NCBI GenBank assembly: GCA_018650465.1
Contig: JABIFY010000104.1
Coordinates: forward strand, 6,107 to 70,106
Direction: 5' to 3'
DNA: 64,000 bases
From: Alphaproteobacteria bacterium
GTDB taxonomy: Bacteria > Pseudomonadota > Alphaproteobacteria > UBA2966
In this document: positions 1-64,000 of the stretch, in pieces
Position numbering within the stretch: the first letter of the stretch is position 1
How the letters are laid out: each line of letters begins with the position of its first letter
Made by a program: the position numbers and the translations under genes
The notes under the pieces: model-generated
What the model was told of the DNA's origin: nothing
The model's database searches: none
The model's input: the letters and a program-made list of their open reading frames with translations, nothing else

Positions 1-1977
1 AAAAGTATCCTGGTCGCCAACCGTGGCGAAATCGCCGTCCGGGTCATGCGGACGGCCAAGGCGCTGGGATATCGTACAATCGCGGTCTATTCCGAAGCCG
101 ACGCAGGTGCACCACATGTACTGATGGCAGATGATGTCGCCTGTATAGGCCCGGCCCCGGTTGGTCAAAGCTATTTAGTCATTGATAAAATTCTGGAAGC
201 CGCCAGGCAGACCGGCGCTGAAGCCATTCATCCAGGCTATGGCTTTTTGTCGGAGAACGCAGACTTCGCCCGGGCCTGCGAAGCCGCCGGGTTGGTCTTC
301 ATCGGACCGGATGCTGAGTCCATCGATTTGATGGGTAACAAGGCGCAGGCCAAACGCCGAATGATCAATGCCAGTGTTCCCTGTGTGCCTGGATATGAAG
401 AGGAAGACCAGTCTGCGGACGTGATGATTGCCGCTGCCGGTGAAATCGGCTTTCCTTTGATGGTCAAGGCTGCTGCCGGTGGTGGAGGCCGGGGCATGCG
501 TCTGGTGCACAAGGTTGAAGATATGGCCGAGGCTTTGCGCTCGGCCGGATCCGAGGCGTTGAATGCCTTTGGGTCAGACGAATTGATCCTTGAGAAAGCC
601 ATCATTCAGCCGCGCCATGTTGAAATTCAGGTTTTTGCCGATACCCATGGCAATGTCATTCACTTGGGCGAGCGAGATTGTTCCGTCCAGCGACGCCATC
701 AGAAAGTTGTGGAAGAAGCGCCTTGCCCGGTGATGACGCCAGAGTTACGCACAGCGATGGGTGAAGCTGCGGTGGAAGCCGCCCGAACCATCAATTATCG
801 CGGCGCGGGGACGGTTGAATTTTTGCTGGACGGGGATGGGAAATTCTATTTTCTGGAAATGAATACCCGGCTCCAGGTCGAACACCCTGTTACTGAAATG
901 GTTACCGGGCTGGACCTTGTTGCCCTGCAAATAAAGGTGGCAGAAGGTAATCCACTGGGATTATCGCAGGATGACGTGCGCATGGATGGTCATGCTATGG
1001 AAGTTCGCCTCTATGCTGAAGACCCGGCAAACAACTTCATGCCGCGCACGGGTCAAATCGCCTTGTGGCAACCTGCAGTCGCCGAAGGCGTGCGATTTGA
1101 TGCGGGTGTTCAGAGCGGACAGGAAATATCACCTTTCTATGATCCCATGATCGCCAAGGTCATCGCCTGGGGCGAAGACCGTGAAACGGCACGCCACAGA
1201 CTGGTTGAGGCCCTGAAGGATTGTCTTCTGTTTGGCTCGACAACAAACCGGCGTTTCTTGATCGATGTCCTGCAAAGAGAAACCTTTGCACTGGGCAAGG
1301 CAACGACAGCTTTTATTGACGAAGAATTTTCCGAAGACGACCTGGCAGAAGATTTCGGTGGTTTCCGGGAAGCTGCGATCTCGGCTGTCATCATGTATAA
1401 CCTGGAACGTCATGTGGCTTTTGACGCAAGTGAAGGTGTCACCCCTGAGCTTCTGAACTGGTCCAGCGGAGGTGCGTTACTTTCGCGTTATATCCTGGAA
1501 GTTGGGGAAGAAAATATCGACCTGCTGGTTTCTCCCCGGGGAGACAACAAATATAACGTGCGTTCGGGTGATCAGTTCGTTGACCTGGAGGTCCTTTCTC
1601 TCGCTGATAACAAGGCTCGGGTATGGCTTGAAGACCGTCGCCAGCAGGTTGGGTATCTGATGCAGGAGCCGGGCGTGCTTCATGCGTCATTTGAGGGCAG
1701 AAACCTGATTTTCAGAAACCAAATCGCCTTTGCCGCAAGTGCTGCTGAACAGGCCGGAGGCGGGCGGGTTACGGCACCAATGCATGGTGCTGTTCTTGAA
1801 GTATTTGTTGCAACTGGTGATACAGTCAAACGCGGCGACAGGCTTGCAGTCGTCGAGGCCATGAAAATGCAGCATGATATTCTGGCGGAAATTGATGGCA
1901 TTGTGCAGGATGTGGCGACAAGTGTCGGTAGCCAGGTTGCAGCCGATGATCTGTTGGTCGAAATAGAAGCTGCCTGA
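1..1977 (+). CDS. Acyl-CoA carboxylase alpha subunit (biotin carboxylase plus C-terminal biotinyl/BCCP domain). It is 5'-partial: the gene starts upstream of the window. It resembles propionyl-, methylcrotonyl- and geranyl-CoA carboxylase alpha subunits.
   Basis: The ORF runs off the window start: frame 1 translates from nt 1 as KSILVANRGEIAVRVMRTAK. Biotin carboxylase ATP-grasp motifs are present (GGGGRGMR, EMNTRLQVEH). A C-terminal biotinylation motif is present (EAMKMQ). The track ORF is 46..1977. Confidence 0.88.
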   Translation, partial: KSILVANRGEIAVRVMRTAKALGYRTIAVYSEADAGAPHVLMADDVACIGPAPVGQSYLVIDKILEAARQTGAEAIHPGYGFLSENADFARACEAAGLVFIGPDAESIDLMGNKAQAKRRMINASVPCVPGYEEEDQSADVMIAAAGEIGFPLMVKAAAGGGGRGMRLVHKVEDMAEALRSAGSEALNAFGSDELILEKAIIQPRHVEIQVFADTHGNVIHLGERDCSVQRRHQKVVEEAPCPVMTPELRTAMGEAAVEAARTINYRGAGTVEFLLDGDGKFYFLEMNTRLQVEHPVTEMVTGLDLVALQIKVAEGNPLGLSQDDVRMDGHAMEVRLYAEDPANNFMPRTGQIALWQPAVAEGVRFDAGVQSGQEISPFYDPMIAKVIAWGEDRETARHRLVEALKDCLLFGSTTNRRFLIDVLQRETFALGKATTAFIDEEFSEDDLAEDFGGFREAAISAVIMYNLERHVAFDASEGVTPELLNWSSGGALLSRYILEVGEENIDLLVSPRGDNKYNVRSGDQFVDLEVLSLADNKARVWLEDRRQQVGYLMQEPGVLHASFEGRNLIFRNQIAFAASAAEQAGGGRVTAPMHGAVLEVFVATGDTVKRGDRLAVVEAMKMQHDILAEIDGIVQDVATSVGSQVAADDLLVEIEAA

Positions 1978-2025
1978 AACAGGTTGCCCGGACGATAAGA
2001 GCAGAGATGTAAATGAGGTATTTCA

Positions 2026-3627
2026 ATGGTTTATGATCCACGCATACCCGAACGACAAGACTGTGTTCAGGCATATCAAATCGAACGCTGGGCGGTTGAA
2101 AAAGCGGACGATGTCGCGATCATTTTTCATGGTGGCGAGACCTGGACCTGGAAGCAGACCCTGGAAATGACCCGGCGTGCGGCCAAGGGATTTGTGCAAA
2201 AGGGCGTAAAGAAGGGCGACCATGTCCTCTCCTGGCAGGCCAACAACAAAGAAGCCATCCTTACCTGGTTTGGACTGAATTACCTCGGCGCCGTCTATGT
2301 CCCGATCAACACGGCCTACAAGGGCAATTTGCTGCAACATGTCGTTCAGGTTTCGGATGCAAGTCTGATGGTGTGCCATGCCGATCTGGCACCAAGGTTG
2401 AACGATATTGATACCGGTATCCTGTCGGACGTCATTGTGACCCACGGGGAAGCTGAGTTTAAAAATTTGACAGCCCATCCGGCATCGGACCTGGTGCCGG
2501 AAACCGGACTTGAGGGCATGCTGGATGTGGTCGAGCCCTGGGATACCCAGTACATCATTTTTACGTCCGGTACGACCGGTCCATCCAAGGCCGTATTGTC
2601 ATCCTATCTCCAGGGTTACGCAATGGGACCAGAGGCTTGGCCCTATATCAATGCCGATGACCGGGCCTTGATCAACTTGCCTATGTTTCATGCCGGTGGC
2701 ACGGTTTATTTCAACATAACGCTGGGCTGTGGGGCGTCCAACTATCTGGATACCCATTTCAAGACAGACGAGTTCTGGACGACGGTGCGGGACTTCAAGA
2801 TTACGGCCTGCTGTTTATTGGCGGCCATGAATCCGTTTTTGCTAAAGCTGCCACCCAGTGACCAGGACAAAAAACACACATTGCGCAAGGTGATTTGCGT
2901 GCCCTGGAATGAGGATGCCATGGAAGTCGGCACCAGATACGGCTTCGATACCCGAACCTGCTTCAACATGACCGAAATCTCCAACCCCATGGTTTCAGAC
3001 TACCATCCCTCCAAAGTCGGCACGTGTGGCAAGGTGCGTGAGGGCGTTGAGGCGCGCGTGGTCGACGAGAACGATTGTGAGGTTGGTCCCGACGAAATTG
3101 GTGAACTGATTCTGCGCACCGACCGCCCGTGGGCCATGAACCATGGATATTACAAAAATCCGGAAGCAACCGCCGAAGCATGGCGCAACGGCTGGTTTCA
3201 TACAGGGGACGGCTTCAAATACGACGAAGACGGATATTTCTATTTTGTCGACCGGATCAAGGATGCCATTCGTCGCCGGGGTGAAAATATCTCCTCGTTC
3301 GAAGTTGAAAACGAAGTCACATCTTTTGAGGCTGTCCGCGAGGCTGCAGCTGTTCCTGTTCCCAGTGACCTGGGCGAAGACGATGTAATGGTCGTTGTGG
3401 CCGCGGTTGAAGGGATGGAAATCGTGCCCGAGGACCTGTACCGTTTTCTGGAACCCCGCATGGCCCATTTCATGTTGCCAAGATACATCCGGATCGTCGA
3501 TGAATTGCCCAAGACGCCGACCCAGAAAGTGCAAAAACATCTTCTCAAGGACGATGGTGTAACAGCTGATTCCTGGGATGTCGAAGTCGCCGGAATCAAA
3601 ACAAAGCGGCAGAAAATCGGCGTCTGA
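2026..3627 (+). CDS. AMP-dependent synthetase/ligase (acyl-CoA synthetase).
   Basis: AMP-binding signature FTSGTTGPSKAV. An acyl-CoA ligase C-terminal lysine region is present (PKTPTQKVQK). The protein is 533 aa. Confidence 0.85.
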   Translation: MVYDPRIPERQDCVQAYQIERWAVEKADDVAIIFHGGETWTWKQTLEMTRRAAKGFVQKGVKKGDHVLSWQANNKEAILTWFGLNYLGAVYVPINTAYKGNLLQHVVQVSDASLMVCHADLAPRLNDIDTGILSDVIVTHGEAEFKNLTAHPASDLVPETGLEGMLDVVEPWDTQYIIFTSGTTGPSKAVLSSYLQGYAMGPEAWPYINADDRALINLPMFHAGGTVYFNITLGCGASNYLDTHFKTDEFWTTVRDFKITACCLLAAMNPFLLKLPPSDQDKKHTLRKVICVPWNEDAMEVGTRYGFDTRTCFNMTEISNPMVSDYHPSKVGTCGKVREGVEARVVDENDCEVGPDEIGELILRTDRPWAMNHGYYKNPEATAEAWRNGWFHTGDGFKYDEDGYFYFVDRIKDAIRRRGENISSFEVENEVTSFEAVREAAAVPVPSDLGEDDVMVVVAAVEGMEIVPEDLYRFLEPRMAHFMLPRYIRIVDELPKTPTQKVQKHLLKDDGVTADSWDVEVAGIKTKRQKIGV

Positions 3628-3667
3628 GACACCAGGCACCCGATACTCTTCCAGGAGCAAACCAGAA

Positions 3668-5236
3668 ATGTCTGACCAGACATCCCGCGACAAGTTACAG
3701 GAAATTGAAGCTGCCAGAACCAGCGTGATGGATGAAGGCCGACCCGATGCCGTTGCCAAACGTCGGGCTCAAGGTATGGCAACAGCGCGCGAGCGCATTG
3801 AACAGTTTGTCGACAGGGACAGCTTTCGCGAAGTCGGCGCCCTGGTGGAACCCGACCGAAGCAACGAATTGAACCGCGATCTTGTGGCCCCTGCTGACGG
3901 TGTGATTACCGGCACGGGCAAAGTAGCAGGTCGGGAAGTCAGCATCATTGCCCAGGACTTTACGGTTTATGGCGGCAGCATAGGCACAGCCGCCGACCTC
4001 AAGGCCGGGCGTCTGGTCCAGCGCGGCCTGGAGCGTGGCTTGCCTATGGTCATGATGCTGGAAGGCGGTGGTCATCGTATTCAGGATGGTATGAACGCAG
4101 CCCATTTTGCTGCCGCCTCGCCGATCTTTCACACTATAAGCAAGATGTCTGGCTGGGTGCCCAATGTGGTGGCCATCATGGGCCAGGGATTTGCCGGTCC
4201 AACGGCTTATGCGTCGCTTGGTGACTTTGTCGTCATGATCCGGGGTAAATCTACAATGGGTATCGCCGGTCCGGCGTTGGTCAAGGCCGGGACCGGGCTG
4301 GACATCACCAAAGAAGAACTGGGCGGAGCCAAACGTCAGGCAGACGAGCAGGGGATTGCTGATCTGGCTGTCGATACCGAAGAAGAATGCCTCGAGGCCA
4401 TCCAGAAATTCCTGTCCTATTTGCCGCAAAATGCAGGGCAGCCTTTACCCATCATTCCTTGTGATGATCCGGTGGATCGGCAGGATGACAAGCTGCTTGA
4501 TCTGGTTACGGCCAACAGCCGCAAGGTCTATGACGTGCGCAAGGTGATCAAGTCTATTGCCGACGTTGACAGTATGTTCGAGCTTAAACCTGGTTTCGCA
4601 CGCAACATTGTAACCTGCTTTGCCCGCCTGAACGGTCGCCCCGTTGGATTTTTTGCCAACCAGCCCTTGCGCAAGGGCGGCATTCTGGATGTCCCGGCTT
4701 GTGAAAAGGCAGCACATTTCATCGCCCTGTGTGATGCATTTGGTCTGCCCCTGGTTTCCTTGATTGATATTCCCGGCATTTCCATTGGCCCAGCCGCAGA
4801 AGACACCGGTATTGGCAGGCGCAGTGGGCGGTTGTTTTTCGAAATGGGTATTGCCACGGTGCCCCGTGTTTCGGTGGTTCTGCGTAAAGGTTATGGCGGC
4901 GGTTATTATGCCATGGGGGGCGGTCGAGCATTTGACGCTGACGCGGCCTTCGCTTGGCCGACAGCCGAGATTTGTGCCATGTCGATCGAAGGTGCGGTAG
5001 ATGTCGCCTACAAAAAGAAGTATCTCGCGGCGGACGATCCCGATGCGGTGCGCACAGAAATGATCGACAATATCAAAAGTCAGACGGGCGCCCTGGATGC
5101 GGCCCGTGACTTTGGCATTGATGATGTCATTGATCCACGCGATACACGTCGGCGTCTGATTGAAACTTTCGCCTCCTGTCCGGCCAGACGACCTGACAAC
5201 AGCCCGCCCCGGGTTCGTCCAATTTCTCCAATCTAA
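3668..5236 (+). CDS. Acyl-CoA carboxylase beta subunit (carboxyltransferase; propionyl- or methylcrotonyl-CoA carboxylase beta-like).
   Basis: Carboxyltransferase N and C domains are recognisable (GGSIG...GPTAYA; GGGYYAMGG). I placed the start at ATG 3668, which follows an AGGAG ribosome-binding site. The 5' part of the track ORF (3578..) overlaps the upstream gene. Confidence 0.82.
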   Translation: MSDQTSRDKLQEIEAARTSVMDEGRPDAVAKRRAQGMATARERIEQFVDRDSFREVGALVEPDRSNELNRDLVAPADGVITGTGKVAGREVSIIAQDFTVYGGSIGTAADLKAGRLVQRGLERGLPMVMMLEGGGHRIQDGMNAAHFAAASPIFHTISKMSGWVPNVVAIMGQGFAGPTAYASLGDFVVMIRGKSTMGIAGPALVKAGTGLDITKEELGGAKRQADEQGIADLAVDTEEECLEAIQKFLSYLPQNAGQPLPIIPCDDPVDRQDDKLLDLVTANSRKVYDVRKVIKSIADVDSMFELKPGFARNIVTCFARLNGRPVGFFANQPLRKGGILDVPACEKAAHFIALCDAFGLPLVSLIDIPGISIGPAAEDTGIGRRSGRLFFEMGIATVPRVSVVLRKGYGGGYYAMGGGRAFDADAAFAWPTAEICAMSIEGAVDVAYKKKYLAADDPDAVRTEMIDNIKSQTGALDAARDFGIDDVIDPRDTRRRLIETFASCPARRPDNSPPRVRPISPI

Positions 5237-5251
5237 AGGGCTTTAATACCG

Positions 5252-6271
5252 ATGAAGGCAATTCATTTTTCAGTTTTTGGTCCGGCAAGTGATGCCGCGG
5301 AATGTGTCGACATTCCTGCGCCGGCAAAGGCCACTGGCAACAAAGTCACCGTCGAGATGCTTGTTATGCCGATCAACCCGGCAGATATCCTGACAATCGA
5401 AGGTGAATATGGCTACAAGCCAAAACTACCGGCTTGTCCAGGTGCCGAAGGTATTGGCCGGGTCATCGACATTGGCGAGGATGTTCAGCGTGTTGACGTA
5501 GGTGATTTGGTGATCCCGATTGGCGGCAGCACCTGGCAGGAGCAAATACAATGTTCGGAAAAACTGCTGATCCCTGTGCCCGGCGATGTGGATATTGAAC
5601 AGGCGTCCATGATCAAGGCCAATCCAGCGACCGCAGAAGCCATGTTGGCACTGGTCGACCTGAAGCCGGGTGACTGGGTTATACAGAATGCTGCCAATTC
5701 CGCCGTTGGTCGCTTTGTGATTTTGGCAGCGAAACAAAAGGGCTACAAAGTTGCAGCCATCGTGCGCCGACCGGACGTTGTCAAACAGCTTCAGGATGAT
5801 GGCGCGGACGTTGTCCTGGTGGCAGACGATGCAACGTCGCTCGATGATCTGCTCAAGGAACTTGCGACTGTTGCCGGTGACGATCGACCGAGGCTGGCAT
5901 TTGATGCCATCGGTGGGTATGCAACCAATCAGCTTGCGGCCTGCATGGCGCAAGGTGGCCTTATCGCAAATTACGGATTGCTGAGCGGAAAGCCTTGTGA
6001 AGTCGACGCCAATCACCTGGTATTCCGGCGCCTGACTCTGAGGGGATTTTGGCTGGCAGACTGGTTTGCCGATACATCACCAGATCAGGTTCAGCAGACT
6101 TATCGCGCGCTCACTTCCCTGATCCGGGAGGGGCGTATTTCAGCAAATATAGAGGCGAAGTATCCCCTCAGTGAAATCAAGGCGGCTCTTGCCCACGCTG
6201 CGAAACCGGGGCGAAATGGCAAGGTTCTCCTGGTCCCGGACGTTAAATATTCAGAAGTAGAGGACGTTTGA
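5252..6271 (+). CDS. MDR-superfamily NAD(P)H-dependent enoyl reductase (MECR/Etr1-like trans-2-enoyl-CoA reductase / quinone oxidoreductase).
   Basis: An N-terminal GroES-like fold is present, with INPADILTIEGEYGYKPKLPACPGAEGIGRV, which resembles mitochondrial enoyl-thioester reductase. There is no catalytic-zinc Cys/His pattern. The protein is 339 aa. Confidence 0.7.
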   Translation: MKAIHFSVFGPASDAAECVDIPAPAKATGNKVTVEMLVMPINPADILTIEGEYGYKPKLPACPGAEGIGRVIDIGEDVQRVDVGDLVIPIGGSTWQEQIQCSEKLLIPVPGDVDIEQASMIKANPATAEAMLALVDLKPGDWVIQNAANSAVGRFVILAAKQKGYKVAAIVRRPDVVKQLQDDGADVVLVADDATSLDDLLKELATVAGDDRPRLAFDAIGGYATNQLAACMAQGGLIANYGLLSGKPCEVDANHLVFRRLTLRGFWLADWFADTSPDQVQQTYRALTSLIREGRISANIEAKYPLSEIKAALAHAAKPGRNGKVLLVPDVKYSEVEDV

Positions 6272-7110
6272 TGCCAAGAATTATTATTGAACAGGATGGA
6301 AGCACCTGGATCGCGAAGTTCAGCAATCCTCCTGAAGGTTATATGGACAACCAGACAGTTGAGGAATTCAGTGCTCTGCTGGATGACGTCGATAAAAGCG
6401 AAACGGTTCGGGCTGTCATTCTGACAGGCAATGATCCAGACGTTTTTATTCGTCATTTTGACGTCAGTTCACTGCTGGCAACCAGCCAGAAGATGGCCGC
6501 ACGCGATCTGAAGTTCTCCATAGACCGGCCCGTGCCGGAAAACAATGTTCATGTTTGCTATCGGCGCATGGAAGAAATGTCCGTCATTTTTATTGCCGCG
6601 ATTAACGGCAGTGCCATGGGCGGCGGGTTCGAGATGGTTCTTGCCTGCGATTTTCGTCTGGTCAAACAAGGACCTTATGATCTCGGATTGCCGGAAATCA
6701 ACATCGGTATTCTTGCCGGGGCAGGTGGAACCCAAAGACTGACCCGTTTAATCGGCCAGGCCAAAGCCATGGAAATGGAACTTCTGGGTCGAACCATCTC
6801 TCCCGATGAAGCTGTCTCCTACGGCGTGGCCATGGAATGTGTTGATGGTAATGTGGTGGCTCGTGCCCTGCAAATCGCTTTGAAGCTGGCTGAAAAATCT
6901 CCGCGTGCCTCAGGTCACATCAAGAAGTTGATCAAGGGGGTTGGCGACTGGGGGTTTGAAGAGGGGCTGGCCAATGAAAGAACGCTTTTCTGTGATCTTA
7001 TGATTGATCCCCGCGGCTTGGCTGATATGGAAAAAATGCTGGAAGGGACCAATGACATTCGGGATCCGGAAGAATCAGCCGCTTCAAGGCGGCCTGGCGG
7101 CAGCAAATGA
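6268..7110 (+). CDS. Enoyl-CoA hydratase/isomerase family protein (crotonase fold).
   Basis: A crotonase oxyanion-hole region is present (AAINGSAMGGGFEMVLACDFR). The start overlaps the upstream stop (ATGA), which suggests translational coupling. Confidence 0.85.
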   Translation: MMPRIIIEQDGSTWIAKFSNPPEGYMDNQTVEEFSALLDDVDKSETVRAVILTGNDPDVFIRHFDVSSLLATSQKMAARDLKFSIDRPVPENNVHVCYRRMEEMSVIFIAAINGSAMGGGFEMVLACDFRLVKQGPYDLGLPEINIGILAGAGGTQRLTRLIGQAKAMEMELLGRTISPDEAVSYGVAMECVDGNVVARALQIALKLAEKSPRASGHIKKLIKGVGDWGFEEGLANERTLFCDLMIDPRGLADMEKMLEGTNDIRDPEESAASRRPGGSK

Positions 7111-7158
7111 AACTTCAGAATTTTAGAATAACAATCCGTATTGCTATGGAGAATAAAT

Positions 7159-7380
7159 GTGGCTGCAATTGAAGTCCGATCCGAAGTGGCTGGCAATGTC
7201 TGGCTGGTCGAAGCGAGCCCGGACACAAATCTTGAAGAAGACGATGTGATTGTCGTTCTCGAATCCATGAAGATGGAAATTCCCGTGACAGCCCCATCGA
7301 AGGGCAAACTTACACAGATACTCGTCAGCAAGGACGATATGATCGCGGAAGATCAGGTCATTGCATTGATGGAAATTTAA
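7159..7380 (+). CDS. Stand-alone biotin/lipoyl attachment domain protein (about 73 aa, BCCP-like).
   Basis: The conserved biotinylation motif VVLESMKMEIPV lies inside a hammerhead-like ~70-aa domain. The probable start is GTG 7159. The track ORF begins at TTG 7141. Confidence 0.65.
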   Translation: MAAIEVRSEVAGNVWLVEASPDTNLEEDDVIVVLESMKMEIPVTAPSKGKLTQILVSKDDMIAEDQVIALMEI

Positions 7381-7443
7381 TTGTGTGTGCCGGCCCGGTC
7401 GGCATCACCAGGATACTGAACAAACAACAGAAGGAAGAAAAAA

Positions 7444-8622
7444 ATGGCTGAAGCATATATCGTCGCAGCATCGCGGACCGCAGGCGGAAAACGCGGCGGA
7501 CAGCTGTCTGGCTGGCATCCGGTCGACATGGCCGCGTCCATCCTTGATGATCTTGTCACCAAAACAGGTGCAGATCCAGCGGTTGTTGAAGATGTGATCA
7601 TGGGCTGTGTCTCCCAGGTGGGTGAACAGTCAACGAACGTGGCCCGCAATTCAGTTTTGGCTTCCTGCTTGCCTGAATCTGTGCCCGGCACTTCTCTTGA
7701 TCGCCAGTGTGGATCATCCCAGCAAGCCGTGCATTTTGCATCTCAGGCTGTCATGTCCGGGACGATGGATATCGTTATTGCCTCGGGCGTTGAAAGTATG
7801 ACGCGGGTTCCCATGTTCACGCCGTCAATCTTGCCGCAGAAAAATAACCTTGGTTTTTATGTCAGTCCGGGTGTTGAAGAAAACTATCCGGATGTCGAGT
7901 TCAGCCAGTTCATCGGCGCTGAAATGATGGCGGAAAAATATGATCTGTCGAAAGAAGAGCTGGATGCCTTCTCTCTGGCAAGTCATCAAAAAGCCATGCA
8001 GGCAACAAACGAAGGCCAGTTTGCCAACGAGATTGTGGCCCTGGAAAAGCGTGACCTTGATGGTTTGCCGACCGGTGAACAATGCACAATTGATGAAGGC
8101 ATCCGGTTTGATGCGTCTCTCGAGGGCATCGCCGGAGTTAAATTATTGCAACAGGATGGCCGTATTTCAGCCGCTTCCGCCAGCCAGATCTGTGATGGCG
8201 CAACAGGTGTCATGATCGTCAACGAAAATGGCCTGAAAAAACTGGGTGTTGAACCCATCGCCCGCATCCATCACATGACCATGATCGGTCATGATCCGGT
8301 TATCATGCTGGAAGCGCCGATCCCGGCTACTGAAGCCGCCCTGAAAAAGGCTGGCATGAGCATTGATGACATTGACCTGTTCGAAGTGAATGAAGCGTTT
8401 GCTTCGGTTCCACTGGCCTGGTTGAAAGAAACCGGTGCTGATCCAGAGCGACTGAACGTCAATGGCGGCGCCATCGCACTTGGTCACCCGCTGGGCGTAT
8501 CAGGAACCAAGTTGATGACCACACTGGTTCACGCCCTGAAGAACCGGAACAAGCGTTATGGCCTTCAGACCATGTGCGAAGGCGGCGGCATGGCCAATGT
8601 CACAATTGTTGAACGTCTCTAA
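7444..8622 (+). CDS. Acetyl-CoA C-acyltransferase (thiolase).
   Basis: The thiolase active-site cysteine region (DRQCGSSQQAV) and the C-terminal NVNGGAIALGHPLG and CEGGGMA motifs are present. An AGGAAG ribosome-binding site lies upstream. Confidence 0.9.
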   Translation: MAEAYIVAASRTAGGKRGGQLSGWHPVDMAASILDDLVTKTGADPAVVEDVIMGCVSQVGEQSTNVARNSVLASCLPESVPGTSLDRQCGSSQQAVHFASQAVMSGTMDIVIASGVESMTRVPMFTPSILPQKNNLGFYVSPGVEENYPDVEFSQFIGAEMMAEKYDLSKEELDAFSLASHQKAMQATNEGQFANEIVALEKRDLDGLPTGEQCTIDEGIRFDASLEGIAGVKLLQQDGRISAASASQICDGATGVMIVNENGLKKLGVEPIARIHHMTMIGHDPVIMLEAPIPATEAALKKAGMSIDDIDLFEVNEAFASVPLAWLKETGADPERLNVNGGAIALGHPLGVSGTKLMTTLVHALKNRNKRYGLQTMCEGGGMANVTIVERL

Positions 8623-8676
8623 TGGGCTGAGTACCAATAGGCAAATTTGAGTATTCAAATAATATGTCTGTGGTGG

Positions 8677-8716
8677 GTGGTGCAGTTCGTGGTGAAAACC
8701 GATGACACTGCACCAC
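8677..8716. other. Perfect 10-bp inverted repeat (GTGGTGCAGT / ACTGCACCAC) with a 20-nt loop, 55 bp downstream of the thiolase stop. It is a possible transcript-end or REP-like structure and is not followed by a T-tract.
   Basis: Read directly from the sequence. Confidence 0.35.
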
Positions 8717-8889
8717 AAACCATGACAGTCGAATTAAGTTAAACTATTGATTTCATTGTAATTATTTGCACCTATGTGTCGTGGCCAAAGGCCATGAATA
8801 TCGCAAAGCAATGTGATGCCAGGGGTGCAGGTATGGGGCATTTCTGATTATGTCATATAATACGTTGTTTCATACCGGGATCAGGCAGA

Positions 8890-8920
8890 CCGTTTCTTCG
8901 CCAGTTTCCCGAAGAAACGG
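8890..8920. other. GC-rich hairpin: 11-bp perfect stem CCGTTTCTTCG / CGAAGAAACGG with a 9-nt loop. It lies about 80 bp upstream of the small membrane-protein gene.
   Basis: Read directly from the sequence. No T-tract lies on either side. Confidence 0.3.
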
Positions 8921-8997
8921 CCCTCAATCTTCCGGCACTGGCGCAACCCCGACGGAACGCTAAAATAGCCCCAGGGCTTAATTCCAGGAGGAAAAGC

Positions 8998-9372
8998 ATG
9001 CGGCCACTGTCGAAAAGTTATTTGCGGCTTTCGGTTCTCTATTCGATTATTGGTTTGGGCGTCGGCTTGATGATGGTCTCGGTGGATGATCACAGTCAGA
9101 TGCCTGCGCACGCGCATATCATGCTTATTGGTTTTGTGCTGATGTTTATGTTTGGTGTGTTCTACCGTTTGTGGCCGGAGGCCGAGGCCGGTTGGCTGCC
9201 GGTTCTGCATTTCGCTTTGACTCAAGCTTCCTTTATCGGATTTATGATCGGCTTCTGGCTCTATTACGGCGGCAATCCGGATATGGGAGAAACGCTCAGG
9301 GCGCCGTCAACGACTGTGTTTTTCTTTAACCAGTTCTTGTTTGGCTGGATTGTCTTCAAGGCAACGCGTTAA
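8998..9372 (+). CDS. Small hydrophobic membrane protein (3-4 predicted TM helices). Function unknown.
   Basis: A strong AGGAGG ribosome-binding site lies 8 nt upstream. The protein has hydrophobic segments IIGLGVGLMMV, IMLIGFVLMFMFGVF and FIGFMIGFWLYY. Confidence 0.5.
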   Translation: MRPLSKSYLRLSVLYSIIGLGVGLMMVSVDDHSQMPAHAHIMLIGFVLMFMFGVFYRLWPEAEAGWLPVLHFALTQASFIGFMIGFWLYYGGNPDMGETLRAPSTTVFFFNQFLFGWIVFKATR

Positions 9373-10708
9373 TTTGTATGCCGGCTTCGCGACCGGCGAT
9401 GCGGCCCAGGGTGACGGCTGACAGCAAACCATTGCACGACAAATAACCGCTGCCATCAGTCCCCGAAATACCGCGTGCCGCGCCGCCACCAGCGAACAGG
9501 TTTGGCAAGGTGCTGCCGTCCGGTCGCTGAACGCGGGCATTTGTGTCGACGGCCAAACCACCCTGTGTTTGCAGCAAGGCACCGGTGACCTTGATGGCAT
9601 GATAAGGCGCTGTCAGGGCAGGGGACTTTTCAAGTTTCGCCAGGGTTTCTTCCAGTGCCGGTACGGGCAACTTGCAGGCTTGTGCAAGTGCTGCAGCCGT
9701 CGCGCCGGATTTAATGGCCCTTAAGGTTTGCAGGTTTTTGAAATCTGGAAAACGCATGGCCCCGTCATACAGGCCTTGATCTATCACTGACCAGACGCTG
9801 CCGTCCTGTTGGCAAACGGTTGCCGCCAGTTCCGAGGCCCCCAGGCTTTCATCGCAAAAACGGATCCCCGTTTGGTTGACCAGGATGCCACCGTTATTCA
9901 GCAACGCCCAGGAAACCGTGATGGAGTGCGGCGTGGCAACAGATCCATGACCCTGGAACGCCCCCATGTCTTCACAGGCCGCACCCAAAGCCTGGCCCCA
10001 TAATATCGCTTCTCCCTGGTTGCCTTCATGACCAAAATATATCGATCCCGCCATGTCCGGCAGCCAGCTTTCCACCATGTCCGCGTTGCCACCAAAGCCG
10101 CTTGAGGCCAGCACCAGGGTCTCGCAGCCCAGGCGTTCTATGCTGCCATCGGGACGTGTGATCTGCACGCCCCGCACCCTGTCACCGTCGACAACCAGTT
10201 CTCTGACCGTCGCATTGCAGATGACATCAATGTGGGCGGCATCAACGGCGCGCAAAAGATCGGCCATCAAGTCCGCACCACTGTTCGTCGGTGGGGCATG
10301 GGTGCGCTGGCGACTGTGGCCGGGATAGGGTGGGCCGTCGACCAGCACAAGGTCCATGTTGTGGTGTTTGATCAACCAGTCGATCGTTGGCCCGGACTCT
10401 GTACAAATCGCCGCCAGCAAATCTGGATCAACCCGCCCCCCGGCTTTGGCCTGGATATCGCGGGCGAACAGTTCCGGTGTGTCATCGTGAATGTCTGCGG
10501 CTTTTTGCGGGGAACTGCCACAGGCCGTGATCATGCCTGATGACAAGGCCGTTGAGCCCCTGGGCACCGGGTCGCGTTCCAGCACGATAACTTCAGCGCC
10601 CATGGTATGGGCACTTAGGGCGGCGACCAGACCGCAGGCCCCGCCACCGATGACGACCACGGGAACGGTCAGATCGAATGTGCAGTCAGGATCGTCGATA
10701 ACGGACAT
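9356..10708 (-). CDS. FAD-binding dehydrogenase (fumarate reductase/succinate dehydrogenase flavoprotein-like or KstD-like family). It is the last gene of the minus-strand ebo operon.
   Basis: An N-terminal Rossmann dinucleotide motif is present (VVVIGGGACGLVAALSA). A C-terminal region typical of the FRD/SDH flavoprotein family is present. I placed the start at ATG 10708 (MSVIDDPD). The track ORF extends to 10747 and would overlap eboB. Confidence 0.75.
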   Translation of the reverse strand: MSVIDDPDCTFDLTVPVVVIGGGACGLVAALSAHTMGAEVIVLERDPVPRGSTALSSGMITACGSSPQKAADIHDDTPELFARDIQAKAGGRVDPDLLAAICTESGPTIDWLIKHHNMDLVLVDGPPYPGHSRQRTHAPPTNSGADLMADLLRAVDAAHIDVICNATVRELVVDGDRVRGVQITRPDGSIERLGCETLVLASSGFGGNADMVESWLPDMAGSIYFGHEGNQGEAILWGQALGAACEDMGAFQGHGSVATPHSITVSWALLNNGGILVNQTGIRFCDESLGASELAATVCQQDGSVWSVIDQGLYDGAMRFPDFKNLQTLRAIKSGATAAALAQACKLPVPALEETLAKLEKSPALTAPYHAIKVTGALLQTQGGLAVDTNARVQRPDGSTLPNLFAGGGAARGISGTDGSGYLSCNGLLSAVTLGRIAGREAGIQINALP

Positions 10709-10730
10709 CGGATGTTTGACCGCCAGGCGC

Positions 10731-11648
10731 TTAACCGACAGCGGCATCTTTCAAGGGCGCATCTGCTTCATCAATACGCGGGTTCTGGCCACGCAGGACG
10801 GAGTTATCATCGAACAATGTGCGTTGATCGATGGGCGCCGGGTTGAGCCAGTCTTCTTCGTTGAACTGACCACTTTGGCCATAGGCGTTGATGGCATTTT
10901 GATAGCAGGTCATGTGGATGTGGTGCTGATCAATGCCTTTGCTGGCCATCAGGTTCGCAACCTTGGGCACAGCTAGGGGGTCAGAGACACCCCAGTCGGC
11001 ACTGGAATCACAGATGATCCGTTCCGAACCATATTGGCGCACGACTTCGACCATGCGCTCGTTGCCCATCTTGGTTTGTGGGTACAAGGTGAAAGCGGCC
11101 CAGAATCCCCGGTCCAGTGTTTCCTTGACGGTCTCTTCAACGTTGTGATCAACGATGACCTTGTTGGGGGCCAGTCCGTGTTCCAGACAGACATCCATGG
11201 AACGGCTGGTGCCTTTTTTCTTGTCCCGGTGGGGCGTGTGGATCATGACCAGCATGTCGAGTTCTTTTGCCAGTTCCAACTGGGCCCGGAAATATTTGTC
11301 TTCCGCCGCGGACTGTTCGTCATAGCCGATCTCACCAATGGCGACGACGCCTTCCTTGGTGGCAAAGCGCGGCAAGATATCCATAACTTCTTCCGCCAGG
11401 GCTTCGTTGTTGGCTTCCTTGCTGTTGAGGCCAATGGTGCAATAATGGCTGATGCCAAACTGCGCCGCCCGGAAGCGTTCCCAACCAATCAGCGATGAAT
11501 AATAATCGATAAAGCTGCCGACATTTGTGCGGGTCTGACCCAGCCAGAAGGCGGGCTCGATTACGGCGACAACACCAGCAGCGGCCATGGCCTCATAATC
11601 GTCGGTGGTGCGGGCGCTCATGTGAATGTGCGGATCGATGGTTTTCAT
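10731..11648 (-). CDS. eboB: TatD-family metal-dependent hydrolase (EboB-type).
   Basis: TatD-like N-terminus IDPHIHM and TIM-barrel hydrolase His/Asp/Glu pattern. It sits between the eboA-like and FAD dehydrogenase genes. Confidence 0.7.
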   Translation of the reverse strand: MKTIDPHIHMSARTTDDYEAMAAAGVVAVIEPAFWLGQTRTNVGSFIDYYSSLIGWERFRAAQFGISHYCTIGLNSKEANNEALAEEVMDILPRFATKEGVVAIGEIGYDEQSAAEDKYFRAQLELAKELDMLVMIHTPHRDKKKGTSRSMDVCLEHGLAPNKVIVDHNVEETVKETLDRGFWAAFTLYPQTKMGNERMVEVVRQYGSERIICDSSADWGVSDPLAVPKVANLMASKGIDQHHIHMTCYQNAINAYGQSGQFNEEDWLNPAPIDQRTLFDDNSVLRGQNPRIDEADAPLKDAAVG

Positions 11649-11677
11649 TTTTGTATTCCCCTTAAACCCTTATGTTA

Positions 11678-12556
11678 CTAGGGTTTTGGTGCGTCATTAC
11701 AAACAGTTTCCCAAGAAACGCGTCCGGCTTCAATGTCTGATTTGATCTCTGGTACAGAATTAAGCATGGCTGTGGCTTTTTCGTGCGGGCTTTCCGATAA
11801 GGCCAAAGCCGCTGCCTGGCGCTCGACAATGAGTTCGCGACCCAATGGCCAGCCCAGATCATCAATCAGCTCATCGTTGGCAAAGGGGCCGATCATGCGC
11901 CAAAGTTCAGGCGTTATGGTGCGACTGGCGGCCTGACGTTCATGGGCATAATCAATCAATGTTGTTGCCAGGTCCCGATTGCGACGTCCATCCAGGCCCT
12001 GAATGGGATCAAGCTTGCTGCCGATAAAAATGGCTTTCAGCACCATCTGGTTCCAGGCATTTTCGCCAAAGTTTTCGACCGGGTAGGGATTGTTGTGGGC
12101 TACAGCTTCAAACACAGCCTTCATATTGGTGCGCAGACCCTCGCCCGCCCTGGCAACATAACGTTCCCCGTCGGGATAAAGTGGCAAGCCCTGATAAAAG
12201 GCAATGGATTCGCGAACATCTGCGGTAATGCAGAGTTGCTCCAGGCGGCGGGCAAATTCCGGTCCCTCCGGTGTTGCCGCAAGCATGATCACAAGTCTGG
12301 CTGCCTGATCCACACTCCAGTTCAAAGGGCACCAGCCAGATCGAGCTTCATCTGCGGCTTTCATGTCAGCCGCTGTTAAAATCAGATCAGCTTTGCCAAG
12401 CTTGCGCGGTACCAGACTAACGGCAAGATAGAGATCACGATCAGCCGCGCCATCCAAAGCAGCGGCGCTATCAGTCAGCCAATGGAAGGCCTCGTCGGGC
12501 AATTGCTTTTGCAGCCATTCTTGCATGAGTTCCAGGGGGCGTGTGGGATTGCTCAT
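11678..12556 (-). CDS. eboA: EboA-family protein (function unknown; conserved first gene of ebo clusters).
   Basis: A ~290-aa soluble protein with no other recognisable catalytic motif. It sits immediately between the EboE-like and TatD (EboB) genes, 6 bp after eboE, which matches the eboA position in the canonical cluster. The assignment is by context and overall resemblance, not by a run HMM. Confidence 0.55.
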   Translation of the reverse strand: MSNPTRPLELMQEWLQKQLPDEAFHWLTDSAAALDGAADRDLYLAVSLVPRKLGKADLILTAADMKAADEARSGWCPLNWSVDQAARLVIMLAATPEGPEFARRLEQLCITADVRESIAFYQGLPLYPDGERYVARAGEGLRTNMKAVFEAVAHNNPYPVENFGENAWNQMVLKAIFIGSKLDPIQGLDGRRNRDLATTLIDYAHERQAASRTITPELWRMIGPFANDELIDDLGWPLGRELIVERQAAALALSESPHEKATAMLNSVPEIKSDIEAGRVSWETVCNDAPKP

Positions 12557-12562
12557 ATTTGT

Positions 12563-13774
12563 TTACCCCTCAGCCTCTGGTGTCAGTTGCTGTCGAACCC
12601 AGTTCAACTCACGCACGATAGCGTCGACCACATCTACGTTGCGATATTCCGGCGGCAGGACATTCCAGGTGTAAGTTTCAACTTCAAGATGGCTGGAGAT
12701 TGGTTTTTTACGATGGATGGCCAGTATTTCCCGGATGAAGTTTTGGGTCGTGGCAAATTCACCAAGGTCATCAAGAAATATCGGCACATGAAAATGCACC
12801 CGCCACTCCTCTGCGCTGGCGCCAGCGGCGTGGGACTCAAAGGCCTGTTGCAGATCAATGTGGCGGGTCAGATTGCCGCTGGAATTGGCCACGGTCTGGT
12901 GCAGATAAATCGCATCATCAAAAGGTTTCAACAGCTCCAGCGTGCGATCTGTCACTGGCGCAAAACGCAATCCAGCGCTGATTTGCATTTTGCCGATATT
13001 GATGTTGGCGGCTTCCAGTTTGCGAACGACCTCGTCGGCCTCTTCAAATTCAACTGCCGCATGGCAAAGATCAAGGCAAAGGCCCAGATGACGGCGCAAG
13101 GCCGCTTCAGCGTCTGCCGCATCCAGCGACGTCAATCCCATCAACTGATCACGGGCTGCCGCCGAGAAGAGCCAGGTTTCAAAAAATTCGACGGATTCGT
13201 CTATGGTTTCGATGAAACAACAGGGCTCAGGCTCCAGCGTCAGCGAGATCAGCTTGCCCGTGCGCTGATGGATGTCGACCAGATGGGCCGCGTGCCGGAC
13301 CATGTTTTCCATAATTTCAGTGATATCACGGTCGGACATGATCAGGGTTTTGAACGCGCCAGGCACGGTACTGATACTGCCGTCCATACCATCCGGCAAT
13401 ATATCTGCCAGAATATCAGCCAGCTGGTTGGTGTATGTCAGACGGGCGTTGTCCCGCCAGTCCGGCAGATAAACATTTTCTTTGACCGGCGTGCCGTGAA
13501 AGTCGCCGTAGGGAAAACCGTTCAGGGTAAAGACATATAGATTCTGCTGTGCAAGAAAATCTTTGAATTCAGCCAGGGCTTCTGGCCGGGCCATGTCGTT
13601 GGCTGCAATGGCCGATAACCGTAAACCCATACCAAAGGCTTCATCCGGGACCAGTGCCGCCTTGGCCCGCGGTAAATAATTTTCCAGGCTGGCACGTACA
13701 TCAGGCCAGGTTTCCCCAGGGTGAATGTTGGTGCAATAGGTTAGATGACAATCACCGTCGGGATCGAGTTTCAT
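12563..13774 (-). CDS. eboE: Xylose-isomerase-like TIM-barrel protein, EboE-type ('metabolite traffic protein EboE').
   Basis: N-terminus CHLTYCTNIHPGE and sugar-phosphate isomerase/epimerase-like barrel signature. It is the first gene of the minus-strand operon and is followed by eboA and eboB. Confidence 0.7.
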   Translation of the reverse strand: MKLDPDGDCHLTYCTNIHPGETWPDVRASLENYLPRAKAALVPDEAFGMGLRLSAIAANDMARPEALAEFKDFLAQQNLYVFTLNGFPYGDFHGTPVKENVYLPDWRDNARLTYTNQLADILADILPDGMDGSISTVPGAFKTLIMSDRDITEIMENMVRHAAHLVDIHQRTGKLISLTLEPEPCCFIETIDESVEFFETWLFSAAARDQLMGLTSLDAADAEAALRRHLGLCLDLCHAAVEFEEADEVVRKLEAANINIGKMQISAGLRFAPVTDRTLELLKPFDDAIYLHQTVANSSGNLTRHIDLQQAFESHAAGASAEEWRVHFHVPIFLDDLGEFATTQNFIREILAIHRKKPISSHLEVETYTWNVLPPEYRNVDVVDAIVRELNWVRQQLTPEAEG

Positions 13775-13805
13775 ACGTGATCGTCCGTTTCAGGTTCCAG
13801 GTGAA

Positions 13806-13858
13806 AATTCATAGGTAAAACTTCATAGGTAAAATTTCATAGGCAAGATTTCATAATG
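13806..13858. promoter_or_regulatory. Array of four imperfect ~14-bp direct repeats (consensus wTTCATAGGyAArA), 32-85 bp upstream of the eboE start codon. It is a candidate operator/iteron for the minus-strand ebo operon.
   Basis: Read directly: ttcataggtaaaa at 13808-13820 and at 13822-13834, ttcataggcaaga at 13836-13848, and tttcataatg from 13849. Confidence 0.4.
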
Positions 13859-14062
13859 TCAAAAAGTCTGACGCCGCGGCCTAATTTATGGCCCTGCGGC
13901 TATTCATGACCTGCTTGTCCCGAAATCCACAAATTCGCCAGCCTGATCAAACTTCAATCCGGTTTAGTAAAGTTTATTAACGTACTCGCATTTTTGGTCC
14001 CTGTAACCTGACGTCTGGAAAATCTCTTGGCGTTTGCGCCAAGTGCGCCATTGAAGGCAGCG

Positions 14063-14100
14063 TCCAGCAGGAACTCAAGCGCCCAGCAGGAACTCAAGCG
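14063..14100. repeat. Perfect 19-bp tandem duplication (yCCAGCAGGAACTCAAGCG x2) in the eboE / PQQ-dehydrogenase intergenic region.
   Basis: Read directly from the sequence. Confidence 0.6.
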
Positions 14101-14464
14101 ACGCACCCACAAGGTTTGCATCTTTCCAACTATCGGATCTCTTGAACGCTTCGTCAGCGCAGTTCTCGTAGAAATTGACGGCAAAAGGGAAAACAGGACG
14201 GCTGATTACGGCAAAGTGAAATTTCAAAACATCTGGTTGCTTAATCCCTTTTTGTCAGTAAACTTGTTTGGCGGAGGGGTGTTGAAATAATCAATATTAT
14301 TTAATCTCATATCTATTTCACATCTTAAGACCCCTTTTTGGGCGTTTTTGAAACCCCTTTTGGGGAATTATGTGGTCTAACTTTAGCTTGTAAAATCAAT
14401 GTGTTGCTAAAGTTTCACTCTACCGATAACAACTAATAACAGTTAATACAGGAAGAGGTATATT

Positions 14465-15760
14465 GTGCACAAATTACAAAAATTAGCTGTATCTGCAGCT
14501 GTATCCTTGGCGTTTATTGGCAGTCCTGCCATGGCCTTGGATGTTAAAGTTGAGGCCTTTGCAACAGGACTTGAATCTCCTATTGACCTCAAGGAAGCAC
14601 CCGATGGTACCGGGCGAATTTTCATCATGGAGCAGACAGGCGCGATTGTCGTGGTCAATGCCGACGGTACGATGAGGGCAAAACCATTTCTTGACCTGAG
14701 TGCCAAGATCGTCAAGCAATATGTCCGCTTTGATGAGCGGGGCACGCTGGGGTTTGCATTCCATCCAGACTATAAGAATAATGGCAAATTTTATGTCTAT
14801 TCCAGTCGGGAAATTGTGCGTGAAGCAGAAGGTTTGACCCACGAGATTTTCGGCAACCACACCGCCTATCTTTCCGAGTACAAAGTATCCGATAACCCCA
14901 ATGTTGCTGATGCTGGTTCGGAACGTGTGCTGATGAAGATCGAACAGCCACAATTCAATCACAACGGCGGTACGATGGGATTTGGACCTGACGGCAAACT
15001 TTATCTCGGCCTTGGCGATGGTGGATTTGCCGATGACTGGGGTTGGGGCCATAATAAAGCGACAGGCAACGCGCAGGACTTAAGTAACCTTTTAGGCAAG
15101 ATTTTGCGGATCGATGTAGATTCAAAGTCTGAAGGTCTTGAGTACGGGATTCCAGCGGACAATCCCTTTGTTAATCAAAAGGGTGCCCGGGGCGAGATCT
15201 TCGCATATGGTTTCCGCAACCCTTGGCGGATGACCTTCGACACTGGCGGCACGAACGAACTCTTCGTGGCCGACGTTCAACAGAACAGTTACGAGGAAGT
15301 GGACATCGTTACCAGTGGCGGCAACTACGGCTGGCGCGTAATGGAAGGAACTCACTGCTTCGATTACCACAACCCGAATGACCACCTGAAGTCCTGTGAT
15401 TCCAAAAACATGATTGCTCCAATCATCGAGTACAATCACTGTGTCAAGTTCAAGGGCAAAAATTGCGATGGTGTGAACGTGATTGGTGGTTCTGTCTATC
15501 GCGGCAGCCACAAGGCGTGGCAGGGTAAATACATCTTTGGCGACTGGAGCATGACCTTCGGTGGCAGCAGTGGCAGGCTTTATGCTGCGACCAAAAGTGG
15601 TGGCAAATGGAGCTTCGAGCGTGCCAATGTGACCAATGATAAATTCAAAACTCATATCCTGGCCGTTTTACAAGACCTTAAAGGCAATGTTTACGCCTTA
15701 ACGTCGGGTTCTATGGGGCCATTCGGCTCTCGCGATACAGTCTATAAGATCGTACCGTAA
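14465..15760 (+). CDS. Periplasmic PQQ-dependent sugar dehydrogenase (soluble glucose/sorbosone dehydrogenase, SGDH beta-propeller family), paralogue 1.
   Basis: GTG start with an AGGAAGAGG ribosome-binding site. Signal peptide with the AMALD cleavage region. GSDH family motifs are present (RGTLGFAFHPDY; HNGGTMGFGPDGKLYLGLGDGG). Confidence 0.8.
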   Translation: MHKLQKLAVSAAVSLAFIGSPAMALDVKVEAFATGLESPIDLKEAPDGTGRIFIMEQTGAIVVVNADGTMRAKPFLDLSAKIVKQYVRFDERGTLGFAFHPDYKNNGKFYVYSSREIVREAEGLTHEIFGNHTAYLSEYKVSDNPNVADAGSERVLMKIEQPQFNHNGGTMGFGPDGKLYLGLGDGGFADDWGWGHNKATGNAQDLSNLLGKILRIDVDSKSEGLEYGIPADNPFVNQKGARGEIFAYGFRNPWRMTFDTGGTNELFVADVQQNSYEEVDIVTSGGNYGWRVMEGTHCFDYHNPNDHLKSCDSKNMIAPIIEYNHCVKFKGKNCDGVNVIGGSVYRGSHKAWQGKYIFGDWSMTFGGSSGRLYAATKSGGKWSFERANVTNDKFKTHILAVLQDLKGNVYALTSGSMGPFGSRDTVYKIVP

Positions 15761-15894
15761 GTCTGAATAAACCGGAAAGAAGCCTGGTCGTCCAAGGGCG
15801 GCCAGGCTTCTGCCGTTTACAGAACAATTTCCGCTGTTTGTATTGTTTGATTTCATTTCGAAAAGACGAATTTCTCAGATAGAAAAGACGAATA

Positions 15895-16332
15895 ATGACG
15901 AAGCTACTCCAGTTCACTTGTTTTGCTCTGACTTCAGGTCCCCGTCTCCAGCCAACCACTTTCTTTCCAGGATTGCGCAAGTCTCCCGCTTCCTTGGCTG
16001 GCATCGCGCTGGTGCTTTTTGTCTTTTGCATTGCTGGAGGTGCCCCAAGCGCAAACGCCTCGCCTGAGGCCAAAGCGCTCCTACTGGAAAAAGGGTGTGG
16101 TGGCTGCCACTATATTCCCGGAGTTGAAGACGCCTACGGCGATGCCGGGCCGTCCCTGAAGGGTATGAAAACGCGAAAACGCCTGCTTGGGGGGAAGCTG
16201 AAAAACACCCCGGAAAACATGAAGGCTTGGCTGATGAATCCTGGATCGGTAAAATCGGGCACTGTGATGCCCAATTTAGGTCTTACCAACGAAGACGCTG
16301 ATATCATGATCGAATATTTCAAAAAAATCTAA
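15895..16332 (+). CDS. Small c-type cytochrome (mono-haem, CxxCH), secreted.
   Basis: Haem-binding motif CGGCHYIP with a downstream Met ligand region (GTVMPN). A hydrophobic signal segment is present (IALVLFVFCIAGGAPSANA). The true start is probably internal to the track ORF, near 15960-15990. Confidence 0.65.
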   Translation: MTKLLQFTCFALTSGPRLQPTTFFPGLRKSPASLAGIALVLFVFCIAGGAPSANASPEAKALLLEKGCGGCHYIPGVEDAYGDAGPSLKGMKTRKRLLGGKLKNTPENMKAWLMNPGSVKSGTVMPNLGLTNEDADIMIEYFKKI

Positions 16333-16618
16333 GACCTCCAGGCAAACGTCCAAATGCTACACGCCCTCTTTCGTCTTCAAGCGTATTACCAATTGATTCC
16401 GGAAAATGCCGGCATGGGAAGAGGCTTATGACCGCGACGAACGTATTGCTGATGTCGCCTGGATCCTGCATTGCAAGTTCGCTCTGTAGATGTGAGTCGA
16501 ACGCCGGGGCATCTCTTCCGCTCCCGGCATTATCGAACTCGTTTGTGTCAATGCGCCACAAAACCCGTTTGACCCGTTCGGCGACAATCCGGGCCAACAG
16601 CAAAGGACGAGGTCGGGA

Positions 16619-17737
16619 ATGAGTGATCCTTCCATTCGTCAACGCAAACTGGATCATGTCGCGCTCGCCATGAGCGATGCGGCGGTCTCTGCCTGTGATC
16701 CAGGCTGGTCCGACGTAACCCTTGTGCCGGTCACCTTGCCAGAGACAAGCCCGGACGATGTTGATCTCGCGTTGAGCTTTCTGGGCTTTGATTTGCGGGC
16801 GCCCATTTTAATTGCGGGCATGACAGGTGGCCATCCGGACGTCGAAAAAATTAATGCCGCCCTCGCCACTGCCGCGCAGGCCCATGGCGTGGCCATGGGT
16901 GTGGGCAGCCAGCGTGCCGCTTTGCTCGACCCTGATCTGGTGCCGTCCTATGCCATTGTCCGCCAACATGCGCCCGATGCCTTTATTTGCGGCAATATCG
17001 GCATTTCGCAGGTTCTGGAAGGTGAGACCGGCACAGACATATTGGCCCGGCTGGTCGACATGGTCGAAGCCAACGCCCTGGCCGTCCATATCAATGTCCT
17101 GCAGGAACTGGTGCAGCCGGAAGGTGATATTAAACCCGGTGGTGCGTTTGAGGCCCTCGGCAACATGGTGGCCAAATCGCCGGTGCCGGTGATTGTCAAG
17201 GAAACCGGCTGTGGCTTTGATCAGGTTACCGCAAACCGGCTAAAGGATACCGGGATTGCGGCCATTGATGTCGGCGGCATGGGCGGGACCAGCTTTACCC
17301 TGATCGAAGGTATGCGTGCAGAAACAGCCAGGGACCGACGCGGTGCACGCCTGGCCCAAACCTTTTCCACTTGGGGTATTCCGACGGCCTGCAGTGTGTT
17401 GGAAGTTCGCGACACCGGTTTGCCGATTATTGCCACAGGCGGCATTTCAGATGGACTTCAGGCCGCAAAGGCCTTGTCGCTGGGCGCACATCTGGTTGGC
17501 ATTGGCCGCAAGATGTTGACCGCAGCCGTTGCGGGACCAGAGGCCGCTGTCGAAGAACTGGGGCTGATTATTGAAGAAATCAGAATCAGTCTGGCTTTAA
17601 GTGACTGCCGTAATCTGAAACAATTTGCGACACGTCAATCGGTGTTGTCCGGCAAGGTCGCTTTGTGGCAGGCCCACAAGCAACTCACGAAGAGCGCTGA
17701 CGGCAGCGACGAAAAAAATATCGGGGGAACAGACTGA
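16619..17737 (+). CDS. fni: Type 2 isopentenyl-diphosphate delta-isomerase (FMN-dependent IDI-2).
   Basis: IDI-2 hallmark motifs are present: RKLDHV (RKxxH), IAGMTGG, MGVGSQR, AVHINVLQELVQPEGD and VIVKETGCG. The protein is 372 aa. Confidence 0.85.
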   Translation: MSDPSIRQRKLDHVALAMSDAAVSACDPGWSDVTLVPVTLPETSPDDVDLALSFLGFDLRAPILIAGMTGGHPDVEKINAALATAAQAHGVAMGVGSQRAALLDPDLVPSYAIVRQHAPDAFICGNIGISQVLEGETGTDILARLVDMVEANALAVHINVLQELVQPEGDIKPGGAFEALGNMVAKSPVPVIVKETGCGFDQVTANRLKDTGIAAIDVGGMGGTSFTLIEGMRAETARDRRGARLAQTFSTWGIPTACSVLEVRDTGLPIIATGGISDGLQAAKALSLGAHLVGIGRKMLTAAVAGPEAAVEELGLIIEEIRISLALSDCRNLKQFATRQSVLSGKVALWQAHKQLTKSADGSDEKNIGGTD

Positions 17738-19114
17738 ATGCGCAAGACGGTTGTCATCAATGTGGTGGGGTTGTCGCCTTCGATGGTAGGGGCGAACACA
17801 CCGAACCTAAAAAAACTCAGCGATAAAGGCGGCATACGACCCCTGCACACGGTCACCCCGGCAGTGACCTGTGCCTCACAAGTCACCTATCTGACGGGCA
17901 CCTTGCCAAGTGAGCATGGCATTGTGGGCAACGGCTGGTTCTTCAAGGATTTGTCGGAAATCTGGTTTTGGCGCCAATCCAATAAACTGATCAAGGGCGA
18001 ATGGGTCTGGGAGACGGCCAAGGCGCGCGACAAGACATTCACCTGTGCCAATATGTTCTGGTGGTACAACATGTACCTCACGGCGGATATTGGCGTGACG
18101 CCGCGGCCCATGTATCCAGCCGACGGGCGCAAGTTGCCAGACTGTTATGCCAAGCCAGAAAGCTTGCGGGTTGAGTTGACCAAGAAACTTGGACGTTTTC
18201 CCCTGTTCCGGTTTTGGGGACCAGCTACGGACATCTCATCCAGTCAGTGGATTGGTGATGCGACCGTTCATGTGCGCGAAACCAGTGACCCGACCTTGAC
18301 CCTGGTCTACTTGCCGCACCTTGATTACAACCTGCAACGCCTTGGCCCCGACCATCCTGATATTGCCGTCGACCTGCGCGAAGTGGATGGGGTTTGTGGC
18401 CAGATTATCGACCAGGCCGAAGCCGATGATGCCCGGATCATTGTATTGTCGGAATATGGCATCACGCCCGTCAATCGTCCCGTCCATCTAAATCGTGTGT
18501 TGCGCCAGGCTGGCCTCATTCAGGTGCGCGAGGAAGAGCACGACAAAGAGATACTTGATCCCGGTGCCAGCGGGGCTTTCGCCGTGGCAGATCATCAGAT
18601 CGCCCATATATATGTCAACGACAAAAGCCGTCTGGCGGAAATCAAAAGCCTGATCGAAGCCCAGCCCGGCGTCGAGGAAGTGCTGGATGCCGCTGGCAAA
18701 GTGGAACGTGGCCTCGATCATGACCGGGCAGGGGATCTGGTGGCAATTTCAGATGCGGACAGCTGGTTTACTTATTATTATTGGCTTGACGATGCCAAAT
18801 GCCCGGACTTTGCCCCCACCGTCGAAATCCATCGCAAGCCGGGTTACGATCCGGTGGAACTGTTCATGGACCCGGCGATTACCTTCCCCAAGGTTGCGAT
18901 CATTTGGCGGCTGGTCAAAAAAATACTGGGCTTTCGTACCCTGATGGATGTCATTCCGCTGGATGCCAGCCTGGTCAAGGGATCGCATGGGCGACCCACA
19001 GACGACGATCAAGAAGGGGCTGTCTTCATGACCTCTGACGCCGCCTTCGCCGAAGAGGGGCCATTAGCCCCCACAGCCGTTAAGGACATGATCCTGCGTC
19101 ACGTGTTTGAATAA
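17738..19114 (+). CDS. eboF: Alkaline-phosphatase-superfamily nucleotide pyrophosphatase/phosphodiesterase (EboF-type).
   Basis: Type I phosphodiesterase/NPP family N-terminus (VVINVVGLSP...TPAVTCASQVTYLTGTLPSEHGIVGNGWF), with a Thr nucleophile context. The start codon abuts the fni stop, which suggests translational coupling. Confidence 0.72.
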   Translation: MRKTVVINVVGLSPSMVGANTPNLKKLSDKGGIRPLHTVTPAVTCASQVTYLTGTLPSEHGIVGNGWFFKDLSEIWFWRQSNKLIKGEWVWETAKARDKTFTCANMFWWYNMYLTADIGVTPRPMYPADGRKLPDCYAKPESLRVELTKKLGRFPLFRFWGPATDISSSQWIGDATVHVRETSDPTLTLVYLPHLDYNLQRLGPDHPDIAVDLREVDGVCGQIIDQAEADDARIIVLSEYGITPVNRPVHLNRVLRQAGLIQVREEEHDKEILDPGASGAFAVADHQIAHIYVNDKSRLAEIKSLIEAQPGVEEVLDAAGKVERGLDHDRAGDLVAISDADSWFTYYYWLDDAKCPDFAPTVEIHRKPGYDPVELFMDPAITFPKVAIIWRLVKKILGFRTLMDVIPLDASLVKGSHGRPTDDDQEGAVFMTSDAAFAEEGPLAPTAVKDMILRHVFE

Positions 19115-19225
19115 ATTATGTAATATGTCTAACGATGGACAAATAATCACATTTATGGCTAGGCTGACACTTGAGATTGATCATCGGGGGATGATTGGAG
19201 CCGATCATTTGGGGATGGCAAATTA

Positions 19226-20443
19226 ATGGCTGAGGCACGAGATATGGGTGATCTGGATACGGAACTGCAATCGGGCACGGATGTGTATATGCAGCAGTTT
19301 TCTGTGCCCTTCGCTTATCCCGTTTATTTTACCAAAAACATGTTCGCTGCGGACAACGAGGTTTTTATCAAGGCCTTGACCCGTCTGGAAAGCCACCGAC
19401 AGCATCGCTTTGTCACGTTCATTGACGCCGGTGTGGCTGATGCTCTGCCGAATTTGGCCGATGACATTACAAACTATGCTCAGGCCAATGCGGAAACCAT
19501 TGATCTGGTCGCAGCACCGGAAATTATTTCCGGCGGCGAAGGTGTCAAAAACGATCCGGACCTTATTGCCCGATTGCAAAAACAAATGCTGGATTTGCGT
19601 ATTGATCGACATTCCTTTGTCATGGCCATCGGTGGCGGGGCCTTTCTGGATATGATCGGCTATGTGGCGGCCACGACACACAGGGGCCTGCGTCTGATCC
19701 GGGTGCCGACAACTGTCCTGGCACAAAACGATTCCGGTGTTGGGGTCAAAACCGGGGTGAACGCCTGGGGCTCAAAAAATCTACTGGGCTCCTTCGCGCC
19801 GCCGTTTGCTGTGATCAATGATTCGACCTATTTGGCGAGCCTGAATGAACGGGACCGGCGGGCCGGTATGGCGGAAGCCGTCAAGGTGGCCCTGATCAGG
19901 GATGGCAGTTTTTTTGCCGCCCTAGAAGCCAATGCCGAAGCCCTGGCCCGGTTTGATCCCCCCGCAGTTAATCACCTGATCCGGCGCTGTGCTGAATTGC
20001 ACATGCATCAAATTGCCTTTGGTGGTGACCCGTTTGAAGCTGGCAGCGCCAGGCCACTGGATTATGGCCACTGGGCGGCGCACAAACTTGAGTCCATCAC
20101 CGACCATGCTGTGCGCCACGGTGAAGCCGTGGCCATCGGTCTGGCCCTGGATACCCGCTACAGTGTTGCCAAAGGCTTGTTGGCACCGGGCAATGAAGAC
20201 CGTGTGTGTGCCTTGCTGGACAAGCTGGGCTTTGATCTCTGGCATCCGGCGCTGGAGATGCGCAATGAGGATGGCATTCTGACAATTCTGGCGGGCTTGC
20301 GAGAGTTTCGCGAACATCTGGGTGGCGAATTGACCATTACCTTGTTGACCGGAATTGGCACCGGGCATGAAGTAAACGAAATGGACGAGGCTATTATTCT
20401 CGACAGTCTGGCCTGGCTCAAAAATCGTGCCTCAAACAAATAG
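19226..20443 (+). CDS. eboD: 3-dehydroquinate-synthase-family sugar-phosphate cyclase (EboD-type).
   Basis: DHQS fold motifs are present (AIGGGAFLDMIGYVAA; NDSGVGVKTGVN; metal-binding His context HGEAVAIGL). Confidence 0.8.
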   Translation: MAEARDMGDLDTELQSGTDVYMQQFSVPFAYPVYFTKNMFAADNEVFIKALTRLESHRQHRFVTFIDAGVADALPNLADDITNYAQANAETIDLVAAPEIISGGEGVKNDPDLIARLQKQMLDLRIDRHSFVMAIGGGAFLDMIGYVAATTHRGLRLIRVPTTVLAQNDSGVGVKTGVNAWGSKNLLGSFAPPFAVINDSTYLASLNERDRRAGMAEAVKVALIRDGSFFAALEANAEALARFDPPAVNHLIRRCAELHMHQIAFGGDPFEAGSARPLDYGHWAAHKLESITDHAVRHGEAVAIGLALDTRYSVAKGLLAPGNEDRVCALLDKLGFDLWHPALEMRNEDGILTILAGLREFREHLGGELTITLLTGIGTGHEVNEMDEAIILDSLAWLKNRASNK

Positions 20444-20461
20444 ATTCCGGAACAATATTTG

Positions 20462-21346
20462 ATGAATATTCAGATTGCCCTGCGTCTTGGAAGGGTCTCG
20501 AATTTACCCACTGTCTGGACCAATGTTCTGGCCGGACTGACGCTCGCCAGTGTAAGTGCTGGTACGAGCGCGAGCTCGGCACAAATCTGGGCCTTGATGA
20601 TTTCCATGACGTTTTTCTATCTCGGCGGTATGTATCTGAATGACGCCTTTGATGCGGAAATTGATGCGGCGGAGCGCCCGGAACGGCCCATTCCATCCGG
20701 TCAGGTGTCGGCCCGACTAATCTTCCACCTGGGCTTTGGCATGCTTTTACTGGGCATTGCCGGCTTGGCCTGGGCCGGAACGCAATTACCAAATGGCACG
20801 GGCTGGGGCCCGGCGATTGCCGGTCTGGCCTTGGCGGCCTGTATCACATTTTATAACTGGAACCATAAAAATAACCCGTTGAGTCCCCTGGTCATGGGCG
20901 CTTGTCGCATGCTGATTTATGTGGCCGCAGGACTGGTGCTGACGACGTCATTGCCGAACGGACTGTATTTCGGGGCAGGTGTATTGCTGTGTTATTTGAT
21001 CGGTTTGACCTTTGCTGCCAAGCAGGAAAACCTCAATCAAATCACTAATCTTTGGCCCCTGATCTTTCTGGGCATTCCCTTTGCTTATGCAGCGGGCATG
21101 CTGGAAATCGATCAGACAAGTCTGGTTATTCTGGCGGTCTTTTTGCTCTGGGTTTTGTACGCCCTGTCCTTTTTGGTCTTCCCGTCCCGGATCAATGTGC
21201 CGCGGGCTGTGGTTTCCCTACTGGCGGGGATATGCCTTCTGGATGCCTTGCTGATCGCCGCCAGTGGCGAGACAAACCTCGCTCTGTTTGCCCTGGTTGG
21301 ATTTCCACTGACCCTGGCCTTCCAGCGCTGGATACCAGGAACCTGA
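20462..21346 (+). CDS. eboC: UbiA-family aromatic/polyprenyl prenyltransferase (EboC-type), integral membrane.
   Basis: UbiA Asp-rich motif NDAFDAEIDAAERPERPIP. Eight or nine hydrophobic helices. I placed the start at ATG 20462. TTG 20459 is also in frame. Confidence 0.8.
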   Translation: MNIQIALRLGRVSNLPTVWTNVLAGLTLASVSAGTSASSAQIWALMISMTFFYLGGMYLNDAFDAEIDAAERPERPIPSGQVSARLIFHLGFGMLLLGIAGLAWAGTQLPNGTGWGPAIAGLALAACITFYNWNHKNNPLSPLVMGACRMLIYVAAGLVLTTSLPNGLYFGAGVLLCYLIGLTFAAKQENLNQITNLWPLIFLGIPFAYAAGMLEIDQTSLVILAVFLLWVLYALSFLVFPSRINVPRAVVSLLAGICLLDALLIAASGETNLALFALVGFPLTLAFQRWIPGT

Positions 21347-21375
21347 CTATTTAAAAAGATTTTGATGCGACAGAT

Positions 21376-22815
21376 TTGAAAATTGGGGACACCATGAAAA
21401 AAACCTGTCTGGCAATCGCGATAACCTTTTCTCTTGGCGGTGCTGCGATGGCGGCTGAAGCCCTGCCGAAGGTTACGCTTGAACTTGTGGCGGAAGGTTT
21501 GTCCGCCCCGCTCTTGCTTGTGGCGCCGCCGGATACCAGCGGTCGGAAATTTATTGGCGATCAGCTCGGTGTGATTTATGTGCTGGAGGCAAACGGCAAT
21601 AAACTTGCCGCACCGTTTCTCGACTTGCGGGATAAACTGACGCCACTGAAACAAGCCTTTGATGAACGCGGTTTGCTGGCCCTGGCCTTCCATCCGCAAT
21701 TTGCCAAAAACGGCAGGTTCTACGTCAACTACAGTGCCAAAAGACGGCCAAATTCCCCCTTTACCGGCAAGACAGCCTACACCTGGCGAACCTCGGAGTT
21801 TAAAGTTTCGGCCAGTAATCCAAACCGTGCTGACCCGGCCTCCGAACGGGTTTTGCTGGAATTTGACTGGGTCAATCGCAAACATAATGGCGGTGGCCTG
21901 GCCTTTGGCCCCGATGGCTATTTATATGTCGGTGTTGGTGATGGCGGCGGGGCCCATGGTGTGCCTGATGTCTACGTACCGCCGAAACGGGACGAGGGCG
22001 ACGCCTATCGTCATGCAGACGAAATCGACGAAGACCCGTTCAAAATACCGAAACGTTTTCATAAATATGATCGCTATGCCCAGGATACCCAGCGCCTGAA
22101 GGGCAAAATCTTGCGTCTTGATATAAATCCCGAAAATACTGACAAGGGCCACCCAGGTTACGCCATTCCCCTGACCAATATTTTTCGTGGTAAATCAGAA
22201 GGTCGTGACGAGATTTACGCTTGGGGTTTCCGCAACCCTTTCCGTTTGTCCTTTGACCGCAGTGGCAACGGTGACATGTTTGTCAGTGGGGTCGCTGAAT
22301 CGTTTTGGGAAACGGTTTACCTGGTCGATAAACAGGGGAACTATGGCTGGTCAGTGCGGGAGGGGCGGCATTGTTATGAGCGCGCCCGTGCCTTCAATCC
22401 ACCAAAAGACTGCCCGAAAACCGGCCTGCTGGGTGAGCCTATCCGCGATCCCGTGATCGAATATGCAAATTGGTCCGTCAAACGGAAATGGTCGAAGGTT
22501 GATGCTGACCCCATGGGCACTGCTAATATTGGCGGCTTCCTCTATCGCGGAAAAGCCCTGCCATCGCTCTATGGCAAGTTTGTTTTTGGCGATTTCAGTT
22601 CGGTCATTCAACGGCCTTCGGGGCAGATATTTGTGGCCACCCCGCAAGCCGTCTGGAAGTCTCTGTGGAGAATCGAAAAACTGCATCAAATGAATGTGCG
22701 GCTGCACAGCCTGGGCGAAGACAATGAAGGCGAGCTATATTTGATGACAACGGCCCAGGGCATCCCGGTGGGGAATTCCGGCAAGGTATGGAAACTGGTG
22801 CCTGCGTCGCAATGA
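21376..22815 (+). CDS. Periplasmic PQQ-dependent sugar dehydrogenase (SGDH family), paralogue 2.
   Basis: Signal peptide (MKKTCLAIAITFSLGGAAMAAEA). Motifs RGLLALAFHPQF and HNGGGLAFGPDGYLYVGVGDGG are present. It is paralogous to 14465..15760. Confidence 0.8.
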   Translation: MKIGDTMKKTCLAIAITFSLGGAAMAAEALPKVTLELVAEGLSAPLLLVAPPDTSGRKFIGDQLGVIYVLEANGNKLAAPFLDLRDKLTPLKQAFDERGLLALAFHPQFAKNGRFYVNYSAKRRPNSPFTGKTAYTWRTSEFKVSASNPNRADPASERVLLEFDWVNRKHNGGGLAFGPDGYLYVGVGDGGGAHGVPDVYVPPKRDEGDAYRHADEIDEDPFKIPKRFHKYDRYAQDTQRLKGKILRLDINPENTDKGHPGYAIPLTNIFRGKSEGRDEIYAWGFRNPFRLSFDRSGNGDMFVSGVAESFWETVYLVDKQGNYGWSVREGRHCYERARAFNPPKDCPKTGLLGEPIRDPVIEYANWSVKRKWSKVDADPMGTANIGGFLYRGKALPSLYGKFVFGDFSSVIQRPSGQIFVATPQAVWKSLWRIEKLHQMNVRLHSLGEDNEGELYLMTTAQGIPVGNSGKVWKLVPASQ

Positions 22816-22846
22816 TGCAGGCCATCAGCAACCGGATTTAATCCGC

Positions 22847-24367
22847 ATGACGTTGCCAACGCCGCTTACAAAAGGACAGGAAAAAAAGGTCCTGATGACA
22901 ACAGCGATTGTCAGCGGCATGGGCTTTGCTGACATGATGGCTGTTAATACAGCTCTGCCGGTTATGCAGGCTCAGCTGGGCATGGATGCGGCCAGCGCTT
23001 TGTGGGTGGCTGAAATTTATCTTCTGTTTGTGGCTTCGTTGATGATGATGGGCGGGGCTCTTGGTGACCGGTTTGGTTATCGCCGGGTTTTGCGCTATGG
23101 CATTATTGCCTTTGCAGCATCGTCCCTGTTCTGTGCGGCGTCGACGTCAGGTGACATGTTGATTTTTGCCCGCGCGACCCAGGGTCTGGCAGCGGCCATT
23201 GTTCTGCCCTCCAGCCTGGCCCTGCTAAATGCCTGTTTTCCAGCGGCTCAACGCGGCATGGCGATTGGCAGCTGGACGGCCATTAGCTCCATGATGATAC
23301 CGCTCGGACCACTTGCCGGTGGGGCGGCGGTTGATCTTCTGTCCTGGCACTGGATCTTTATTATCAATCTGCCGCTATGTGCCGCTGCATATTTCTTTCT
23401 GCGTGGTGTGCCAAGACCACCTTTTGGGCAGACGGCAACGGCTCGCCTGGACATTATTGGCATCATCGGAATTACCAGCGGCTTGGGCGCTCTGGTCTTT
23501 GGTTTACTGGAAGGCGCGCGGCGTGGTTTTGCTGATGATCTGGTGATTGTTTCTCTCATCGCTGCCGCAATTTTGCTGCCGCTTTTGATTGTTTATGAAG
23601 CAATTTGCAAGTCTCCCATGCTGCCCTTGTGGATGTTTCGGCGGCGTGTTTTTGTCTTGGTGAACATGCAAACTTTTCTGTTTTTTTCCGGCTTCCAGGG
23701 TGCGTTGTTCTTGCTGCCCTTCTTTCATATTCAGGTCTATGGCCTCACAGCCCTTCAGGCCGGTGCCGCCGGTTTGCCCATATCTATCGCCATGGTGTTA
23801 TTGTCTCGTGCCGTGGGAAAGTTAATGGACAAACACGGTGCCGGGCCTTTGTTGGCCAGTGCCCCGTTTCTGATTGCAGGTGGATTATTCTGGCTGGCCC
23901 AGGTGCCAGCCGACGGGACCTATTTTCGCCACGTCTTGCCACCTCTTGTCATATTGTCCACAGGGATGGGATTTTTTATTGCGCCACTGACAACGGTGGC
24001 CCTGAACGCCGCGGGAGAAGGGCGCAGTGGCTTGGCCTCGGCTGTAAATAACACCATGTCCAGGGTCGCGGGTTTGGTTTCCGTCGCCATGATGGGCGTC
24101 TTGCTGACCAACGGCTTTACAAAAAGCCTTGCCGCAAATCTGGCTGCTTTGGGCCTTGATGCAGAACAGTTGTCGTTAATTAATGGCCAGGTTCAACGCT
24201 TGGCTGCCCTGGTGCCACCTGCCTCCCTCAGTCAGGACCAGGTGGATGCCCTGGACATGACCGTTCGCACAGCCTTTACTGTCGGTTTCAGCGATGCTGT
24301 ATTGGTTGCCTCGGCTTCAATGGCGCTGGCGGGCGTTGTCGGCGTGATTGGTTTGAAGAAGTTTTAA
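22847..24367 (+). CDS. MFS transporter (14-TMS drug:H+ antiporter DHA2-like).
   Basis: The protein is about 506 aa with many hydrophobic helices. MFS motif A-like sequences GDRFGYRR and LGPLAGG are present. Confidence 0.8.
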   Translation: MTLPTPLTKGQEKKVLMTTAIVSGMGFADMMAVNTALPVMQAQLGMDAASALWVAEIYLLFVASLMMMGGALGDRFGYRRVLRYGIIAFAASSLFCAASTSGDMLIFARATQGLAAAIVLPSSLALLNACFPAAQRGMAIGSWTAISSMMIPLGPLAGGAAVDLLSWHWIFIINLPLCAAAYFFLRGVPRPPFGQTATARLDIIGIIGITSGLGALVFGLLEGARRGFADDLVIVSLIAAAILLPLLIVYEAICKSPMLPLWMFRRRVFVLVNMQTFLFFSGFQGALFLLPFFHIQVYGLTALQAGAAGLPISIAMVLLSRAVGKLMDKHGAGPLLASAPFLIAGGLFWLAQVPADGTYFRHVLPPLVILSTGMGFFIAPLTTVALNAAGEGRSGLASAVNNTMSRVAGLVSVAMMGVLLTNGFTKSLAANLAALGLDAEQLSLINGQVQRLAALVPPASLSQDQVDALDMTVRTAFTVGFSDAVLVASASMALAGVVGVIGLKKF

Positions 24368-24398
24368 CGTGCGCGCAATCGAGTGAAAGAGGGCTGTC

Positions 24399-25397
24399 AT
24401 GAACAAAGATCTTTTATTTGGTATTCAGACCAATGGCATTCGACATACAGAGGCCGATGGCATGCCTGATATCGACACCCGCTTCGCCATGGTGCGCGAC
24501 GCCGGTGTGTTTGACTATGTGGACAAAACACCAGATCCCCACGAAATAGAAGATTTCCGGGCGGCCTCAAAAAAATATGGCTTGCCGGTGCGCGGCAGTG
24601 GCTGGTTTTATGCCGTTGGTCGCGACGAAGACTTGTTGGCCAACAATCTGGCCATTGCCGGTGACCTGGGATCAACCGTGCACAATGTTCAGGTCCTGGC
24701 CAAGCGCGCCGATGGTGAACTTGCCAGCAACGAAGACGTCGTCAATTTCTATGAAACATCGCTGGAACTGGGTGACAAACAGGGTGTCATGCCCTGCCTG
24801 GAAGTTCATGTGAATATGTGGTCCGAGGATTTCCGCCGGGTCACCCCTGTAGCACATCTCGCAGAATCGCGCGGGTTGCCCTTTCGCATGACCCTGGATC
24901 ACAGCCACGTCATTTTCAAAATGGATAATCCACGGGAACAACAGGTCTTTGATATCAGTAGCGATGTGGCGTCAGGCAAACTGGTGCTGGACCCCTTTGT
25001 GGATGGTGATGTGTGCAGTGAATGGATCGACAACAATTGGATCGGCCATTGTCATGCCCGCGCTGCGGTACCGAATAATCCCTTGAATACTCAAGCCAGC
25101 GATGAAAACGGCAATCCGGGTCGTGGCATTCAGTATCCCTTTGCCGAACCTGCCCCTGGCACCTGGCATGCAGACTGGGATTTGGCGGCCCTGGAGCCCT
25201 GGAAAGAAGTTGTGCGGAAATTATTGCGTCATCACGCCCAAACTGACGACAGCCCGCTGGGTCAGATATCAACCGAATTTATTCCCAACCTGGATTACGG
25301 CGAGGGCTGTCGTTATTCCCTGTTTGATCAGGCCATTGCCTGCGTTGAATGGATGCGGGTGGAATGGGATACAGCGCAGTCGTTGGCATCCTCCTAA
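24399..25397 (+). CDS. Hypothetical protein. Possibly a xylose-isomerase-like TIM-barrel (sugar-phosphate isomerase/epimerase-like) or a metal-dependent enzyme.
   Basis: I recognise no clear family. His/Glu/Asp-rich segments are present (HVNMWSED, LDHSHVIFK, GHCHAR). It is tightly linked to the downstream reductase, 6 bp away. Confidence 0.4.
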   Translation: MNKDLLFGIQTNGIRHTEADGMPDIDTRFAMVRDAGVFDYVDKTPDPHEIEDFRAASKKYGLPVRGSGWFYAVGRDEDLLANNLAIAGDLGSTVHNVQVLAKRADGELASNEDVVNFYETSLELGDKQGVMPCLEVHVNMWSEDFRRVTPVAHLAESRGLPFRMTLDHSHVIFKMDNPREQQVFDISSDVASGKLVLDPFVDGDVCSEWIDNNWIGHCHARAAVPNNPLNTQASDENGNPGRGIQYPFAEPAPGTWHADWDLAALEPWKEVVRKLLRHHAQTDDSPLGQISTEFIPNLDYGEGCRYSLFDQAIACVEWMRVEWDTAQSLASS

Positions 25398-25403
25398 AGA
25401 ACC

Positions 25404-26483
25404 ATGGAAAAACGCATATCCATCCTGCCAAGCGGGCACAGCTTTTGGGCGGAAGAAAATGAGTCGATCCTTCAGGCCGGGCTGAAGGCAGGCTTTGCCA
25501 TGCCCTATGGTTGTTCCAACGGCACCTGTGGTTTGTGCCGGGCGCGGCTCATCGAGGGCGAGATCGAGACCATCAAACATACGGACTACCCTTTTAATGA
25601 GCGGGAAAGGTCCCAGGGATTTATACTGACCTGTGCCTGTTCTGCTGTGTCAGATGGCGTGGTTCTTGATGTTGCCGAAGCCGGAAGCGTCGATGATATT
25701 GCCCATCAGGAAATCATGGTCAGGGTTCGGTCGATTGTGCCCGCGGCAGAAGACTTGTTGATCGTGCGCGTGCAAACCCCGCGCAGCCAGCGCTTTCGTT
25801 TTCTGGCCGGACAAAATGCGGCCCTTGTCGTGATGCGCGATGACGATGTCATTGCCACCCGGACCTTGCCGGTTGCCAGCTGCCCCTGCGATGACCGGAA
25901 CCTGGAATTTCATGTTGTACGCCAGGATGATGATCGTTTGTTCGAGGAACTGTCAGGTCAAAATGGCAAGGTCAGGGAATTAACATTAACCGGTCCGACC
26001 GGGAATTTTGTCTTGAACCACTCGGCCGGCCGTCAATATGTTTTTGTGGCGCAGGATACGGGTTTTGCACCTGTGCGCAGCCTCATCGAACATGCCATGT
26101 CCCTGGACGAAGATGCACACATGCAATTGTTCTGGCTGGCCAGCGCAACAAGCGGACATTACCTGGAAAACCTTTGCCGGTCATGGGCCGATGCCCTCGA
26201 CAATTTCAATTTTGAGTTACTGGACGGTATGCAGGAAATTGACCTGGTGCAAAAGGTGCTTGCAGAAGATGGCGCGAACCCGGACAGGGAAATCTTCATC
26301 GCCGGAACGGACGAATTTGTTTCCACCCTTGAGCGCGATCTTTCAGCCGTTGGTATTACCGGACAGCTGCCTCACCTCAATCGGCTGCAAGATCAGTCCG
26401 GGTCAGCCCAGACCAGCGATGGCGAAGGTGCGGGACGTGGAAGCCAGAACGTGAAAGTCACGACATCCTGCGTCTCAAACTGA
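25404..26483 (+). CDS. Ferredoxin-NAD(P)+ reductase-type oxidoreductase with an N-terminal plant-type [2Fe-2S] ferredoxin domain (oxygenase reductase component-like).
   Basis: [2Fe-2S] cysteine motif CSNGTCGLCRARLIEG...C. A C-terminal FAD/NAD-binding FNR-like fold is present. Confidence 0.78.
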   Translation: MEKRISILPSGHSFWAEENESILQAGLKAGFAMPYGCSNGTCGLCRARLIEGEIETIKHTDYPFNERERSQGFILTCACSAVSDGVVLDVAEAGSVDDIAHQEIMVRVRSIVPAAEDLLIVRVQTPRSQRFRFLAGQNAALVVMRDDDVIATRTLPVASCPCDDRNLEFHVVRQDDDRLFEELSGQNGKVRELTLTGPTGNFVLNHSAGRQYVFVAQDTGFAPVRSLIEHAMSLDEDAHMQLFWLASATSGHYLENLCRSWADALDNFNFELLDGMQEIDLVQKVLAEDGANPDREIFIAGTDEFVSTLERDLSAVGITGQLPHLNRLQDQSGSAQTSDGEGAGRGSQNVKVTTSCVSN

Positions 26484-26502
26484 ACCAAGCCGCTTCAGTT
26501 TT
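26478..26502. terminator. Short hairpin (AACTGAA / TTCAGTT, 9-nt loop) followed by TTTT, lying between convergent genes. It is a possible bidirectional terminator.
   Basis: Read directly from the sequence. It overlaps the stop codons of both convergent genes. Confidence 0.3.
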
Positions 26503-27421
26503 CCACAGGGGTTCCACCTGCTGCCAGGGTCAGCGCCTTTTCAATCGTCGCCGGGCATTCCAGGATGCTCATGAAGCTGTTTGATCCCATCATGGATAGA
26601 TCCGGAAAACTGATGGCAATACGAAAGCGGGCATACAGCGCATAAACCTTGTTGCCGCTGACCAGAATTTCGTAAGGAAGATGGGCCGCAGACTTGATGT
26701 CCGAAAAATCAATCTGGCTCATTATATATTCATCATCCTGCATGGTGCCGCCTGGACCTGATCCAACCATGCCGACGCCAAAAACACTTTCTTTCTTGCC
26801 TGTTACGTCAACACGGTAAACCTTGCTGACGCCGCTTGTTTTGGCTGCAAGACCTTTTTCCAGAGCTGCAATGGCTTCTTCGTGGCTGTCATATTCCGCC
26901 AATTCACTGGGCTCATCAAAATATTCCATGCCAAACATGTAATGGTATCCCCGGAGATCGTCTTCTGTCATGCCGACGGCCATACCATAAGCCTCGCCGG
27001 TGCCCAAAGCCTTGCCGAGAGCCGCGCGAATGTCAGACAGGTCAACCGCCATGCGATAAGCTGCGGCCAGATATTCCGGGTTGGTATAAGAAATCTGAAC
27101 CTTGTCGCCAACGAGACTAAGAGAGACACGTTGTGCCGCAGCATAGCCGCCGAAATCTGACTTCGCAGCAGCAGCTTTCAAAACGTCGTTTGTGACGATC
27201 AGCAATAATGTGTTTTCGTAAGGGCTATGTTCCCCGACCACTTCAAAACCACCCAAAGTGAGTTTGTTTTTGGTTTCCGTTGCCGTGGCACTCAGGCTTT
27301 TGCTGCTTTCGCCTGCCAGAAAGAAAGGTTTCAGCAATTCATCAGCGCCAACACCCTGTCCGGCCTGAATTCCAAAGAATACCGCAATTGCGGCCACGGC
27401 TATCACTATACGACTTCTCAT
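26495..27421 (-). CDS. Secreted or periplasmic hypothetical protein.
   Basis: Signal peptide MRSRIVIAVAAIAVFFGIQAGQGVGA. I recognise no catalytic motif. I placed the start at ATG 27421. Confidence 0.5.
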   Translation of the reverse strand: MRSRIVIAVAAIAVFFGIQAGQGVGADELLKPFFLAGESSKSLSATATETKNKLTLGGFEVVGEHSPYENTLLLIVTNDVLKAAAAKSDFGGYAAAQRVSLSLVGDKVQISYTNPEYLAAAYRMAVDLSDIRAALGKALGTGEAYGMAVGMTEDDLRGYHYMFGMEYFDEPSELAEYDSHEEAIAALEKGLAAKTSGVSKVYRVDVTGKKESVFGVGMVGSGPGGTMQDDEYIMSQIDFSDIKSAAHLPYEILVSGNKVYALYARFRIAISFPDLSMMGSNSFMSILECPATIEKALTLAAGGTPVEN

Positions 27422-27540
27422 GACGTTCCTCCCCAGGCGAGTCATTTACATTAGAGCTGTCTTATATAATGGCCTGAGTGTTGCCCGGTTGTACACAGAA
27501 AAATTAAGCTGCCGCCCGTGATTGCGATTACAGAAGATTG

Positions 27541-28794
27541 CTAGCTCGCAATGTCTTTCATGGCGGCGAGGAAGTCAGCGACTTCTTCTTCCGTATTGTA
27601 GTGGCACATGCTTACCCGCACGCAATCTTCACGGCCCAGAGGCCCCAGGATATTGCCAGAGAAATGATCATTTTTGCGAGCGTGGGTACGAATGCCTTTT
27701 TCACGCAAGGCGCTGACAACGTCGACGGCTGACTTGCCTTCAACGGCCAGGGACACCAAGCCTTCGCGCAGGGGATTGTCGATGCCGCCAATGATGAAGA
27801 CATTGGACATGGACGCCAGTCCTTCCTGGCCACCGGCCCCATACAACATGGCATCGGTCAGGGCTTTTTCATGGGCATGGATGGCTTTGCCCGCTGCGTT
27901 AATACGGGTGCGGCGATCTTCAGAGTCTGTAAAATGCGCCCCCAGCCAATCAAAATAATTTACCACATCGGAAAACGTCGCATAGGATGCTGTATCGCGT
28001 GTGCCAAGGTCCCATTGATCTGCGGGTGCACCAATCAAGCTGTTGTGTGGCAGGTTGCCCAAGCGTTCAGACACCCAGGCAATGCCATAGCCATGTCGGG
28101 AAAATACCTTGTAGGGGGAGATGGCATAACCGTCGATGTCGTAGCTATCGATATCCAGGCCACCATGGGCGGCGTGCTGGATACCATCGATGATGATGTA
28201 ACAGTCTGGCGATACCTCGCGGATCAGTTTGGCGATGCTGGCCACATCCACGGCCATGCCGGTGACGGGTGAGGTGTGCAAAATGGTGGCCACGCGGGTG
28301 TCGGCATTTACATAAGCGCGATAGTCTTCCGCCGAAACCGATCCGGTTTCATCATTGTGCGGCACGCGGATAAATTCGCGGTTGGCAATTTTGGACCAGC
28401 GGGCACAGGCACTGACTGAGGCCGGATGTTCCAGCGTACTGCCGACAACATTACCGCCTTCGGGGGCTTCGATGATGGCCGTACTGATCAGGCGGAACAG
28501 CAATTCGGTGCCGCTTTCGCCGACAAAGACCGGACCTTTGGCTGCACCCAAAAAGCTGCGGATATCTTCTTTGGCCTGATTGATCAAGCGCACCAGTTCG
28601 TACGATGCCGGATTGTCGCGGCCCTGGTTGTCCGGGATTTTCGCAAGTTCCGTGGATCGTTCCACCACTGACTTCAAGGTCAGGGCACCACCGGCATTTT
28701 CAAAAAAGATGCGTTTGCCCTGGACGGGGCAGGTGTCCACATGCTCGAAGCGATCCCGGATTTCTTCCATTAACCCGTCTTTGTTTGCAAACAT
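27541..28794 (-). CDS. Class V aminotransferase (cysteine desulfurase / isopenicillin-N-epimerase-like, PLP-dependent).
   Basis: PLP fold type I class V pattern. A Lys-containing segment is present (GYAISPYKVF), and HTSPVTG. I placed the start at ATG 28794 (MFANKDG). The 5' extension of the track ORF has no ribosome-binding-site support. Confidence 0.72.
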   Translation of the reverse strand: MFANKDGLMEEIRDRFEHVDTCPVQGKRIFFENAGGALTLKSVVERSTELAKIPDNQGRDNPASYELVRLINQAKEDIRSFLGAAKGPVFVGESGTELLFRLISTAIIEAPEGGNVVGSTLEHPASVSACARWSKIANREFIRVPHNDETGSVSAEDYRAYVNADTRVATILHTSPVTGMAVDVASIAKLIREVSPDCYIIIDGIQHAAHGGLDIDSYDIDGYAISPYKVFSRHGYGIAWVSERLGNLPHNSLIGAPADQWDLGTRDTASYATFSDVVNYFDWLGAHFTDSEDRRTRINAAGKAIHAHEKALTDAMLYGAGGQEGLASMSNVFIIGGIDNPLREGLVSLAVEGKSAVDVVSALREKGIRTHARKNDHFSGNILGPLGREDCVRVSMCHYNTEEEVADFLAAMKDIAS

Positions 28795-28929
28795 GCTGCC
28801 TGGTCCCTTATTTGATCTTGGCTGAATATCAGGTGCGGTGGTGGTTCCGCCATCCTGTTCGGTCCCGGTTATAGCGTTGTTGCGCCGGGCTGAAAACGAT
28901 ATCGTCACATTTTTTGGAGGAATATTGCC

Positions 28930-29712
28930 ATGAGCCTGCTGGGTCAGAAGTTGTTTGAGGGTGAAATTGCGCTGGTAACTGGCGCTGCGTCCAATATTGG
29001 CCGTGCCGTCGCTGTTCGGTTGGCGGGCGAGGGGGCTCAGCTTGTACTGACGGATGTGGATGATGGGCGCCTGAAAGCTGTTGCTGCGGAAATCGCGGAA
29101 ACCGGCGGCACTGCCCGTTCGATTGTGGCTGACTTGTCCGTTAAAGATGGCTGGCATACAGTTCGGGACAGCGTTGCCGATACCCCACCAGCCATTTTTG
29201 TGCATTCCGCTTGCCCCAAACGTCACGAAGTTGATACCGCCCTGAACGTGTCAGAGGAAACCTTTGACGCCATGCTGACCACCAATTTACGCTCCGGCTT
29301 CATGCTGGGTCGGGATGTTGCACGGAACATGGTGCGGGACAAACTGGCCGGGCGGCTGTTGTTCATGACCTCCCTGCATGCTTTTACACCGCGCAACCTG
29401 CCGCATTATTCAGCCTCGAAGGCTGGCATGACCATGATGATGAAGGAGCTGGCCCGCGATCTGGGACCTGCAGGTATTCGCGTGAACGGCATCGCACCAG
29501 GGGCGATTCCCGGCGGTGGTTTTGCCACCAGTGATGATGAATTCCAGCCCAAACGCAAAATCCCCATGGGCCGGTTTGGCGAGGCTGATGATATAGCACG
29601 GGCGGCTGTGGGCCTGTTGTGTAATGAGTTAAATGGTTACGTCACCGGCACAACGCTGGATGTGGACGGTGGCCTGCAATTGTTCAACTGGATTGATTTT
29701 CCGCAAAATTGA
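28930..29712 (+). CDS. SDR-family oxidoreductase (short-chain dehydrogenase).
   Basis: TGAASNIGRAV Rossmann motif and the YSASK catalytic motif are present. Confidence 0.85.
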   Translation: MSLLGQKLFEGEIALVTGAASNIGRAVAVRLAGEGAQLVLTDVDDGRLKAVAAEIAETGGTARSIVADLSVKDGWHTVRDSVADTPPAIFVHSACPKRHEVDTALNVSEETFDAMLTTNLRSGFMLGRDVARNMVRDKLAGRLLFMTSLHAFTPRNLPHYSASKAGMTMMMKELARDLGPAGIRVNGIAPGAIPGGGFATSDDEFQPKRKIPMGRFGEADDIARAAVGLLCNELNGYVTGTTLDVDGGLQLFNWIDFPQN

Positions 29713-29805
29713 TTACTTTTCCTCAGAAACATCCTGGAAACCTTCTGCCTGAGAGATCGGTGCATAGTCCTGTCAACAGAGAATCATTCAACAAAGGACA
29801 GGACG

Positions 29806-30033
29806 ATGACAAACAACACAGAAATGACAACCGGCAACCCTCTTCTCGATCTGGCGATCCGCCTGGCGTCCGTCGTCAGCTTGTTGGGCATTGCTGCCAT
29901 ATTCTATCAAGAAGTCGCAACTACCAGCGCAACTTCACCCTGGCCCCTGTTTTTTGCCCTTGCCTCAGTCGCTTTGTTGGCAATCAGTGCCCTGGTTCAG
30001 AAATTTCGCATTCAACGGGCAGAGGCAGTGTGA
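29806..30033 (+). CDS. Small membrane protein (2 TM), hypothetical.
   Basis: Two hydrophobic helices. There is no homology evidence, and the call is weak. Confidence 0.3.
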   Translation: MTNNTEMTTGNPLLDLAIRLASVVSLLGIAAIFYQEVATTSATSPWPLFFALASVALLAISALVQKFRIQRAEAV

Positions 30034-30090
30034 TGTTGTTGATCAGCATTCTGATAATAGCTAAAGGTCGGGGCCAAACAGCGACTGGTC

Positions 30091-30777
30091 TTATTTCAAA
30101 AATTCGATGCTACTGCCGGACATCTGCAACATCTTCATGATGCGCTCTCTCGGCCAGGTGCGCGGGGCCGAGGGCGGCGTATTGGCCCCGGTGACGTCCG
30201 TGCCCCAACCAGGCTTGTCGATCACCACAGATTTCCCGTTTGCCGTCACCGTGATGGAACTGGGCTGGCCTTGTGCTCCCGGTGTCGGCAGCAAGACAAT
30301 ACAGCCCGCATAGTTTTTATCGACAATCGCCAGCACATGGGTGCCGCGAATACCGATGGTCGCCAACGGTGTTTTCAGGGTCACCATGGGCCCGTTCAGT
30401 TTGGCGATCTTGCCCGACAAATAGCGAAAAGCCCCACTGACCACACTGACCTGGAACTGATTTGCCATAGACATATGCGGTGAATAGACCAGATCATCCA
30501 GCGTGATATTGGCTTCCGGCCCGATGGAGATTTCACTGTCATCAATGAACGTGATTTTCATGCGGCCAAATGGGCCGGTAATCAATTGTTCTCCCTTACG
30601 GACGGGAACGTTCTTCATGACATCCAGCGCCACACCCGCCCCTGGCGATGCCGCCGCTTGTCGGGCTGTCGTAATTGTCCCGATTTCAGGATTGGGCTGC
30701 TCGGCTGCAAAGGCGAAATTGGCCAGGAAGCCGGTGAGGCACAGACTTGCGCCAAAGACTAAATCTGTGAACTTCAC
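30091..30777 (-). CDS. Secreted hypothetical protein (FecR-like domain possible).
   Basis: Signal peptide MKFTDLVFGASLCLTGFLANFAFA. The start overlaps the upstream ligase stop. Confidence 0.5.
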   Translation of the reverse strand: MKFTDLVFGASLCLTGFLANFAFAAEQPNPEIGTITTARQAAASPGAGVALDVMKNVPVRKGEQLITGPFGRMKITFIDDSEISIGPEANITLDDLVYSPHMSMANQFQVSVVSGAFRYLSGKIAKLNGPMVTLKTPLATIGIRGTHVLAIVDKNYAGCIVLLPTPGAQGQPSSITVTANGKSVVIDKPGWGTDVTGANTPPSAPRTWPRERIMKMLQMSGSSIEFLK

Positions 30778-32297
30778 TCTATCTGCTCCCTCAACACGCG
30801 TTTTAAAACCTTGCCGGTGGCATTCCTTGGCAATTCATCAATGAATTCGACGCGGGCCGGAATTTTGAATTTGGCGAGTTTGTCGCGGCAGTAATCGATC
30901 ACATCATCCGGTTCCAGTGATGCATCCGGGGCTTTGACGACGACAGCGCAGCCGATTTCGCCCCAGCGCTCGTCGGGTAAGCCGATGACAGCTACGTCGG
31001 CGAGGCCCTCCAGCTTAAACAAGGTGCTTTCGACTTCTGCCGGATACACATTTTCGCCGCCGGAAATGTACATGTCCTTCCAGCGGTCGACGATGAAGTA
31101 ATGCCCCTGGTCATCGACCCGGCAGGCATCGCCGGTGCGCAGCCAACCGTCCGTAATGGCCTCGGCGGTGGCTTCCGGGCGGTTCCAGTAACCTGGCGTG
31201 ATATTCGGTCCCTTGACCCACAATTCGCCAGTCACACCGACAGCTGCATCCTGGCCATCCTCGCCCACGACCCGGACCTGAGTATGCAGGCCCGGTTTGC
31301 CGGTGGAACCTGGATTGGCAAGCGCCATTTCTGCATTCTGAACCAGGACCAGAGGGCTGGTTTCCGTCATGCCATAACCCTGTTGCAAAGCAATGCCGAT
31401 CTCGCCGTAGGTTTCCAGCAAGGGCACGGGCGTTGGTGCGCCGCCGATCCCGGCGCAAACAAGGCGGGAGAAATCCGTCGTGGCAAATTCCGGGTGCTGG
31501 CTCATAAACAGATAATTCGCCGGCACGCCAAAAAAATGTGTGACGCCAAGGTCTGCATCGCCGATCAGGCGCAGGACTTCGCCAGGCTCAAAAGCCCGCA
31601 TGATCAGGGATGTCCCGCCTGTGTGCAGGCAGACCGAGGTATAACAATTCAGGCCGCCCGTATGGAACAGGGGCAGGATCGTCAGGGTCACACTGTCGGG
31701 TGTGATTCGCGCCGGAGCGCCCAAATTGACCGCATTATAAAAGCCCATGCCATAGGTGTTCATGGCCCCCTTGGGCAGGCCCGTCGTGCCTGAGGTATAC
31801 ATAACGGTCCAGACATCGTCCTGAGTGAGGTCGGCGAGATCGGGGGTTGTTTCTGCACCGGCAATGGCTGCTTCAAAGTCGGTATCCCCGCCACCGCCGG
31901 TGGTCTCAATGAAATGCTCAATGGTGGTGCTTTTCTTCAGGGCGGCGGCCTCATCGGCGAAGGCGAGGTCGTGGATCAGTACTTTTGGTTCGGCATCCTT
32001 GATGATGAAGTCCAGCTCATGCACCGTCAATCGCCAGTTCAAGGGCAGGAAAATGGCCCCGATTTTGGCGCAGGCGCTTTGAATTTCCATCATGTCGGTG
32101 GAGTTCATGGCCAGCACACCGACCCGGTCCCCTTTGGCGATGTCACAGTTCTTTTGCAAATGCCAGGCAAGGCGGCAGCAACGCTCTTCTGCCTGAAGGT
32201 AAGTGAAGCTGCGCCCCGAATGCAGATCGACCCAGACGGTTTTGTCGGGCGTAAAGTTGGCGTGGTGGGCCAGCCAGTCATAATGGCGAACGGTCAT
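30774..32297 (-). CDS. AMP-dependent acyl-CoA synthetase (fatty-acid-CoA ligase).
   Basis: AMP-binding motif YTSGTTGLPKGA. The C-terminal GKVLKRVLRE motif is present. Confidence 0.85.
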   Translation of the reverse strand: MTVRHYDWLAHHANFTPDKTVWVDLHSGRSFTYLQAEERCCRLAWHLQKNCDIAKGDRVGVLAMNSTDMMEIQSACAKIGAIFLPLNWRLTVHELDFIIKDAEPKVLIHDLAFADEAAALKKSTTIEHFIETTGGGGDTDFEAAIAGAETTPDLADLTQDDVWTVMYTSGTTGLPKGAMNTYGMGFYNAVNLGAPARITPDSVTLTILPLFHTGGLNCYTSVCLHTGGTSLIMRAFEPGEVLRLIGDADLGVTHFFGVPANYLFMSQHPEFATTDFSRLVCAGIGGAPTPVPLLETYGEIGIALQQGYGMTETSPLVLVQNAEMALANPGSTGKPGLHTQVRVVGEDGQDAAVGVTGELWVKGPNITPGYWNRPEATAEAITDGWLRTGDACRVDDQGHYFIVDRWKDMYISGGENVYPAEVESTLFKLEGLADVAVIGLPDERWGEIGCAVVVKAPDASLEPDDVIDYCRDKLAKFKIPARVEFIDELPRNATGKVLKRVLREQIE

Positions 32298-32348
32298 AAT
32301 TTTCTCCCCGAACCTTTATCGTTTCTCTTGTGCTGTCATGCAGGCTGG

Positions 32349-33540
32349 TCAGATCCCCATCTGACGGGCGACAAGATCACGCATGATTTCTTCCGATCCA
32401 CCGCCGATGGCCATGACCCGGACTTCACGATAAATCCGCTCCACCCGGCAGCCGCGCATATAACCGGCCCCGCCAAGAATTTGCATGGCTTCGCGGGCGC
32501 AGAACTCCATGGTCAGGGTCGACTGAACTTTCAACATGGACAAGTCCGCCACCGGTCGCTCACCTTCAGCCACCCGCTGGGCGCATTGTTCCAGATAAGC
32601 TTGCGTTGCGTTGATCTTGCGGGCCATCTCGGCAAATTTGTGGCGGATAACCTGATGGTCGGCCAGGCGCTGGCCAAAGGTCTGGCGGTCACGGGCCCAG
32701 GCCAGGGCATCCTCCAGGCAGACCCGCGCCAGGGCATTGGCACTGGCCGACATCCACAGGCGTTCGTTATTGAAATTCTTCATGATTCCGGCGAAGCCCT
32801 TGTTTTCTTCACCGATCAGATTTTCCACAGGCACGCGCACATCATCGAAATAAAGCGCCGCGGTGTCCGATGCCCACCAGCCCTGCTTTTTCAGTTCCGT
32901 CCGGGTAAAGCCCTCACGGTCTCGTTCGATCAGCAGCAGAGATATACCAGCATTACCGTCACCGCCCGTGCGTACAGCGACGGAATAATAATCAGCCCGC
33001 ATACCGCCCGTGATGAACATTTTCGATCCGTTGACCACATAATGATCACCGTCCAGCACAGCGCGTGTCTTCAGATTGGCAACGTCTGATCCACCTGAAG
33101 GTTCGGTGATAGCCAGGGCATGGATTTTATCCCCGGAGAGAACCTGGGGGGCGATCCGTTGTTTTAATTCATCCGAGCCCACGGCCATAACCGGCGGCAG
33201 GCCGATATTATGGACCAGCAAACTGGCATTGATACCGCCCGCACTACAGCGCGCCATTTCTTCTGCGGTGACCAACAGGAAAAAAGGGTCATCGACCGGC
33301 GTGCCGCCATATTCTTCCGGATAGCCAACACCCAGCAAACCAACGTCAGCCGCCTTTTTGTACAGCCCACGCGGAAAGCCACCGGCTTCGTCCCATTCAT
33401 CCACATGGGGCATGATTTCCTGATCAACAAAGGCCCGCAAAGTGGCCCGCCAGGCGTGGTGGTCATCAGTATAGGCGGGGCCCTGGTAGCGATGATCAAA
33501 ATCAAAAGGGCTTTCGCCGCCGTGATAATCTGCTGGCATG
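32349..33540 (-). CDS. Acyl-CoA dehydrogenase.
   Basis: ACAD fold is present, with a C-terminal catalytic Glu region (YREVRVMAIGGGSEEIMRDLVARQMGI). I placed the start at ATG 33540 (MPADYHG). Confidence 0.85.
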
Positions 33541-33699
33541 TTTTGTTTCCCGGAAGTTGTCGCAATGCTTGCCGGGAAGTGTGCCACGCCTGAAACTGAA
33601 ATCAAGTCGTGACAGTGCCTGCGGAAATATAACTTACTATTAAGTGTTTGATATGGCACTATTTCCAGATTGTGCAGGGGCACATGAATTGGGGATCAA

Positions 33700-34131
33700 A
33701 TGACAAGGTCAGGTGCTGAGCGCCCATCCGATGTTCGCCGCGAGGAATTCCAAAAGGGAAAAGTCATCTTCGAAGATGGTGACCTGGGCGGTCGTGTCTT
33801 TGTCGTGGAAAAAGGTTGTGTCGAGCTTTCCAAGAGGGTGGGTGCTGAAAAACGTGTTCTGGGCACGCTGGGCGAAAATGAAATATTTGGCGAATTGTCC
33901 GTACTGACAAATGAGCCCCGTTCGGCGACGGCGACAGCCCTTGAATATACGGTTTGTCTGACGGTTTCAGACTCTGAAATCAAGGAACGCATGAAGTCAG
34001 CCGACCTGTTCGTTCAGGCCCTGATCCGCATCTTGATCAATAACCTGAGAGAAACGACCAACCGATTTGTGATTGGTGACTCTGAGAAAGATGGTGACGT
34101 TGAGAAAGATGGGGACGCGGCTGAAAACTGA
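33700..34131 (+). CDS. Stand-alone cyclic-nucleotide-binding (cNMP, CAP-effector-type) domain protein with no DNA-binding domain.
   Basis: cNMP-binding beta-roll signature IFEDGDLGGRVFVVEKGCVEL...GENEIFGELSVLTNEPRSATATA. The protein is 143 aa. Confidence 0.6.
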   Translation: MTRSGAERPSDVRREEFQKGKVIFEDGDLGGRVFVVEKGCVELSKRVGAEKRVLGTLGENEIFGELSVLTNEPRSATATALEYTVCLTVSDSEIKERMKSADLFVQALIRILINNLRETTNRFVIGDSEKDGDVEKDGDAAEN

Positions 34132-34153
34132 CTGCCGCATCCCCTTCGCAAAG

Positions 34154-34858
34154 TTAAGCCAGCAACCAACCACCATCCACATCGACAGTTGTGCCGGTGA
34201 CAAAATCATTTTCGATCAGGAACATAATACCTTTGGCTGCTTCTTCCGCTGTACCGGCACGTTTGACGGCATGACTTGCGGTAATGTTGCTGTAAAGGTC
34301 TTCGCGATCCTTGCCTTTCAGATCGACGATGGGTGTGTCGATAAATCCGGGCGACATGACATTGATACGGCGTGGCGCGATTTCGTTGGCAAGACCACGG
34401 ACCAGGGCTTCGACGGCAGAGCCAACGGCGGACAGGGAAATCTGACCGGGTTTGGGGTTGCGGGCGGGCGTGCCGCTGACCACAACGATGGCACCGTTTT
34501 CGGTCAGATGTTCGGCGCCGAAACGAATGATGTTGGCATAGCCCCACAGTTTGTCGAACGATGACTGGAAGGCGTCCATATCCATATCAAGGAACGGTCC
34601 GGCTGAGCGAGAGCCGCCTGTGGCGGAACTGACCAGAATATCAAAAGGCGCACATTCTGCGAACAATTTTTCCAGGGCGGCTTTATCCCGCACGTCGCAT
34701 GCTTTCAGAGTGATACCAGCCGGCACGTCGCCAGCCTTGTCAGGGTTGCGGCTGATGGCGATAACCTCGGCCCCCTGGGCGGCCAGTTGTTTGGCTGTGG
34801 CCAGACCAATGCCTGAGGTGCCGCCAAAGACGATGGCTTTTTTGCCTGCGATATCCAT
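34154..34858 (-). CDS. SDR-family oxidoreductase.
   Basis: KKAIVFGGTSGIGLATA Rossmann motif. I placed the start at ATG 34858. The 461-aa track ORF is an antisense read-through into the divergent gene. Confidence 0.8.
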   Translation of the reverse strand: MDIAGKKAIVFGGTSGIGLATAKQLAAQGAEVIAISRNPDKAGDVPAGITLKACDVRDKAALEKLFAECAPFDILVSSATGGSRSAGPFLDMDMDAFQSSFDKLWGYANIIRFGAEHLTENGAIVVVSGTPARNPKPGQISLSAVGSAVEALVRGLANEIAPRRINVMSPGFIDTPIVDLKGKDREDLYSNITASHAVKRAGTAEEAAKGIMFLIENDFVTGTTVDVDGGWLLA

Positions 34859-34965
34859 GTGTGAAGTCTTTCGTTTGGGTTGTTGATTCGGCGGCAGTAT
34901 ATCGAAATGCAAGCGCAATCCAATGAAGTGCTTCAACAATGTCTTGATTTTTGCCAGGATAATCA

Positions 34966-36168
34966 TTGAAATCAGGTGACAGGGCCGCAGTGGAAGGGAC
35001 GTTGGTGATGAGTATTCAGGAAAAGTCAGAAGATAAGGCCGATGTATATGGCGCTGAAATGCAGGCTTATTTACGCGCAGGCGAAGAAAAGGCAATGGCT
35101 CTCGGCAATCGCGGGCCGATCCGGTTCGATGCGGAAGGCAAGTTGGCGGCGGATATTCTGGATGCTTATTGGCGTTGTGGATTTTATGTCTTTGAAGGTG
35201 TTTATGACGCAACCGAACTGGCCGAACTGGAAGCCGACCTGAAAGCAGAAGTGCTGGACCGCCTGCCAGTTGAGGAAGGCGCTTTTCTTGACGCCAAAAG
35301 CCGCCCGGCGATCGGAGTGGACTGCGAAGCCCCAACCTTGTTCTGGGCCAAACCGCTGGGCGATCCCTTTGGCGGCTCCGATCTTGCCAACGGGCGGCAC
35401 CCTGTAAAAATGGCCGAACCCGTGCCCGACCAGTCTGCGCCAAAGGATATTGTCTATCTGATATTGGGATCCTTGCAATTTTCCGAAGCCTGTTTGCGGG
35501 CCTATGGCCATCCGGATTTACTGGCCGTTGCTGCCGCAATCAATGGCGAGGATTTTGTGCCTTTCACGGATGCCTTGTTCATCAAGGAGCCGGGACTTGG
35601 GGCGTCCGTCGCCTGGCACCAGGATGGCACCACCTTGTGGGATGATGATGACTGGGACGAAGGCAGCCACGGATTCAATTTCATGGGCCAGCTTTATGGC
35701 TGCACCGCGGCCAACGGTGTCTGGGTGTTGCCCGGATCGCATAAGCTGGGCCGGGTTGATATCAAGGCACTTGTGGCGCAAGCCGGGTCCGAGCGCCTGC
35801 CCGATGCCGTACCGATCATCTGCGCGCCGGGCGATGTGGCCATCACCAATCGTCAGGCCCTGCATGGCTCCTTCGCCAACACCAGCAAGGACTGGCGCAT
35901 CACCATCAATATGGGCTTTCATCGCCGCGCGTCGGTGCTGGGTGTCCTCGGCGGTGGTGTGCATGCAGCTCCGGCTGTTTATGACGAAAAACATATCAAG
36001 GAACGCGCTCGAATGATCGACCTTGCCATCGATGCCCGCCGCCAGCATTTCCCGTCTGAAATACCTTTCGACTATGCACCGTCACGTGAAAGCAACGAGG
36101 TCATTTCATGGCAGCCCGGATCGAAGGAAACCCTGAAGGATTACAATTTGCGGGATATGAGCATCTAG
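34966..36168 (+). CDS. Phytanoyl-CoA dioxygenase (PhyH)-family Fe(II)/2-oxoglutarate-dependent oxygenase.
   Basis: PhyH-like HxD...H facial triad context (VAWHQDG...HGS). The track start is TTG 34966. ATG 35008 is an alternative start. Confidence 0.6.
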   Translation: MKSGDRAAVEGTLVMSIQEKSEDKADVYGAEMQAYLRAGEEKAMALGNRGPIRFDAEGKLAADILDAYWRCGFYVFEGVYDATELAELEADLKAEVLDRLPVEEGAFLDAKSRPAIGVDCEAPTLFWAKPLGDPFGGSDLANGRHPVKMAEPVPDQSAPKDIVYLILGSLQFSEACLRAYGHPDLLAVAAAINGEDFVPFTDALFIKEPGLGASVAWHQDGTTLWDDDDWDEGSHGFNFMGQLYGCTAANGVWVLPGSHKLGRVDIKALVAQAGSERLPDAVPIICAPGDVAITNRQALHGSFANTSKDWRITINMGFHRRASVLGVLGGGVHAAPAVYDEKHIKERARMIDLAIDARRQHFPSEIPFDYAPSRESNEVISWQPGSKETLKDYNLRDMSI

Positions 36169-36187
36169 ATTTTGATTGTGGTGAAAT

Positions 36188-36610
36188 CTAACGCCGGGTC
36201 TGAAAAACCAGTAGATAGGGTATCGCCGGATTGTTCGATGTATCGCGGAAGGCGATATGCTTGCCATTGGGTGAGTTGAACCAGATGGCATAGGCCTTGC
36301 CCGGTTCCAGTCGCACAGGTGCCGCATTGGTGCGGGCATTGATATAACGAACTTCCCCCGCGATTTCCGGGAAGGTCTCGCTTGTATGGATCACCCAGGA
36401 CCACATTTTTTCCGTCATCATGTCTTTGCTGAAGGTCACCTGGATTTCCGTCAACAAGGGATCGACGTTGGTGTCTCCCGCCCGGGGAATGGTTTCGACG
36501 ACAACGGGCGGTGAATTGGCGACGGACACAGTTTGTTGAGCGACAGCGTCAGAAGTTGGCGTGGCGATTAACATCAAAATGACAACAGATAGTCGCAGCA
36601 TTGGTATCAT
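36188..36610 (-). CDS. Secreted hypothetical protein.
   Basis: Signal peptide MIPMLRLSVVILMLIATPTSDAVAQ. The gene is translationally coupled to the upstream kinase gene: the stop and start overlap (ATGA). Confidence 0.45.
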   Translation of the reverse strand: MIPMLRLSVVILMLIATPTSDAVAQQTVSVANSPPVVVETIPRAGDTNVDPLLTEIQVTFSKDMMTEKMWSWVIHTSETFPEIAGEVRYINARTNAAPVRLEPGKAYAIWFNSPNGKHIAFRDTSNNPAIPYLLVFQTRR

Positions 36611-39600
36611 GGCGAAATGCTCCTTTCGCCCGATGAAAGGCTGAGGATGTATGTGGTCACTTCAGTAAAGCTCGGCTTGATCAGGTCTTCAAGTTTTGCA
36701 ATCTCTTGCCAATCATTGGCCCTGGCGGCAAATTCCAGATTTTTCATCAAGTCAGAGAGATCAATGGCGGCAGCATAAAGGGCGGCACCCTTGGTTTCGT
36801 GGGCGGCTTCACATAAGGCCTTGGCGTCTTTGTTCCGGATTAGTTGGGCCAGGCGATCTGGTGTATCGGCAATCATCTCGCGGAAAAATTCCAGAGTTTC
36901 GATCAGGAATTCCGTATCATCTTCACCGGAAATTTCGCGCAAGCGGGCAAAGTTAATGGGGGTTGAATTTGCGGCCTCAAGGGCACCAGAATATGTGTCA
37001 CCCTCAACGGGCAGGGACACAGTCGGTACCGCATCTGGCAGCCACTTTTGCACCACGGCCTGCAATTGTTTTAGCTCAACCGGTTTGGCAACAAAGTCAT
37101 CCATGCCCGCAGCCAAACAGCGTTCGGCTTCGCCTTGCAGGGCGTTGGCGGTAATGGCAACAATCGGCAGGCGCACATCCTGGCCTTTCTCTGTCGCCCG
37201 GATGGCGGCGCATAACTCGAAGCCATCCATCTCCGGCATATGGCAATCGGTCAGCAACAAACCATATTTGTGCAGGGAAAATTTCTCCATGGCTTCGCGA
37301 CCGTCTTCAGCCATGATCGCTGTATACCCCAAACGATTAAGCTGACGCAGGATGACGCGCTGGTTTACCAGATTATCTTCCGCAACCAATACCAGGCTGC
37401 CGGTCTGTTCGGCGTCTTCGATGGACAAAGGCTCAATTTCATCGTGGTATTCCAGCTCTTCAATGTGGCGAACTTCAGGGCTGATCCGGCCCGCAGCAAC
37501 AGCTACGGCGGTCAGAAAATCAGCCCGGTGAAGGGGGGCCACGCTCACCACAACGGTGTCATCCATACCGGTGTCGCCGGACCACATGCGATCAAAAGTG
37601 AACAGCACAAAACGGGTGCCAGCCAGTTCAGGCATCGCCCTGATCTGGTCGCAGATTTCATATTGATAGGTCATCGACCAATGGGCGCCCAACACAACAA
37701 TGTCGTATTTCCGGCCCGACTTCGCCTTCGCCAGCGCTGTTTCCGTTGCCTTTCCGATGTCGCAGATTGTGTCGACGTCGGCCTTCCAGTGCTGCAAATA
37801 ATGACTGAGGTTAACATTGTTGGTTTCCAGCCACATCACCAACAAGACGTTCAGGTCGGCAAGATCGTTGTCCGCAATATCACGCAGGGGTTTTTCATCC
37901 GCTGCCAGGTCATAGGCCAGGTTAAAGATAAAGTTGGAGCCCTTGCCCGGTTGGCTGATCACATCAATCTTGCCGCCTTGCAATTCGATCAGATGGGCAC
38001 AGATTGAAAGCCCGAGTCCGGTGCCGCCAAAGCGTCTGTTGGTCGAGCTTTCTGCCTGGACAAAGGCGTCGAACAGACCCTCCTGGGCATGTTGCGGAAT
38101 GCCGATGCCAGAATCTTCAACCGAAAAATTGATGTTCTGGCGACGGCTGGTACTTGAGCCTTCCGGCTGTTTTTGTAATTCCGCCCGCACTGTGACGAAG
38201 CCGGACTTTGTGAATTTGATGGCATTTCCGATCAGATTGAACAGAACCTGGCGCAAACGCACGGGGTCACCCAGCAGGGGTTCGGGGATGGCCGGATCAA
38301 TAAACAGGGAGATGGCCAGGCCTTTTTCGCGGGCACCTGGTACCAGGGTTTCGCCAACGGCCTCGACCGCCTGACAAAGTGAAAAAGGATATCGTTCAAA
38401 CTTGAGTTGCCCGGCTTCAATCTTGGAAAAATCAAGAATGTCATCGATGATCCGCAGCAGGGAAAAGGCTGACGTGCGAACGGTTTCTGCCATTTCTCTT
38501 TGCGAGCGATCAAGTTTTGATCGGGTTAACAGGTCCAACATACCGATGACACCGTTCATGGGTGTGCGAATTTCGTGGCTCATGGTTGCCAGAAAAGATG
38601 ATTTGGCAATGGCGGCGGCCTGGGCCTGATCGCGGGCTTCCAGGGCTTCGCGTTCCGCAGTTTTTTGCGGCGTAACATCAACATAGGCGTTGACGTAACC
38701 GCCAGTGGGCAGCGGTGCCGCATAATGTTGCAAATCGTAATAGGGTTCGGTGAAAATCTGATCTGTCATTCGGCGCTGATCAGGTAGGGCATTTTTGACC
38801 CAGTTTTCACAAAATACGTCGAATGTGTCTTCCTGATAACCGACAAAATTGTCGTAAATGTAATGGGCCAATTCCAGGTAGTCTGAATTGTCATTCAGGA
38901 CTTCAATGCTGAGGCCTGTAATATCCAGAAAGGCCTGATTCCAAAAACGGATTTGCTTGTCTGAATCAAATTCAAGAACCCCGATGGGCAGGGCTTCCAG
39001 AATATCACGCAACCGGGCTTCAGCTGTCGCTGCCGCCAAACGCGCATTTTCCGCGTCTGTTTCCGCTTGTTTTCGCTCGGTAATATCCTGAATGGTGCCG
39101 ATCGACTGGATCAGGTGGCCGTTGTCATCGACGACAGGATTACCGATTTCGCGCACATATCTTGTTTCGCCGTTGCGACTAATGATGCGATAAGTGTGAT
39201 CCCAAGCCGTTCCATTGTGGTTTGCCTCAAGGACAATTTCCAGATGCAGGTCTTTGTCGTCCGGATGGGCATTGAGATAATCAAGATCTCCGGAAGACAG
39301 TCTGTTGAGATATTCCTCAGTCGAATAACCGTAAATTCTGGCATATTCTTCGGAACAGTATGTGCATTTGTCGAGAAGCAGATCCCAGGTCCAGTGTCCC
39401 AGATTGGCGATCTTTACGGCTTCGTTGATGATCTCCTGTCTTGACCGCAATTCCTCCTCGACCAGTTTTCGTTCGCTGATATCCACATGCCAGATAATCC
39501 CGGCATCCTGCCCTTCAAAGATAACGGGTTGGGTATTCATTAAAACCCACCAACGACTGCCGTCGATGCGGGTGCGCTCGGCTTCAAAATTGTTCAAAAC

Positions 39601-39834
39601 TTCTTTGTTGCGAAAAACAGCCATGGCTTTTTCAAGCTCATGCTTATCGACCCAGCTATTGCCAATGTCATGACCAATCAGGTCGTCCAGACTGGCCGCA
39701 CCAAACATGCGGGCCAGGGCGGAATTCACAAACAGACGTTCACCCGTTTCCGGATCCAGCACCGCAACGCCGATGGGACTGGCTTCAAGCAAGTCACGTA
39801 ATATGGCGTCAGCGGAAATTTCAGATGTGCTCAT
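36607..39834 (-). CDS. Multi-PAS hybrid sensor histidine kinase with receiver and C-terminal Hpt domains (unorthodox kinase).
   Basis: Several PAS/PAC segments are present. HisKA H-box SHEIRTPMNGVIGMLDLL. HATPase_c N, G1 and G2 boxes (NLIGNAIKFT, DSGIGI, GGTGLGLSI). Receiver motif LVLVAEDNLVNQR...DCHMPEMDG. Hpt region HETKGAALYAAA. I placed the start at ATG 39834. Confidence 0.85.
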   Translation of the reverse strand: MSTSEISADAILRDLLEASPIGVAVLDPETGERLFVNSALARMFGAASLDDLIGHDIGNSWVDKHELEKAMAVFRNKEVLNNFEAERTRIDGSRWWVLMNTQPVIFEGQDAGIIWHVDISERKLVEEELRSRQEIINEAVKIANLGHWTWDLLLDKCTYCSEEYARIYGYSTEEYLNRLSSGDLDYLNAHPDDKDLHLEIVLEANHNGTAWDHTYRIISRNGETRYVREIGNPVVDDNGHLIQSIGTIQDITERKQAETDAENARLAAATAEARLRDILEALPIGVLEFDSDKQIRFWNQAFLDITGLSIEVLNDNSDYLELAHYIYDNFVGYQEDTFDVFCENWVKNALPDQRRMTDQIFTEPYYDLQHYAAPLPTGGYVNAYVDVTPQKTAEREALEARDQAQAAAIAKSSFLATMSHEIRTPMNGVIGMLDLLTRSKLDRSQREMAETVRTSAFSLLRIIDDILDFSKIEAGQLKFERYPFSLCQAVEAVGETLVPGAREKGLAISLFIDPAIPEPLLGDPVRLRQVLFNLIGNAIKFTKSGFVTVRAELQKQPEGSSTSRRQNINFSVEDSGIGIPQHAQEGLFDAFVQAESSTNRRFGGTGLGLSICAHLIELQGGKIDVISQPGKGSNFIFNLAYDLAADEKPLRDIADNDLADLNVLLVMWLETNNVNLSHYLQHWKADVDTICDIGKATETALAKAKSGRKYDIVVLGAHWSMTYQYEICDQIRAMPELAGTRFVLFTFDRMWSGDTGMDDTVVVSVAPLHRADFLTAVAVAAGRISPEVRHIEELEYHDEIEPLSIEDAEQTGSLVLVAEDNLVNQRVILRQLNRLGYTAIMAEDGREAMEKFSLHKYGLLLTDCHMPEMDGFELCAAIRATEKGQDVRLPIVAITANALQGEAERCLAAGMDDFVAKPVELKQLQAVVQKWLPDAVPTVSLPVEGDTYSGALEAANSTPINFARLREISGEDDTEFLIETLEFFREMIADTPDRLAQLIRNKDAKALCEAAHETKGAALYAAAIDLSDLMKNLEFAARANDWQEIAKLEDLIKPSFTEVTTYILSLSSGERSISP

Positions 39835-39962
39835 GATCTTTCGGCGTTGTTCCTGAAGGCTGGTGCCGAGTATGCGGTTGCCCCGACAGAACAGCAACCA
39901 TTACCCGTCTGTCATGATGCTTCAGGTAGCTGAATTTCGTCCCGGTCAGACCGCAAGGCAGG

Positions 39963-40394
39963 CTATCTTATGAAATATCCCGCAACGCGCCATTTTCCAT
40001 CCTTGTCCAGCACAGGCGTAACAGTCTCCGTGCTGTTTTGTTTGTTCTCAAAACTGGTGGCGAATTTGATGATTACATAATGTCCATCAGGTGCACCGGG
40101 GACTTCCGTTTTGTAGTCGGCGGACATGAGAACGCGGGATTTGATCTGACCCAATGGGGTGCGCACCCTTTGCAAGGCATTGACCCATTTGTCTTTACTC
40201 ACCAATGTTTTGAAAAAGTCGGCGCTTTGTTGCCAGCTTTGACTGTAGTTTCCCTGGTCGACCGGGTTCAACCAGGTTTGTGCGGCGTTAACGGCTTTGT
40301 CCTCCCTGTCATCTGCATGGACGGCGCCCGGCAAGATCACGGTCATCAAGGCAAAGGCAAGTCCGGCAAACAGTTTAGTCATTTTATTGTTCAT
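39963..40394 (-). CDS. Secreted DUF4019-like (NTF2-like fold) hypothetical protein.
   Basis: Signal peptide MTKLFAGLAFALMTVILPGAVHA. The AAQTWLNPVDQGNYSQSWQ pattern is typical of DUF4019. Confidence 0.45.
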   Translation of the reverse strand: MNNKMTKLFAGLAFALMTVILPGAVHADDREDKAVNAAQTWLNPVDQGNYSQSWQQSADFFKTLVSKDKWVNALQRVRTPLGQIKSRVLMSADYKTEVPGAPDGHYVIIKFATSFENKQNSTETVTPVLDKDGKWRVAGYFIR

Positions 40395-40551
40395 TTAGTT
40401 CTCCTTCTTTCCAGGTTATGCAGGGACCAGGGCGCTTTTTGCGGCGTGTCGTTTTCGGCGTGCCGATTTCTTGTGGCGGCTTTCCTGATCCTGGTAACCT
40501 GATTAAGATGCAGTCAAACTGTACCTCGACTGACACAAACAGGATATTGAA

Positions 40552-41310
40552 ATGACCGGACAAAATAAAATCGCCATCGTCACTGGTGCAGGCTCAGGCG
40601 TCGGGCGGGCTTGTGCCGTCGCTTTGTTGCAGGCCGGATACTCAGTTGTTTTGGCCGGGCGCCGGGAAGAGCCTTTGGCAGAAACTGCCCGGATGGCAGG
40701 CGATGCCGCCAGTCGTGCGCTGGTGGTGCCAACGGATGTCAGCAAGCCAGGCGATGTGGCAGCCCTTTTTGCCAAAACAAAAGAGGCCTTTGGCCGACTG
40801 GACGTGCTGTTTAACAATGCGGGTATAAATGCACCCGGTATTCCCATGGATGAATTAAGCTATGAGCAGTGGCAATCGGTTGTTGATATCAATCTGACCG
40901 GGCCGTTTTTGTGCACCCAGGAAGCCTTCCGGCTGATGAAATCACAGACCCCCAAAGGTGGGCGTATCATCAATAATGGTTCGATTTCAGCCCATTCTCC
41001 GCGGCCTTTTTCAGCCCCCTACACAGCCACAAAACACGCCATTTCCGGTCTCACCAAAACCACTATTCTGGACGGCCGTGTCCACGACATCGTTTGTTGT
41101 CAAATTGATATTGGCAATGCCGAAACTGAAATGGCCAAGCGCATGGCCGATGGCGTGCCGCAGGCTGATGGCTCGATCAAGGCGGAACCCCTGATGCATC
41201 TGGATCACGTGGCCAATGCGGTGGTTCACATGGCGAACTTGCCGCTGGAAGCAAACGTGCAAAATCTGACGGTGATGGCGACCAAAATGCCATTTGTTGG
41301 CAGGGGCTGA
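40552..41310 (+). CDS. SDR-family oxidoreductase.
   Basis: [14 protein letters not shown] Rossmann motif. The NNAG motif and the YTATK catalytic motif are present. Confidence 0.85.
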
Positions 41311-41360
41311 ATTCAGTTCGGAATTTCCCCTGTCGTCTTATGTCTTTCATGACTTGTCAG

Positions 41361-42137
41361 TCAGGATTTGGGCCGGGGTAAATCCTGCATTTGATATCGT
41401 GCCAGAAAGTCCTTGTAGGTGCCGTCCTTCGTCATGTCGCGCATCTTCTTTTGCAACGTCTTTATTTTGTATGACGGCACGTCAGTGGACATAGCCAACC
41501 AGACATCAACGGATAAAATTGACTTGCTCTTTTGCAAGTTTTTTATCGGCAACTTCAATGCCTGAAATTCATGCAGTGTTGTGTGCCAACCGCCAAAAAT
41601 GGCATCTACTTTTTTGCCTTCAAGCAAGCGGGCGCAGGACGAATTATCGGGTGCCTTGATCAGGCGTCGATAACCCTTGCGTTTTAAATGCCCCAGCATG
41701 GCCGATCGGGCGAGCACGCAAATACGGGTCGTATCCTTTTTGAATTTGGGTTTTTTGTTCCTGTTCTTGATACTGATGAAATAGGTGTTCGCGCGAAGCA
41801 GGGGATAGACCCACTGGAACAGTTTTTCGCTGCGGTCGGTTCTGGCGGTACCCATTAACGCGACCTGGCCTCCTTTCAAGGCACGTTGATAGGCCTGCGC
41901 CCAGGGCTGTACCTTGACAACATGTTTGACCTTCGCGCGCCGCATGGCCTCTTGCAAAAGATCTGGAATGAAGCCAGTGATCTTGCCGCCCTTTTTGACG
42001 ACAAAGGGGGGCATAACACTGCCAATCAGGGTGATTTTTTCATCGCTTGCGGCCTGCACCAATGATGCGGGCGTCAACAGGCAATACAGGGCAAGGGCAG
42101 CAAGGAGAGTTCTCAAGGTAAATTCCTCGTTCGACAA
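41361..42137 (-). CDS. Periplasmic solute-binding protein (SBP family 3, amino-acid ABC type).
   Basis: A signal peptide is present. An SBP_bac_3-like fold is present (GFIPDLLQEAMRRAK...). Confidence 0.7.
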   Translation of the reverse strand: MSNEEFTLRTLLAALALYCLLTPASLVQAASDEKITLIGSVMPPFVVKKGGKITGFIPDLLQEAMRRAKVKHVVKVQPWAQAYQRALKGGQVALMGTARTDRSEKLFQWVYPLLRANTYFISIKNRNKKPKFKKDTTRICVLARSAMLGHLKRKGYRRLIKAPDNSSCARLLEGKKVDAIFGGWHTTLHEFQALKLPIKNLQKSKSILSVDVWLAMSTDVPSYKIKTLQKKMRDMTKDGTYKDFLARYQMQDLPRPKS

Positions 42138-42210
42138 GTTGATTTTGCAAAACTTTTACTGACAAACAATGCTTTACTGACGAACGGTAACTAATGATAT
42201 GCAACGTCGT

Positions 42211-42453
42211 TCAGGTTTGTCCAGGATTGCCGGACTGAACCAGCGTATAAGGTGCAATCTGTTCGATCTGACCGATCTTTTGCAGCCACAGGTCTATGAA
42301 AGCATTTACCTTGCGGCTGCCGTGACGGTGTTTGGGGTACAGGGCAAACACCGCCACCGGATCTGATTTCCACTCTGGCAATACGGGTGCCAGGGTCTTC
42401 ATGCGACTTCCGTGTTCACAAAAAAATCCGATCGATGCCAATAGCCAGAACAT
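42211..42453 (-). pseudogene. Remnant of a LysR-family regulator: C-terminal substrate-binding-domain fragment only.
   Basis: Typical LysR C-terminus (VAVFALYPKHRHGSRKVNAFIDLWLQKI) with no upstream HTH or N-terminal domain. Confidence 0.45.
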
Positions 42454-42479
42454 CCGCGCGGCTTGAAGGAAGCAATCAA

Positions 42480-42656
42480 ATGATCAAATTGTATGACTAT
42501 CCAGCTTCCGGTAATTGTTGCAAAATTCGCATGTTCCTGAATATTCTGGGTCTGGACTACGAAACGGTGCCGGTTGATTTCTACCCTGGCGTTGAACACA
42601 GAGGTCCTGTCATCAGGGCAGTCAATCCCCAGGTTGACCAAAAGGCTGCCGAATAG
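42480..42656 (+). pseudogene. Remnant of a glutathione S-transferase: N-terminal thioredoxin-like domain fragment of about 58 aa.
   Basis: MIKLYDYPASGNCCKIRMFLNILGLDYE matches a GST N-terminal domain. The ORF terminates after about 58 codons. Confidence 0.4.
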
Positions 42657-42686
42657 CGTTGTCGAACAAGCAACCGAATAAGGCCG

Positions 42687-43553
42687 CTACTCAACAATAT
42701 GCAGGATGCCGAAGTCTTCGCCCATGTCGTTGATGTGGTGCAGTTTGTCGAGGATACGTTCGTTCAACCGGGTGCCGGCAGCCAGCACAAGGTTGCCTTC
42801 CTTGGTACGCACGTCAGTTGCCAGTTTTGAGCCTTCCGGTACCGTATCAAGCGTGACGGCAACAGCGGTAACCTTCGCCTTTTCATAGGCCGCCGGGGAT
42901 TGCGCTTCAGGCCCGTCTTCATTTTCTTGCATTGCCGCCTGGCTGGCCGGTTCAGGCGCTTCGGCGGGGCCTGTCGGTTTTGTGGTCCAGACCGCTGCCC
43001 GTGCCGCCTTGTCCGGGTCTGGCTGCAGTTGGTCCACCTTGACATATTCCCGGATAATTTTTTCCAGCATGGCGACGCGGTTTTCCAGGTCATTAACCGT
43101 TTCCGACAGCCCCAGTTTGGCATAATTTTTAGCCGGCAAAAGTTCCTGGCGATCACCCGTCAACAAAGGCGCGATCCTGGATAACAGCATTGTTTTTGAT
43201 ACCGGCTTGGCGATAAAGGCGTCGACATCCAGGGCCATGGCCAAGCCAAGGACAAACTTGTCTGAATAGCCGGTCAACATGGCAAAGGGCAGGTCACGAT
43301 CAACATGGGCTGTTCCGGCGCGCACAGCCTGCAACAGCTCCACCCCGGTCATGTTGGGCATTTTGAAGTCGGAAATGATGCAGTCGATGCCCTCGCCCCT
43401 TTGCGTAAGGACATCAATGGCCTTCTGGCCGTCCTCGGCAATCAGGACCTCTTTGGCACCCATTTCAATCAGCAACTGCTTCACGAGTGAGCGGATGAAT
43501 TCCTCGTCGTCAACGACAAGAAAAATACCGTCCTTGATATCTTTGCCGTTCAT
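42687..43553 (-). CDS. Response regulator: an N-terminal receiver domain plus an uncharacterised C-terminal domain.
   Basis: Receiver motifs FLVVDDEEF...ISDFKMPNMTG...KP are present. The C-terminal ~120 aa are not recognised. Confidence 0.72.
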   Translation of the reverse strand: MNGKDIKDGIFLVVDDEEFIRSLVKQLLIEMGAKEVLIAEDGQKAIDVLTQRGEGIDCIISDFKMPNMTGVELLQAVRAGTAHVDRDLPFAMLTGYSDKFVLGLAMALDVDAFIAKPVSKTMLLSRIAPLLTGDRQELLPAKNYAKLGLSETVNDLENRVAMLEKIIREYVKVDQLQPDPDKAARAAVWTTKPTGPAEAPEPASQAAMQENEDGPEAQSPAAYEKAKVTAVAVTLDTVPEGSKLATDVRTKEGNLVLAAGTRLNERILDKLHHINDMGEDFGILHIVE

Positions 43554-44938
43554 TTGATTACCCCATCCCTTCTTAATGTTGATACGTACAAGACTATACG
43601 TTGAAACTCTGCCTGCATATCACCCACCAGCGATTTCGTAACTGCCGGATCAACATAAGACGCGCCGGCTTCAAGTTTCGCCGCCAATTTGGCCAAACCC
43701 AAAGCACCTGCATTGGCTGCGACGCCCTTGGCGGCATGAGCAGCATCTTCAATTTCTGTCAAATCATTCTCATCAACCTGTTCCACTGCCGATACCAGAC
43801 GGTTCAGGTTAGCGGGAAAAATGGCTTCGAAGCGTGCCAGCAACTGATCTCGCGCGACATCACTTTTATCGCCCAAAATATCTGCAATTTTTTCCAGATT
43901 GACCGGGGACGATATGCCGGACGGCAGTTTGTTCTGGTCGCCGCCATTGGTGGTCAATTGTTTGAAAGTAATATCGCGACCGTCCAGTTTCTCATCCAGC
44001 ATGCGGGCCAGACCAGCCAGAACCAATGGTTTGAACAACACGCCATCCATACCGGCGTCCATGCAGGTTTCCAGGATGGTCGATGTTTCACGAGCCGTCC
44101 AGCCGATGACCGGCAATCGTGTCAGGCTCTGACTTTCTTGTTCGCGAAGCTGCCGGGTAAAGTCGAAACCGTCCATGCCCGGCATCAGACAATCCACAAG
44201 GGCCAGATCCCAGTCCGAGTTTGCCTTGTTGACCTGGTTCAGGGCGTCTTGTCCGTCTGTTGCTATGCCACAATAAACTCCCAGTTTGGCCAACTGCCTG
44301 GCAGCCAGTTCCCGGTTCATGAGGTTGTCATCAACGACCAGGACGCGGACCTGAGAGGATGACGCGTCCGGATTTTGGCCGGTTTCAAGTCGTTGAGCCA
44401 GAAGGTCAATGACATCTTTGAAATCTTCCCGTGTGTCGGTTCGCATTTCGCAAATCACAACCATTTCAGCACCAGAGTCTTTCAGGCCCTGGATCACTTC
44501 ATCTTCAATACGCTCGTTACCGGCGGGCATATGGATGATGACCTTCAGTGCCGTGGATAGACCGTATTCTTGCTCAACAAGCGCCCCGGCGGAAGACAAA
44601 TTAAGCGCCGCCGCTGTGTGGGCGCCGCTGGCAGCAAGACTGTCGATCAGAGCTTGGCGGGCAAATTTGTTTCGGCTGGAGACAATCGCCAGGACTTCTG
44701 CCGATAACATGACCTCCTCCAATAACACCTTTGGCCCGGAAAGATCCGGGATCGCTTTTGCGCCGTTCCGATAATGGCAAGAGACAGACAAAGAGGTTAA
44801 ATCGAAGACAACAATCTTCGCGCGCAGTTCAGCCTCACCATATACAGGTGTCTCGCCGTGCCGATTTTGATTGTTCAAATTATGCGTTGTCTTTTTCATC
44901 GTGAGTTCTTTTGGAGTAAGTTCTTTTGGGCTGAGCAT
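43550..44938 (-). CDS. Phosphorelay protein with receiver domain(s) and a C-terminal Hpt domain.
   Basis: Receiver motifs VLVVDDNLMNRE...DCLMPGMDG are present. Hpt region HAAKGVAANAGALGLAKLA. The start is uncertain: ATG 44938 or ATG 44899. Confidence 0.65.
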   Translation of the reverse strand: MLSPKELTPKELTMKKTTHNLNNQNRHGETPVYGEAELRAKIVVFDLTSLSVSCHYRNGAKAIPDLSGPKVLLEEVMLSAEVLAIVSSRNKFARQALIDSLAASGAHTAAALNLSSAGALVEQEYGLSTALKVIIHMPAGNERIEDEVIQGLKDSGAEMVVICEMRTDTREDFKDVIDLLAQRLETGQNPDASSSQVRVLVVDDNLMNRELAARQLAKLGVYCGIATDGQDALNQVNKANSDWDLALVDCLMPGMDGFDFTRQLREQESQSLTRLPVIGWTARETSTILETCMDAGMDGVLFKPLVLAGLARMLDEKLDGRDITFKQLTTNGGDQNKLPSGISSPVNLEKIADILGDKSDVARDQLLARFEAIFPANLNRLVSAVEQVDENDLTEIEDAAHAAKGVAANAGALGLAKLAAKLEAGASYVDPAVTKSLVGDMQAEFQRIVLYVSTLRRDGVIK

Positions 44939-45144
44939 TTTTGGGAACTTGCAGACACAACATGCCGCCGGACCATCGGTTTCGTCAACATTCAGAATGT
45001 TTCCGAAATGTGTCTGACCCAATCCAGGGTTAGGCAATGGCGCTGGAATGACGCAGTATGGCACTCAGCAAATGTGCGCACCGGATTGAACGGCGCGTTG
45101 TGAAAAATTTCCCGAACGGGTTTTAATATATTGAGGACGCTCTG

Positions 45145-48100
45145 GTGCGATATCTGAATAACATAAAGCGCGGTATTTTCCTGGGGCTTATGATTATCGT
45201 TATGTCAGCTGTGACAGTTTCTGCCTCAGCTGCTGACAGCACGATCTCACTCACAGATGCCGAACGCGCCTGGATCAAAGCCAATCCGCGCATTCGTGTC
45301 CACAACGAGATGGATTGGCCGCCCTTTAATTTCGCCAGAGAGGACCAGGCCCAGGGTTATTCTATTGATTTCATGAATCTTGTGGCCAGCAGCACCGGAC
45401 TACAGGTCGATTATGTAACCGGCCCCACATGGGGTGAGTTTCTGGAATTGATGAAAAGCGGCAAGCTGGATGTCATGCTGAACATCGTCAAAACGCCAGC
45501 ACGCCAGAAGTACCTTTTATATACCCGTCCCTATGCCGATAATCCCAACACCATTCTCAGTCGTCGCGATGCGCCCTATGACAGTCTTGAACAATTGTTT
45601 GGTAAAACCATTTCCGTGCCCAAGGGGTTTTTCTATGAAGAAATCCTCAAACGCGAATATCCCAAAATAAAACTTCATCTGGTCAAGGACACGCTGGAGA
45701 CCATGAAGGCTGTGACTTTCGGTAAGGCGGATGCGGCTTTGGGAGAACTGGCTGTATTCAATCACTTGCTGGGTGCCCATTTAATGACCGGTCTTGGCGT
45801 TTCCGGCGAAGTGAAAATGGGCAACCCCGAATATGCCTTGCTGAATATGGCCACCCGGACAGACACGCCATTGTTGGCGTCCATTCTGGACAAGGGTATC
45901 AAATCCATCACGATCGAACAGATCAGGGCCATCCAGCGCAAATGGCTGGGTGAGACACGTGTCAGTCAAGACCCTGCGCGGTCCATGGCGTTGACCAGTG
46001 CGCAAAAGGACTGGCTGGTGCAGCATCCGGTTATTCGTCTTGGCATTGATCCCGATTACCCACCCTTCGAGTTTGAATCCGAAGATGGCAAATTGTCGGG
46101 TATTTCCGCCGACTATCTCAGGCTGATCAACAAACGTTTGGGTACAGATATCAAGGTCGTACCTGGTCTGAAATGGCCGGAAGTTATCGCCGGTGTTGAG
46201 GCAGGGTCAGTGGATATATTGTCGGCGGCTCTGCGGTCCCCTGTGCGCGAAAAGTTTCTGTTGTTCAGCAAGCCACATCTTGAATTTCCTGTCGTCATCC
46301 TGACCCGCGATGATTATCCCTTTGTGGCGAACCTGGATGATCTCACGGGTAAAAAAATTGCCCTGGTGCGCGATTTTTCCGTCACCGATCTGATCCGCAA
46401 GAACTTCCCGCAAGTGGTTCCACACATGGTCGATACCCCCTTGGCTGCGCTTCAGGCTGTGTCCGTTGGGGATGCCGAGGCCGCTGTGATCAATCTGGCA
46501 GTAGCGACAAACTTTATCCGCACAAACAATCTGATCAACATCAAGGTTGCAGCCCCTGCCGGGTTGGATATCAAGGGTCTGGCCTTTGCTGTGCGCAAGG
46601 ACTGGCCAGAATTGGTGGGAATTCTCAACAAGGCCCTGGCATCGATTACGCCGGAAGAGGAAGCCCAAATTCGCAACCGGTGGATTTCGGTTCGCTATGA
46701 ACATGTCGCGGACACAGAAGCGTTGGTCAAGGTTGCCTTGCAGGTCGGTGCCGTTGCCGTTGTTATCTTGCTGCTGATCGTGTTCTGGAACCGGCGATTA
46801 CGACAGGAAATTGGCCGTCGCGAAGCCACGGAAACTGAGTTGACCGAAAAGGAAGCTTTGCTGCGACTGGCATTGGCGCAGATGTCGGACGGCATTTATC
46901 AACTGGATAACCAGTTGCGCTATACCTTGTTTAATGATCGATACGTGGAGTTGGTTGATGTGCCACAAAACCTTGTGCAGGTTGGCATGCCGGTCGAGCG
47001 TGTCGTGCGTCACCTGGCCCAGCGTGGAGATTATGGTGAGGGTGAAATCGAAACTCTGGTGCAAAAACGCCTGAGAGAATTCATCTTGCCTGATCCGATC
47101 AGCGTCGAAGTCACGACACCTGACAAAATACTGGAATTTCGCCAGACCCCGGCGGCTGATGGTGGCATGGTTGCTGTTGCCTCGGATATTACCGAGCGCA
47201 AGCAATATGAAGAAATCCTGCGCAAGGCCAAAGACGATGCCGAAGCCTCTGCCCAGGCCAAATCTGATTTTATCGCGGTTGTCAGTCACGAAGTTCGCAC
47301 CCCCATGAACGGGGTGCTGGGTATGGCCCGCCTGATGCTGGAAACGCCGCTTATCGGTGAACAGGTTGAATATGCCCAGACGATAGTGGATTCCGGAGAG
47401 GCCTTGCTGACGATTCTCAATGATCTGTTGGATATCTCGAAACTGGAAGCCGGGAAACTTGAGATCGAAGCCTTTGCTTTTGCGCCACGTCGCTTGATTG
47501 CAGATACAGGTAATGTCATGCGACCGAGGGCCGTTGAAAAGGGATTGAAAACACAGTTCCGCGTTGGAGATAATGTTCCCCTTGCCGTCATCGGTGATGC
47601 CAACCGGTTGCGCCAGATCGTGTTTAATTTGCTCAGCAATGCCATCAAGTTTACGGACCGGGGCGAAGTTGAAATCGCCGTGGAGGCACAGGAAACCGGC
47701 GAGGATACCGTTGAATTGATTGTCAGTGTAACAGACACTGGCGCCGGTATTGATCCTGAGTCGGCGGACAAATTGTTTGCACCTTATGTTCAGGCCAATG
47801 TTGATATTGCCCGCAGGTATGGTGGTACAGGCCTTGGTCTGTCGATCAGCCGTCGCCTTGCCGGCTTGATGGGTGGTTATCTCACGCTGCAAAGCGAAGT
47901 TGGCAAGGGGAGCACCTTTACCTTGACCGTTCCCTTTGAAACCACTGAATCCATACCCACAGAGGCACGAGACAACACGCACTGGACGGACAAAAGTTTT
48001 GGTCGGGGTTTGCGGATCTTGCTGGTGGAAGACAACCGCATTAACCGCAAAGTCGCCGAAGGCATGATCGGCAAACTGGGCCACAAACTTGTTGCGGCGG

Positions 48101-49491
48101 AAAACGGCCAGGAGGCGTTGGAAAAAATTGCCACGGAAGATCCCTTTGATGTGGTCCTTATGGACCGACACATGCCGGTTATGGATGGCATTGAGGCCAC
48201 ACGGCGGATCCGTGCCATGGAGGGCATTGAAGGGACTATACCTATTATTGCCGTGACGGCAGCGGCAACCCAGCGCGAGGTCGAAACCTGTCTTGAAGCC
48301 GGTATGAATGATGTTGTGACCAAGCCCATTGATCCCAGACTGCTGGATATCGCCCTGAAGCGGATATCCTTGTCAGATGAACATGTGCCGGACCAGGATG
48401 TGTTGACGGACGACACCCACAGCGCGGATGCAGCGGTACTGGACCTTGGCGTCATCGATGCCCTGAACAAGGATTATGGTGAAGATTCAGCCGCGGAGTT
48501 TTTTGATATGTTCCGGGAAATTGCCCCCGAAGCCATAAGTGGTTTTCAGGCAGCGGTTGTGGCCGGGGACGTCGGTCAGATGACACATTTTTCTCACGAC
48601 CTGAAAAGTAGCGCTGCCAATGTTGGCCTGATGCGTTTGTCTGGCTTGTGTCGTGATATTGAAATGGCATCAGATGATGGCCGGATGGAAGAGGCCTGCA
48701 AAATGGGCGAGGCCTTGCCCGTGGCGCTGGCGCAAGCTTTGCGCGCACTGGTAACGCTTGAGCGTGACGATGTTATGGGCACCGAACCGGCTGATGCACA
48801 AGCCTTGTTCCTGGCGAAAATGGGTCATGATTTGCGAAATGTCATGAACAATGTGACGGGCTATGTTGCCTTGCTGCAAGAGGACAGGGACGCCAACCAT
48901 TCACCGGAAACGGTGGCGGGGTATGCCGCGGAAATTCGCCGCGGTGGTGACCGCATGCAGGGCATGAGCGAATGTATGTTTGACCTGATCCAGCTGCAGG
49001 CGGGAACGTGGCCCTACAAGGCGCAATCATTTGATTTGAACCATGCCGTGCAGGATTGTATTGCGGTATCGGACAGCCAGGGCAACGAAGATGCCCAAGC
49101 GGCAGATCAAATCCGGATTGATTTTCAGCCGCTGGCAGACTCTGTACAGGCTTATGGCGATCCGGCGGCCTTTCGAAAGATGCTGACTCTTTTGCTTCTC
49201 AATGCGACGTCCACCAGTGCCGCAGCAAGCGAAGTCAGGGTCCATCTGGATACTGCTGGCCCGGAAACCGTTCTGGTCGTCAGCGATCAAGGATCCGGAA
49301 TTGGACTGGAAGTCGCGGCCCAGATTAACGATCCCTATGGCAGCGTGTGGCAAGGGTCGGATGGGACATCTGTGCAAAACCTGCGCTTTGCCGTGGCCGC
49401 CGGTCTGGCTGCTTTGGCTGGCAGCAGCCTGGGCCTTGCCGACAGTCCTGAAGGAGGGACACGGGCCTCGGTTTCCCTGAAGGGAAACTGA
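45145..49491 (+). CDS. BvgS-like hybrid sensor kinase. It has a signal peptide, two periplasmic SBP family 3 (Venus-flytrap) domains, TM, PAS, HisKA, HATPase, receiver and Hpt, plus an additional C-terminal HisKA/HATPase-like module.
   Basis: GTG start with a GAGGA ribosome-binding site. H-box VSHEVRTPMNGVLGMARLM. N/G boxes NLLSNAIKFT, DTGAGI, GGTGLGLSI. Receiver ILLVEDNRINRK...DRHMPVMDG. Hpt HFSHDLKSSAANVGL. A second H-box-like segment (MGHDLRNVMNNVTGYVALL) and N/G-like boxes (LLLNATSTS; VSDQGSGIGLE) lie at the C-terminus. Confidence 0.85.
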   Translation: MRYLNNIKRGIFLGLMIIVMSAVTVSASAADSTISLTDAERAWIKANPRIRVHNEMDWPPFNFAREDQAQGYSIDFMNLVASSTGLQVDYVTGPTWGEFLELMKSGKLDVMLNIVKTPARQKYLLYTRPYADNPNTILSRRDAPYDSLEQLFGKTISVPKGFFYEEILKREYPKIKLHLVKDTLETMKAVTFGKADAALGELAVFNHLLGAHLMTGLGVSGEVKMGNPEYALLNMATRTDTPLLASILDKGIKSITIEQIRAIQRKWLGETRVSQDPARSMALTSAQKDWLVQHPVIRLGIDPDYPPFEFESEDGKLSGISADYLRLINKRLGTDIKVVPGLKWPEVIAGVEAGSVDILSAALRSPVREKFLLFSKPHLEFPVVILTRDDYPFVANLDDLTGKKIALVRDFSVTDLIRKNFPQVVPHMVDTPLAALQAVSVGDAEAAVINLAVATNFIRTNNLINIKVAAPAGLDIKGLAFAVRKDWPELVGILNKALASITPEEEAQIRNRWISVRYEHVADTEALVKVALQVGAVAVVILLLIVFWNRRLRQEIGRREATETELTEKEALLRLALAQMSDGIYQLDNQLRYTLFNDRYVELVDVPQNLVQVGMPVERVVRHLAQRGDYGEGEIETLVQKRLREFILPDPISVEVTTPDKILEFRQTPAADGGMVAVASDITERKQYEEILRKAKDDAEASAQAKSDFIAVVSHEVRTPMNGVLGMARLMLETPLIGEQVEYAQTIVDSGEALLTILNDLLDISKLEAGKLEIEAFAFAPRRLIADTGNVMRPRAVEKGLKTQFRVGDNVPLAVIGDANRLRQIVFNLLSNAIKFTDRGEVEIAVEAQETGEDTVELIVSVTDTGAGIDPESADKLFAPYVQANVDIARRYGGTGLGLSISRRLAGLMGGYLTLQSEVGKGSTFTLTVPFETTESIPTEARDNTHWTDKSFGRGLRILLVEDNRINRKVAEGMIGKLGHKLVAAENGQEALEKIATEDPFDVVLMDRHMPVMDGIEATRRIRAMEGIEGTIPIIAVTAAATQREVETCLEAGMNDVVTKPIDPRLLDIALKRISLSDEHVPDQDVLTDDTHSADAAVLDLGVIDALNKDYGEDSAAEFFDMFREIAPEAISGFQAAVVAGDVGQMTHFSHDLKSSAANVGLMRLSGLCRDIEMASDDGRMEEACKMGEALPVALAQALRALVTLERDDVMGTEPADAQALFLAKMGHDLRNVMNNVTGYVALLQEDRDANHSPETVAGYAAEIRRGGDRMQGMSECMFDLIQLQAGTWPYKAQSFDLNHAVQDCIAVSDSQGNEDAQAADQIRIDFQPLADSVQAYGDPAAFRKMLTLLLLNATSTSAAASEVRVHLDTAGPETVLVVSDQGSGIGLEVAAQINDPYGSVWQGSDGTSVQNLRFAVAAGLAALAGSSLGLADSPEGGTRASVSLKGN

Positions 49492-49603
49492 AAGCTTTAA
49501 GCCGACCCCGCTGGCGAATAAAAGGCGCCTTAAATCGCGCGACCGTTGACCTGCTTCTTCTGATGGCTGACTATGGCATGGTTGAACAGGGGAGATCGTA
49601 GGC

Positions 49604-50305
49604 GTGAGTCAAATGGCCGAACAAAGTGGGGTCCTGGGGCCGGAAAGCATTCTCGTTATTGAGGATGATCTTGCCTTTGCCAGGCTATTGGTCACTTTTC
49701 TGAAGAAACAGGGGTACGATGCCGAAACAGTACCTACCGCGGCAGAAATGTTTCAGAAACTGGAAGACAAAACCTACGATTGTCTGATCGTTGACTTAAC
49801 CTTGCCGGATGAAGACGGCATTGTTCTGGTGCGCAAACTTCGGGCCCGCGCCATTGGCCCCTTGATCGTCCTGACCGGGCGCGACGGGATTGATGACAAG
49901 CTGGCCAGTTTTGAAGTTGGTGCGGATGATTATGTCACCAAGCCCGTTGACCCCCGCGAAATTGTGATGCGCATCAAAGCTGTGCGCAGCCGATCAACAA
50001 CTTACGGCGCGGACGCGGCCGACAAGATCAAGCTGGGCTCATATTTACTGGACCATGAAAAACGGGAAGTCAGCCGCGAAGATCAAACACTGGTGGACGT
50101 GACCCCCGCCGAATTCAATCTCATGTGGGTTTTGGCCCAGGCTGAGGGTAAAGTCCTTAGCCGCGATATCCTGGTGGACGCGGTTTCAACAGGTGATGGC
50201 CCGGCATCCTTTCGTGCCGTTGATATTCTGGTCAGCCGGGTGCGCAAGAAACTCGACAAGGAAGCCATTCTGACTGTACCCAACAGCGGCTACAAATGTG
50301 GCTGA
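49604..50305 (+). CDS. OmpR-family response regulator (receiver plus winged-helix DNA-binding domain).
   Basis: Receiver ILVIEDDLAFARLL...DLTLPDEDG. OmpR C-terminal trans_reg_C pattern LTPAEFNLMWVLA...VSRVRKKL. Confidence 0.85.
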   Translation: MSQMAEQSGVLGPESILVIEDDLAFARLLVTFLKKQGYDAETVPTAAEMFQKLEDKTYDCLIVDLTLPDEDGIVLVRKLRARAIGPLIVLTGRDGIDDKLASFEVGADDYVTKPVDPREIVMRIKAVRSRSTTYGADAADKIKLGSYLLDHEKREVSREDQTLVDVTPAEFNLMWVLAQAEGKVLSRDILVDAVSTGDGPASFRAVDILVSRVRKKLDKEAILTVPNSGYKCG

Positions 50306-50477
50306 CCTGTCAGTCAAGCTTGATGTTTTGGGTTAATATACAACAATATCAATAGCTTAGATTTTTTTCAATCAGACACATTTCAGAAACCTTTTTCCTG
50401 AAGCTTTGGCCTAAAAGTAGTTCATCCAATGACGGAACATACACTTAACCAAACTTCAGTAAGCAAGGAAAAAGACA

Positions 50478-50750
50478 ATGGCGAATATCGGAAATCATAC
50501 TTTTGTTGACGGCGTCGGTGACATTCGGTTGCGCGATGGCGTGGTACGCATGGACCTGCTGGCCCTGTCACCAACCCGCCGTGACCAGGAAGGCAGCCCA
50601 GTTCCGCAGTTTGTTGATCAGCTGGTGATGTCACCTCGTGCATTTCTGCGCATGGTTTCTGCCCTTGGCGATACCGTTCGCCAGATGCAGGAAAAAGGCA
50701 TGCTTGGCAGCGCCGCTGAAGCTGGCGAAGAAGCTGCAGCAGAAGCCTGA
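50478..50750 (+). CDS. Small protein, paralogue A (90 aa). It has a conserved ~65-aa N-terminal domain and an Ala/Glu-rich tail. Function unknown.
   Basis: The GGAAAAAG ribosome-binding site is 5 nt upstream. Residues 8-68 are nearly identical to those of the ORF at 50840. A rho-independent terminator follows. Confidence 0.55.
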   Translation: MANIGNHTFVDGVGDIRLRDGVVRMDLLALSPTRRDQEGSPVPQFVDQLVMSPRAFLRMVSALGDTVRQMQEKGMLGSAAEAGEEAAAEA

Positions 50751-50758
50751 ATGAAAAT

Positions 50759-50799
50759 GGTGGGGACAGGCGATCAGGCCGCCCCACCTTCTTTTCTCT
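50759..50799 (+). terminator. Rho-independent terminator-like hairpin (GGTGGGG...CCCCACC followed by TTCTTTTCTCT) immediately after paralogue A.
   Basis: Read directly: a 7-bp GC stem with a T-rich tract. Confidence 0.5.
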
Positions 50800-50839
50800 A
50801 ATCAATAATCAATAATTCAGCCCAACAGGGAATAACAAA

Positions 50840-51169
50840 ATGCCCAGTATTTCAGAACAATCATTTATCGATGGCGTTGGCGATATCCGTTTGCGTGACG
50901 GCATCATCCGCATGGATTTGTTGGCCTTGTCACCAACACGCCGTGACCAGGAAGGTAATCCTGTCCCACAGTTTGTTGATCAACTGGTCATGTCACCAGC
51001 CGCCTTTTTGCGCATGGTTTCGGCCCTGGGTGACACTGTCAAACAGATGCATGACAAGGGCTTGCTGACTAGTCCCGCATCTGACCAGCCTGAAGCAGCC
51101 GCTGAACAGCCATCGGTCACAAGCTCTGGCAAGAAGAAAAAGGAAAAAAAGGTATCGCCGAATTTTTGA
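50840..51169 (+). CDS. Small protein, paralogue B (109 aa). It has the same N-terminal domain and a divergent Ser/Thr/Lys-rich tail.
   Basis: Core FIDGVGDIRLRDGIIRMDLLALSPTRRDQEGNPVPQFVDQLVMSPAAFLRMVSALGDTV, closely matching paralogue A. Confidence 0.55.
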   Translation: MPSISEQSFIDGVGDIRLRDGIIRMDLLALSPTRRDQEGNPVPQFVDQLVMSPAAFLRMVSALGDTVKQMHDKGLLTSPASDQPEAAAEQPSVTSSGKKKKEKKVSPNF

Positions 51170-51239
51170 TGTTATTGCATGATCAATCGTTGCGTTATCA
51201 CACGGAACGATATTCAGCAAAACAGCAAATGCAGGTTAT

Positions 51240-52076
51240 TTGAAAATGACAGACCAAACCACAGATACGAACGGCGCATTCCGCGCTCTGGTTGTTGATG
51301 ACAACGCCATGTCCCGCAAGATGCTGGAACATCGCCTGGTCAAGGATGGCCATCAGGTAACCTGCGTTACCAGTGGTGAAGAAGCCCTCGACTATGTAGT
51401 TAATCATCCTGTTGACGTCATGTTCCTGGATTTGCATCTGACAGGTATCGATGGGATTGAAGTCCTCAAAGCGCTGAAGGCCGACGAGAAGACAAGCGAT
51501 ATTAACGTTGTCATGGTTTCAGGCAGTGACCGGGAAGAAGCTGTGATTGAAAGCCTGCGGGCCGGTGCCAAAGTCTTTTTGCATAAACCTGTCGCCGCCC
51601 AGGACTTGCGTGATGCCATGCACAAACTGTCGGGTTCATCCATCCGCGAGAATCATAATGGCACCCCGCCTTCGATTTCGCCGAACACATCTGCCGAACC
51701 AGTTATATCGATCGAAGATTCCCCTGTTCTCAATCCAGCGCAGCTCCAGCAATTGTTACGGGATTATGGTGCGACGGAGACAACAGGGTTCATCAATCGC
51801 TTCGCTGAACTGGCGCCAGGTCAGTGTGAATATGTTCAGGACCGTGCCGCGACAGGTGATGTGAATGAATGGCGTTTCGCGGTTCATGACCTGAAGGGCA
51901 GTGCCCGGTCGGTAGGCCTGGTACGTCTGGGCACCATTTGCCGCGACATTGAACGGGCCTTTGACGAAGACCGCATTGAAGACGCGGCCTCATTGACGGC
52001 CTTGTTGCCGGATCAACTTGAACACGCGCTGGCAACACTTCGCCAACAAGGCGCCCAGATTACCGGGGAGACGTGA
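51240..52076 (+). CDS. Response-regulator receiver protein with a C-terminal Hpt-like domain.
   Basis: Receiver ALVVDDNAMSRK...DLHLTGIDG...KP. Hpt-like HDLKGSARSVGL. Confidence 0.72.
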   Translation: MKMTDQTTDTNGAFRALVVDDNAMSRKMLEHRLVKDGHQVTCVTSGEEALDYVVNHPVDVMFLDLHLTGIDGIEVLKALKADEKTSDINVVMVSGSDREEAVIESLRAGAKVFLHKPVAAQDLRDAMHKLSGSSIRENHNGTPPSISPNTSAEPVISIEDSPVLNPAQLQQLLRDYGATETTGFINRFAELAPGQCEYVQDRAATGDVNEWRFAVHDLKGSARSVGLVRLGTICRDIERAFDEDRIEDAASLTALLPDQLEHALATLRQQGAQITGET

Positions 52077-52077
52077 C

Positions 52078-52842
52078 GTGGCGCGCCTAGTTTTCGACTT
52101 TAGTGTTTTGCGGGTCTTGTTGGTAGAAGACGACACCTTCGCCCGCGAAATGGAATTGACAGCCTTGCAGCATCTTGGCATTTCACGCATCACCATTGCC
52201 AGCGATGGCACGGATGCGCTGGATATTCTGGAGCGCAACAAAACCTTTGATCTGATCATTTCTGACTGGAATATGCGGCCCCTGGATGGCATTGGCCTGG
52301 TCACATCGGTGCGCCGTCACTGGCCCTCAATTGCCTTTGTTATGATCACCAACAATGAAACCGTTGAGCGGGTTCACCAGGCAACAGATGCGGGGGTCGA
52401 TGGTTATCTGATTAAACCTTTTTCCCTGAACAAACTGCGTGAAGTTATTCAACTTGCCTTGATGTCCCGGGTGGAAAGTGCAGAAGGGCTGTTCTTCGAT
52501 CAATCGAAACAGCGCCCCGCCAATCCCGAACTGGACGAGGTTTCGAACTGGCTGCACGGTGTTCTTGCCCAGCCGGTGGACCAGGCGGGTGGTGTTGAAC
52601 AAAAAAATGATGAGGCCATCACGGTTCTGGAAAACCGGAACCTGGCCGCGAAAGTCTCTAATCAATTGACCGGTTTCATAAGCCTGCTGGATGCCTCTGA
52701 CCCCGCCCAGCTTTCAGTCATTCGCCTGCATGTCGATTGCATCCGGGCCATTTTATCCGGCCGCAATGATTTACTGGAGCACGAAACACGCAACGCAATA
52801 CTCGACGGCCTGACACTCGCAGCCGACCTTGTGACAGATTAG
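52078..52842 (+). CDS. Response regulator: a receiver domain plus an uncharacterised C-terminal domain.
   Basis: Receiver VLLVEDDTFAREME...SDWNMRPLDG...KP. The probable start is GTG 52078, directly after the upstream stop. The track ORF begins at 52018. Confidence 0.6.
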   Translation: MARLVFDFSVLRVLLVEDDTFAREMELTALQHLGISRITIASDGTDALDILERNKTFDLIISDWNMRPLDGIGLVTSVRRHWPSIAFVMITNNETVERVHQATDAGVDGYLIKPFSLNKLREVIQLALMSRVESAEGLFFDQSKQRPANPELDEVSNWLHGVLAQPVDQAGGVEQKNDEAITVLENRNLAAKVSNQLTGFISLLDASDPAQLSVIRLHVDCIRAILSGRNDLLEHETRNAILDGLTLAADLVTD

Positions 52843-52851
52843 GAAAAGACC

Positions 52852-54996
52852 ATGCATACCGCCATCACCTGTTTTGTCCTGACGGCCCGCCGACACGGTG
52901 TGCATACGACTGTCGAACGTGTTGTTCATGATTATGCCATCCAGGATGAACCCACTGCAGCCCGCGTTGTTCGCATTGCCCAGGATCTGGGCCTGAAGGG
53001 TCGTTCGCGCAAAATCAAATGGGAAACATTAGCCCGCGTCGGCAAAGCCTTCCCATTGTTGTGCCCCCTGAAAAATGGCAACTGGGTGGTTCTGGCGTCG
53101 TTGGATGCGGGGACCGCAGACCAGGCTCCGGCAGCCCTGATCCTGGATCCCATGAGCGAGGGTGGCGGCCTGATCCGGGTTGACCAGGAGATGCTTGAAA
53201 AAGCCTGGACAGGTGAAGTGGTTTTCCTCAAGCGGGCCAGTCAGATCACGGACGAAGATCAACCTTTTGGTTTTCGCTGGTTTGTGCCGGAAATCTTGCG
53301 CCACAAATCCCTCTTTGTCGAAATCGGCATTGCAGCCCTGTTCATGCATGTCCTGGCCCTGGCCTCACCTGTGTTCTTTCAGATCACGCTGGATAAAGTC
53401 ATTGGCAATCAGGCCATCGATACCTTGTATGTGTTGGCAGGTGGCGTTTTTGTCGCTTTCACTTTCAATGCCATCCTGGAATACCTCAGAAGTCTTTTGC
53501 TGCTGCACGCCACCGGCAAAATGGATGTACGGGTGGCGACGCGCACTTTTGGCAAGCTCATGAGTTTGCCCATCGATTTTTTCCGCGGCACCTCGGCCGG
53601 TACCCTGACCAAACATATGCAGCAGACCGGCAGTGTGCGCGAATTTCTCACCGGGCGCTTGTTCCTGACATTCCTCGATATGACAGCCGTTTTTGTCTAT
53701 CTGCCGATCCTGTTCTTTTATTCATCTGCGTTGACCTGGGTTGTCCTGGGCTTTACCGGTGCGATCTCCGCCATCAGCTTTGTCATCAAGGGACCTTATC
53801 GCCGTCGTCTGTTGGCCCTCTATCGGGCAGAAGGTGCGCGCCAATCCATGCTGGTAGAAACCATCGGCGGCATGGAAACGGTCAAGGCCCTGGCGATTGA
53901 ACCCATCAAGGAAAAAGTCTGGGCCGATACATCTGCTCAGGCCGTTGCCATGCAATTGTCGGTCGGCAAAATCTCTCATCTGGTCAAGGGCCTGACAAAG
54001 TATCTCGGCCAGTTGATGACCATGATGATCATCTTTGTTGGTGCCCAGATGGTATTCTCTGGCGACGTCAGCGTTGGCGCCTTGATTGCCTTTAATATGC
54101 TGGCCGGTCGGGTCAGCGGCCCTTTGATCCAGGCCGTTGGTTTGATCAACGAATTCGAACAGTCTTCGCTCTCGGTCAAGATGCTGGGCGAAGTCATGAA
54201 CCAAAAACCCGAGCGTGCCTCTACCGGTGGTCTGACACCAAAAATTCGCGGCGATATTGAATTTGATAACGTCACCTTTCGTTATGGCAAGGATGGCCCG
54301 CCCGCGTTGAGCAACATGTCTTTCAAAATTGACGCCGGTCAGGTGGTTGGCATCGTCGGGCGCTCTGGTTCCGGAAAGAGTTCCGTGCTGCGCATCTTTC
54401 AGGGACTGTATCGCCCAACTTCAGGTCTGATCCGCATTGATGGTGTGGATGTGCGGGAAATTGATCTGGCACATTTACGCATGAATACGGGTGTGGTCTT
54501 GCAGGAAAGCTTTTTGTTCCGGGGCACCGTACGAGATAACATCGCGGTTACCCGTCCGGAATCAGCCTTCGCTGATATCGTGGCGGCGGCAAAAATGGCT
54601 GGTGCCGACGAGTTCATCCAACGATTACCACAAGGGTATGACACGGTACTTGAAGAAGGGGCTTCGAACCTATCCGGTGGGCAGAAGCAGCGCCTCGCTA
54701 TTGCCCGCTCGCTGATGCGCCAGCCCCGGTTCCTGGTTCTGGATGAAGCGACCAGCGCCCTGGATCCGGAAAGTGAAGCAATTGTCCAGGCCAACCTGCA
54801 ACAGATTGCCGCCGGGCGGACCGTACTGATCGTCTCGCACCGCCTGTCGACCCTGGTTGATGCCGATACCATCATGGTGGTTGAAGAAGGCCGGATCGCC
54901 GAGCAAGGCAGCCATAGCGAACTTCTGAACAACAGTGAAATTTATCGCCAACTTTGGTATACCCAGAACCCGGAGCAGAACCGTGCAGCAGAATAG
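52852..54996 (+). CDS. Type I secretion ABC transporter (HlyB/bacteriocin-exporter family) with an N-terminal C39-like domain, a 6-TM domain and a C-terminal NBD.
   Basis: Walker A GRSGSGKSS. ABC signature LSGGQKQRLAIAR. Walker B FLVLDEATSALD. An N-terminal ~130-aa C39-like segment is present (AITCFVLTARRHG...). By eye the peptidase catalytic Cys position appears to be substituted. Confidence 0.82.
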   Translation: MHTAITCFVLTARRHGVHTTVERVVHDYAIQDEPTAARVVRIAQDLGLKGRSRKIKWETLARVGKAFPLLCPLKNGNWVVLASLDAGTADQAPAALILDPMSEGGGLIRVDQEMLEKAWTGEVVFLKRASQITDEDQPFGFRWFVPEILRHKSLFVEIGIAALFMHVLALASPVFFQITLDKVIGNQAIDTLYVLAGGVFVAFTFNAILEYLRSLLLLHATGKMDVRVATRTFGKLMSLPIDFFRGTSAGTLTKHMQQTGSVREFLTGRLFLTFLDMTAVFVYLPILFFYSSALTWVVLGFTGAISAISFVIKGPYRRRLLALYRAEGARQSMLVETIGGMETVKALAIEPIKEKVWADTSAQAVAMQLSVGKISHLVKGLTKYLGQLMTMMIIFVGAQMVFSGDVSVGALIAFNMLAGRVSGPLIQAVGLINEFEQSSLSVKMLGEVMNQKPERASTGGLTPKIRGDIEFDNVTFRYGKDGPPALSNMSFKIDAGQVVGIVGRSGSGKSSVLRIFQGLYRPTSGLIRIDGVDVREIDLAHLRMNTGVVLQESFLFRGTVRDNIAVTRPESAFADIVAAAKMAGADEFIQRLPQGYDTVLEEGASNLSGGQKQRLAIARSLMRQPRFLVLDEATSALDPESEAIVQANLQQIAAGRTVLIVSHRLSTLVDADTIMVVEEGRIAEQGSHSELLNNSEIYRQLWYTQNPEQNRAAE

Positions 54997-56839
54997 TTCC
55001 GGGGACTTGACGACAGAGCCCCAAGCCTCAAGCCAGCCTGGCGACCTCACGACAACGGCAGATGTACCTGCCTATGCCCTGACCACAGCCGGCGAAACCC
55101 TGACCTTTGAAACCGATACCGAGATCTTCAAAGAAGGCGCTGCCAGTGATTATGCCTATATCGTCGTTGAAGGCGGGATCGAGCTGACCAAGGATATGAG
55201 TGGCTCGGAAGTTTTCCTGGCCGAAATTGGGCCGGGTGATCTGTTCGGTGAAATGGGTTTGATCGATGGCAGCCTGCGCAGTGCCACGGCGACGAGCCTG
55301 GGCAATACCGTGCTGATGAGAATCGACCGCGAAGAATTGATGCGCAAACTTGGTCAGGAGGGCGACTTCGCTGCGCCCGTACTGGGGCAACTTGTTGCCC
55401 AATTGCGCAATACAAGTGACCGCCTGGCCCACGAGCGCCATTTGACTTTGCAGCGTGCCGCCGAGACGGCGGAATATATAGAGCCCGTCAGCATGGGGCC
55501 TCTTTCCAGGTTGCGCTATTTCTTTGATGCTGAACAGGACTTGATTGAATTCCAGCCGGATGCTGTGGAAATCGACCGCCAGAAATTTCCGGCGGTGGCC
55601 AAGGTCATGCTCTATGTGATTATTTTCTTCATTACCGGCCTGTTTGTCTGGGCGAATTATTCGACCATCGATACGGCTGTGGCTGCTTTCGGCCGTATGA
55701 CGACCAAGGTGCCGAACATCATTGTGCAGCCGTCCGAGACGGCGAAAATCATGACGATCCATGTGCGGGCCGGTGACATTGTCAAAAAAGGCCAGTTGCT
55801 GGCGACACTTGATGCCACAAATGCCCAGTCTGACGCCAATGTCAGCCGAACATCATTATTGCAGATCCGTGCCCAGGAACGTCGATTGGTGGCTGAGAAC
55901 AGCGGCATTGTTATGCCGGGCGGCTTTTCCAAAGATGCCGCCGTAAACAGTTTGCAGCAGGAAATTTTTGATCGCCGTAGAACCCGCCTCGAACAACAGC
56001 AAGCTTCATACGTTGAGCAAATTGAGCAGATCAAATCTGATATCTCGTCGAATGTCCAGGACGCAAAGGATCTGGGTGAACAGGCAGATGTGTTGAAAGA
56101 AATTGAAGCCATGCGGGCGGGTTTGATGAAAAAGGGTGTGGGCAGCCGGGTGAATTACCTCAGCTCAAAACACCAGCGCTTGGCCGTTGACCGCGAGAAG
56201 CGTCGCTTGCTGAGTACGCGCAGAAGTATGGAACATCAACTGAAAGGTCTGCAGGCCGATCGCCAGGCTGCGTTGGCTGAATCGCAATCCAGGGTCGCCC
56301 AGGAACTGGTCGATACCCGCCGCGAACGCGAACGCCTGAGCGAGCAATTGATCAAAAGCGACTATCGGGAAGCTTTGGTCAAACTGACCGCCCCGGCACC
56401 CGGTGTTGTGCTTAAAGTAGCGGAACGCTCTGTCGGCTCCGTTATCCAGCAGGCCGAAATGATGTTTACCATTGTACCGGCAAATGTGCCCGTGGAAATG
56501 GAAGTCGATGTGCAGCCCAAAGACATTGGCTTGATCCAGGTCGGTGATGTTGTGCGTGTCAAACTGGATGCCCTGCCGTTTCAAAAACATGGCATTATCA
56601 AGGGCCGGGTCCGTTTCATAAGTGAAGACGCTGTTCAGACCGAAGGCCGTGAGGCTCGCAGTGTCTATCGTGCCCGTGTGGAACTTTTGAACCGTGATCT
56701 GCGTGAAGTGCCGGACAGTTTCCGACTGACACCGGGTCTGACGGGCAGTGCTGATATCACCGTCGGCAAACGCCGGATCATCACCTACTTTATCTATCCA
56801 CTGGTGCGGGCCTTTGATTCAAGCTTCAAGGAGCCCTGA
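54935..56839 (+). CDS. HlyD-family membrane-fusion (periplasmic adaptor) protein fused to an N-terminal cyclic-nucleotide-binding domain.
   Basis: N-terminal cNMP motif IFKEGAASDYAYIVVEGGIEL...GPGDLFGEMGLIDGSLRSATATS. A single TM is present (VMLYVIIFFITGLFVWA). A long coiled-coil and the HlyD C-terminal beta-domain are present. The start is uncertain: ATG 54935 overlaps the ABC gene by 62 bp, and GTG 54983 is an alternative. Confidence 0.8.
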   Translation: MKFIANFGIPRTRSRTVQQNSSGDLTTEPQASSQPGDLTTTADVPAYALTTAGETLTFETDTEIFKEGAASDYAYIVVEGGIELTKDMSGSEVFLAEIGPGDLFGEMGLIDGSLRSATATSLGNTVLMRIDREELMRKLGQEGDFAAPVLGQLVAQLRNTSDRLAHERHLTLQRAAETAEYIEPVSMGPLSRLRYFFDAEQDLIEFQPDAVEIDRQKFPAVAKVMLYVIIFFITGLFVWANYSTIDTAVAAFGRMTTKVPNIIVQPSETAKIMTIHVRAGDIVKKGQLLATLDATNAQSDANVSRTSLLQIRAQERRLVAENSGIVMPGGFSKDAAVNSLQQEIFDRRRTRLEQQQASYVEQIEQIKSDISSNVQDAKDLGEQADVLKEIEAMRAGLMKKGVGSRVNYLSSKHQRLAVDREKRRLLSTRRSMEHQLKGLQADRQAALAESQSRVAQELVDTRRERERLSEQLIKSDYREALVKLTAPAPGVVLKVAERSVGSVIQQAEMMFTIVPANVPVEMEVDVQPKDIGLIQVGDVVRVKLDALPFQKHGIIKGRVRFISEDAVQTEGREARSVYRARVELLNRDLREVPDSFRLTPGLTGSADITVGKRRIITYFIYPLVRAFDSSFKEP

Positions 56840-57178
56840 ACAATTGACTTGACTTCTCAGGCTTTGGCAGGCTTATAGCGGCCAGCGACACTCCCTTCAG
56901 TTAGATTTCTGATCGCTTGTCAGCCTCGTTGTTCTGAAAAAAACAGAATGATCAAAGGCCAGACGCCGTTTCCTTTTGACATATTTGGGTGTTTCGACAG
57001 ACCAGTTCCGCAACTGCCTGGCCTTGCCAGTCGAACTGAGTCGATTTCTGCGCACCGTGTGCTTGTTGCAGGTCCCTTACCGGACTGGCCGCTCACGAAG
57101 ACAATGACGGGTTGCTGCCATAAATGGCAGGCCGGTTGTAACGCGCATCATGAAATGAATTGAAAGAATTAAGACAAC

Positions 57179-58561
57179 ATGACTGATTTTACGGGCCTTG
57201 AACTGGCCCAACCCCTGCTTCGTGCCATAGAGGGCGAAGGTTATACAACACCCAGCCCCATCCAGGGCAAAGCTATTCCACCCCTGATGTTGGGGCGTGA
57301 TTTGTTGGGCGTTGCCCAGACCGGTACCGGCAAAACCGCCGCTTTTTCCTTACCCTTGTTGCATCGCCTGTGTGGCGGTGACGAAGGCGATGCAGGCCGC
57401 CCGCTGTCGCGCCAGCCCCGGGCGCTGATCCTGGCTCCCACGCGCGAGCTGGCCGGTCAGATCGTTGACAGCCTGAAAACCTACAGTCGCCACATGCAAA
57501 TTCGTACGGCAGTGATTTTTGGTGGTGTTTCCGCCAAACCACAAATCAAGACCATGAATTCCGGTGTGCATATTCTGGTGGCGACACCGGGTCGTTTGCT
57601 TGATCTGATGAACCAGGGTTTTGTGCAACTGGACAAGGTCGAATATTTCATTCTCGATGAAGCCGACCGTATGCTCGACATGGGCTTCCAGCACGACGTC
57701 AAGAAAATCGCTGCCAAGGTACCAGCGCGTCGCCAGACCATGCTGTTTTCGGCCACCATGCCAAAATTAGTTCAGGGCCTGGCCAATAACCTGCTTGATG
57801 ATCCCGTTCGGGTTGAAGCGGCTCCGGCTGCGACGACAGCCGAAAAAGTTGAACAGCAGGTTTTGTTTGTGGCCAGCGACAACAAGCGAAACTTGCTAAG
57901 TCATTTGCTGAAAGATCAAAGCGTTGAACGTGTGCTGGTTTTTACCCGCACCAAACACCGTGCCAACCGGGTTGCCAAACATCTGGTAGATTCAGGCATC
58001 TCGGCAGACGCGATCCACGGCAACAAGGCTCAGAATGCCCGTCAAAGGGCACTTGATGGCTTTAAAAAGGGTAGCATCCGGGTGCTGGTTGCTACAGATA
58101 TTGCCGCCCGTGGCATTGATGTTGATGGCGTGACCCACGTGATTAACTTCGAATTGCCGAATGAACCTGAAAGCTACGTGCATCGTATTGGCCGCACGGC
58201 CCGTGCCGGCGCGGACGGCATCGCCATCTCGTTTTGTGATCACGAAGAACGTGGTTATTTGCGCGACATCGAAAAAACCATCCGCCAGACCGTGACCCTG
58301 GTCGAAGATCACCCTTGGCATGCAGCGGACGTTGCGACCTCTACCGCCAAGCCGCCTGCACCAGGCGGTCGTGGTGGTCGCGGCGGTCGGGGGGGCCAGC
58401 CCAAAAGGCAGGGGCAACCGAAGAAGCATACCGGTCAGGCCCAAAATAATAATTCCGGCCAAAAGCCTGGAAACAGCCCTGGAAATAGTCAGGGTCAAAA
58501 GCCGGGTCAGCGTCGTCGTCGCCCACAAAGGGGTCGCCGACCAACGGGAATGGCGGCCTGA
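57179..58561 (+). CDS. DEAD-box ATP-dependent RNA helicase (RhlE-like) with a Gly/Arg-rich basic C-terminal tail.
   Basis: Q-motif, AQTGTGKT (motif I), DEAD, SAT and HRIGRTAR motifs are present. The tail contains [14 protein letters not shown]. Confidence 0.9.
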
Positions 58562-58756
58562 CAAGCGCTCAAGGCAACAAAATAAATAATTTGTTAACCC
58601 TGTTAAGGCCATATTCGTCAGATATTTCTTTATAGAACTCGCAGTTGGGGGCTATATTTAAAGCTTATTCCTGGTGACCTCACAGGCTGGATGCCATGCT
58701 GTGACGTTGCCGGAAACGCTTGTTGTTCCAACCTGATCTGGCAGGATTGAAGACTT

Positions 58757-59782
58757 ATGGCTAAAGCGCCTGGCAAAGACGCCCTGAATAATATCTCCGG
58801 TCCACAAAAGGCCGCCATCATGATGTTGGCGATCGGTGAGGATCGTTCTGCGCGCATGTTTGGCATGATGGACGAGGAAGAGATCAAAGAACTTTCTCAA
58901 GCCATGGCCAATCTGGGTGCCATTGATGCCAATGTCGTTGAGCGTTTGTTCCAGGATTTTGCGGCGCAATTGTCGGGGACAGGTTCATTAGTGGGCTCCC
59001 TGCAAAGTACAGAACGCCTGTTGAGCAAAACTTTGACCAAGGAACAGGTCTCGTCGATCATGGAAGATATCCGTGGTCCGGCTGGTCGAACCATGTGGGA
59101 CAAGCTGGGCAATGTGAACGAAGACGTTCTCGCCAGTTATCTGAAAAACGAATATCCACAAACCGTTGCCGTGGTGTTGGGCAAGCTGAAGGCCGAACAG
59201 GCTGCTTCCGTTTTGGTGGCCTTGCCGGATGAATTTTCGGCTGAAGTTATTATGCGCATGCTGAGCATGGAGGTTGTGCGCAAGGAAATCCTCGAAGGTG
59301 TTGAGCAAACCCTGCGACAGGAATTCATGAGCAACCTGGCCCGCACCAACCAGCGCGACAGTCATGAAGTCATGGCGGACATTTTCAACAACCTGGATCG
59401 CGCTTCGGAAGAGCGCTTTATGAATTCGCTGGAAGAACGCAGCCGGGATTCAGCGGAAAAAATTCGCTCGCTGATGTTCACCTTTGATGACCTCGCCAAG
59501 CTGGATGCCAACGGTGTTCAGACCTTGCTGCGCCACATCGAAAAAGCCAAGCTGGCGATCGCCCTGAAGGGGGCCGGGGACGAAATCAAGGATATGTTCT
59601 TCAGCAATATGTCGGAACGTCAGGGCAAGATCCTGCGCGAAGATATGGAGAACATGGGCCCTGTACGCCTCTCGGAAGTCGACGAAGCCCAGATGGGCAT
59701 GGTCACAAAGGCCAAAGAACTGGCCACCAGCGGCGAAATCGTCATTGCCGACGCCAAGGGCGAAGACGAGATGATTTATTAG
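58757..59782 (+). CDS. fliG: Flagellar motor switch protein FliG.
   Basis: The protein is 341 aa. FliG middle and C domains are recognisable (VAVVLGKLKAEQAASVL; MFTFDDLAKLDANGVQTLLR; EDMENMGPVRLSEVDEAQ). Confidence 0.78.
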   Translation: MAKAPGKDALNNISGPQKAAIMMLAIGEDRSARMFGMMDEEEIKELSQAMANLGAIDANVVERLFQDFAAQLSGTGSLVGSLQSTERLLSKTLTKEQVSSIMEDIRGPAGRTMWDKLGNVNEDVLASYLKNEYPQTVAVVLGKLKAEQAASVLVALPDEFSAEVIMRMLSMEVVRKEILEGVEQTLRQEFMSNLARTNQRDSHEVMADIFNNLDRASEERFMNSLEERSRDSAEKIRSLMFTFDDLAKLDANGVQTLLRHIEKAKLAIALKGAGDEIKDMFFSNMSERQGKILREDMENMGPVRLSEVDEAQMGMVTKAKELATSGEIVIADAKGEDEMIY

Positions 59783-59795
59783 AGCCAGCGTTGTC

Positions 59796-60698
59796 TCAGA
59801 AATTTATCGTCGCGTCTGCCCGCAGTCTTTCGACCATATAGTCCACAAAAGACCGGATTTTTGCCGATACCCGGCGGCCTTGTCCGTGCAGGACGTGGAT
59901 CGGCAGCGGTTCGGTCTCAAATTCTTCCAACACTGTTTGTAATTGCCCTTCGGCCAGATGGGCCGCGACTTGATAAGACATCAGGCGCGACAAGCCCCAT
60001 CCACGTAAAGCCAGTTCTATAACCGCATCATTGGTATTCATGCGCAAGCGCTGATCAATCTTGACGGACAGCGGTTTGCCCTTGTCCTGGAATGCCCAGT
60101 CGCCACCTGCACCGATGGCCAGGGAATGGATCAGGCGATGGTCCGTCAGGTCGCGGGGCCGTTGCGGGATTCCATAACGTGCCAGGTATTCGGGCGCCGC
60201 AAACATCACCCGTCGGACAACACCGACCCGAATGGCAGACAGGGATGAGTCCGGTAAATCGCCAATGCGAATGGCCACATCCAGGCCTTCGTCCATCAAG
60301 TTGACCACCCGATCTACAAACATGGTTTCAGCGTTCACCTGGGCATACTGATTCAGATAATCACCAAGGATCGGCGTCACATATAGTCGCCCGAACAGGA
60401 CCGGTGCGGTGATACGCAACTCTCCGCGCGGTGCCGCGTGCGATCCGACGGCTGCCTCTTCGGCTTCCGCCAGGTCCGTCAAGATGCGCTTTGCATCACC
60501 CAGGAAACGCATCCCCGTTTCGGTTAACCTGACCGACCGGGTCGTGCGTACAAACAGGCGTGCACCCAAGCGGTCTTCCAACCCGGCAATGGCCCGCGTG
60601 ACACCAGGGGGTGACAGGCCCAGGTCGCGTGAAGCGGCCGCAAATCCGCCCAGTTCAGCGACTTTGACAAATATTTGAAGGGCCTGAAAGCGATCCAT
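59796..60698 (-). CDS. LysR-family transcriptional regulator.
   Basis: N-terminal HTH (MDRFQALQIFVKVAELGGFAAASRDLGLSPPGVTRAIAGLE) and a LysR substrate-binding domain are present. Confidence 0.85.
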   Translation of the reverse strand: MDRFQALQIFVKVAELGGFAAASRDLGLSPPGVTRAIAGLEDRLGARLFVRTTRSVRLTETGMRFLGDAKRILTDLAEAEEAAVGSHAAPRGELRITAPVLFGRLYVTPILGDYLNQYAQVNAETMFVDRVVNLMDEGLDVAIRIGDLPDSSLSAIRVGVVRRVMFAAPEYLARYGIPQRPRDLTDHRLIHSLAIGAGGDWAFQDKGKPLSVKIDQRLRMNTNDAVIELALRGWGLSRLMSYQVAAHLAEGQLQTVLEEFETEPLPIHVLHGQGRRVSAKIRSFVDYMVERLRADATINF

Positions 60699-60703
60699 AT
60701 TAT

Positions 60704-60758
60704 TTCATATATGATAATAGTAAGTTGTAAAAATATCATATTCATAAAAATTATGAAA
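60704..60758. promoter_or_regulatory. AT-rich divergent promoter region carrying dyad-symmetric elements. ATGATA-N17-TATCAT lies at 60711-60739. TTCATA and TATGAA half-sites also occur. These are candidate LysR operator sites.
   Basis: Read directly. The region lies between the LysR gene (-) and the PNPOx-like gene (+). Confidence 0.4.
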
Positions 60759-60805
60759 CAAACTATTTTTTGTCCAACGCCACGCTAATCAGGACAGGAA
60801 AGATC

Positions 60806-61384
60806 ATGGCTCGACGATTTGCAGAGATTACCTTCACGCCGTCAGTTGTTGCGGCTCAAACCCTTTATGGCAGCCGGACTTCAAACCAGCGGTTTGAAGT
60901 CATTGAAGAAGATGGCGACCCCCTGGGCGAAGCTGAAGCCCGGTTCATTGAAGCACGGGATGGCTTTTATCAGGCCACGGTCAATGAAGAAGGCTGGCCC
61001 TATGTTCAGTTTCGCGGTGGACCAGCCGGGTTTTTGAAGGTTTTGGATGCAAAGACCATTGGCTATGCCGATTTTCGCGGCAACATTCAGTATCTCAGCG
61101 TCGGCAACATGAACGCCAATGACCGGGTTTCCCTGATCCTGATGGATTACGCCAATCGCCGACGGCTGAAAATCTGGGCCCGTGCCCGTATCGTACACAC
61201 GCAGCAAAACCCGGAGCTGTTGGCGCAATTGGAAGTGCCGGACTACAAGGCTCGTGTCGAGCGGGCCGTGGTTTTGACCGTCGAAGCTGCGGACTGGAAC
61301 TGCCCGCAACATATCACGCCGCGCTTTACCATGGCTGAGATCGAAGCTATCGCCGCCTCGCAGGACCCGCCCGAGAGAATCTAA
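60806..61384 (+). CDS. Pyridoxamine 5'-phosphate oxidase-like FMN-binding split-barrel protein.
   Basis: PNPOx-like fold pattern. I placed the start at ATG 60806 after an AGGAAAG ribosome-binding site. The track ORF begins at TTG 60770. Confidence 0.65.
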   Translation: MARRFAEITFTPSVVAAQTLYGSRTSNQRFEVIEEDGDPLGEAEARFIEARDGFYQATVNEEGWPYVQFRGGPAGFLKVLDAKTIGYADFRGNIQYLSVGNMNANDRVSLILMDYANRRRLKIWARARIVHTQQNPELLAQLEVPDYKARVERAVVLTVEAADWNCPQHITPRFTMAEIEAIAASQDPPERI

Positions 61385-61414
61385 CTAGCGAGAGAATCTA
61401 ACTAGCGAGAGAAT
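61372..61414. repeat. 17-bp tandem repeat (GAGAGAATCTAACTAGC x2 plus a 9-bp partial third copy). The first copy contains the last codons and the TAA stop of the upstream gene.
   Basis: Read directly from the sequence. Confidence 0.7.
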
Positions 61415-61479
61415 TTGACGGACGGGATATCCTTGCGGCGGTCGCTGGATTATTCTTTGCCCCAAGGGATAAGCAAAAG

Positions 61480-62667
61480 GTGGCATCAACAATGGTCGAC
61501 GATAATCAAGCAGCGGACTTTTTGTCCATAGATGAATTGCCGCTGAAGGGCGTGCGGGTGCTGGAATTTTGCCATATCGCAGCCGGTCCCTTTGCCGCCA
61601 TGACCCTGGCAGATCTCGGGGCTGAGGTCATCAAGATCGAAAGTCCCGGCGGTGATGGCATGCGTCAATGGCCGCCCATTAACGAAGGTTTCAGCGAAAA
61701 CTTCGCTTCCATTAACCGCAATAAATATTCGATCTCGGCCAATCTGAAAGACCCGGGCGAGCGTGACAAGGTGCTGGACATGATTGAGAGCGCCGACATT
61801 TTGCTGGAAAACAATCGCCCTGGTGTCATGAACCGGCTGGGCCTTGGACCGGACCAAGCCATGGCCCGCAATCCGGCCCTGGTCTATTGCTCCATTTCAG
61901 CCTTCGGCCAAAGTGGTCCTCGTGCTACCCAGGGGGGCTTTGATGTCACCATTCAGGCGGTATCCGGCATCATGAGCGTGACGGGCGAGCCCGATGGTGC
62001 ACCGGTCAAGGCGGGCGTGCCCATGTCAGATATGGCGTCGGGCCTCTATGCCACAACGGCTTGTCTTGCTGCCCTGATGAAAGCACGGGCGACCGGCGTG
62101 GGCAGTGTCGTGGATATTTCCATGTTGGCGTCGTCTCTTGGTGTTGCGGCCCTGCAGACCAGCGAGTGGTTTGGATCGGGCAAATTGCCCAAGGCCCTGG
62201 GGTCGGCCCATCCGCGTAATGCCCCTTATCAAGGCTTTGAGTCTGCCGACCGGCCTTTTGTCATGGCGGCAGGCAATGACAATCTTTGGCAAAAAGTTTG
62301 TGGCGTTGTCGATTTGCCTGGCCTGTTAGAAGAACCGATGTTCAAAACCAACAGTGATCGGGCGACAAATCAGGTGGCCCTGAAGGCACAGCTGGAAGCC
62401 GTTTTTGTCTCCCAGCCAGCCGCCCATTGGGTCGCGGCCTTCAGCGCGGAAGGTGTGCCCGCCGTGCTGATCAATAATTATCAGGAAGCCCTGGAAGATG
62501 AGCAAACACAGGCCATGAACCTGGTGCAACCGCTTACCCTGGGTAACGGGCAGGAGACTTTGACCGTGGGGCCAACCATTCGTCTTGGCAACAAGGCCTT
62601 GCCGATCCGGCGTGGACCGCCGGCACTTGGTCAGGATAACGACCTGCTGACGGGGCCAAAAAAATGA
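61480..62667 (+). CDS. Family III CoA-transferase (CaiB/BaiF, formyl-CoA-transferase-like).
   Basis: An N-terminal LEFCHIAAGPFAAMTLADLGAEVIKIE pattern is present. The catalytic Asp region is recognisable. Confidence 0.85.
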   Translation: MASTMVDDNQAADFLSIDELPLKGVRVLEFCHIAAGPFAAMTLADLGAEVIKIESPGGDGMRQWPPINEGFSENFASINRNKYSISANLKDPGERDKVLDMIESADILLENNRPGVMNRLGLGPDQAMARNPALVYCSISAFGQSGPRATQGGFDVTIQAVSGIMSVTGEPDGAPVKAGVPMSDMASGLYATTACLAALMKARATGVGSVVDISMLASSLGVAALQTSEWFGSGKLPKALGSAHPRNAPYQGFESADRPFVMAAGNDNLWQKVCGVVDLPGLLEEPMFKTNSDRATNQVALKAQLEAVFVSQPAAHWVAAFSAEGVPAVLINNYQEALEDEQTQAMNLVQPLTLGNGQETLTVGPTIRLGNKALPIRRGPPALGQDNDLLTGPKK

Positions 62668-63221
62668 ATAACGTTTTCACAGACTATGTCGCCGCTTGTC
62701 ATTCAGCCCTGGAATTGACGACGGAAGGACAGGTAATTGACGCCGTTCAACAGGCCCTGATCCCTTTGTTGGCCTCGGATAGCTGGCTGCCAGCCAGTCA
62801 TGCGACACCCAAGCCAGATGGCTATGGCCAGTTTCCCTTATACATCGACCCGGATGATCGCCTGAGCATCGTGAGCTTCGTCTGGGGGCCATTGCAGAAC
62901 ACACCGGTGCACGACCATTGTGTTTGGGGCGTGGTCGGTGTTCTGCGCGGCGAGGAAACATCCAAAGATTTTGTTCAGGGGGATACCGGGCTTGTGGAAT
63001 CCCGTCGTTCTGTTTGTTTGCCAGGTGATATTCTTGCCGTATCGCCCTCAATCGGTGATATTCATTGGGTCGGTAACGAATCTGCCGATGACTATGCCAT
63101 CAGCATCCATACCTATGGCGGCAACATCGGCAAAGTGCAGCGCCATGTTTTTGATCCTGATACAGGTATGGCGCGCGATTTTGTTTCAGGGTATGAACCT
63201 GTGGCACCGATCCTGACCTGA
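62664..63221 (+). CDS. Cupin-fold protein, cysteine-dioxygenase type I-like (thiol dioxygenase family).
   Basis: Three-His cupin pattern HDH...H (TPVHDHCVWGVVGVL...IHTYG). The start overlaps the upstream stop. Confidence 0.6.
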   Translation: MNNVFTDYVAACHSALELTTEGQVIDAVQQALIPLLASDSWLPASHATPKPDGYGQFPLYIDPDDRLSIVSFVWGPLQNTPVHDHCVWGVVGVLRGEETSKDFVQGDTGLVESRRSVCLPGDILAVSPSIGDIHWVGNESADDYAISIHTYGGNIGKVQRHVFDPDTGMARDFVSGYEPVAPILT

Positions 63222-63247
63222 CCCCTACTTGCGCTAACGGACCTCAG

Positions 63248-63988
63248 ATGAACGCCATCGAAGTTTCCCGAAAGTCATCCGTGATGACGATCACCCTGAA
63301 CAACCCGGACCGGGGCAATGCCTTGTCGCCGAGCATGGTTCAGGAAATAAATCAGGCCTTGGACAGGGCCGAGGCCAAAAGCCAGGCGCTGGTTGTCTTC
63401 CAGGGTGCGGGCAAACATTTTTGCACTGGGTTCGACCTTTCTGACCTGGCGGATGTGGATGACGATATCTTGTTGTCGCGCATCATCCAGATTGAACTGC
63501 TGTTGGCGCGCATCTGGTCGGCACCTTTTTTGACATTGGCCCTTGCGAAGGGCCGGACGTTCGGGGCCGGGGCTGATCTTGTTGCTTCCTGTGACCGGCG
63601 CTTTGCACAAACCGGTGCCAGTTTCAGTTTCCCGGGTGCCGCTTTTGGCCTGGTGCTTGGCACCCGACGTCTGGGGGAACGGATTGGCCGCGATACCGCC
63701 CAAAATCTGATCCTGTCCGGCGGTTTCCTGTCGGACATAGACAGTTTGAAAGCGGGATTACTGCATGATCTTGTCAGCCTCCCTGACGAAATCGAAGCCC
63801 TGATCGAGACCGAGACGGTCACAGCCAGACGTCTGAACGAAGTCACACGCCGGCAAATCAGTCAGGCTTTGAATCCGGACATTGCGGCTTTGGACAATGA
63901 CCTTGCCAACCTTGTCCGTTCAGCCAGCGTACCTGGCCTCAAAAAACGTATCGAGGATTATCGCGCGAGTGTGATGGCGGCTCGATGA
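63248..63988 (+). CDS. Enoyl-CoA hydratase/isomerase family protein.
   Basis: Crotonase fold. GAGKHFCTGFDL and FGAGADL oxyanion-hole segments are present. Confidence 0.75.
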   Translation: MNAIEVSRKSSVMTITLNNPDRGNALSPSMVQEINQALDRAEAKSQALVVFQGAGKHFCTGFDLSDLADVDDDILLSRIIQIELLLARIWSAPFLTLALAKGRTFGAGADLVASCDRRFAQTGASFSFPGAAFGLVLGTRRLGERIGRDTAQNLILSGGFLSDIDSLKAGLLHDLVSLPDEIEALIETETVTARRLNEVTRRQISQALNPDIAALDNDLANLVRSASVPGLKKRIEDYRASVMAAR

Positions 63989-64000
63989 CGACTAACGCCA

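Follow-up and report, generated by a model that had tools for sequence, protein, structure and literature searches.

The question raised by this locus is what a sensor kinase of BvgS-like domain order does with a further segment of polypeptide behind its Hpt domain. The 64,000-nucleotide stretch of DNA analyzed here (the window) encodes, exactly as an earlier note on the sequence had claimed, a protein of 1448 amino acids at 45145..49491; the frame lies on the (+) strand and begins with a GTG start codon. The host is a marine alphaproteobacterium.

Domain organization of the sensor

Pfam and hydropathy agree with the domain order first proposed, namely a signal peptide or anchor, two SBP_bac_3 domains, a transmembrane (TM) helix, PAS, HisKA, HATPase_c, receiver (REC) and Hpt, after which comes the C-terminal tail. 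Hydropathy gives two hydrophobic segments (residues ~7-31 and ~524-552), and Pfam finds two stretches of SBP_bac_3, with E = 2.7e-52 for the whole protein.

45145..49491 (+): whole gene, Venus-flytrap (VFT)-type hybrid ("unorthodox") sensor kinase ending in an additional transmitter (T-R-P-T), 1448 aa
45163..45237 (+): N-terminal hydrophobic segment (signal peptide or anchor), residues ~7-31, Kyte-Doolittle windows >1.6
45277..45954 (+): periplasmic VFT domain 1 (SBP_bac_3), residues ~45-270, bounds approximate, Pfam
46033..46686 (+): periplasmic VFT domain 2 (SBP_bac_3), residues 297-514, best Pfam stretch
46714..46800 (+): TM helix, residues ~524-552, hydropathy maximum 2.78
46873..47214 (+): PAS_7 domain, residues 577-690, Pfam E = 2.5e-28
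47257..47940 (+): first transmitter (HK1), fully canonical, HisKA 705-770 (His715) and HATPase_c 817-932, Pfam
48016..48351 (+): receiver domain, residues 958-1069 (Asp1007), Pfam Response_reg E = 1.9e-25
48496..48738 (+): Hpt domain, residues 1118-1198 (His1151 in HDLKSSAANVG), Pfam 39.9 bits, cut-off 24.6

The protein resembles BvgS and EvgS in carrying two periplasmic SBP_bac_3 domains, one TM helix, a PAS linker and HisKA-HATPase_c-REC-Hpt in one chain, and in architecture the label "BvgS-like" holds. It does not hold at the level of the NCBIfam EvgS equivalog model, which scores 300 bits against a cut-off of 1995 and matches residues 166-1084 only, nor for the adjacent regulator, which is by Pfam of the OmpR type and not the NarL/FixJ type. 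The limited reach of the EvgS model agrees with the fact that BvgS and EvgS terminate at Hpt.

The tail is a second transmitter

The tail spans residues 1202-1448, and its measured length of ~247 residues (about 245-250) shows the ~330 first estimated to be an overstatement. A whole-protein Pfam scan gives HisKA and HATPase_c a second stretch each, and when the tail is scanned on its own both exceed their gathering cut-offs.

48799..49005 (+): DHp2, second DHp/HisKA domain, residues 1219-1287, Pfam HisKA 30.7 bits, cut-off 26.9
49156..49482 (+): CA2, second catalytic domain, degenerate, residues 1338-1446, Pfam HATPase_c 34.6 bits, cut-off 26.4

The HATPase_c score of the tail compares with 133.6 bits for the whole protein including CA1. 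By sequence the tail matches a solved kinase core at E = 7e-11, and an exhaustive HMMER search with it gave 68,834 library hits at E <= 1e-3. The AlphaFold (AF2) model of the tail (pLDDT 85.4, pTM 0.84), in which DHp2 is a helical hairpin, matches HK853 in Foldseek at E = 3e-16, and the top matches are the HK853, WalK, EnvZ chimera, DivL and RetS cores, with TM-scores up to 0.83. By Pfam, HMMER and Foldseek alike, the tail matches HisKA/HATPase families far beyond chance, contrary to the failure to align that the earlier note had named as counterevidence. Fold, family and motif pattern identify it as a true class-I transmitter (DHp plus CA), hereafter HK2.

The H-box-like, N and G1-like segments that had been noticed in the tail line up with the corresponding boxes of canonical kinases. 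The H-box lies at G1227-L1244 and reads His1228-Asp1229-x-x-Asn1232 around the acceptor His1228, with Pro missing at H+5; the N-box lies at L1350-S1358, with Asn1353, and G1 at S1380-E1389, with D1381, G1383 and G1385. CA2 thus keeps Asn1353 and G1 (D1381-G-S-G1385), with Ser1356 standing at the N-box Lys position. The conserved His and Asn are in place, but the G2 box is absent from the tail: GGTGLGL of core 1 aligns to S1409-V-Q-N-L-R-F1415, with N1412-L-R1414-F1415 replacing the box.

Distribution of the tail among relatives

Far from being a singular oddity, the tail is a module conserved across a family. It is present in ~16 of the best 120 relatives, with the DHp hairpin alone in five and others stopping at Hpt, and Pfam HisKA and HATPase_c stand above gathering scores in 19/19 tail-family members. 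The five DHp-only relatives retain SHDLRN and lack CA2; in P0077, which is one of them, a genuine stop codon closes the frame on 7 contigs. P0123 (508 aa) is a free-standing REC-Hpt-HK2 protein, homologous throughout, whose REC-Hpt is 47% identical to that of the sensor (E = 5e-76), so HK2 travels with the receiver rather than with the sensor domain, and REC-Hpt-HK2 is a coherent module.

In principle a frameshift from sequencing or assembly, or the loss of a stop codon, could have joined a hybrid kinase gene to an adjacent small kinase gene, but the general risk with MAG-derived sequence is all that speaks for this. The sensor matches the NCBI MAG protein P0002, found on 14 contigs from several sources, exactly in length and sequence, and the 1448-aa ORF is therefore not an assembly artefact; independent orthologues at 56-90% identity show the same continuous ORF, as do more distant proteins, and the only ~15 residues between Hpt and DHp2 leave no room for a gene start. 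The 14 contigs and the independent orthologues effectively refute a merger of adjacent genes as the source of the tail.

A transmitter following an Hpt is indeed as unusual as had been claimed. Of the 4,650 hybrid kinases in one published census, 51 have two transmitters (PMC3018481); another, covering 7,609 species, counts two HK domains with RR and HPt in 39 proteins (PMC4558063). The T-R-P-T architecture is rare, and a variation on an already known theme.

Gene neighborhood

The genes around the sensor include a regulator and several receiver proteins, all assigned by Pfam.

49604..50305 (+): OmpR-family response regulator, 113 nt downstream of the sensor, Response_reg and Trans_reg_C
42687..45064 (-): divergent two-gene unit beside the sensor
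43550-45064 (-): 504-aa (unknown N-terminus)-REC-Hpt protein of the divergent unit
42687-43553 (-): 288-aa REC protein of the divergent unit
51240..52842 (+): second REC-Hpt and REC pair
51240-52076 (+): REC-Hpt of the second pair
52018-52842 (+): REC of the second pair

The OmpR-family protein is likely the terminal regulator of the relay, and an OmpR-type regulator occupies the same position at the P0003, P0004, P0006, P0012, P0018 and P0077 loci, lying directly downstream at 7/10 loci with a full or DHp-only tail. The REC-Hpt at 51240-52076 is a full-length paralogue of the sensor's internal REC-Hpt (32% identity, BLASTP E = 4e-37). The divergent unit is conserved beside close orthologues (gene order shared with L001, L002 and the P0003 contig), and it is also near the tail-less P0024, hence unspecific to tail-bearing sensors. 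Gene neighborhood does not identify a tail-specific partner, since P0024 has the same accessory genes without a tail and the tail-bearing P0019 has none.

Residue conservation and selection

A box audit covering 22 HK2 cores and, from the same proteins, 20 HK1 cores finds HK1 canonical at all 22 catalytic positions in 20/20. In HK2 the phospho-acceptor His is kept in 22/22, the acidic residue at H+1 in 21/22, the N-box Asn in 21/22 and the Asn at H+4 in 18/22; Gly replaces the latter in four wider-family members, so not every member has the phosphatase motif. The N-box Lys and the H+5 Pro are found in 0/22, the N-box aromatic residue in 2/22 and the G1 Asp in 15/22, while Arg takes the place of the central G2 Gly in 18/22 and Tyr/Phe that of the next Leu in 20/22, the glycine-rich lid itself being missing in 22/22. 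G1 is unrecognizable in P0007, P0008, P0013 and P0014, where the His is nonetheless invariant. The second transmitter was rightly suspected of degeneracy, and the HK2 ATP site appears selectively eroded, with the receiver-facing H-box retained. The conserved substitute for G2 (L-R-Y/F) suggests a remodelled, possibly functional lid rather than simple decay.

Our preferred reading, to which we assign a probability of roughly 55%, is that the tail would have lost the capacity for ATP-driven autophosphorylation and would persist in the relay as an accessory module for handling phosphoryl groups. Counting against this loss are the Mg-binding Asn1353 and the complete G1 (D1381-x-G-x-G) of the query, which make it conceivable that the tail binds nucleotide and even has some weak or regulated activity as an autokinase. 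Indeed, a possible but less favored explanation is that HK2 still works as a second autokinase, of an atypical or tightly regulated kind, under the upstream REC/Hpt, giving a two-tier cascade in one polypeptide that would be controlled as in REC-HK "response-regulator kinases" and would phosphorylate another regulator such as the adjacent OmpR-type protein. His1228 and its acidic neighbor are also retained, CA2 remains under purifying selection, the conserved Arg-Tyr/Phe could functionally replace G2, transmitter 2 of TodS retains autokinase activity, and the frequent downstream OmpR-type regulator offers a target. Against this explanation stand the universal loss of the G2 lid and N-box Lys, the loss of the G1 Asp in 7/22 and of any recognizable G1 in the four proteins named above, and the DHp-only variants, which keep the H-box and the downstream OmpR regulator without CA2; that regulator, moreover, is already explained via Hpt by the T-R-P plus R geometry (PMC3018481). 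CA2 also evolves 2-4 times faster than CA1, the two being 36-41% and 70-75% identical, respectively, in the same orthologues.

The pattern of selection is uneven along the tail, with dN/dS of 0.036 in DHp2, 0.27 in CA2 and 0.36 in the almost unconstrained linker between them, compared with 0.10 in the adjacent Hpt. DHp2 is under strong purifying selection. It is improbable that the tail is a decaying and now functionless remnant of a gene fusion, although no other folded part of the sensor evolves as fast, CA2 identity is low and the linker loose as just described, and the tail has been lost or shortened repeatedly among close relatives such as the tail-less P0011 (64% identity). Decay would not be expected to leave DHp2 more constrained than the neighboring Hpt, the motifs HDLRN, P(Y/F)GxxW and LR(Y/F) conserved, invariant residues across members at only 22-40% identity, or the reading frame unbroken in every family member.

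Comparison with known systems

[quoted passage not shown] The conserved His and eroded ATP site of the tail fit this behavior, a likeness that is functional and not drawn from sequence comparison; RedE differs in being a separate small protein, whereas the tail is fused behind the sensor's REC-Hpt, and in its requirement for ADP. Pseudomonas aeruginosa RetS (PDB 6DK7/6DK8) likewise combines a degenerate HATPase_c, incapable of autophosphorylation, with an intact H-E/D-x-x-T/N H-box (HExxT in RetS), and uses this phosphatase motif against the receiver of the unorthodox kinase GacS (PMC5992135). The RetS core matches the tail at E = 6e-9 by sequence and TM 0.62-0.70 by fold, and at ~18-20% identity the two are analogous members of one superfamily rather than orthologues; RetS, a sensor kinase in its own right, acts on GacS in trans, whereas the tail lies in cis after its own kinase's Hpt. 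In TodS/TmoS (T-R-T-R phosphorelay; PMC4321377, PMC3018481) two transmitters also flank a receiver in one polypeptide, and the second transmitters of TodS and RedE work as phosphotransfer domains (PMC3018481). TodS, however, is soluble, has a PAS domain and no Hpt between receiver and transmitter 2, and its second transmitter is an active autokinase, whereas here Hpt and second transmitter both follow the receiver and the second CA is degenerate.

RetS and DivL also bear on the unlikely alternative that HK2 is a protein-interaction module without phosphoryl chemistry, either through inhibitory heterodimerization of DHp2 with HK1 or another kinase (RetS mechanism 3) or, like DivL, through binding of a phosphorylated receiver with allosteric feedback. 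The GacS and RetS cores are among the best solved sequence matches to the tail; Caulobacter DivL (PDB 4Q20), an alphaproteobacterial DHp-CA core diverted from autokinase activity, gives the best TM-score to its model (0.76/0.83, rmsd 2.8 Å); kinase-kinase core contacts and reversed signalling have precedents (PMC5992135, PMC4211667); and DHp2 is frozen inside a lineage but divergent between lineages, as a partner-specific interface would be. Such a module, however, would need neither the invariant His nor its acidic neighbor nor the Asn at H+4, and DivL shows the reverse pattern, with His changed to Tyr and the N, G1, F and G2 boxes all kept.

Proposed role in the relay

The earlier note had offered an intramolecular phosphatase, a decoy or an additional phospho-acceptor route as functions for the tail. 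The evidence appears to favor these ideas, because the His and D-x-x-N are conserved while the ATP-binding boxes are eroded, and because DHp-only variants exist and DHp2 is so strongly constrained; RedE, RetS and TodS provide the experimental precedents. The best reading is probably that of a non-autophosphorylating accessory transmitter, like RedE, RetS and TodS transmitter 2, that docks a receiver as phospho-acceptor and/or phosphatase; we infer that autophosphorylation is lacking, which receiver is docked and which way the phosphoryl group moves. HK1 would autophosphorylate at His715 in response to the periplasmic VFT domains, and phosphate would move to Asp1007 of the internal receiver and then to His1151 of the Hpt, which would serve the adjacent OmpR-type regulator. 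DHp2 (His1228, Asp1229, Asn1232) would dock a receiver, most plausibly the sensor's own REC or one of the neighboring REC or REC-Hpt proteins, where His1228 may take the phosphoryl group, as in TodS transmitter 2 and RedE, or the H-D-x-x-N transmitter-phosphatase motif may dephosphorylate the receiver, as in RetS and RedE, or both activities may be combined. CA2 would then be structural, or a nucleotide-cofactor or regulatory lobe, and not the phosphodonor site. If this model is true, the relay would gain a built-in sink, reset or side branch.

Domain organization of the sensor

The ORF at 45145-49491 (+) opens with a GTG start and encodes a sensor of 1448 aa, and since the product has an identical, full-length counterpart among the annotated proteins of an Alphaproteobacteria MAG, a counterpart that occurs on 14 contigs from several sources, the ORF is no assembly accident. 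Its domains and segments lie at the following residues:

~7-31 and ~524-552, hydrophobic segments (hydropathy)
297-514 (best stretch), two SBP_bac_3 Venus-flytrap (VFT) domains (Pfam)
577-690, PAS_7 (Pfam)
705-770, HisKA of the first kinase core, HK1 (Pfam)
817-932, HATPase_c of HK1 (Pfam)
958-1069, Response_reg, the receiver or REC (Pfam)
1118-1198, Hpt (Pfam)

The hydropathy fits a periplasmic double-VFT sensor having one TM helix, and with the Pfam domain order it confirms the BvgS-type architecture that an earlier note had read from the sequence; the roughly 330 residues that it counted after the Hpt domain are in fact ~247 (1202-1448), which we call the tail. BvgS and EvgS share with the sensor the two SBP_bac_3 domains, the TM, the PAS, and the HisKA-HATPase_c-REC-Hpt series, but the sensor reaches only 299.9 bits against the NCBIfam EvgS equivalog NF007420, which has a cut-off of 1995, and whereas BvgS and EvgS have a NarL/FixJ-type partner, the regulator downstream of the sensor is OmpR-type; it is BvgS/EvgS-like in architecture only. 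The two VFT domains have evolved at very unequal rates, as VFT1 (window 45277-45954) is 82-85% identical to its orthologs with dN of 0.09-0.12, whereas VFT2 (46033-46686) is 51-65% identical with dN of 0.24-0.42, a difference that hints that VFT2 may carry lineage-specific ligand specificity.

The tail is a class-I transmitter core

A second kinase core C-terminal to the Hpt domain, as the note had proposed, is borne out by Pfam, by sequence matches to solved cores, by AlphaFold2, and by Foldseek. When the tail is scanned alone, HisKA (PF00512) is matched at residues 1219-1287 with 30.7 bits (gathering cut-off 26.9) and HATPase_c (PF02518) at residues 1338-1446 with 34.6 bits (cut-off 26.4), and HisKA is matched in 19/19 members of the tail family. 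His1228 lines up with the phospho-acceptor His, and the H-, N-, and G1-like segments picked out by the first reading align with the true H, N, and G1 boxes (G1227-L1244, L1350-S1358, and S1380-E1389). The tail matches the solved cores of GacS (7Z8N, E = 7e-11) and RetS (6DK7, E = 6e-9), and HMMER, run exhaustively over 1.84 billion representatives, finds 68,834 matches to it at E <= 1e-3. The AlphaFold2 model, built on 19 tails (pLDDT 85.4, pTM 0.84), has a helical DHp hairpin that leads into an alpha/beta domain of the Bergerat fold, and its top Foldseek matches in the PDB are class-I kinase cores only (E = 3e-16 to 1e-11), among them HK853 (E = 3e-16), WalK/YycG, an EnvZ chimera, DivL (TM 0.76/0.83), and RetS. 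We refer to this second core as HK2, consisting of DHp2 and CA2, with DHp1 and CA1 as the corresponding parts of HK1.

Other origins and affiliations of the tail were considered. An assembly artifact as its source is ruled out by the 14 contigs and by the many orthologs, and we give that explanation practically no weight. A recent internal duplication of HK1 is also ruled out, because HK2 and HK1 are only 30% identical and match with 51 bits, more weakly than HK2 matches unrelated kinases. The HWE/HisKA_2 families, with which the first reading had suggested a comparison, are excluded in that no HisKA_2 or HWE model is matched by the tail in Pfam at E <= 10, where HATPase_c, HisKA, and HATPase_c_3 are the only matches. 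Membership of the ChpT/Spo0B-type phosphotransferases (DHp-like domain plus pseudo-CA) is ruled out by both sequence and fold, as chains of ChpT and Spo0B are absent both from the sequence matches in the PDB at E <= 1 and from the top 50 Foldseek matches; a functional analogy to these enzymes is possible. One of the 19 aligned tails has a weak match (E = 7e-4) to PF10090 (HPTransfase, the C-terminal domain of ChpT-type histidine phosphotransferases), a faint hint of possible convergence with the pseudo-CA phosphotransferases.

Catalytic boxes of the second core

In an alignment of HK2 from 22 proteins with their own HK1 (20 HK1 cores) we audited 22 catalytic positions, at every one of which HK1 is canonical in 20/20 cores. 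HK2 keeps the phospho-acceptor His in 22/22, the acidic H+1 residue in 21/22, and the Mg-Asn of the N-box in 21/22, and in 18/22 it has an Asn at H+4 that completes the H-E/D-x-x-T/N transmitter-phosphatase motif. The H+5 Pro and the N-box Lys are lost throughout (each 0/22), the N-box aromatic is found in 2/22 and the G1 Asp in 15/22, the central Gly of G2 has become Arg in 18/22, and the Leu that follows it has become Tyr or Phe in 20/22; a conserved lid motif peculiar to the family, P-(Y/F)-G-x-x-W, is present as well. The receiver-facing H-box is therefore preserved, whereas parts of the nucleotide site have been dismantled and others remodeled. For the sensor itself, the His and Asn whose conservation the note had wanted checked are present (His1228 and Asn1353) and the G2 box is replaced (N-L-R-F), with GGTGLGL of HK1 corresponding to S1409-V-Q-N-L-R1414-F1415; Asp1229, Asn1232, and D1381-x-G-x-G1385 are also retained, and the N-box Lys is Ser1356. 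The suspicion that the second core might be degenerate has proved right.

The set of nucleotide-binding boxes (N-box Asn and Lys, G1 DxGxG, and the glycine-rich G2 lid) is incomplete in HK2, which has instead the combination known from RetS and RedE, a degenerate HATPase_c with a retained H-box His and a phosphatase motif (H1228-D-L-R-N1232). RetS, with a degenerate HATPase and an intact HExxT motif, dephosphorylates the GacS receiver, and our definition of the E/D-x-x-T/N motif comes from that work (PMC5992135), while RedE does not autophosphorylate, receives phosphate on its His from a receiver, and is an ADP-dependent phosphatase (PMC2755868). By analogy with RedE, the retention of Asn and G1 in most HK2 domains could reflect use of a nucleotide as cofactor rather than in catalysis. 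It might be argued that HK2 is a second kinase that, though atypical, is active and feeds the OmpR-type regulator, as the sensor's Asn, G1, and acidic H+1 are all intact, but with G2 and the N-box Lys lost family-wide, G1 eroded in members that still keep the His, and variants in existence that have no CA domain at all (DHp-only), we find this doubtful, if still worth serious consideration. That HK2 serves only for interaction, with no chemistry of its own, in the manner of RetS mechanism 3 or DivL, is distinctly improbable given that the His is invariant, and DivL shows the reverse pattern, with the His lost and the boxes kept (PMC4211667). CheA presents the opposite arrangement from HK2, having a His-less dimerization domain and a competent CA that acts on the Hpt His; a CheA-like reading with CA2 phosphorylating the Hpt is ruled out by the invariant His of the DHp and the degeneracy of CA2, and no H-kinase_dim was found in the sensor or the tail with Pfam.

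Distribution and selection

Of the 120 relatives that best match the whole sensor protein, ~16 have a full tail (220-250 residues after the Hpt, 61-390 bits to the query tail) behind differing N-terminal sensor regions in proteins of 1438-2270 aa, and 5 have a DHp-only form of ~95 residues after the Hpt, in which a complete DHp hairpin with SHDLRN is present; many others stop <=10 residues past the Hpt, and P0011, at 64% identity, is one of these. The DHp-only form is authentic, since one such relative, P0077, is found on 7 contigs and has a real stop 254 nt ahead of the next gene. More distant proteins (P0122, P0124, P0125, P0128, and P0247) carry the same HK2 signature behind HK1-REC(-Hpt), and P0123 is a free-standing REC-Hpt-HK2 of 508 aa with a REC-Hpt 47% identical to that of the sensor (E = 5e-76), a homology that makes REC-Hpt-HK2 one evolutionary module. 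Members score 200-320 bits against the tail profile, compared with ~180 or less for ordinary kinases, and only ~9 of the 50%-identity representatives in the 1.84-billion library have the signature. A scan of species-representative genome contigs with a tighter seed returned mostly generic kinases (<=175 bits), and the locus L024 (310 bits to the tail profile) was the only true member recovered from these genomes. Judged by MAG names and TARA samples, the tail family is small and mostly marine Rhodospirillales-like.

Against orthologs at ~65% overall identity, DHp1 of the sensor is 86-89% identical whereas DHp2 is 43-61%, and CA1 is 70-75% identical whereas CA2 is 36-41%. With the related locus L093, the nearest for which DNA was available, whose tail is 75% identical (dS 0.65-0.8), the dN/dS is 0.036 for DHp2, 0.10 for the adjacent Hpt, 0.27 for CA2, and 0.36 for the DHp2-CA2 linker. 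Synonymous sites are saturated in the distant pairs with loci L001 and L002, so that only dN is usable there; it is 3-7 times higher in DHp2 than in DHp1 and 2-4 times higher in CA2 than in CA1. Close relatives that would allow an HK1-versus-HK2 dN/dS control within one pair were not found in the metagenome-contig scan. DHp2 is thus tightly constrained within a lineage and divergent between lineages, as would be expected of a partner-specific docking surface, and CA2, to judge from its substitution rates, is relaxed yet not neutral. The low dN/dS of DHp2 and the conservation of family-specific motifs both stand against the tail being a decaying remnant, which we regard as very unlikely.

Gene neighborhood

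The genes around the sensor are as follows:

36607-39897 (-), second unorthodox kinase, 3x PAS-HisKA-HATPase_c-REC-Hpt, 1096 aa, no tail
41361-42137 (-), orphan periplasmic SBP_bac_3 binding protein, 258 aa
42687-43553 (-), 288-aa REC gene, overlapping the 504-aa REC-Hpt gene by 4 nt
43550-45064 (-), 504-aa (unknown)-REC-Hpt gene, upstream of the sensor and divergent
49604-50305 (+), OmpR-type regulator (Trans_reg_C), 113 nt past the sensor stop
50478-50750 and 50840-51169 (+), two tandem small ORFs of 90 and 109 aa
51240-52076 and 52018-52842 (+), second REC-Hpt and REC pair
52852-54996 (+), ABC exporter with a weak C39-peptidase-like N-terminus
54935-56839 (+), HlyD-family membrane-fusion protein with an N-terminal cyclic-nucleotide-binding domain (cNMP_binding E = 7.7e-20)

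With the 1096-aa kinase and the 258-aa SBP_bac_3 protein just upstream and four further REC or REC-Hpt genes in the region, the sensor lies in a dense multi-kinase signaling island. The 504-aa REC-Hpt protein has ~240 N-terminal residues without a Pfam match and an uncertain start codon (orthologs are 422-441 aa), the 288-aa REC protein has ~160 C-terminal residues without a match, and both genes are kept beside close orthologs of the sensor. The tandem small ORFs encode paralogs that are 76% identical (E = 5e-51) and have no Pfam match; in orthologous loci, too, the space separating the OmpR regulator from the REC-Hpt gene holds small unannotated ORFs, one in L002 (11260-11526) and two, encoding 90 and 102 aa, on the contig of the 90%-identical ortholog P0003. 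The REC ORF, read from a TTG at 52018, shares 59 nt with the end of the REC-Hpt gene, and since it encodes 274 aa where its orthologs have 249-254 aa, its true start is probably further downstream. The ABC exporter/HlyD pair is conserved in L002, in L091, and on the P0003 contig, each time behind the REC-Hpt and REC genes, and suggests a type I secretion system that may be under cNMP and phosphorelay control.

The layout flanking the sensor is kept in the P0003, P0004, and P0006 loci, and the OmpR regulator is directly 3' of the sensor in 7/10 examined loci with a full or DHp-only tail. Co-occurrence of the tail with the REC-Hpt and REC pair, seen at first in 5/5 loci, was ruled out by further loci: the tail-less P0024 has the same accessory gene set, and the tail-bearing P0019 has none. 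As the accessory genes are shared with tail-less sensors, synteny names no tail-specific partner, and for the OmpR regulator a T-R-P (transmitter-receiver-Hpt) plus R geometry, acting through the Hpt, is explanation enough (PMC3018481). At the P0046 locus (L007), transposase genes at 1534-2372, 4630-5925, and 14732-16048 flank the tail-bearing sensor, the customary OmpR regulator downstream is missing, and the locus appears to have been rearranged by mobile elements.

Proposed role of the second transmitter

A comparator with two transmitters flanking a receiver and a conserved His in the second is TodS (T-R-T; in the sensor HK1 705-932, REC 958-1069, and HK2 1219-1446), whose second transmitter is a phosphotransfer station of a T-R-T-R relay (PMC4321377, PMC3018481). 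Its published descriptions set TodS apart, as it has a second PAS ahead of transmitter 2 and no Hpt (PMC4321377, PMC3018481), whereas the sensor has the Hpt at 1118-1198 and no PAS there, and its transmitter 2 is autokinase-active whereas CA2 is degenerate. Two-transmitter hybrid kinases are rare but already cataloged, with two transmitters in 51 of 4,650 hybrid kinases (PMC3018481), and 392 HK1-RR-HK2 proteins and 39 proteins with two HK domains, an RR, and an HPt across 7,609 species (PMC4558063). Our literature search, which had incomplete coverage, found no published description of the T-R-P-T order or of the HK2 subfamily.

We consider it somewhat probable (roughly 0.55) that HK2 is a non-autophosphorylating accessory transmitter. 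HK1 would drive the relay from His715 through Asp1007 and His1151 to the OmpR-type regulator, and DHp2 would dock a receiver, which may be the internal REC or a neighboring one. His1228 would then take the phosphoryl group from the docked receiver, or alternatively the receiver would be dephosphorylated through the H-D-x-x-N motif, and in either case the DHp2 step would serve as a cis-acting sink, reset, or side branch, with CA2 as a structural or cofactor-binding lobe. Support for either activity is indirect and comes from the DHp-only variants and the dN/dS of 0.036 in DHp2. In this scheme the fold, the family membership, the motif audit, the DHp-only and free-standing variants, and the selection pattern are observed, whereas the lack of autokinase activity, the receiver that is docked, and the direction in which phosphate moves are inferred. 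A bolder extension, which we hold to be unlikely as it stands, is that REC-Hpt-HK2 is a distinct module, not described before, in which one receiver feeds two His stations under a ligand-gated CA2, a new branched T-R-P-T class whose members are fused to a sensor, DHp-only, or free-standing. Phosphate would move forward to the OmpR-type regulator by way of the monomeric Hpt, and the dimeric DHp2 would be a side branch, sink, or phosphatase. The remodeled CA2 lid, with conserved P-Y/F-G-x-x-W and L-R-Y/F where the F and G2 boxes would be, would take up a ligand other than ATP, for example ADP or a different nucleotide cofactor, and so gate the DHp2 branch; the idea of ligand gating is inferred purely from the conservation of the Arg and the aromatic residues.

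Bacteria integrate signals through phosphorelays that are branched or contain several kinases, and to our knowledge the roles of non-autophosphorylating transmitters have so far been established for no more than a handful of trans-acting proteins (RetS, RedE, and DivL). The HK2 family puts a degenerate transmitter in cis, straight behind the Hpt of a Venus-flytrap unorthodox kinase, and its natural variants (full tail, DHp-only, tail-less, and free-standing REC-Hpt-HK2) are a ready deletion series. The arrangement is uncharacterized, its parts are familiar and its proposed activities plausible and precedented elsewhere, so that no principle is overturned, and its sequence signature is recognizable, with the conserved Arg-Tyr in place of the G2 lid as a simple marker for such modules. 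Were the tail a built-in phosphatase or phospho-sink, it would account for the way in which some unorthodox kinases set the kinetics of their own reset, and the T-R-P-T geometry would join the catalog of relay designs.
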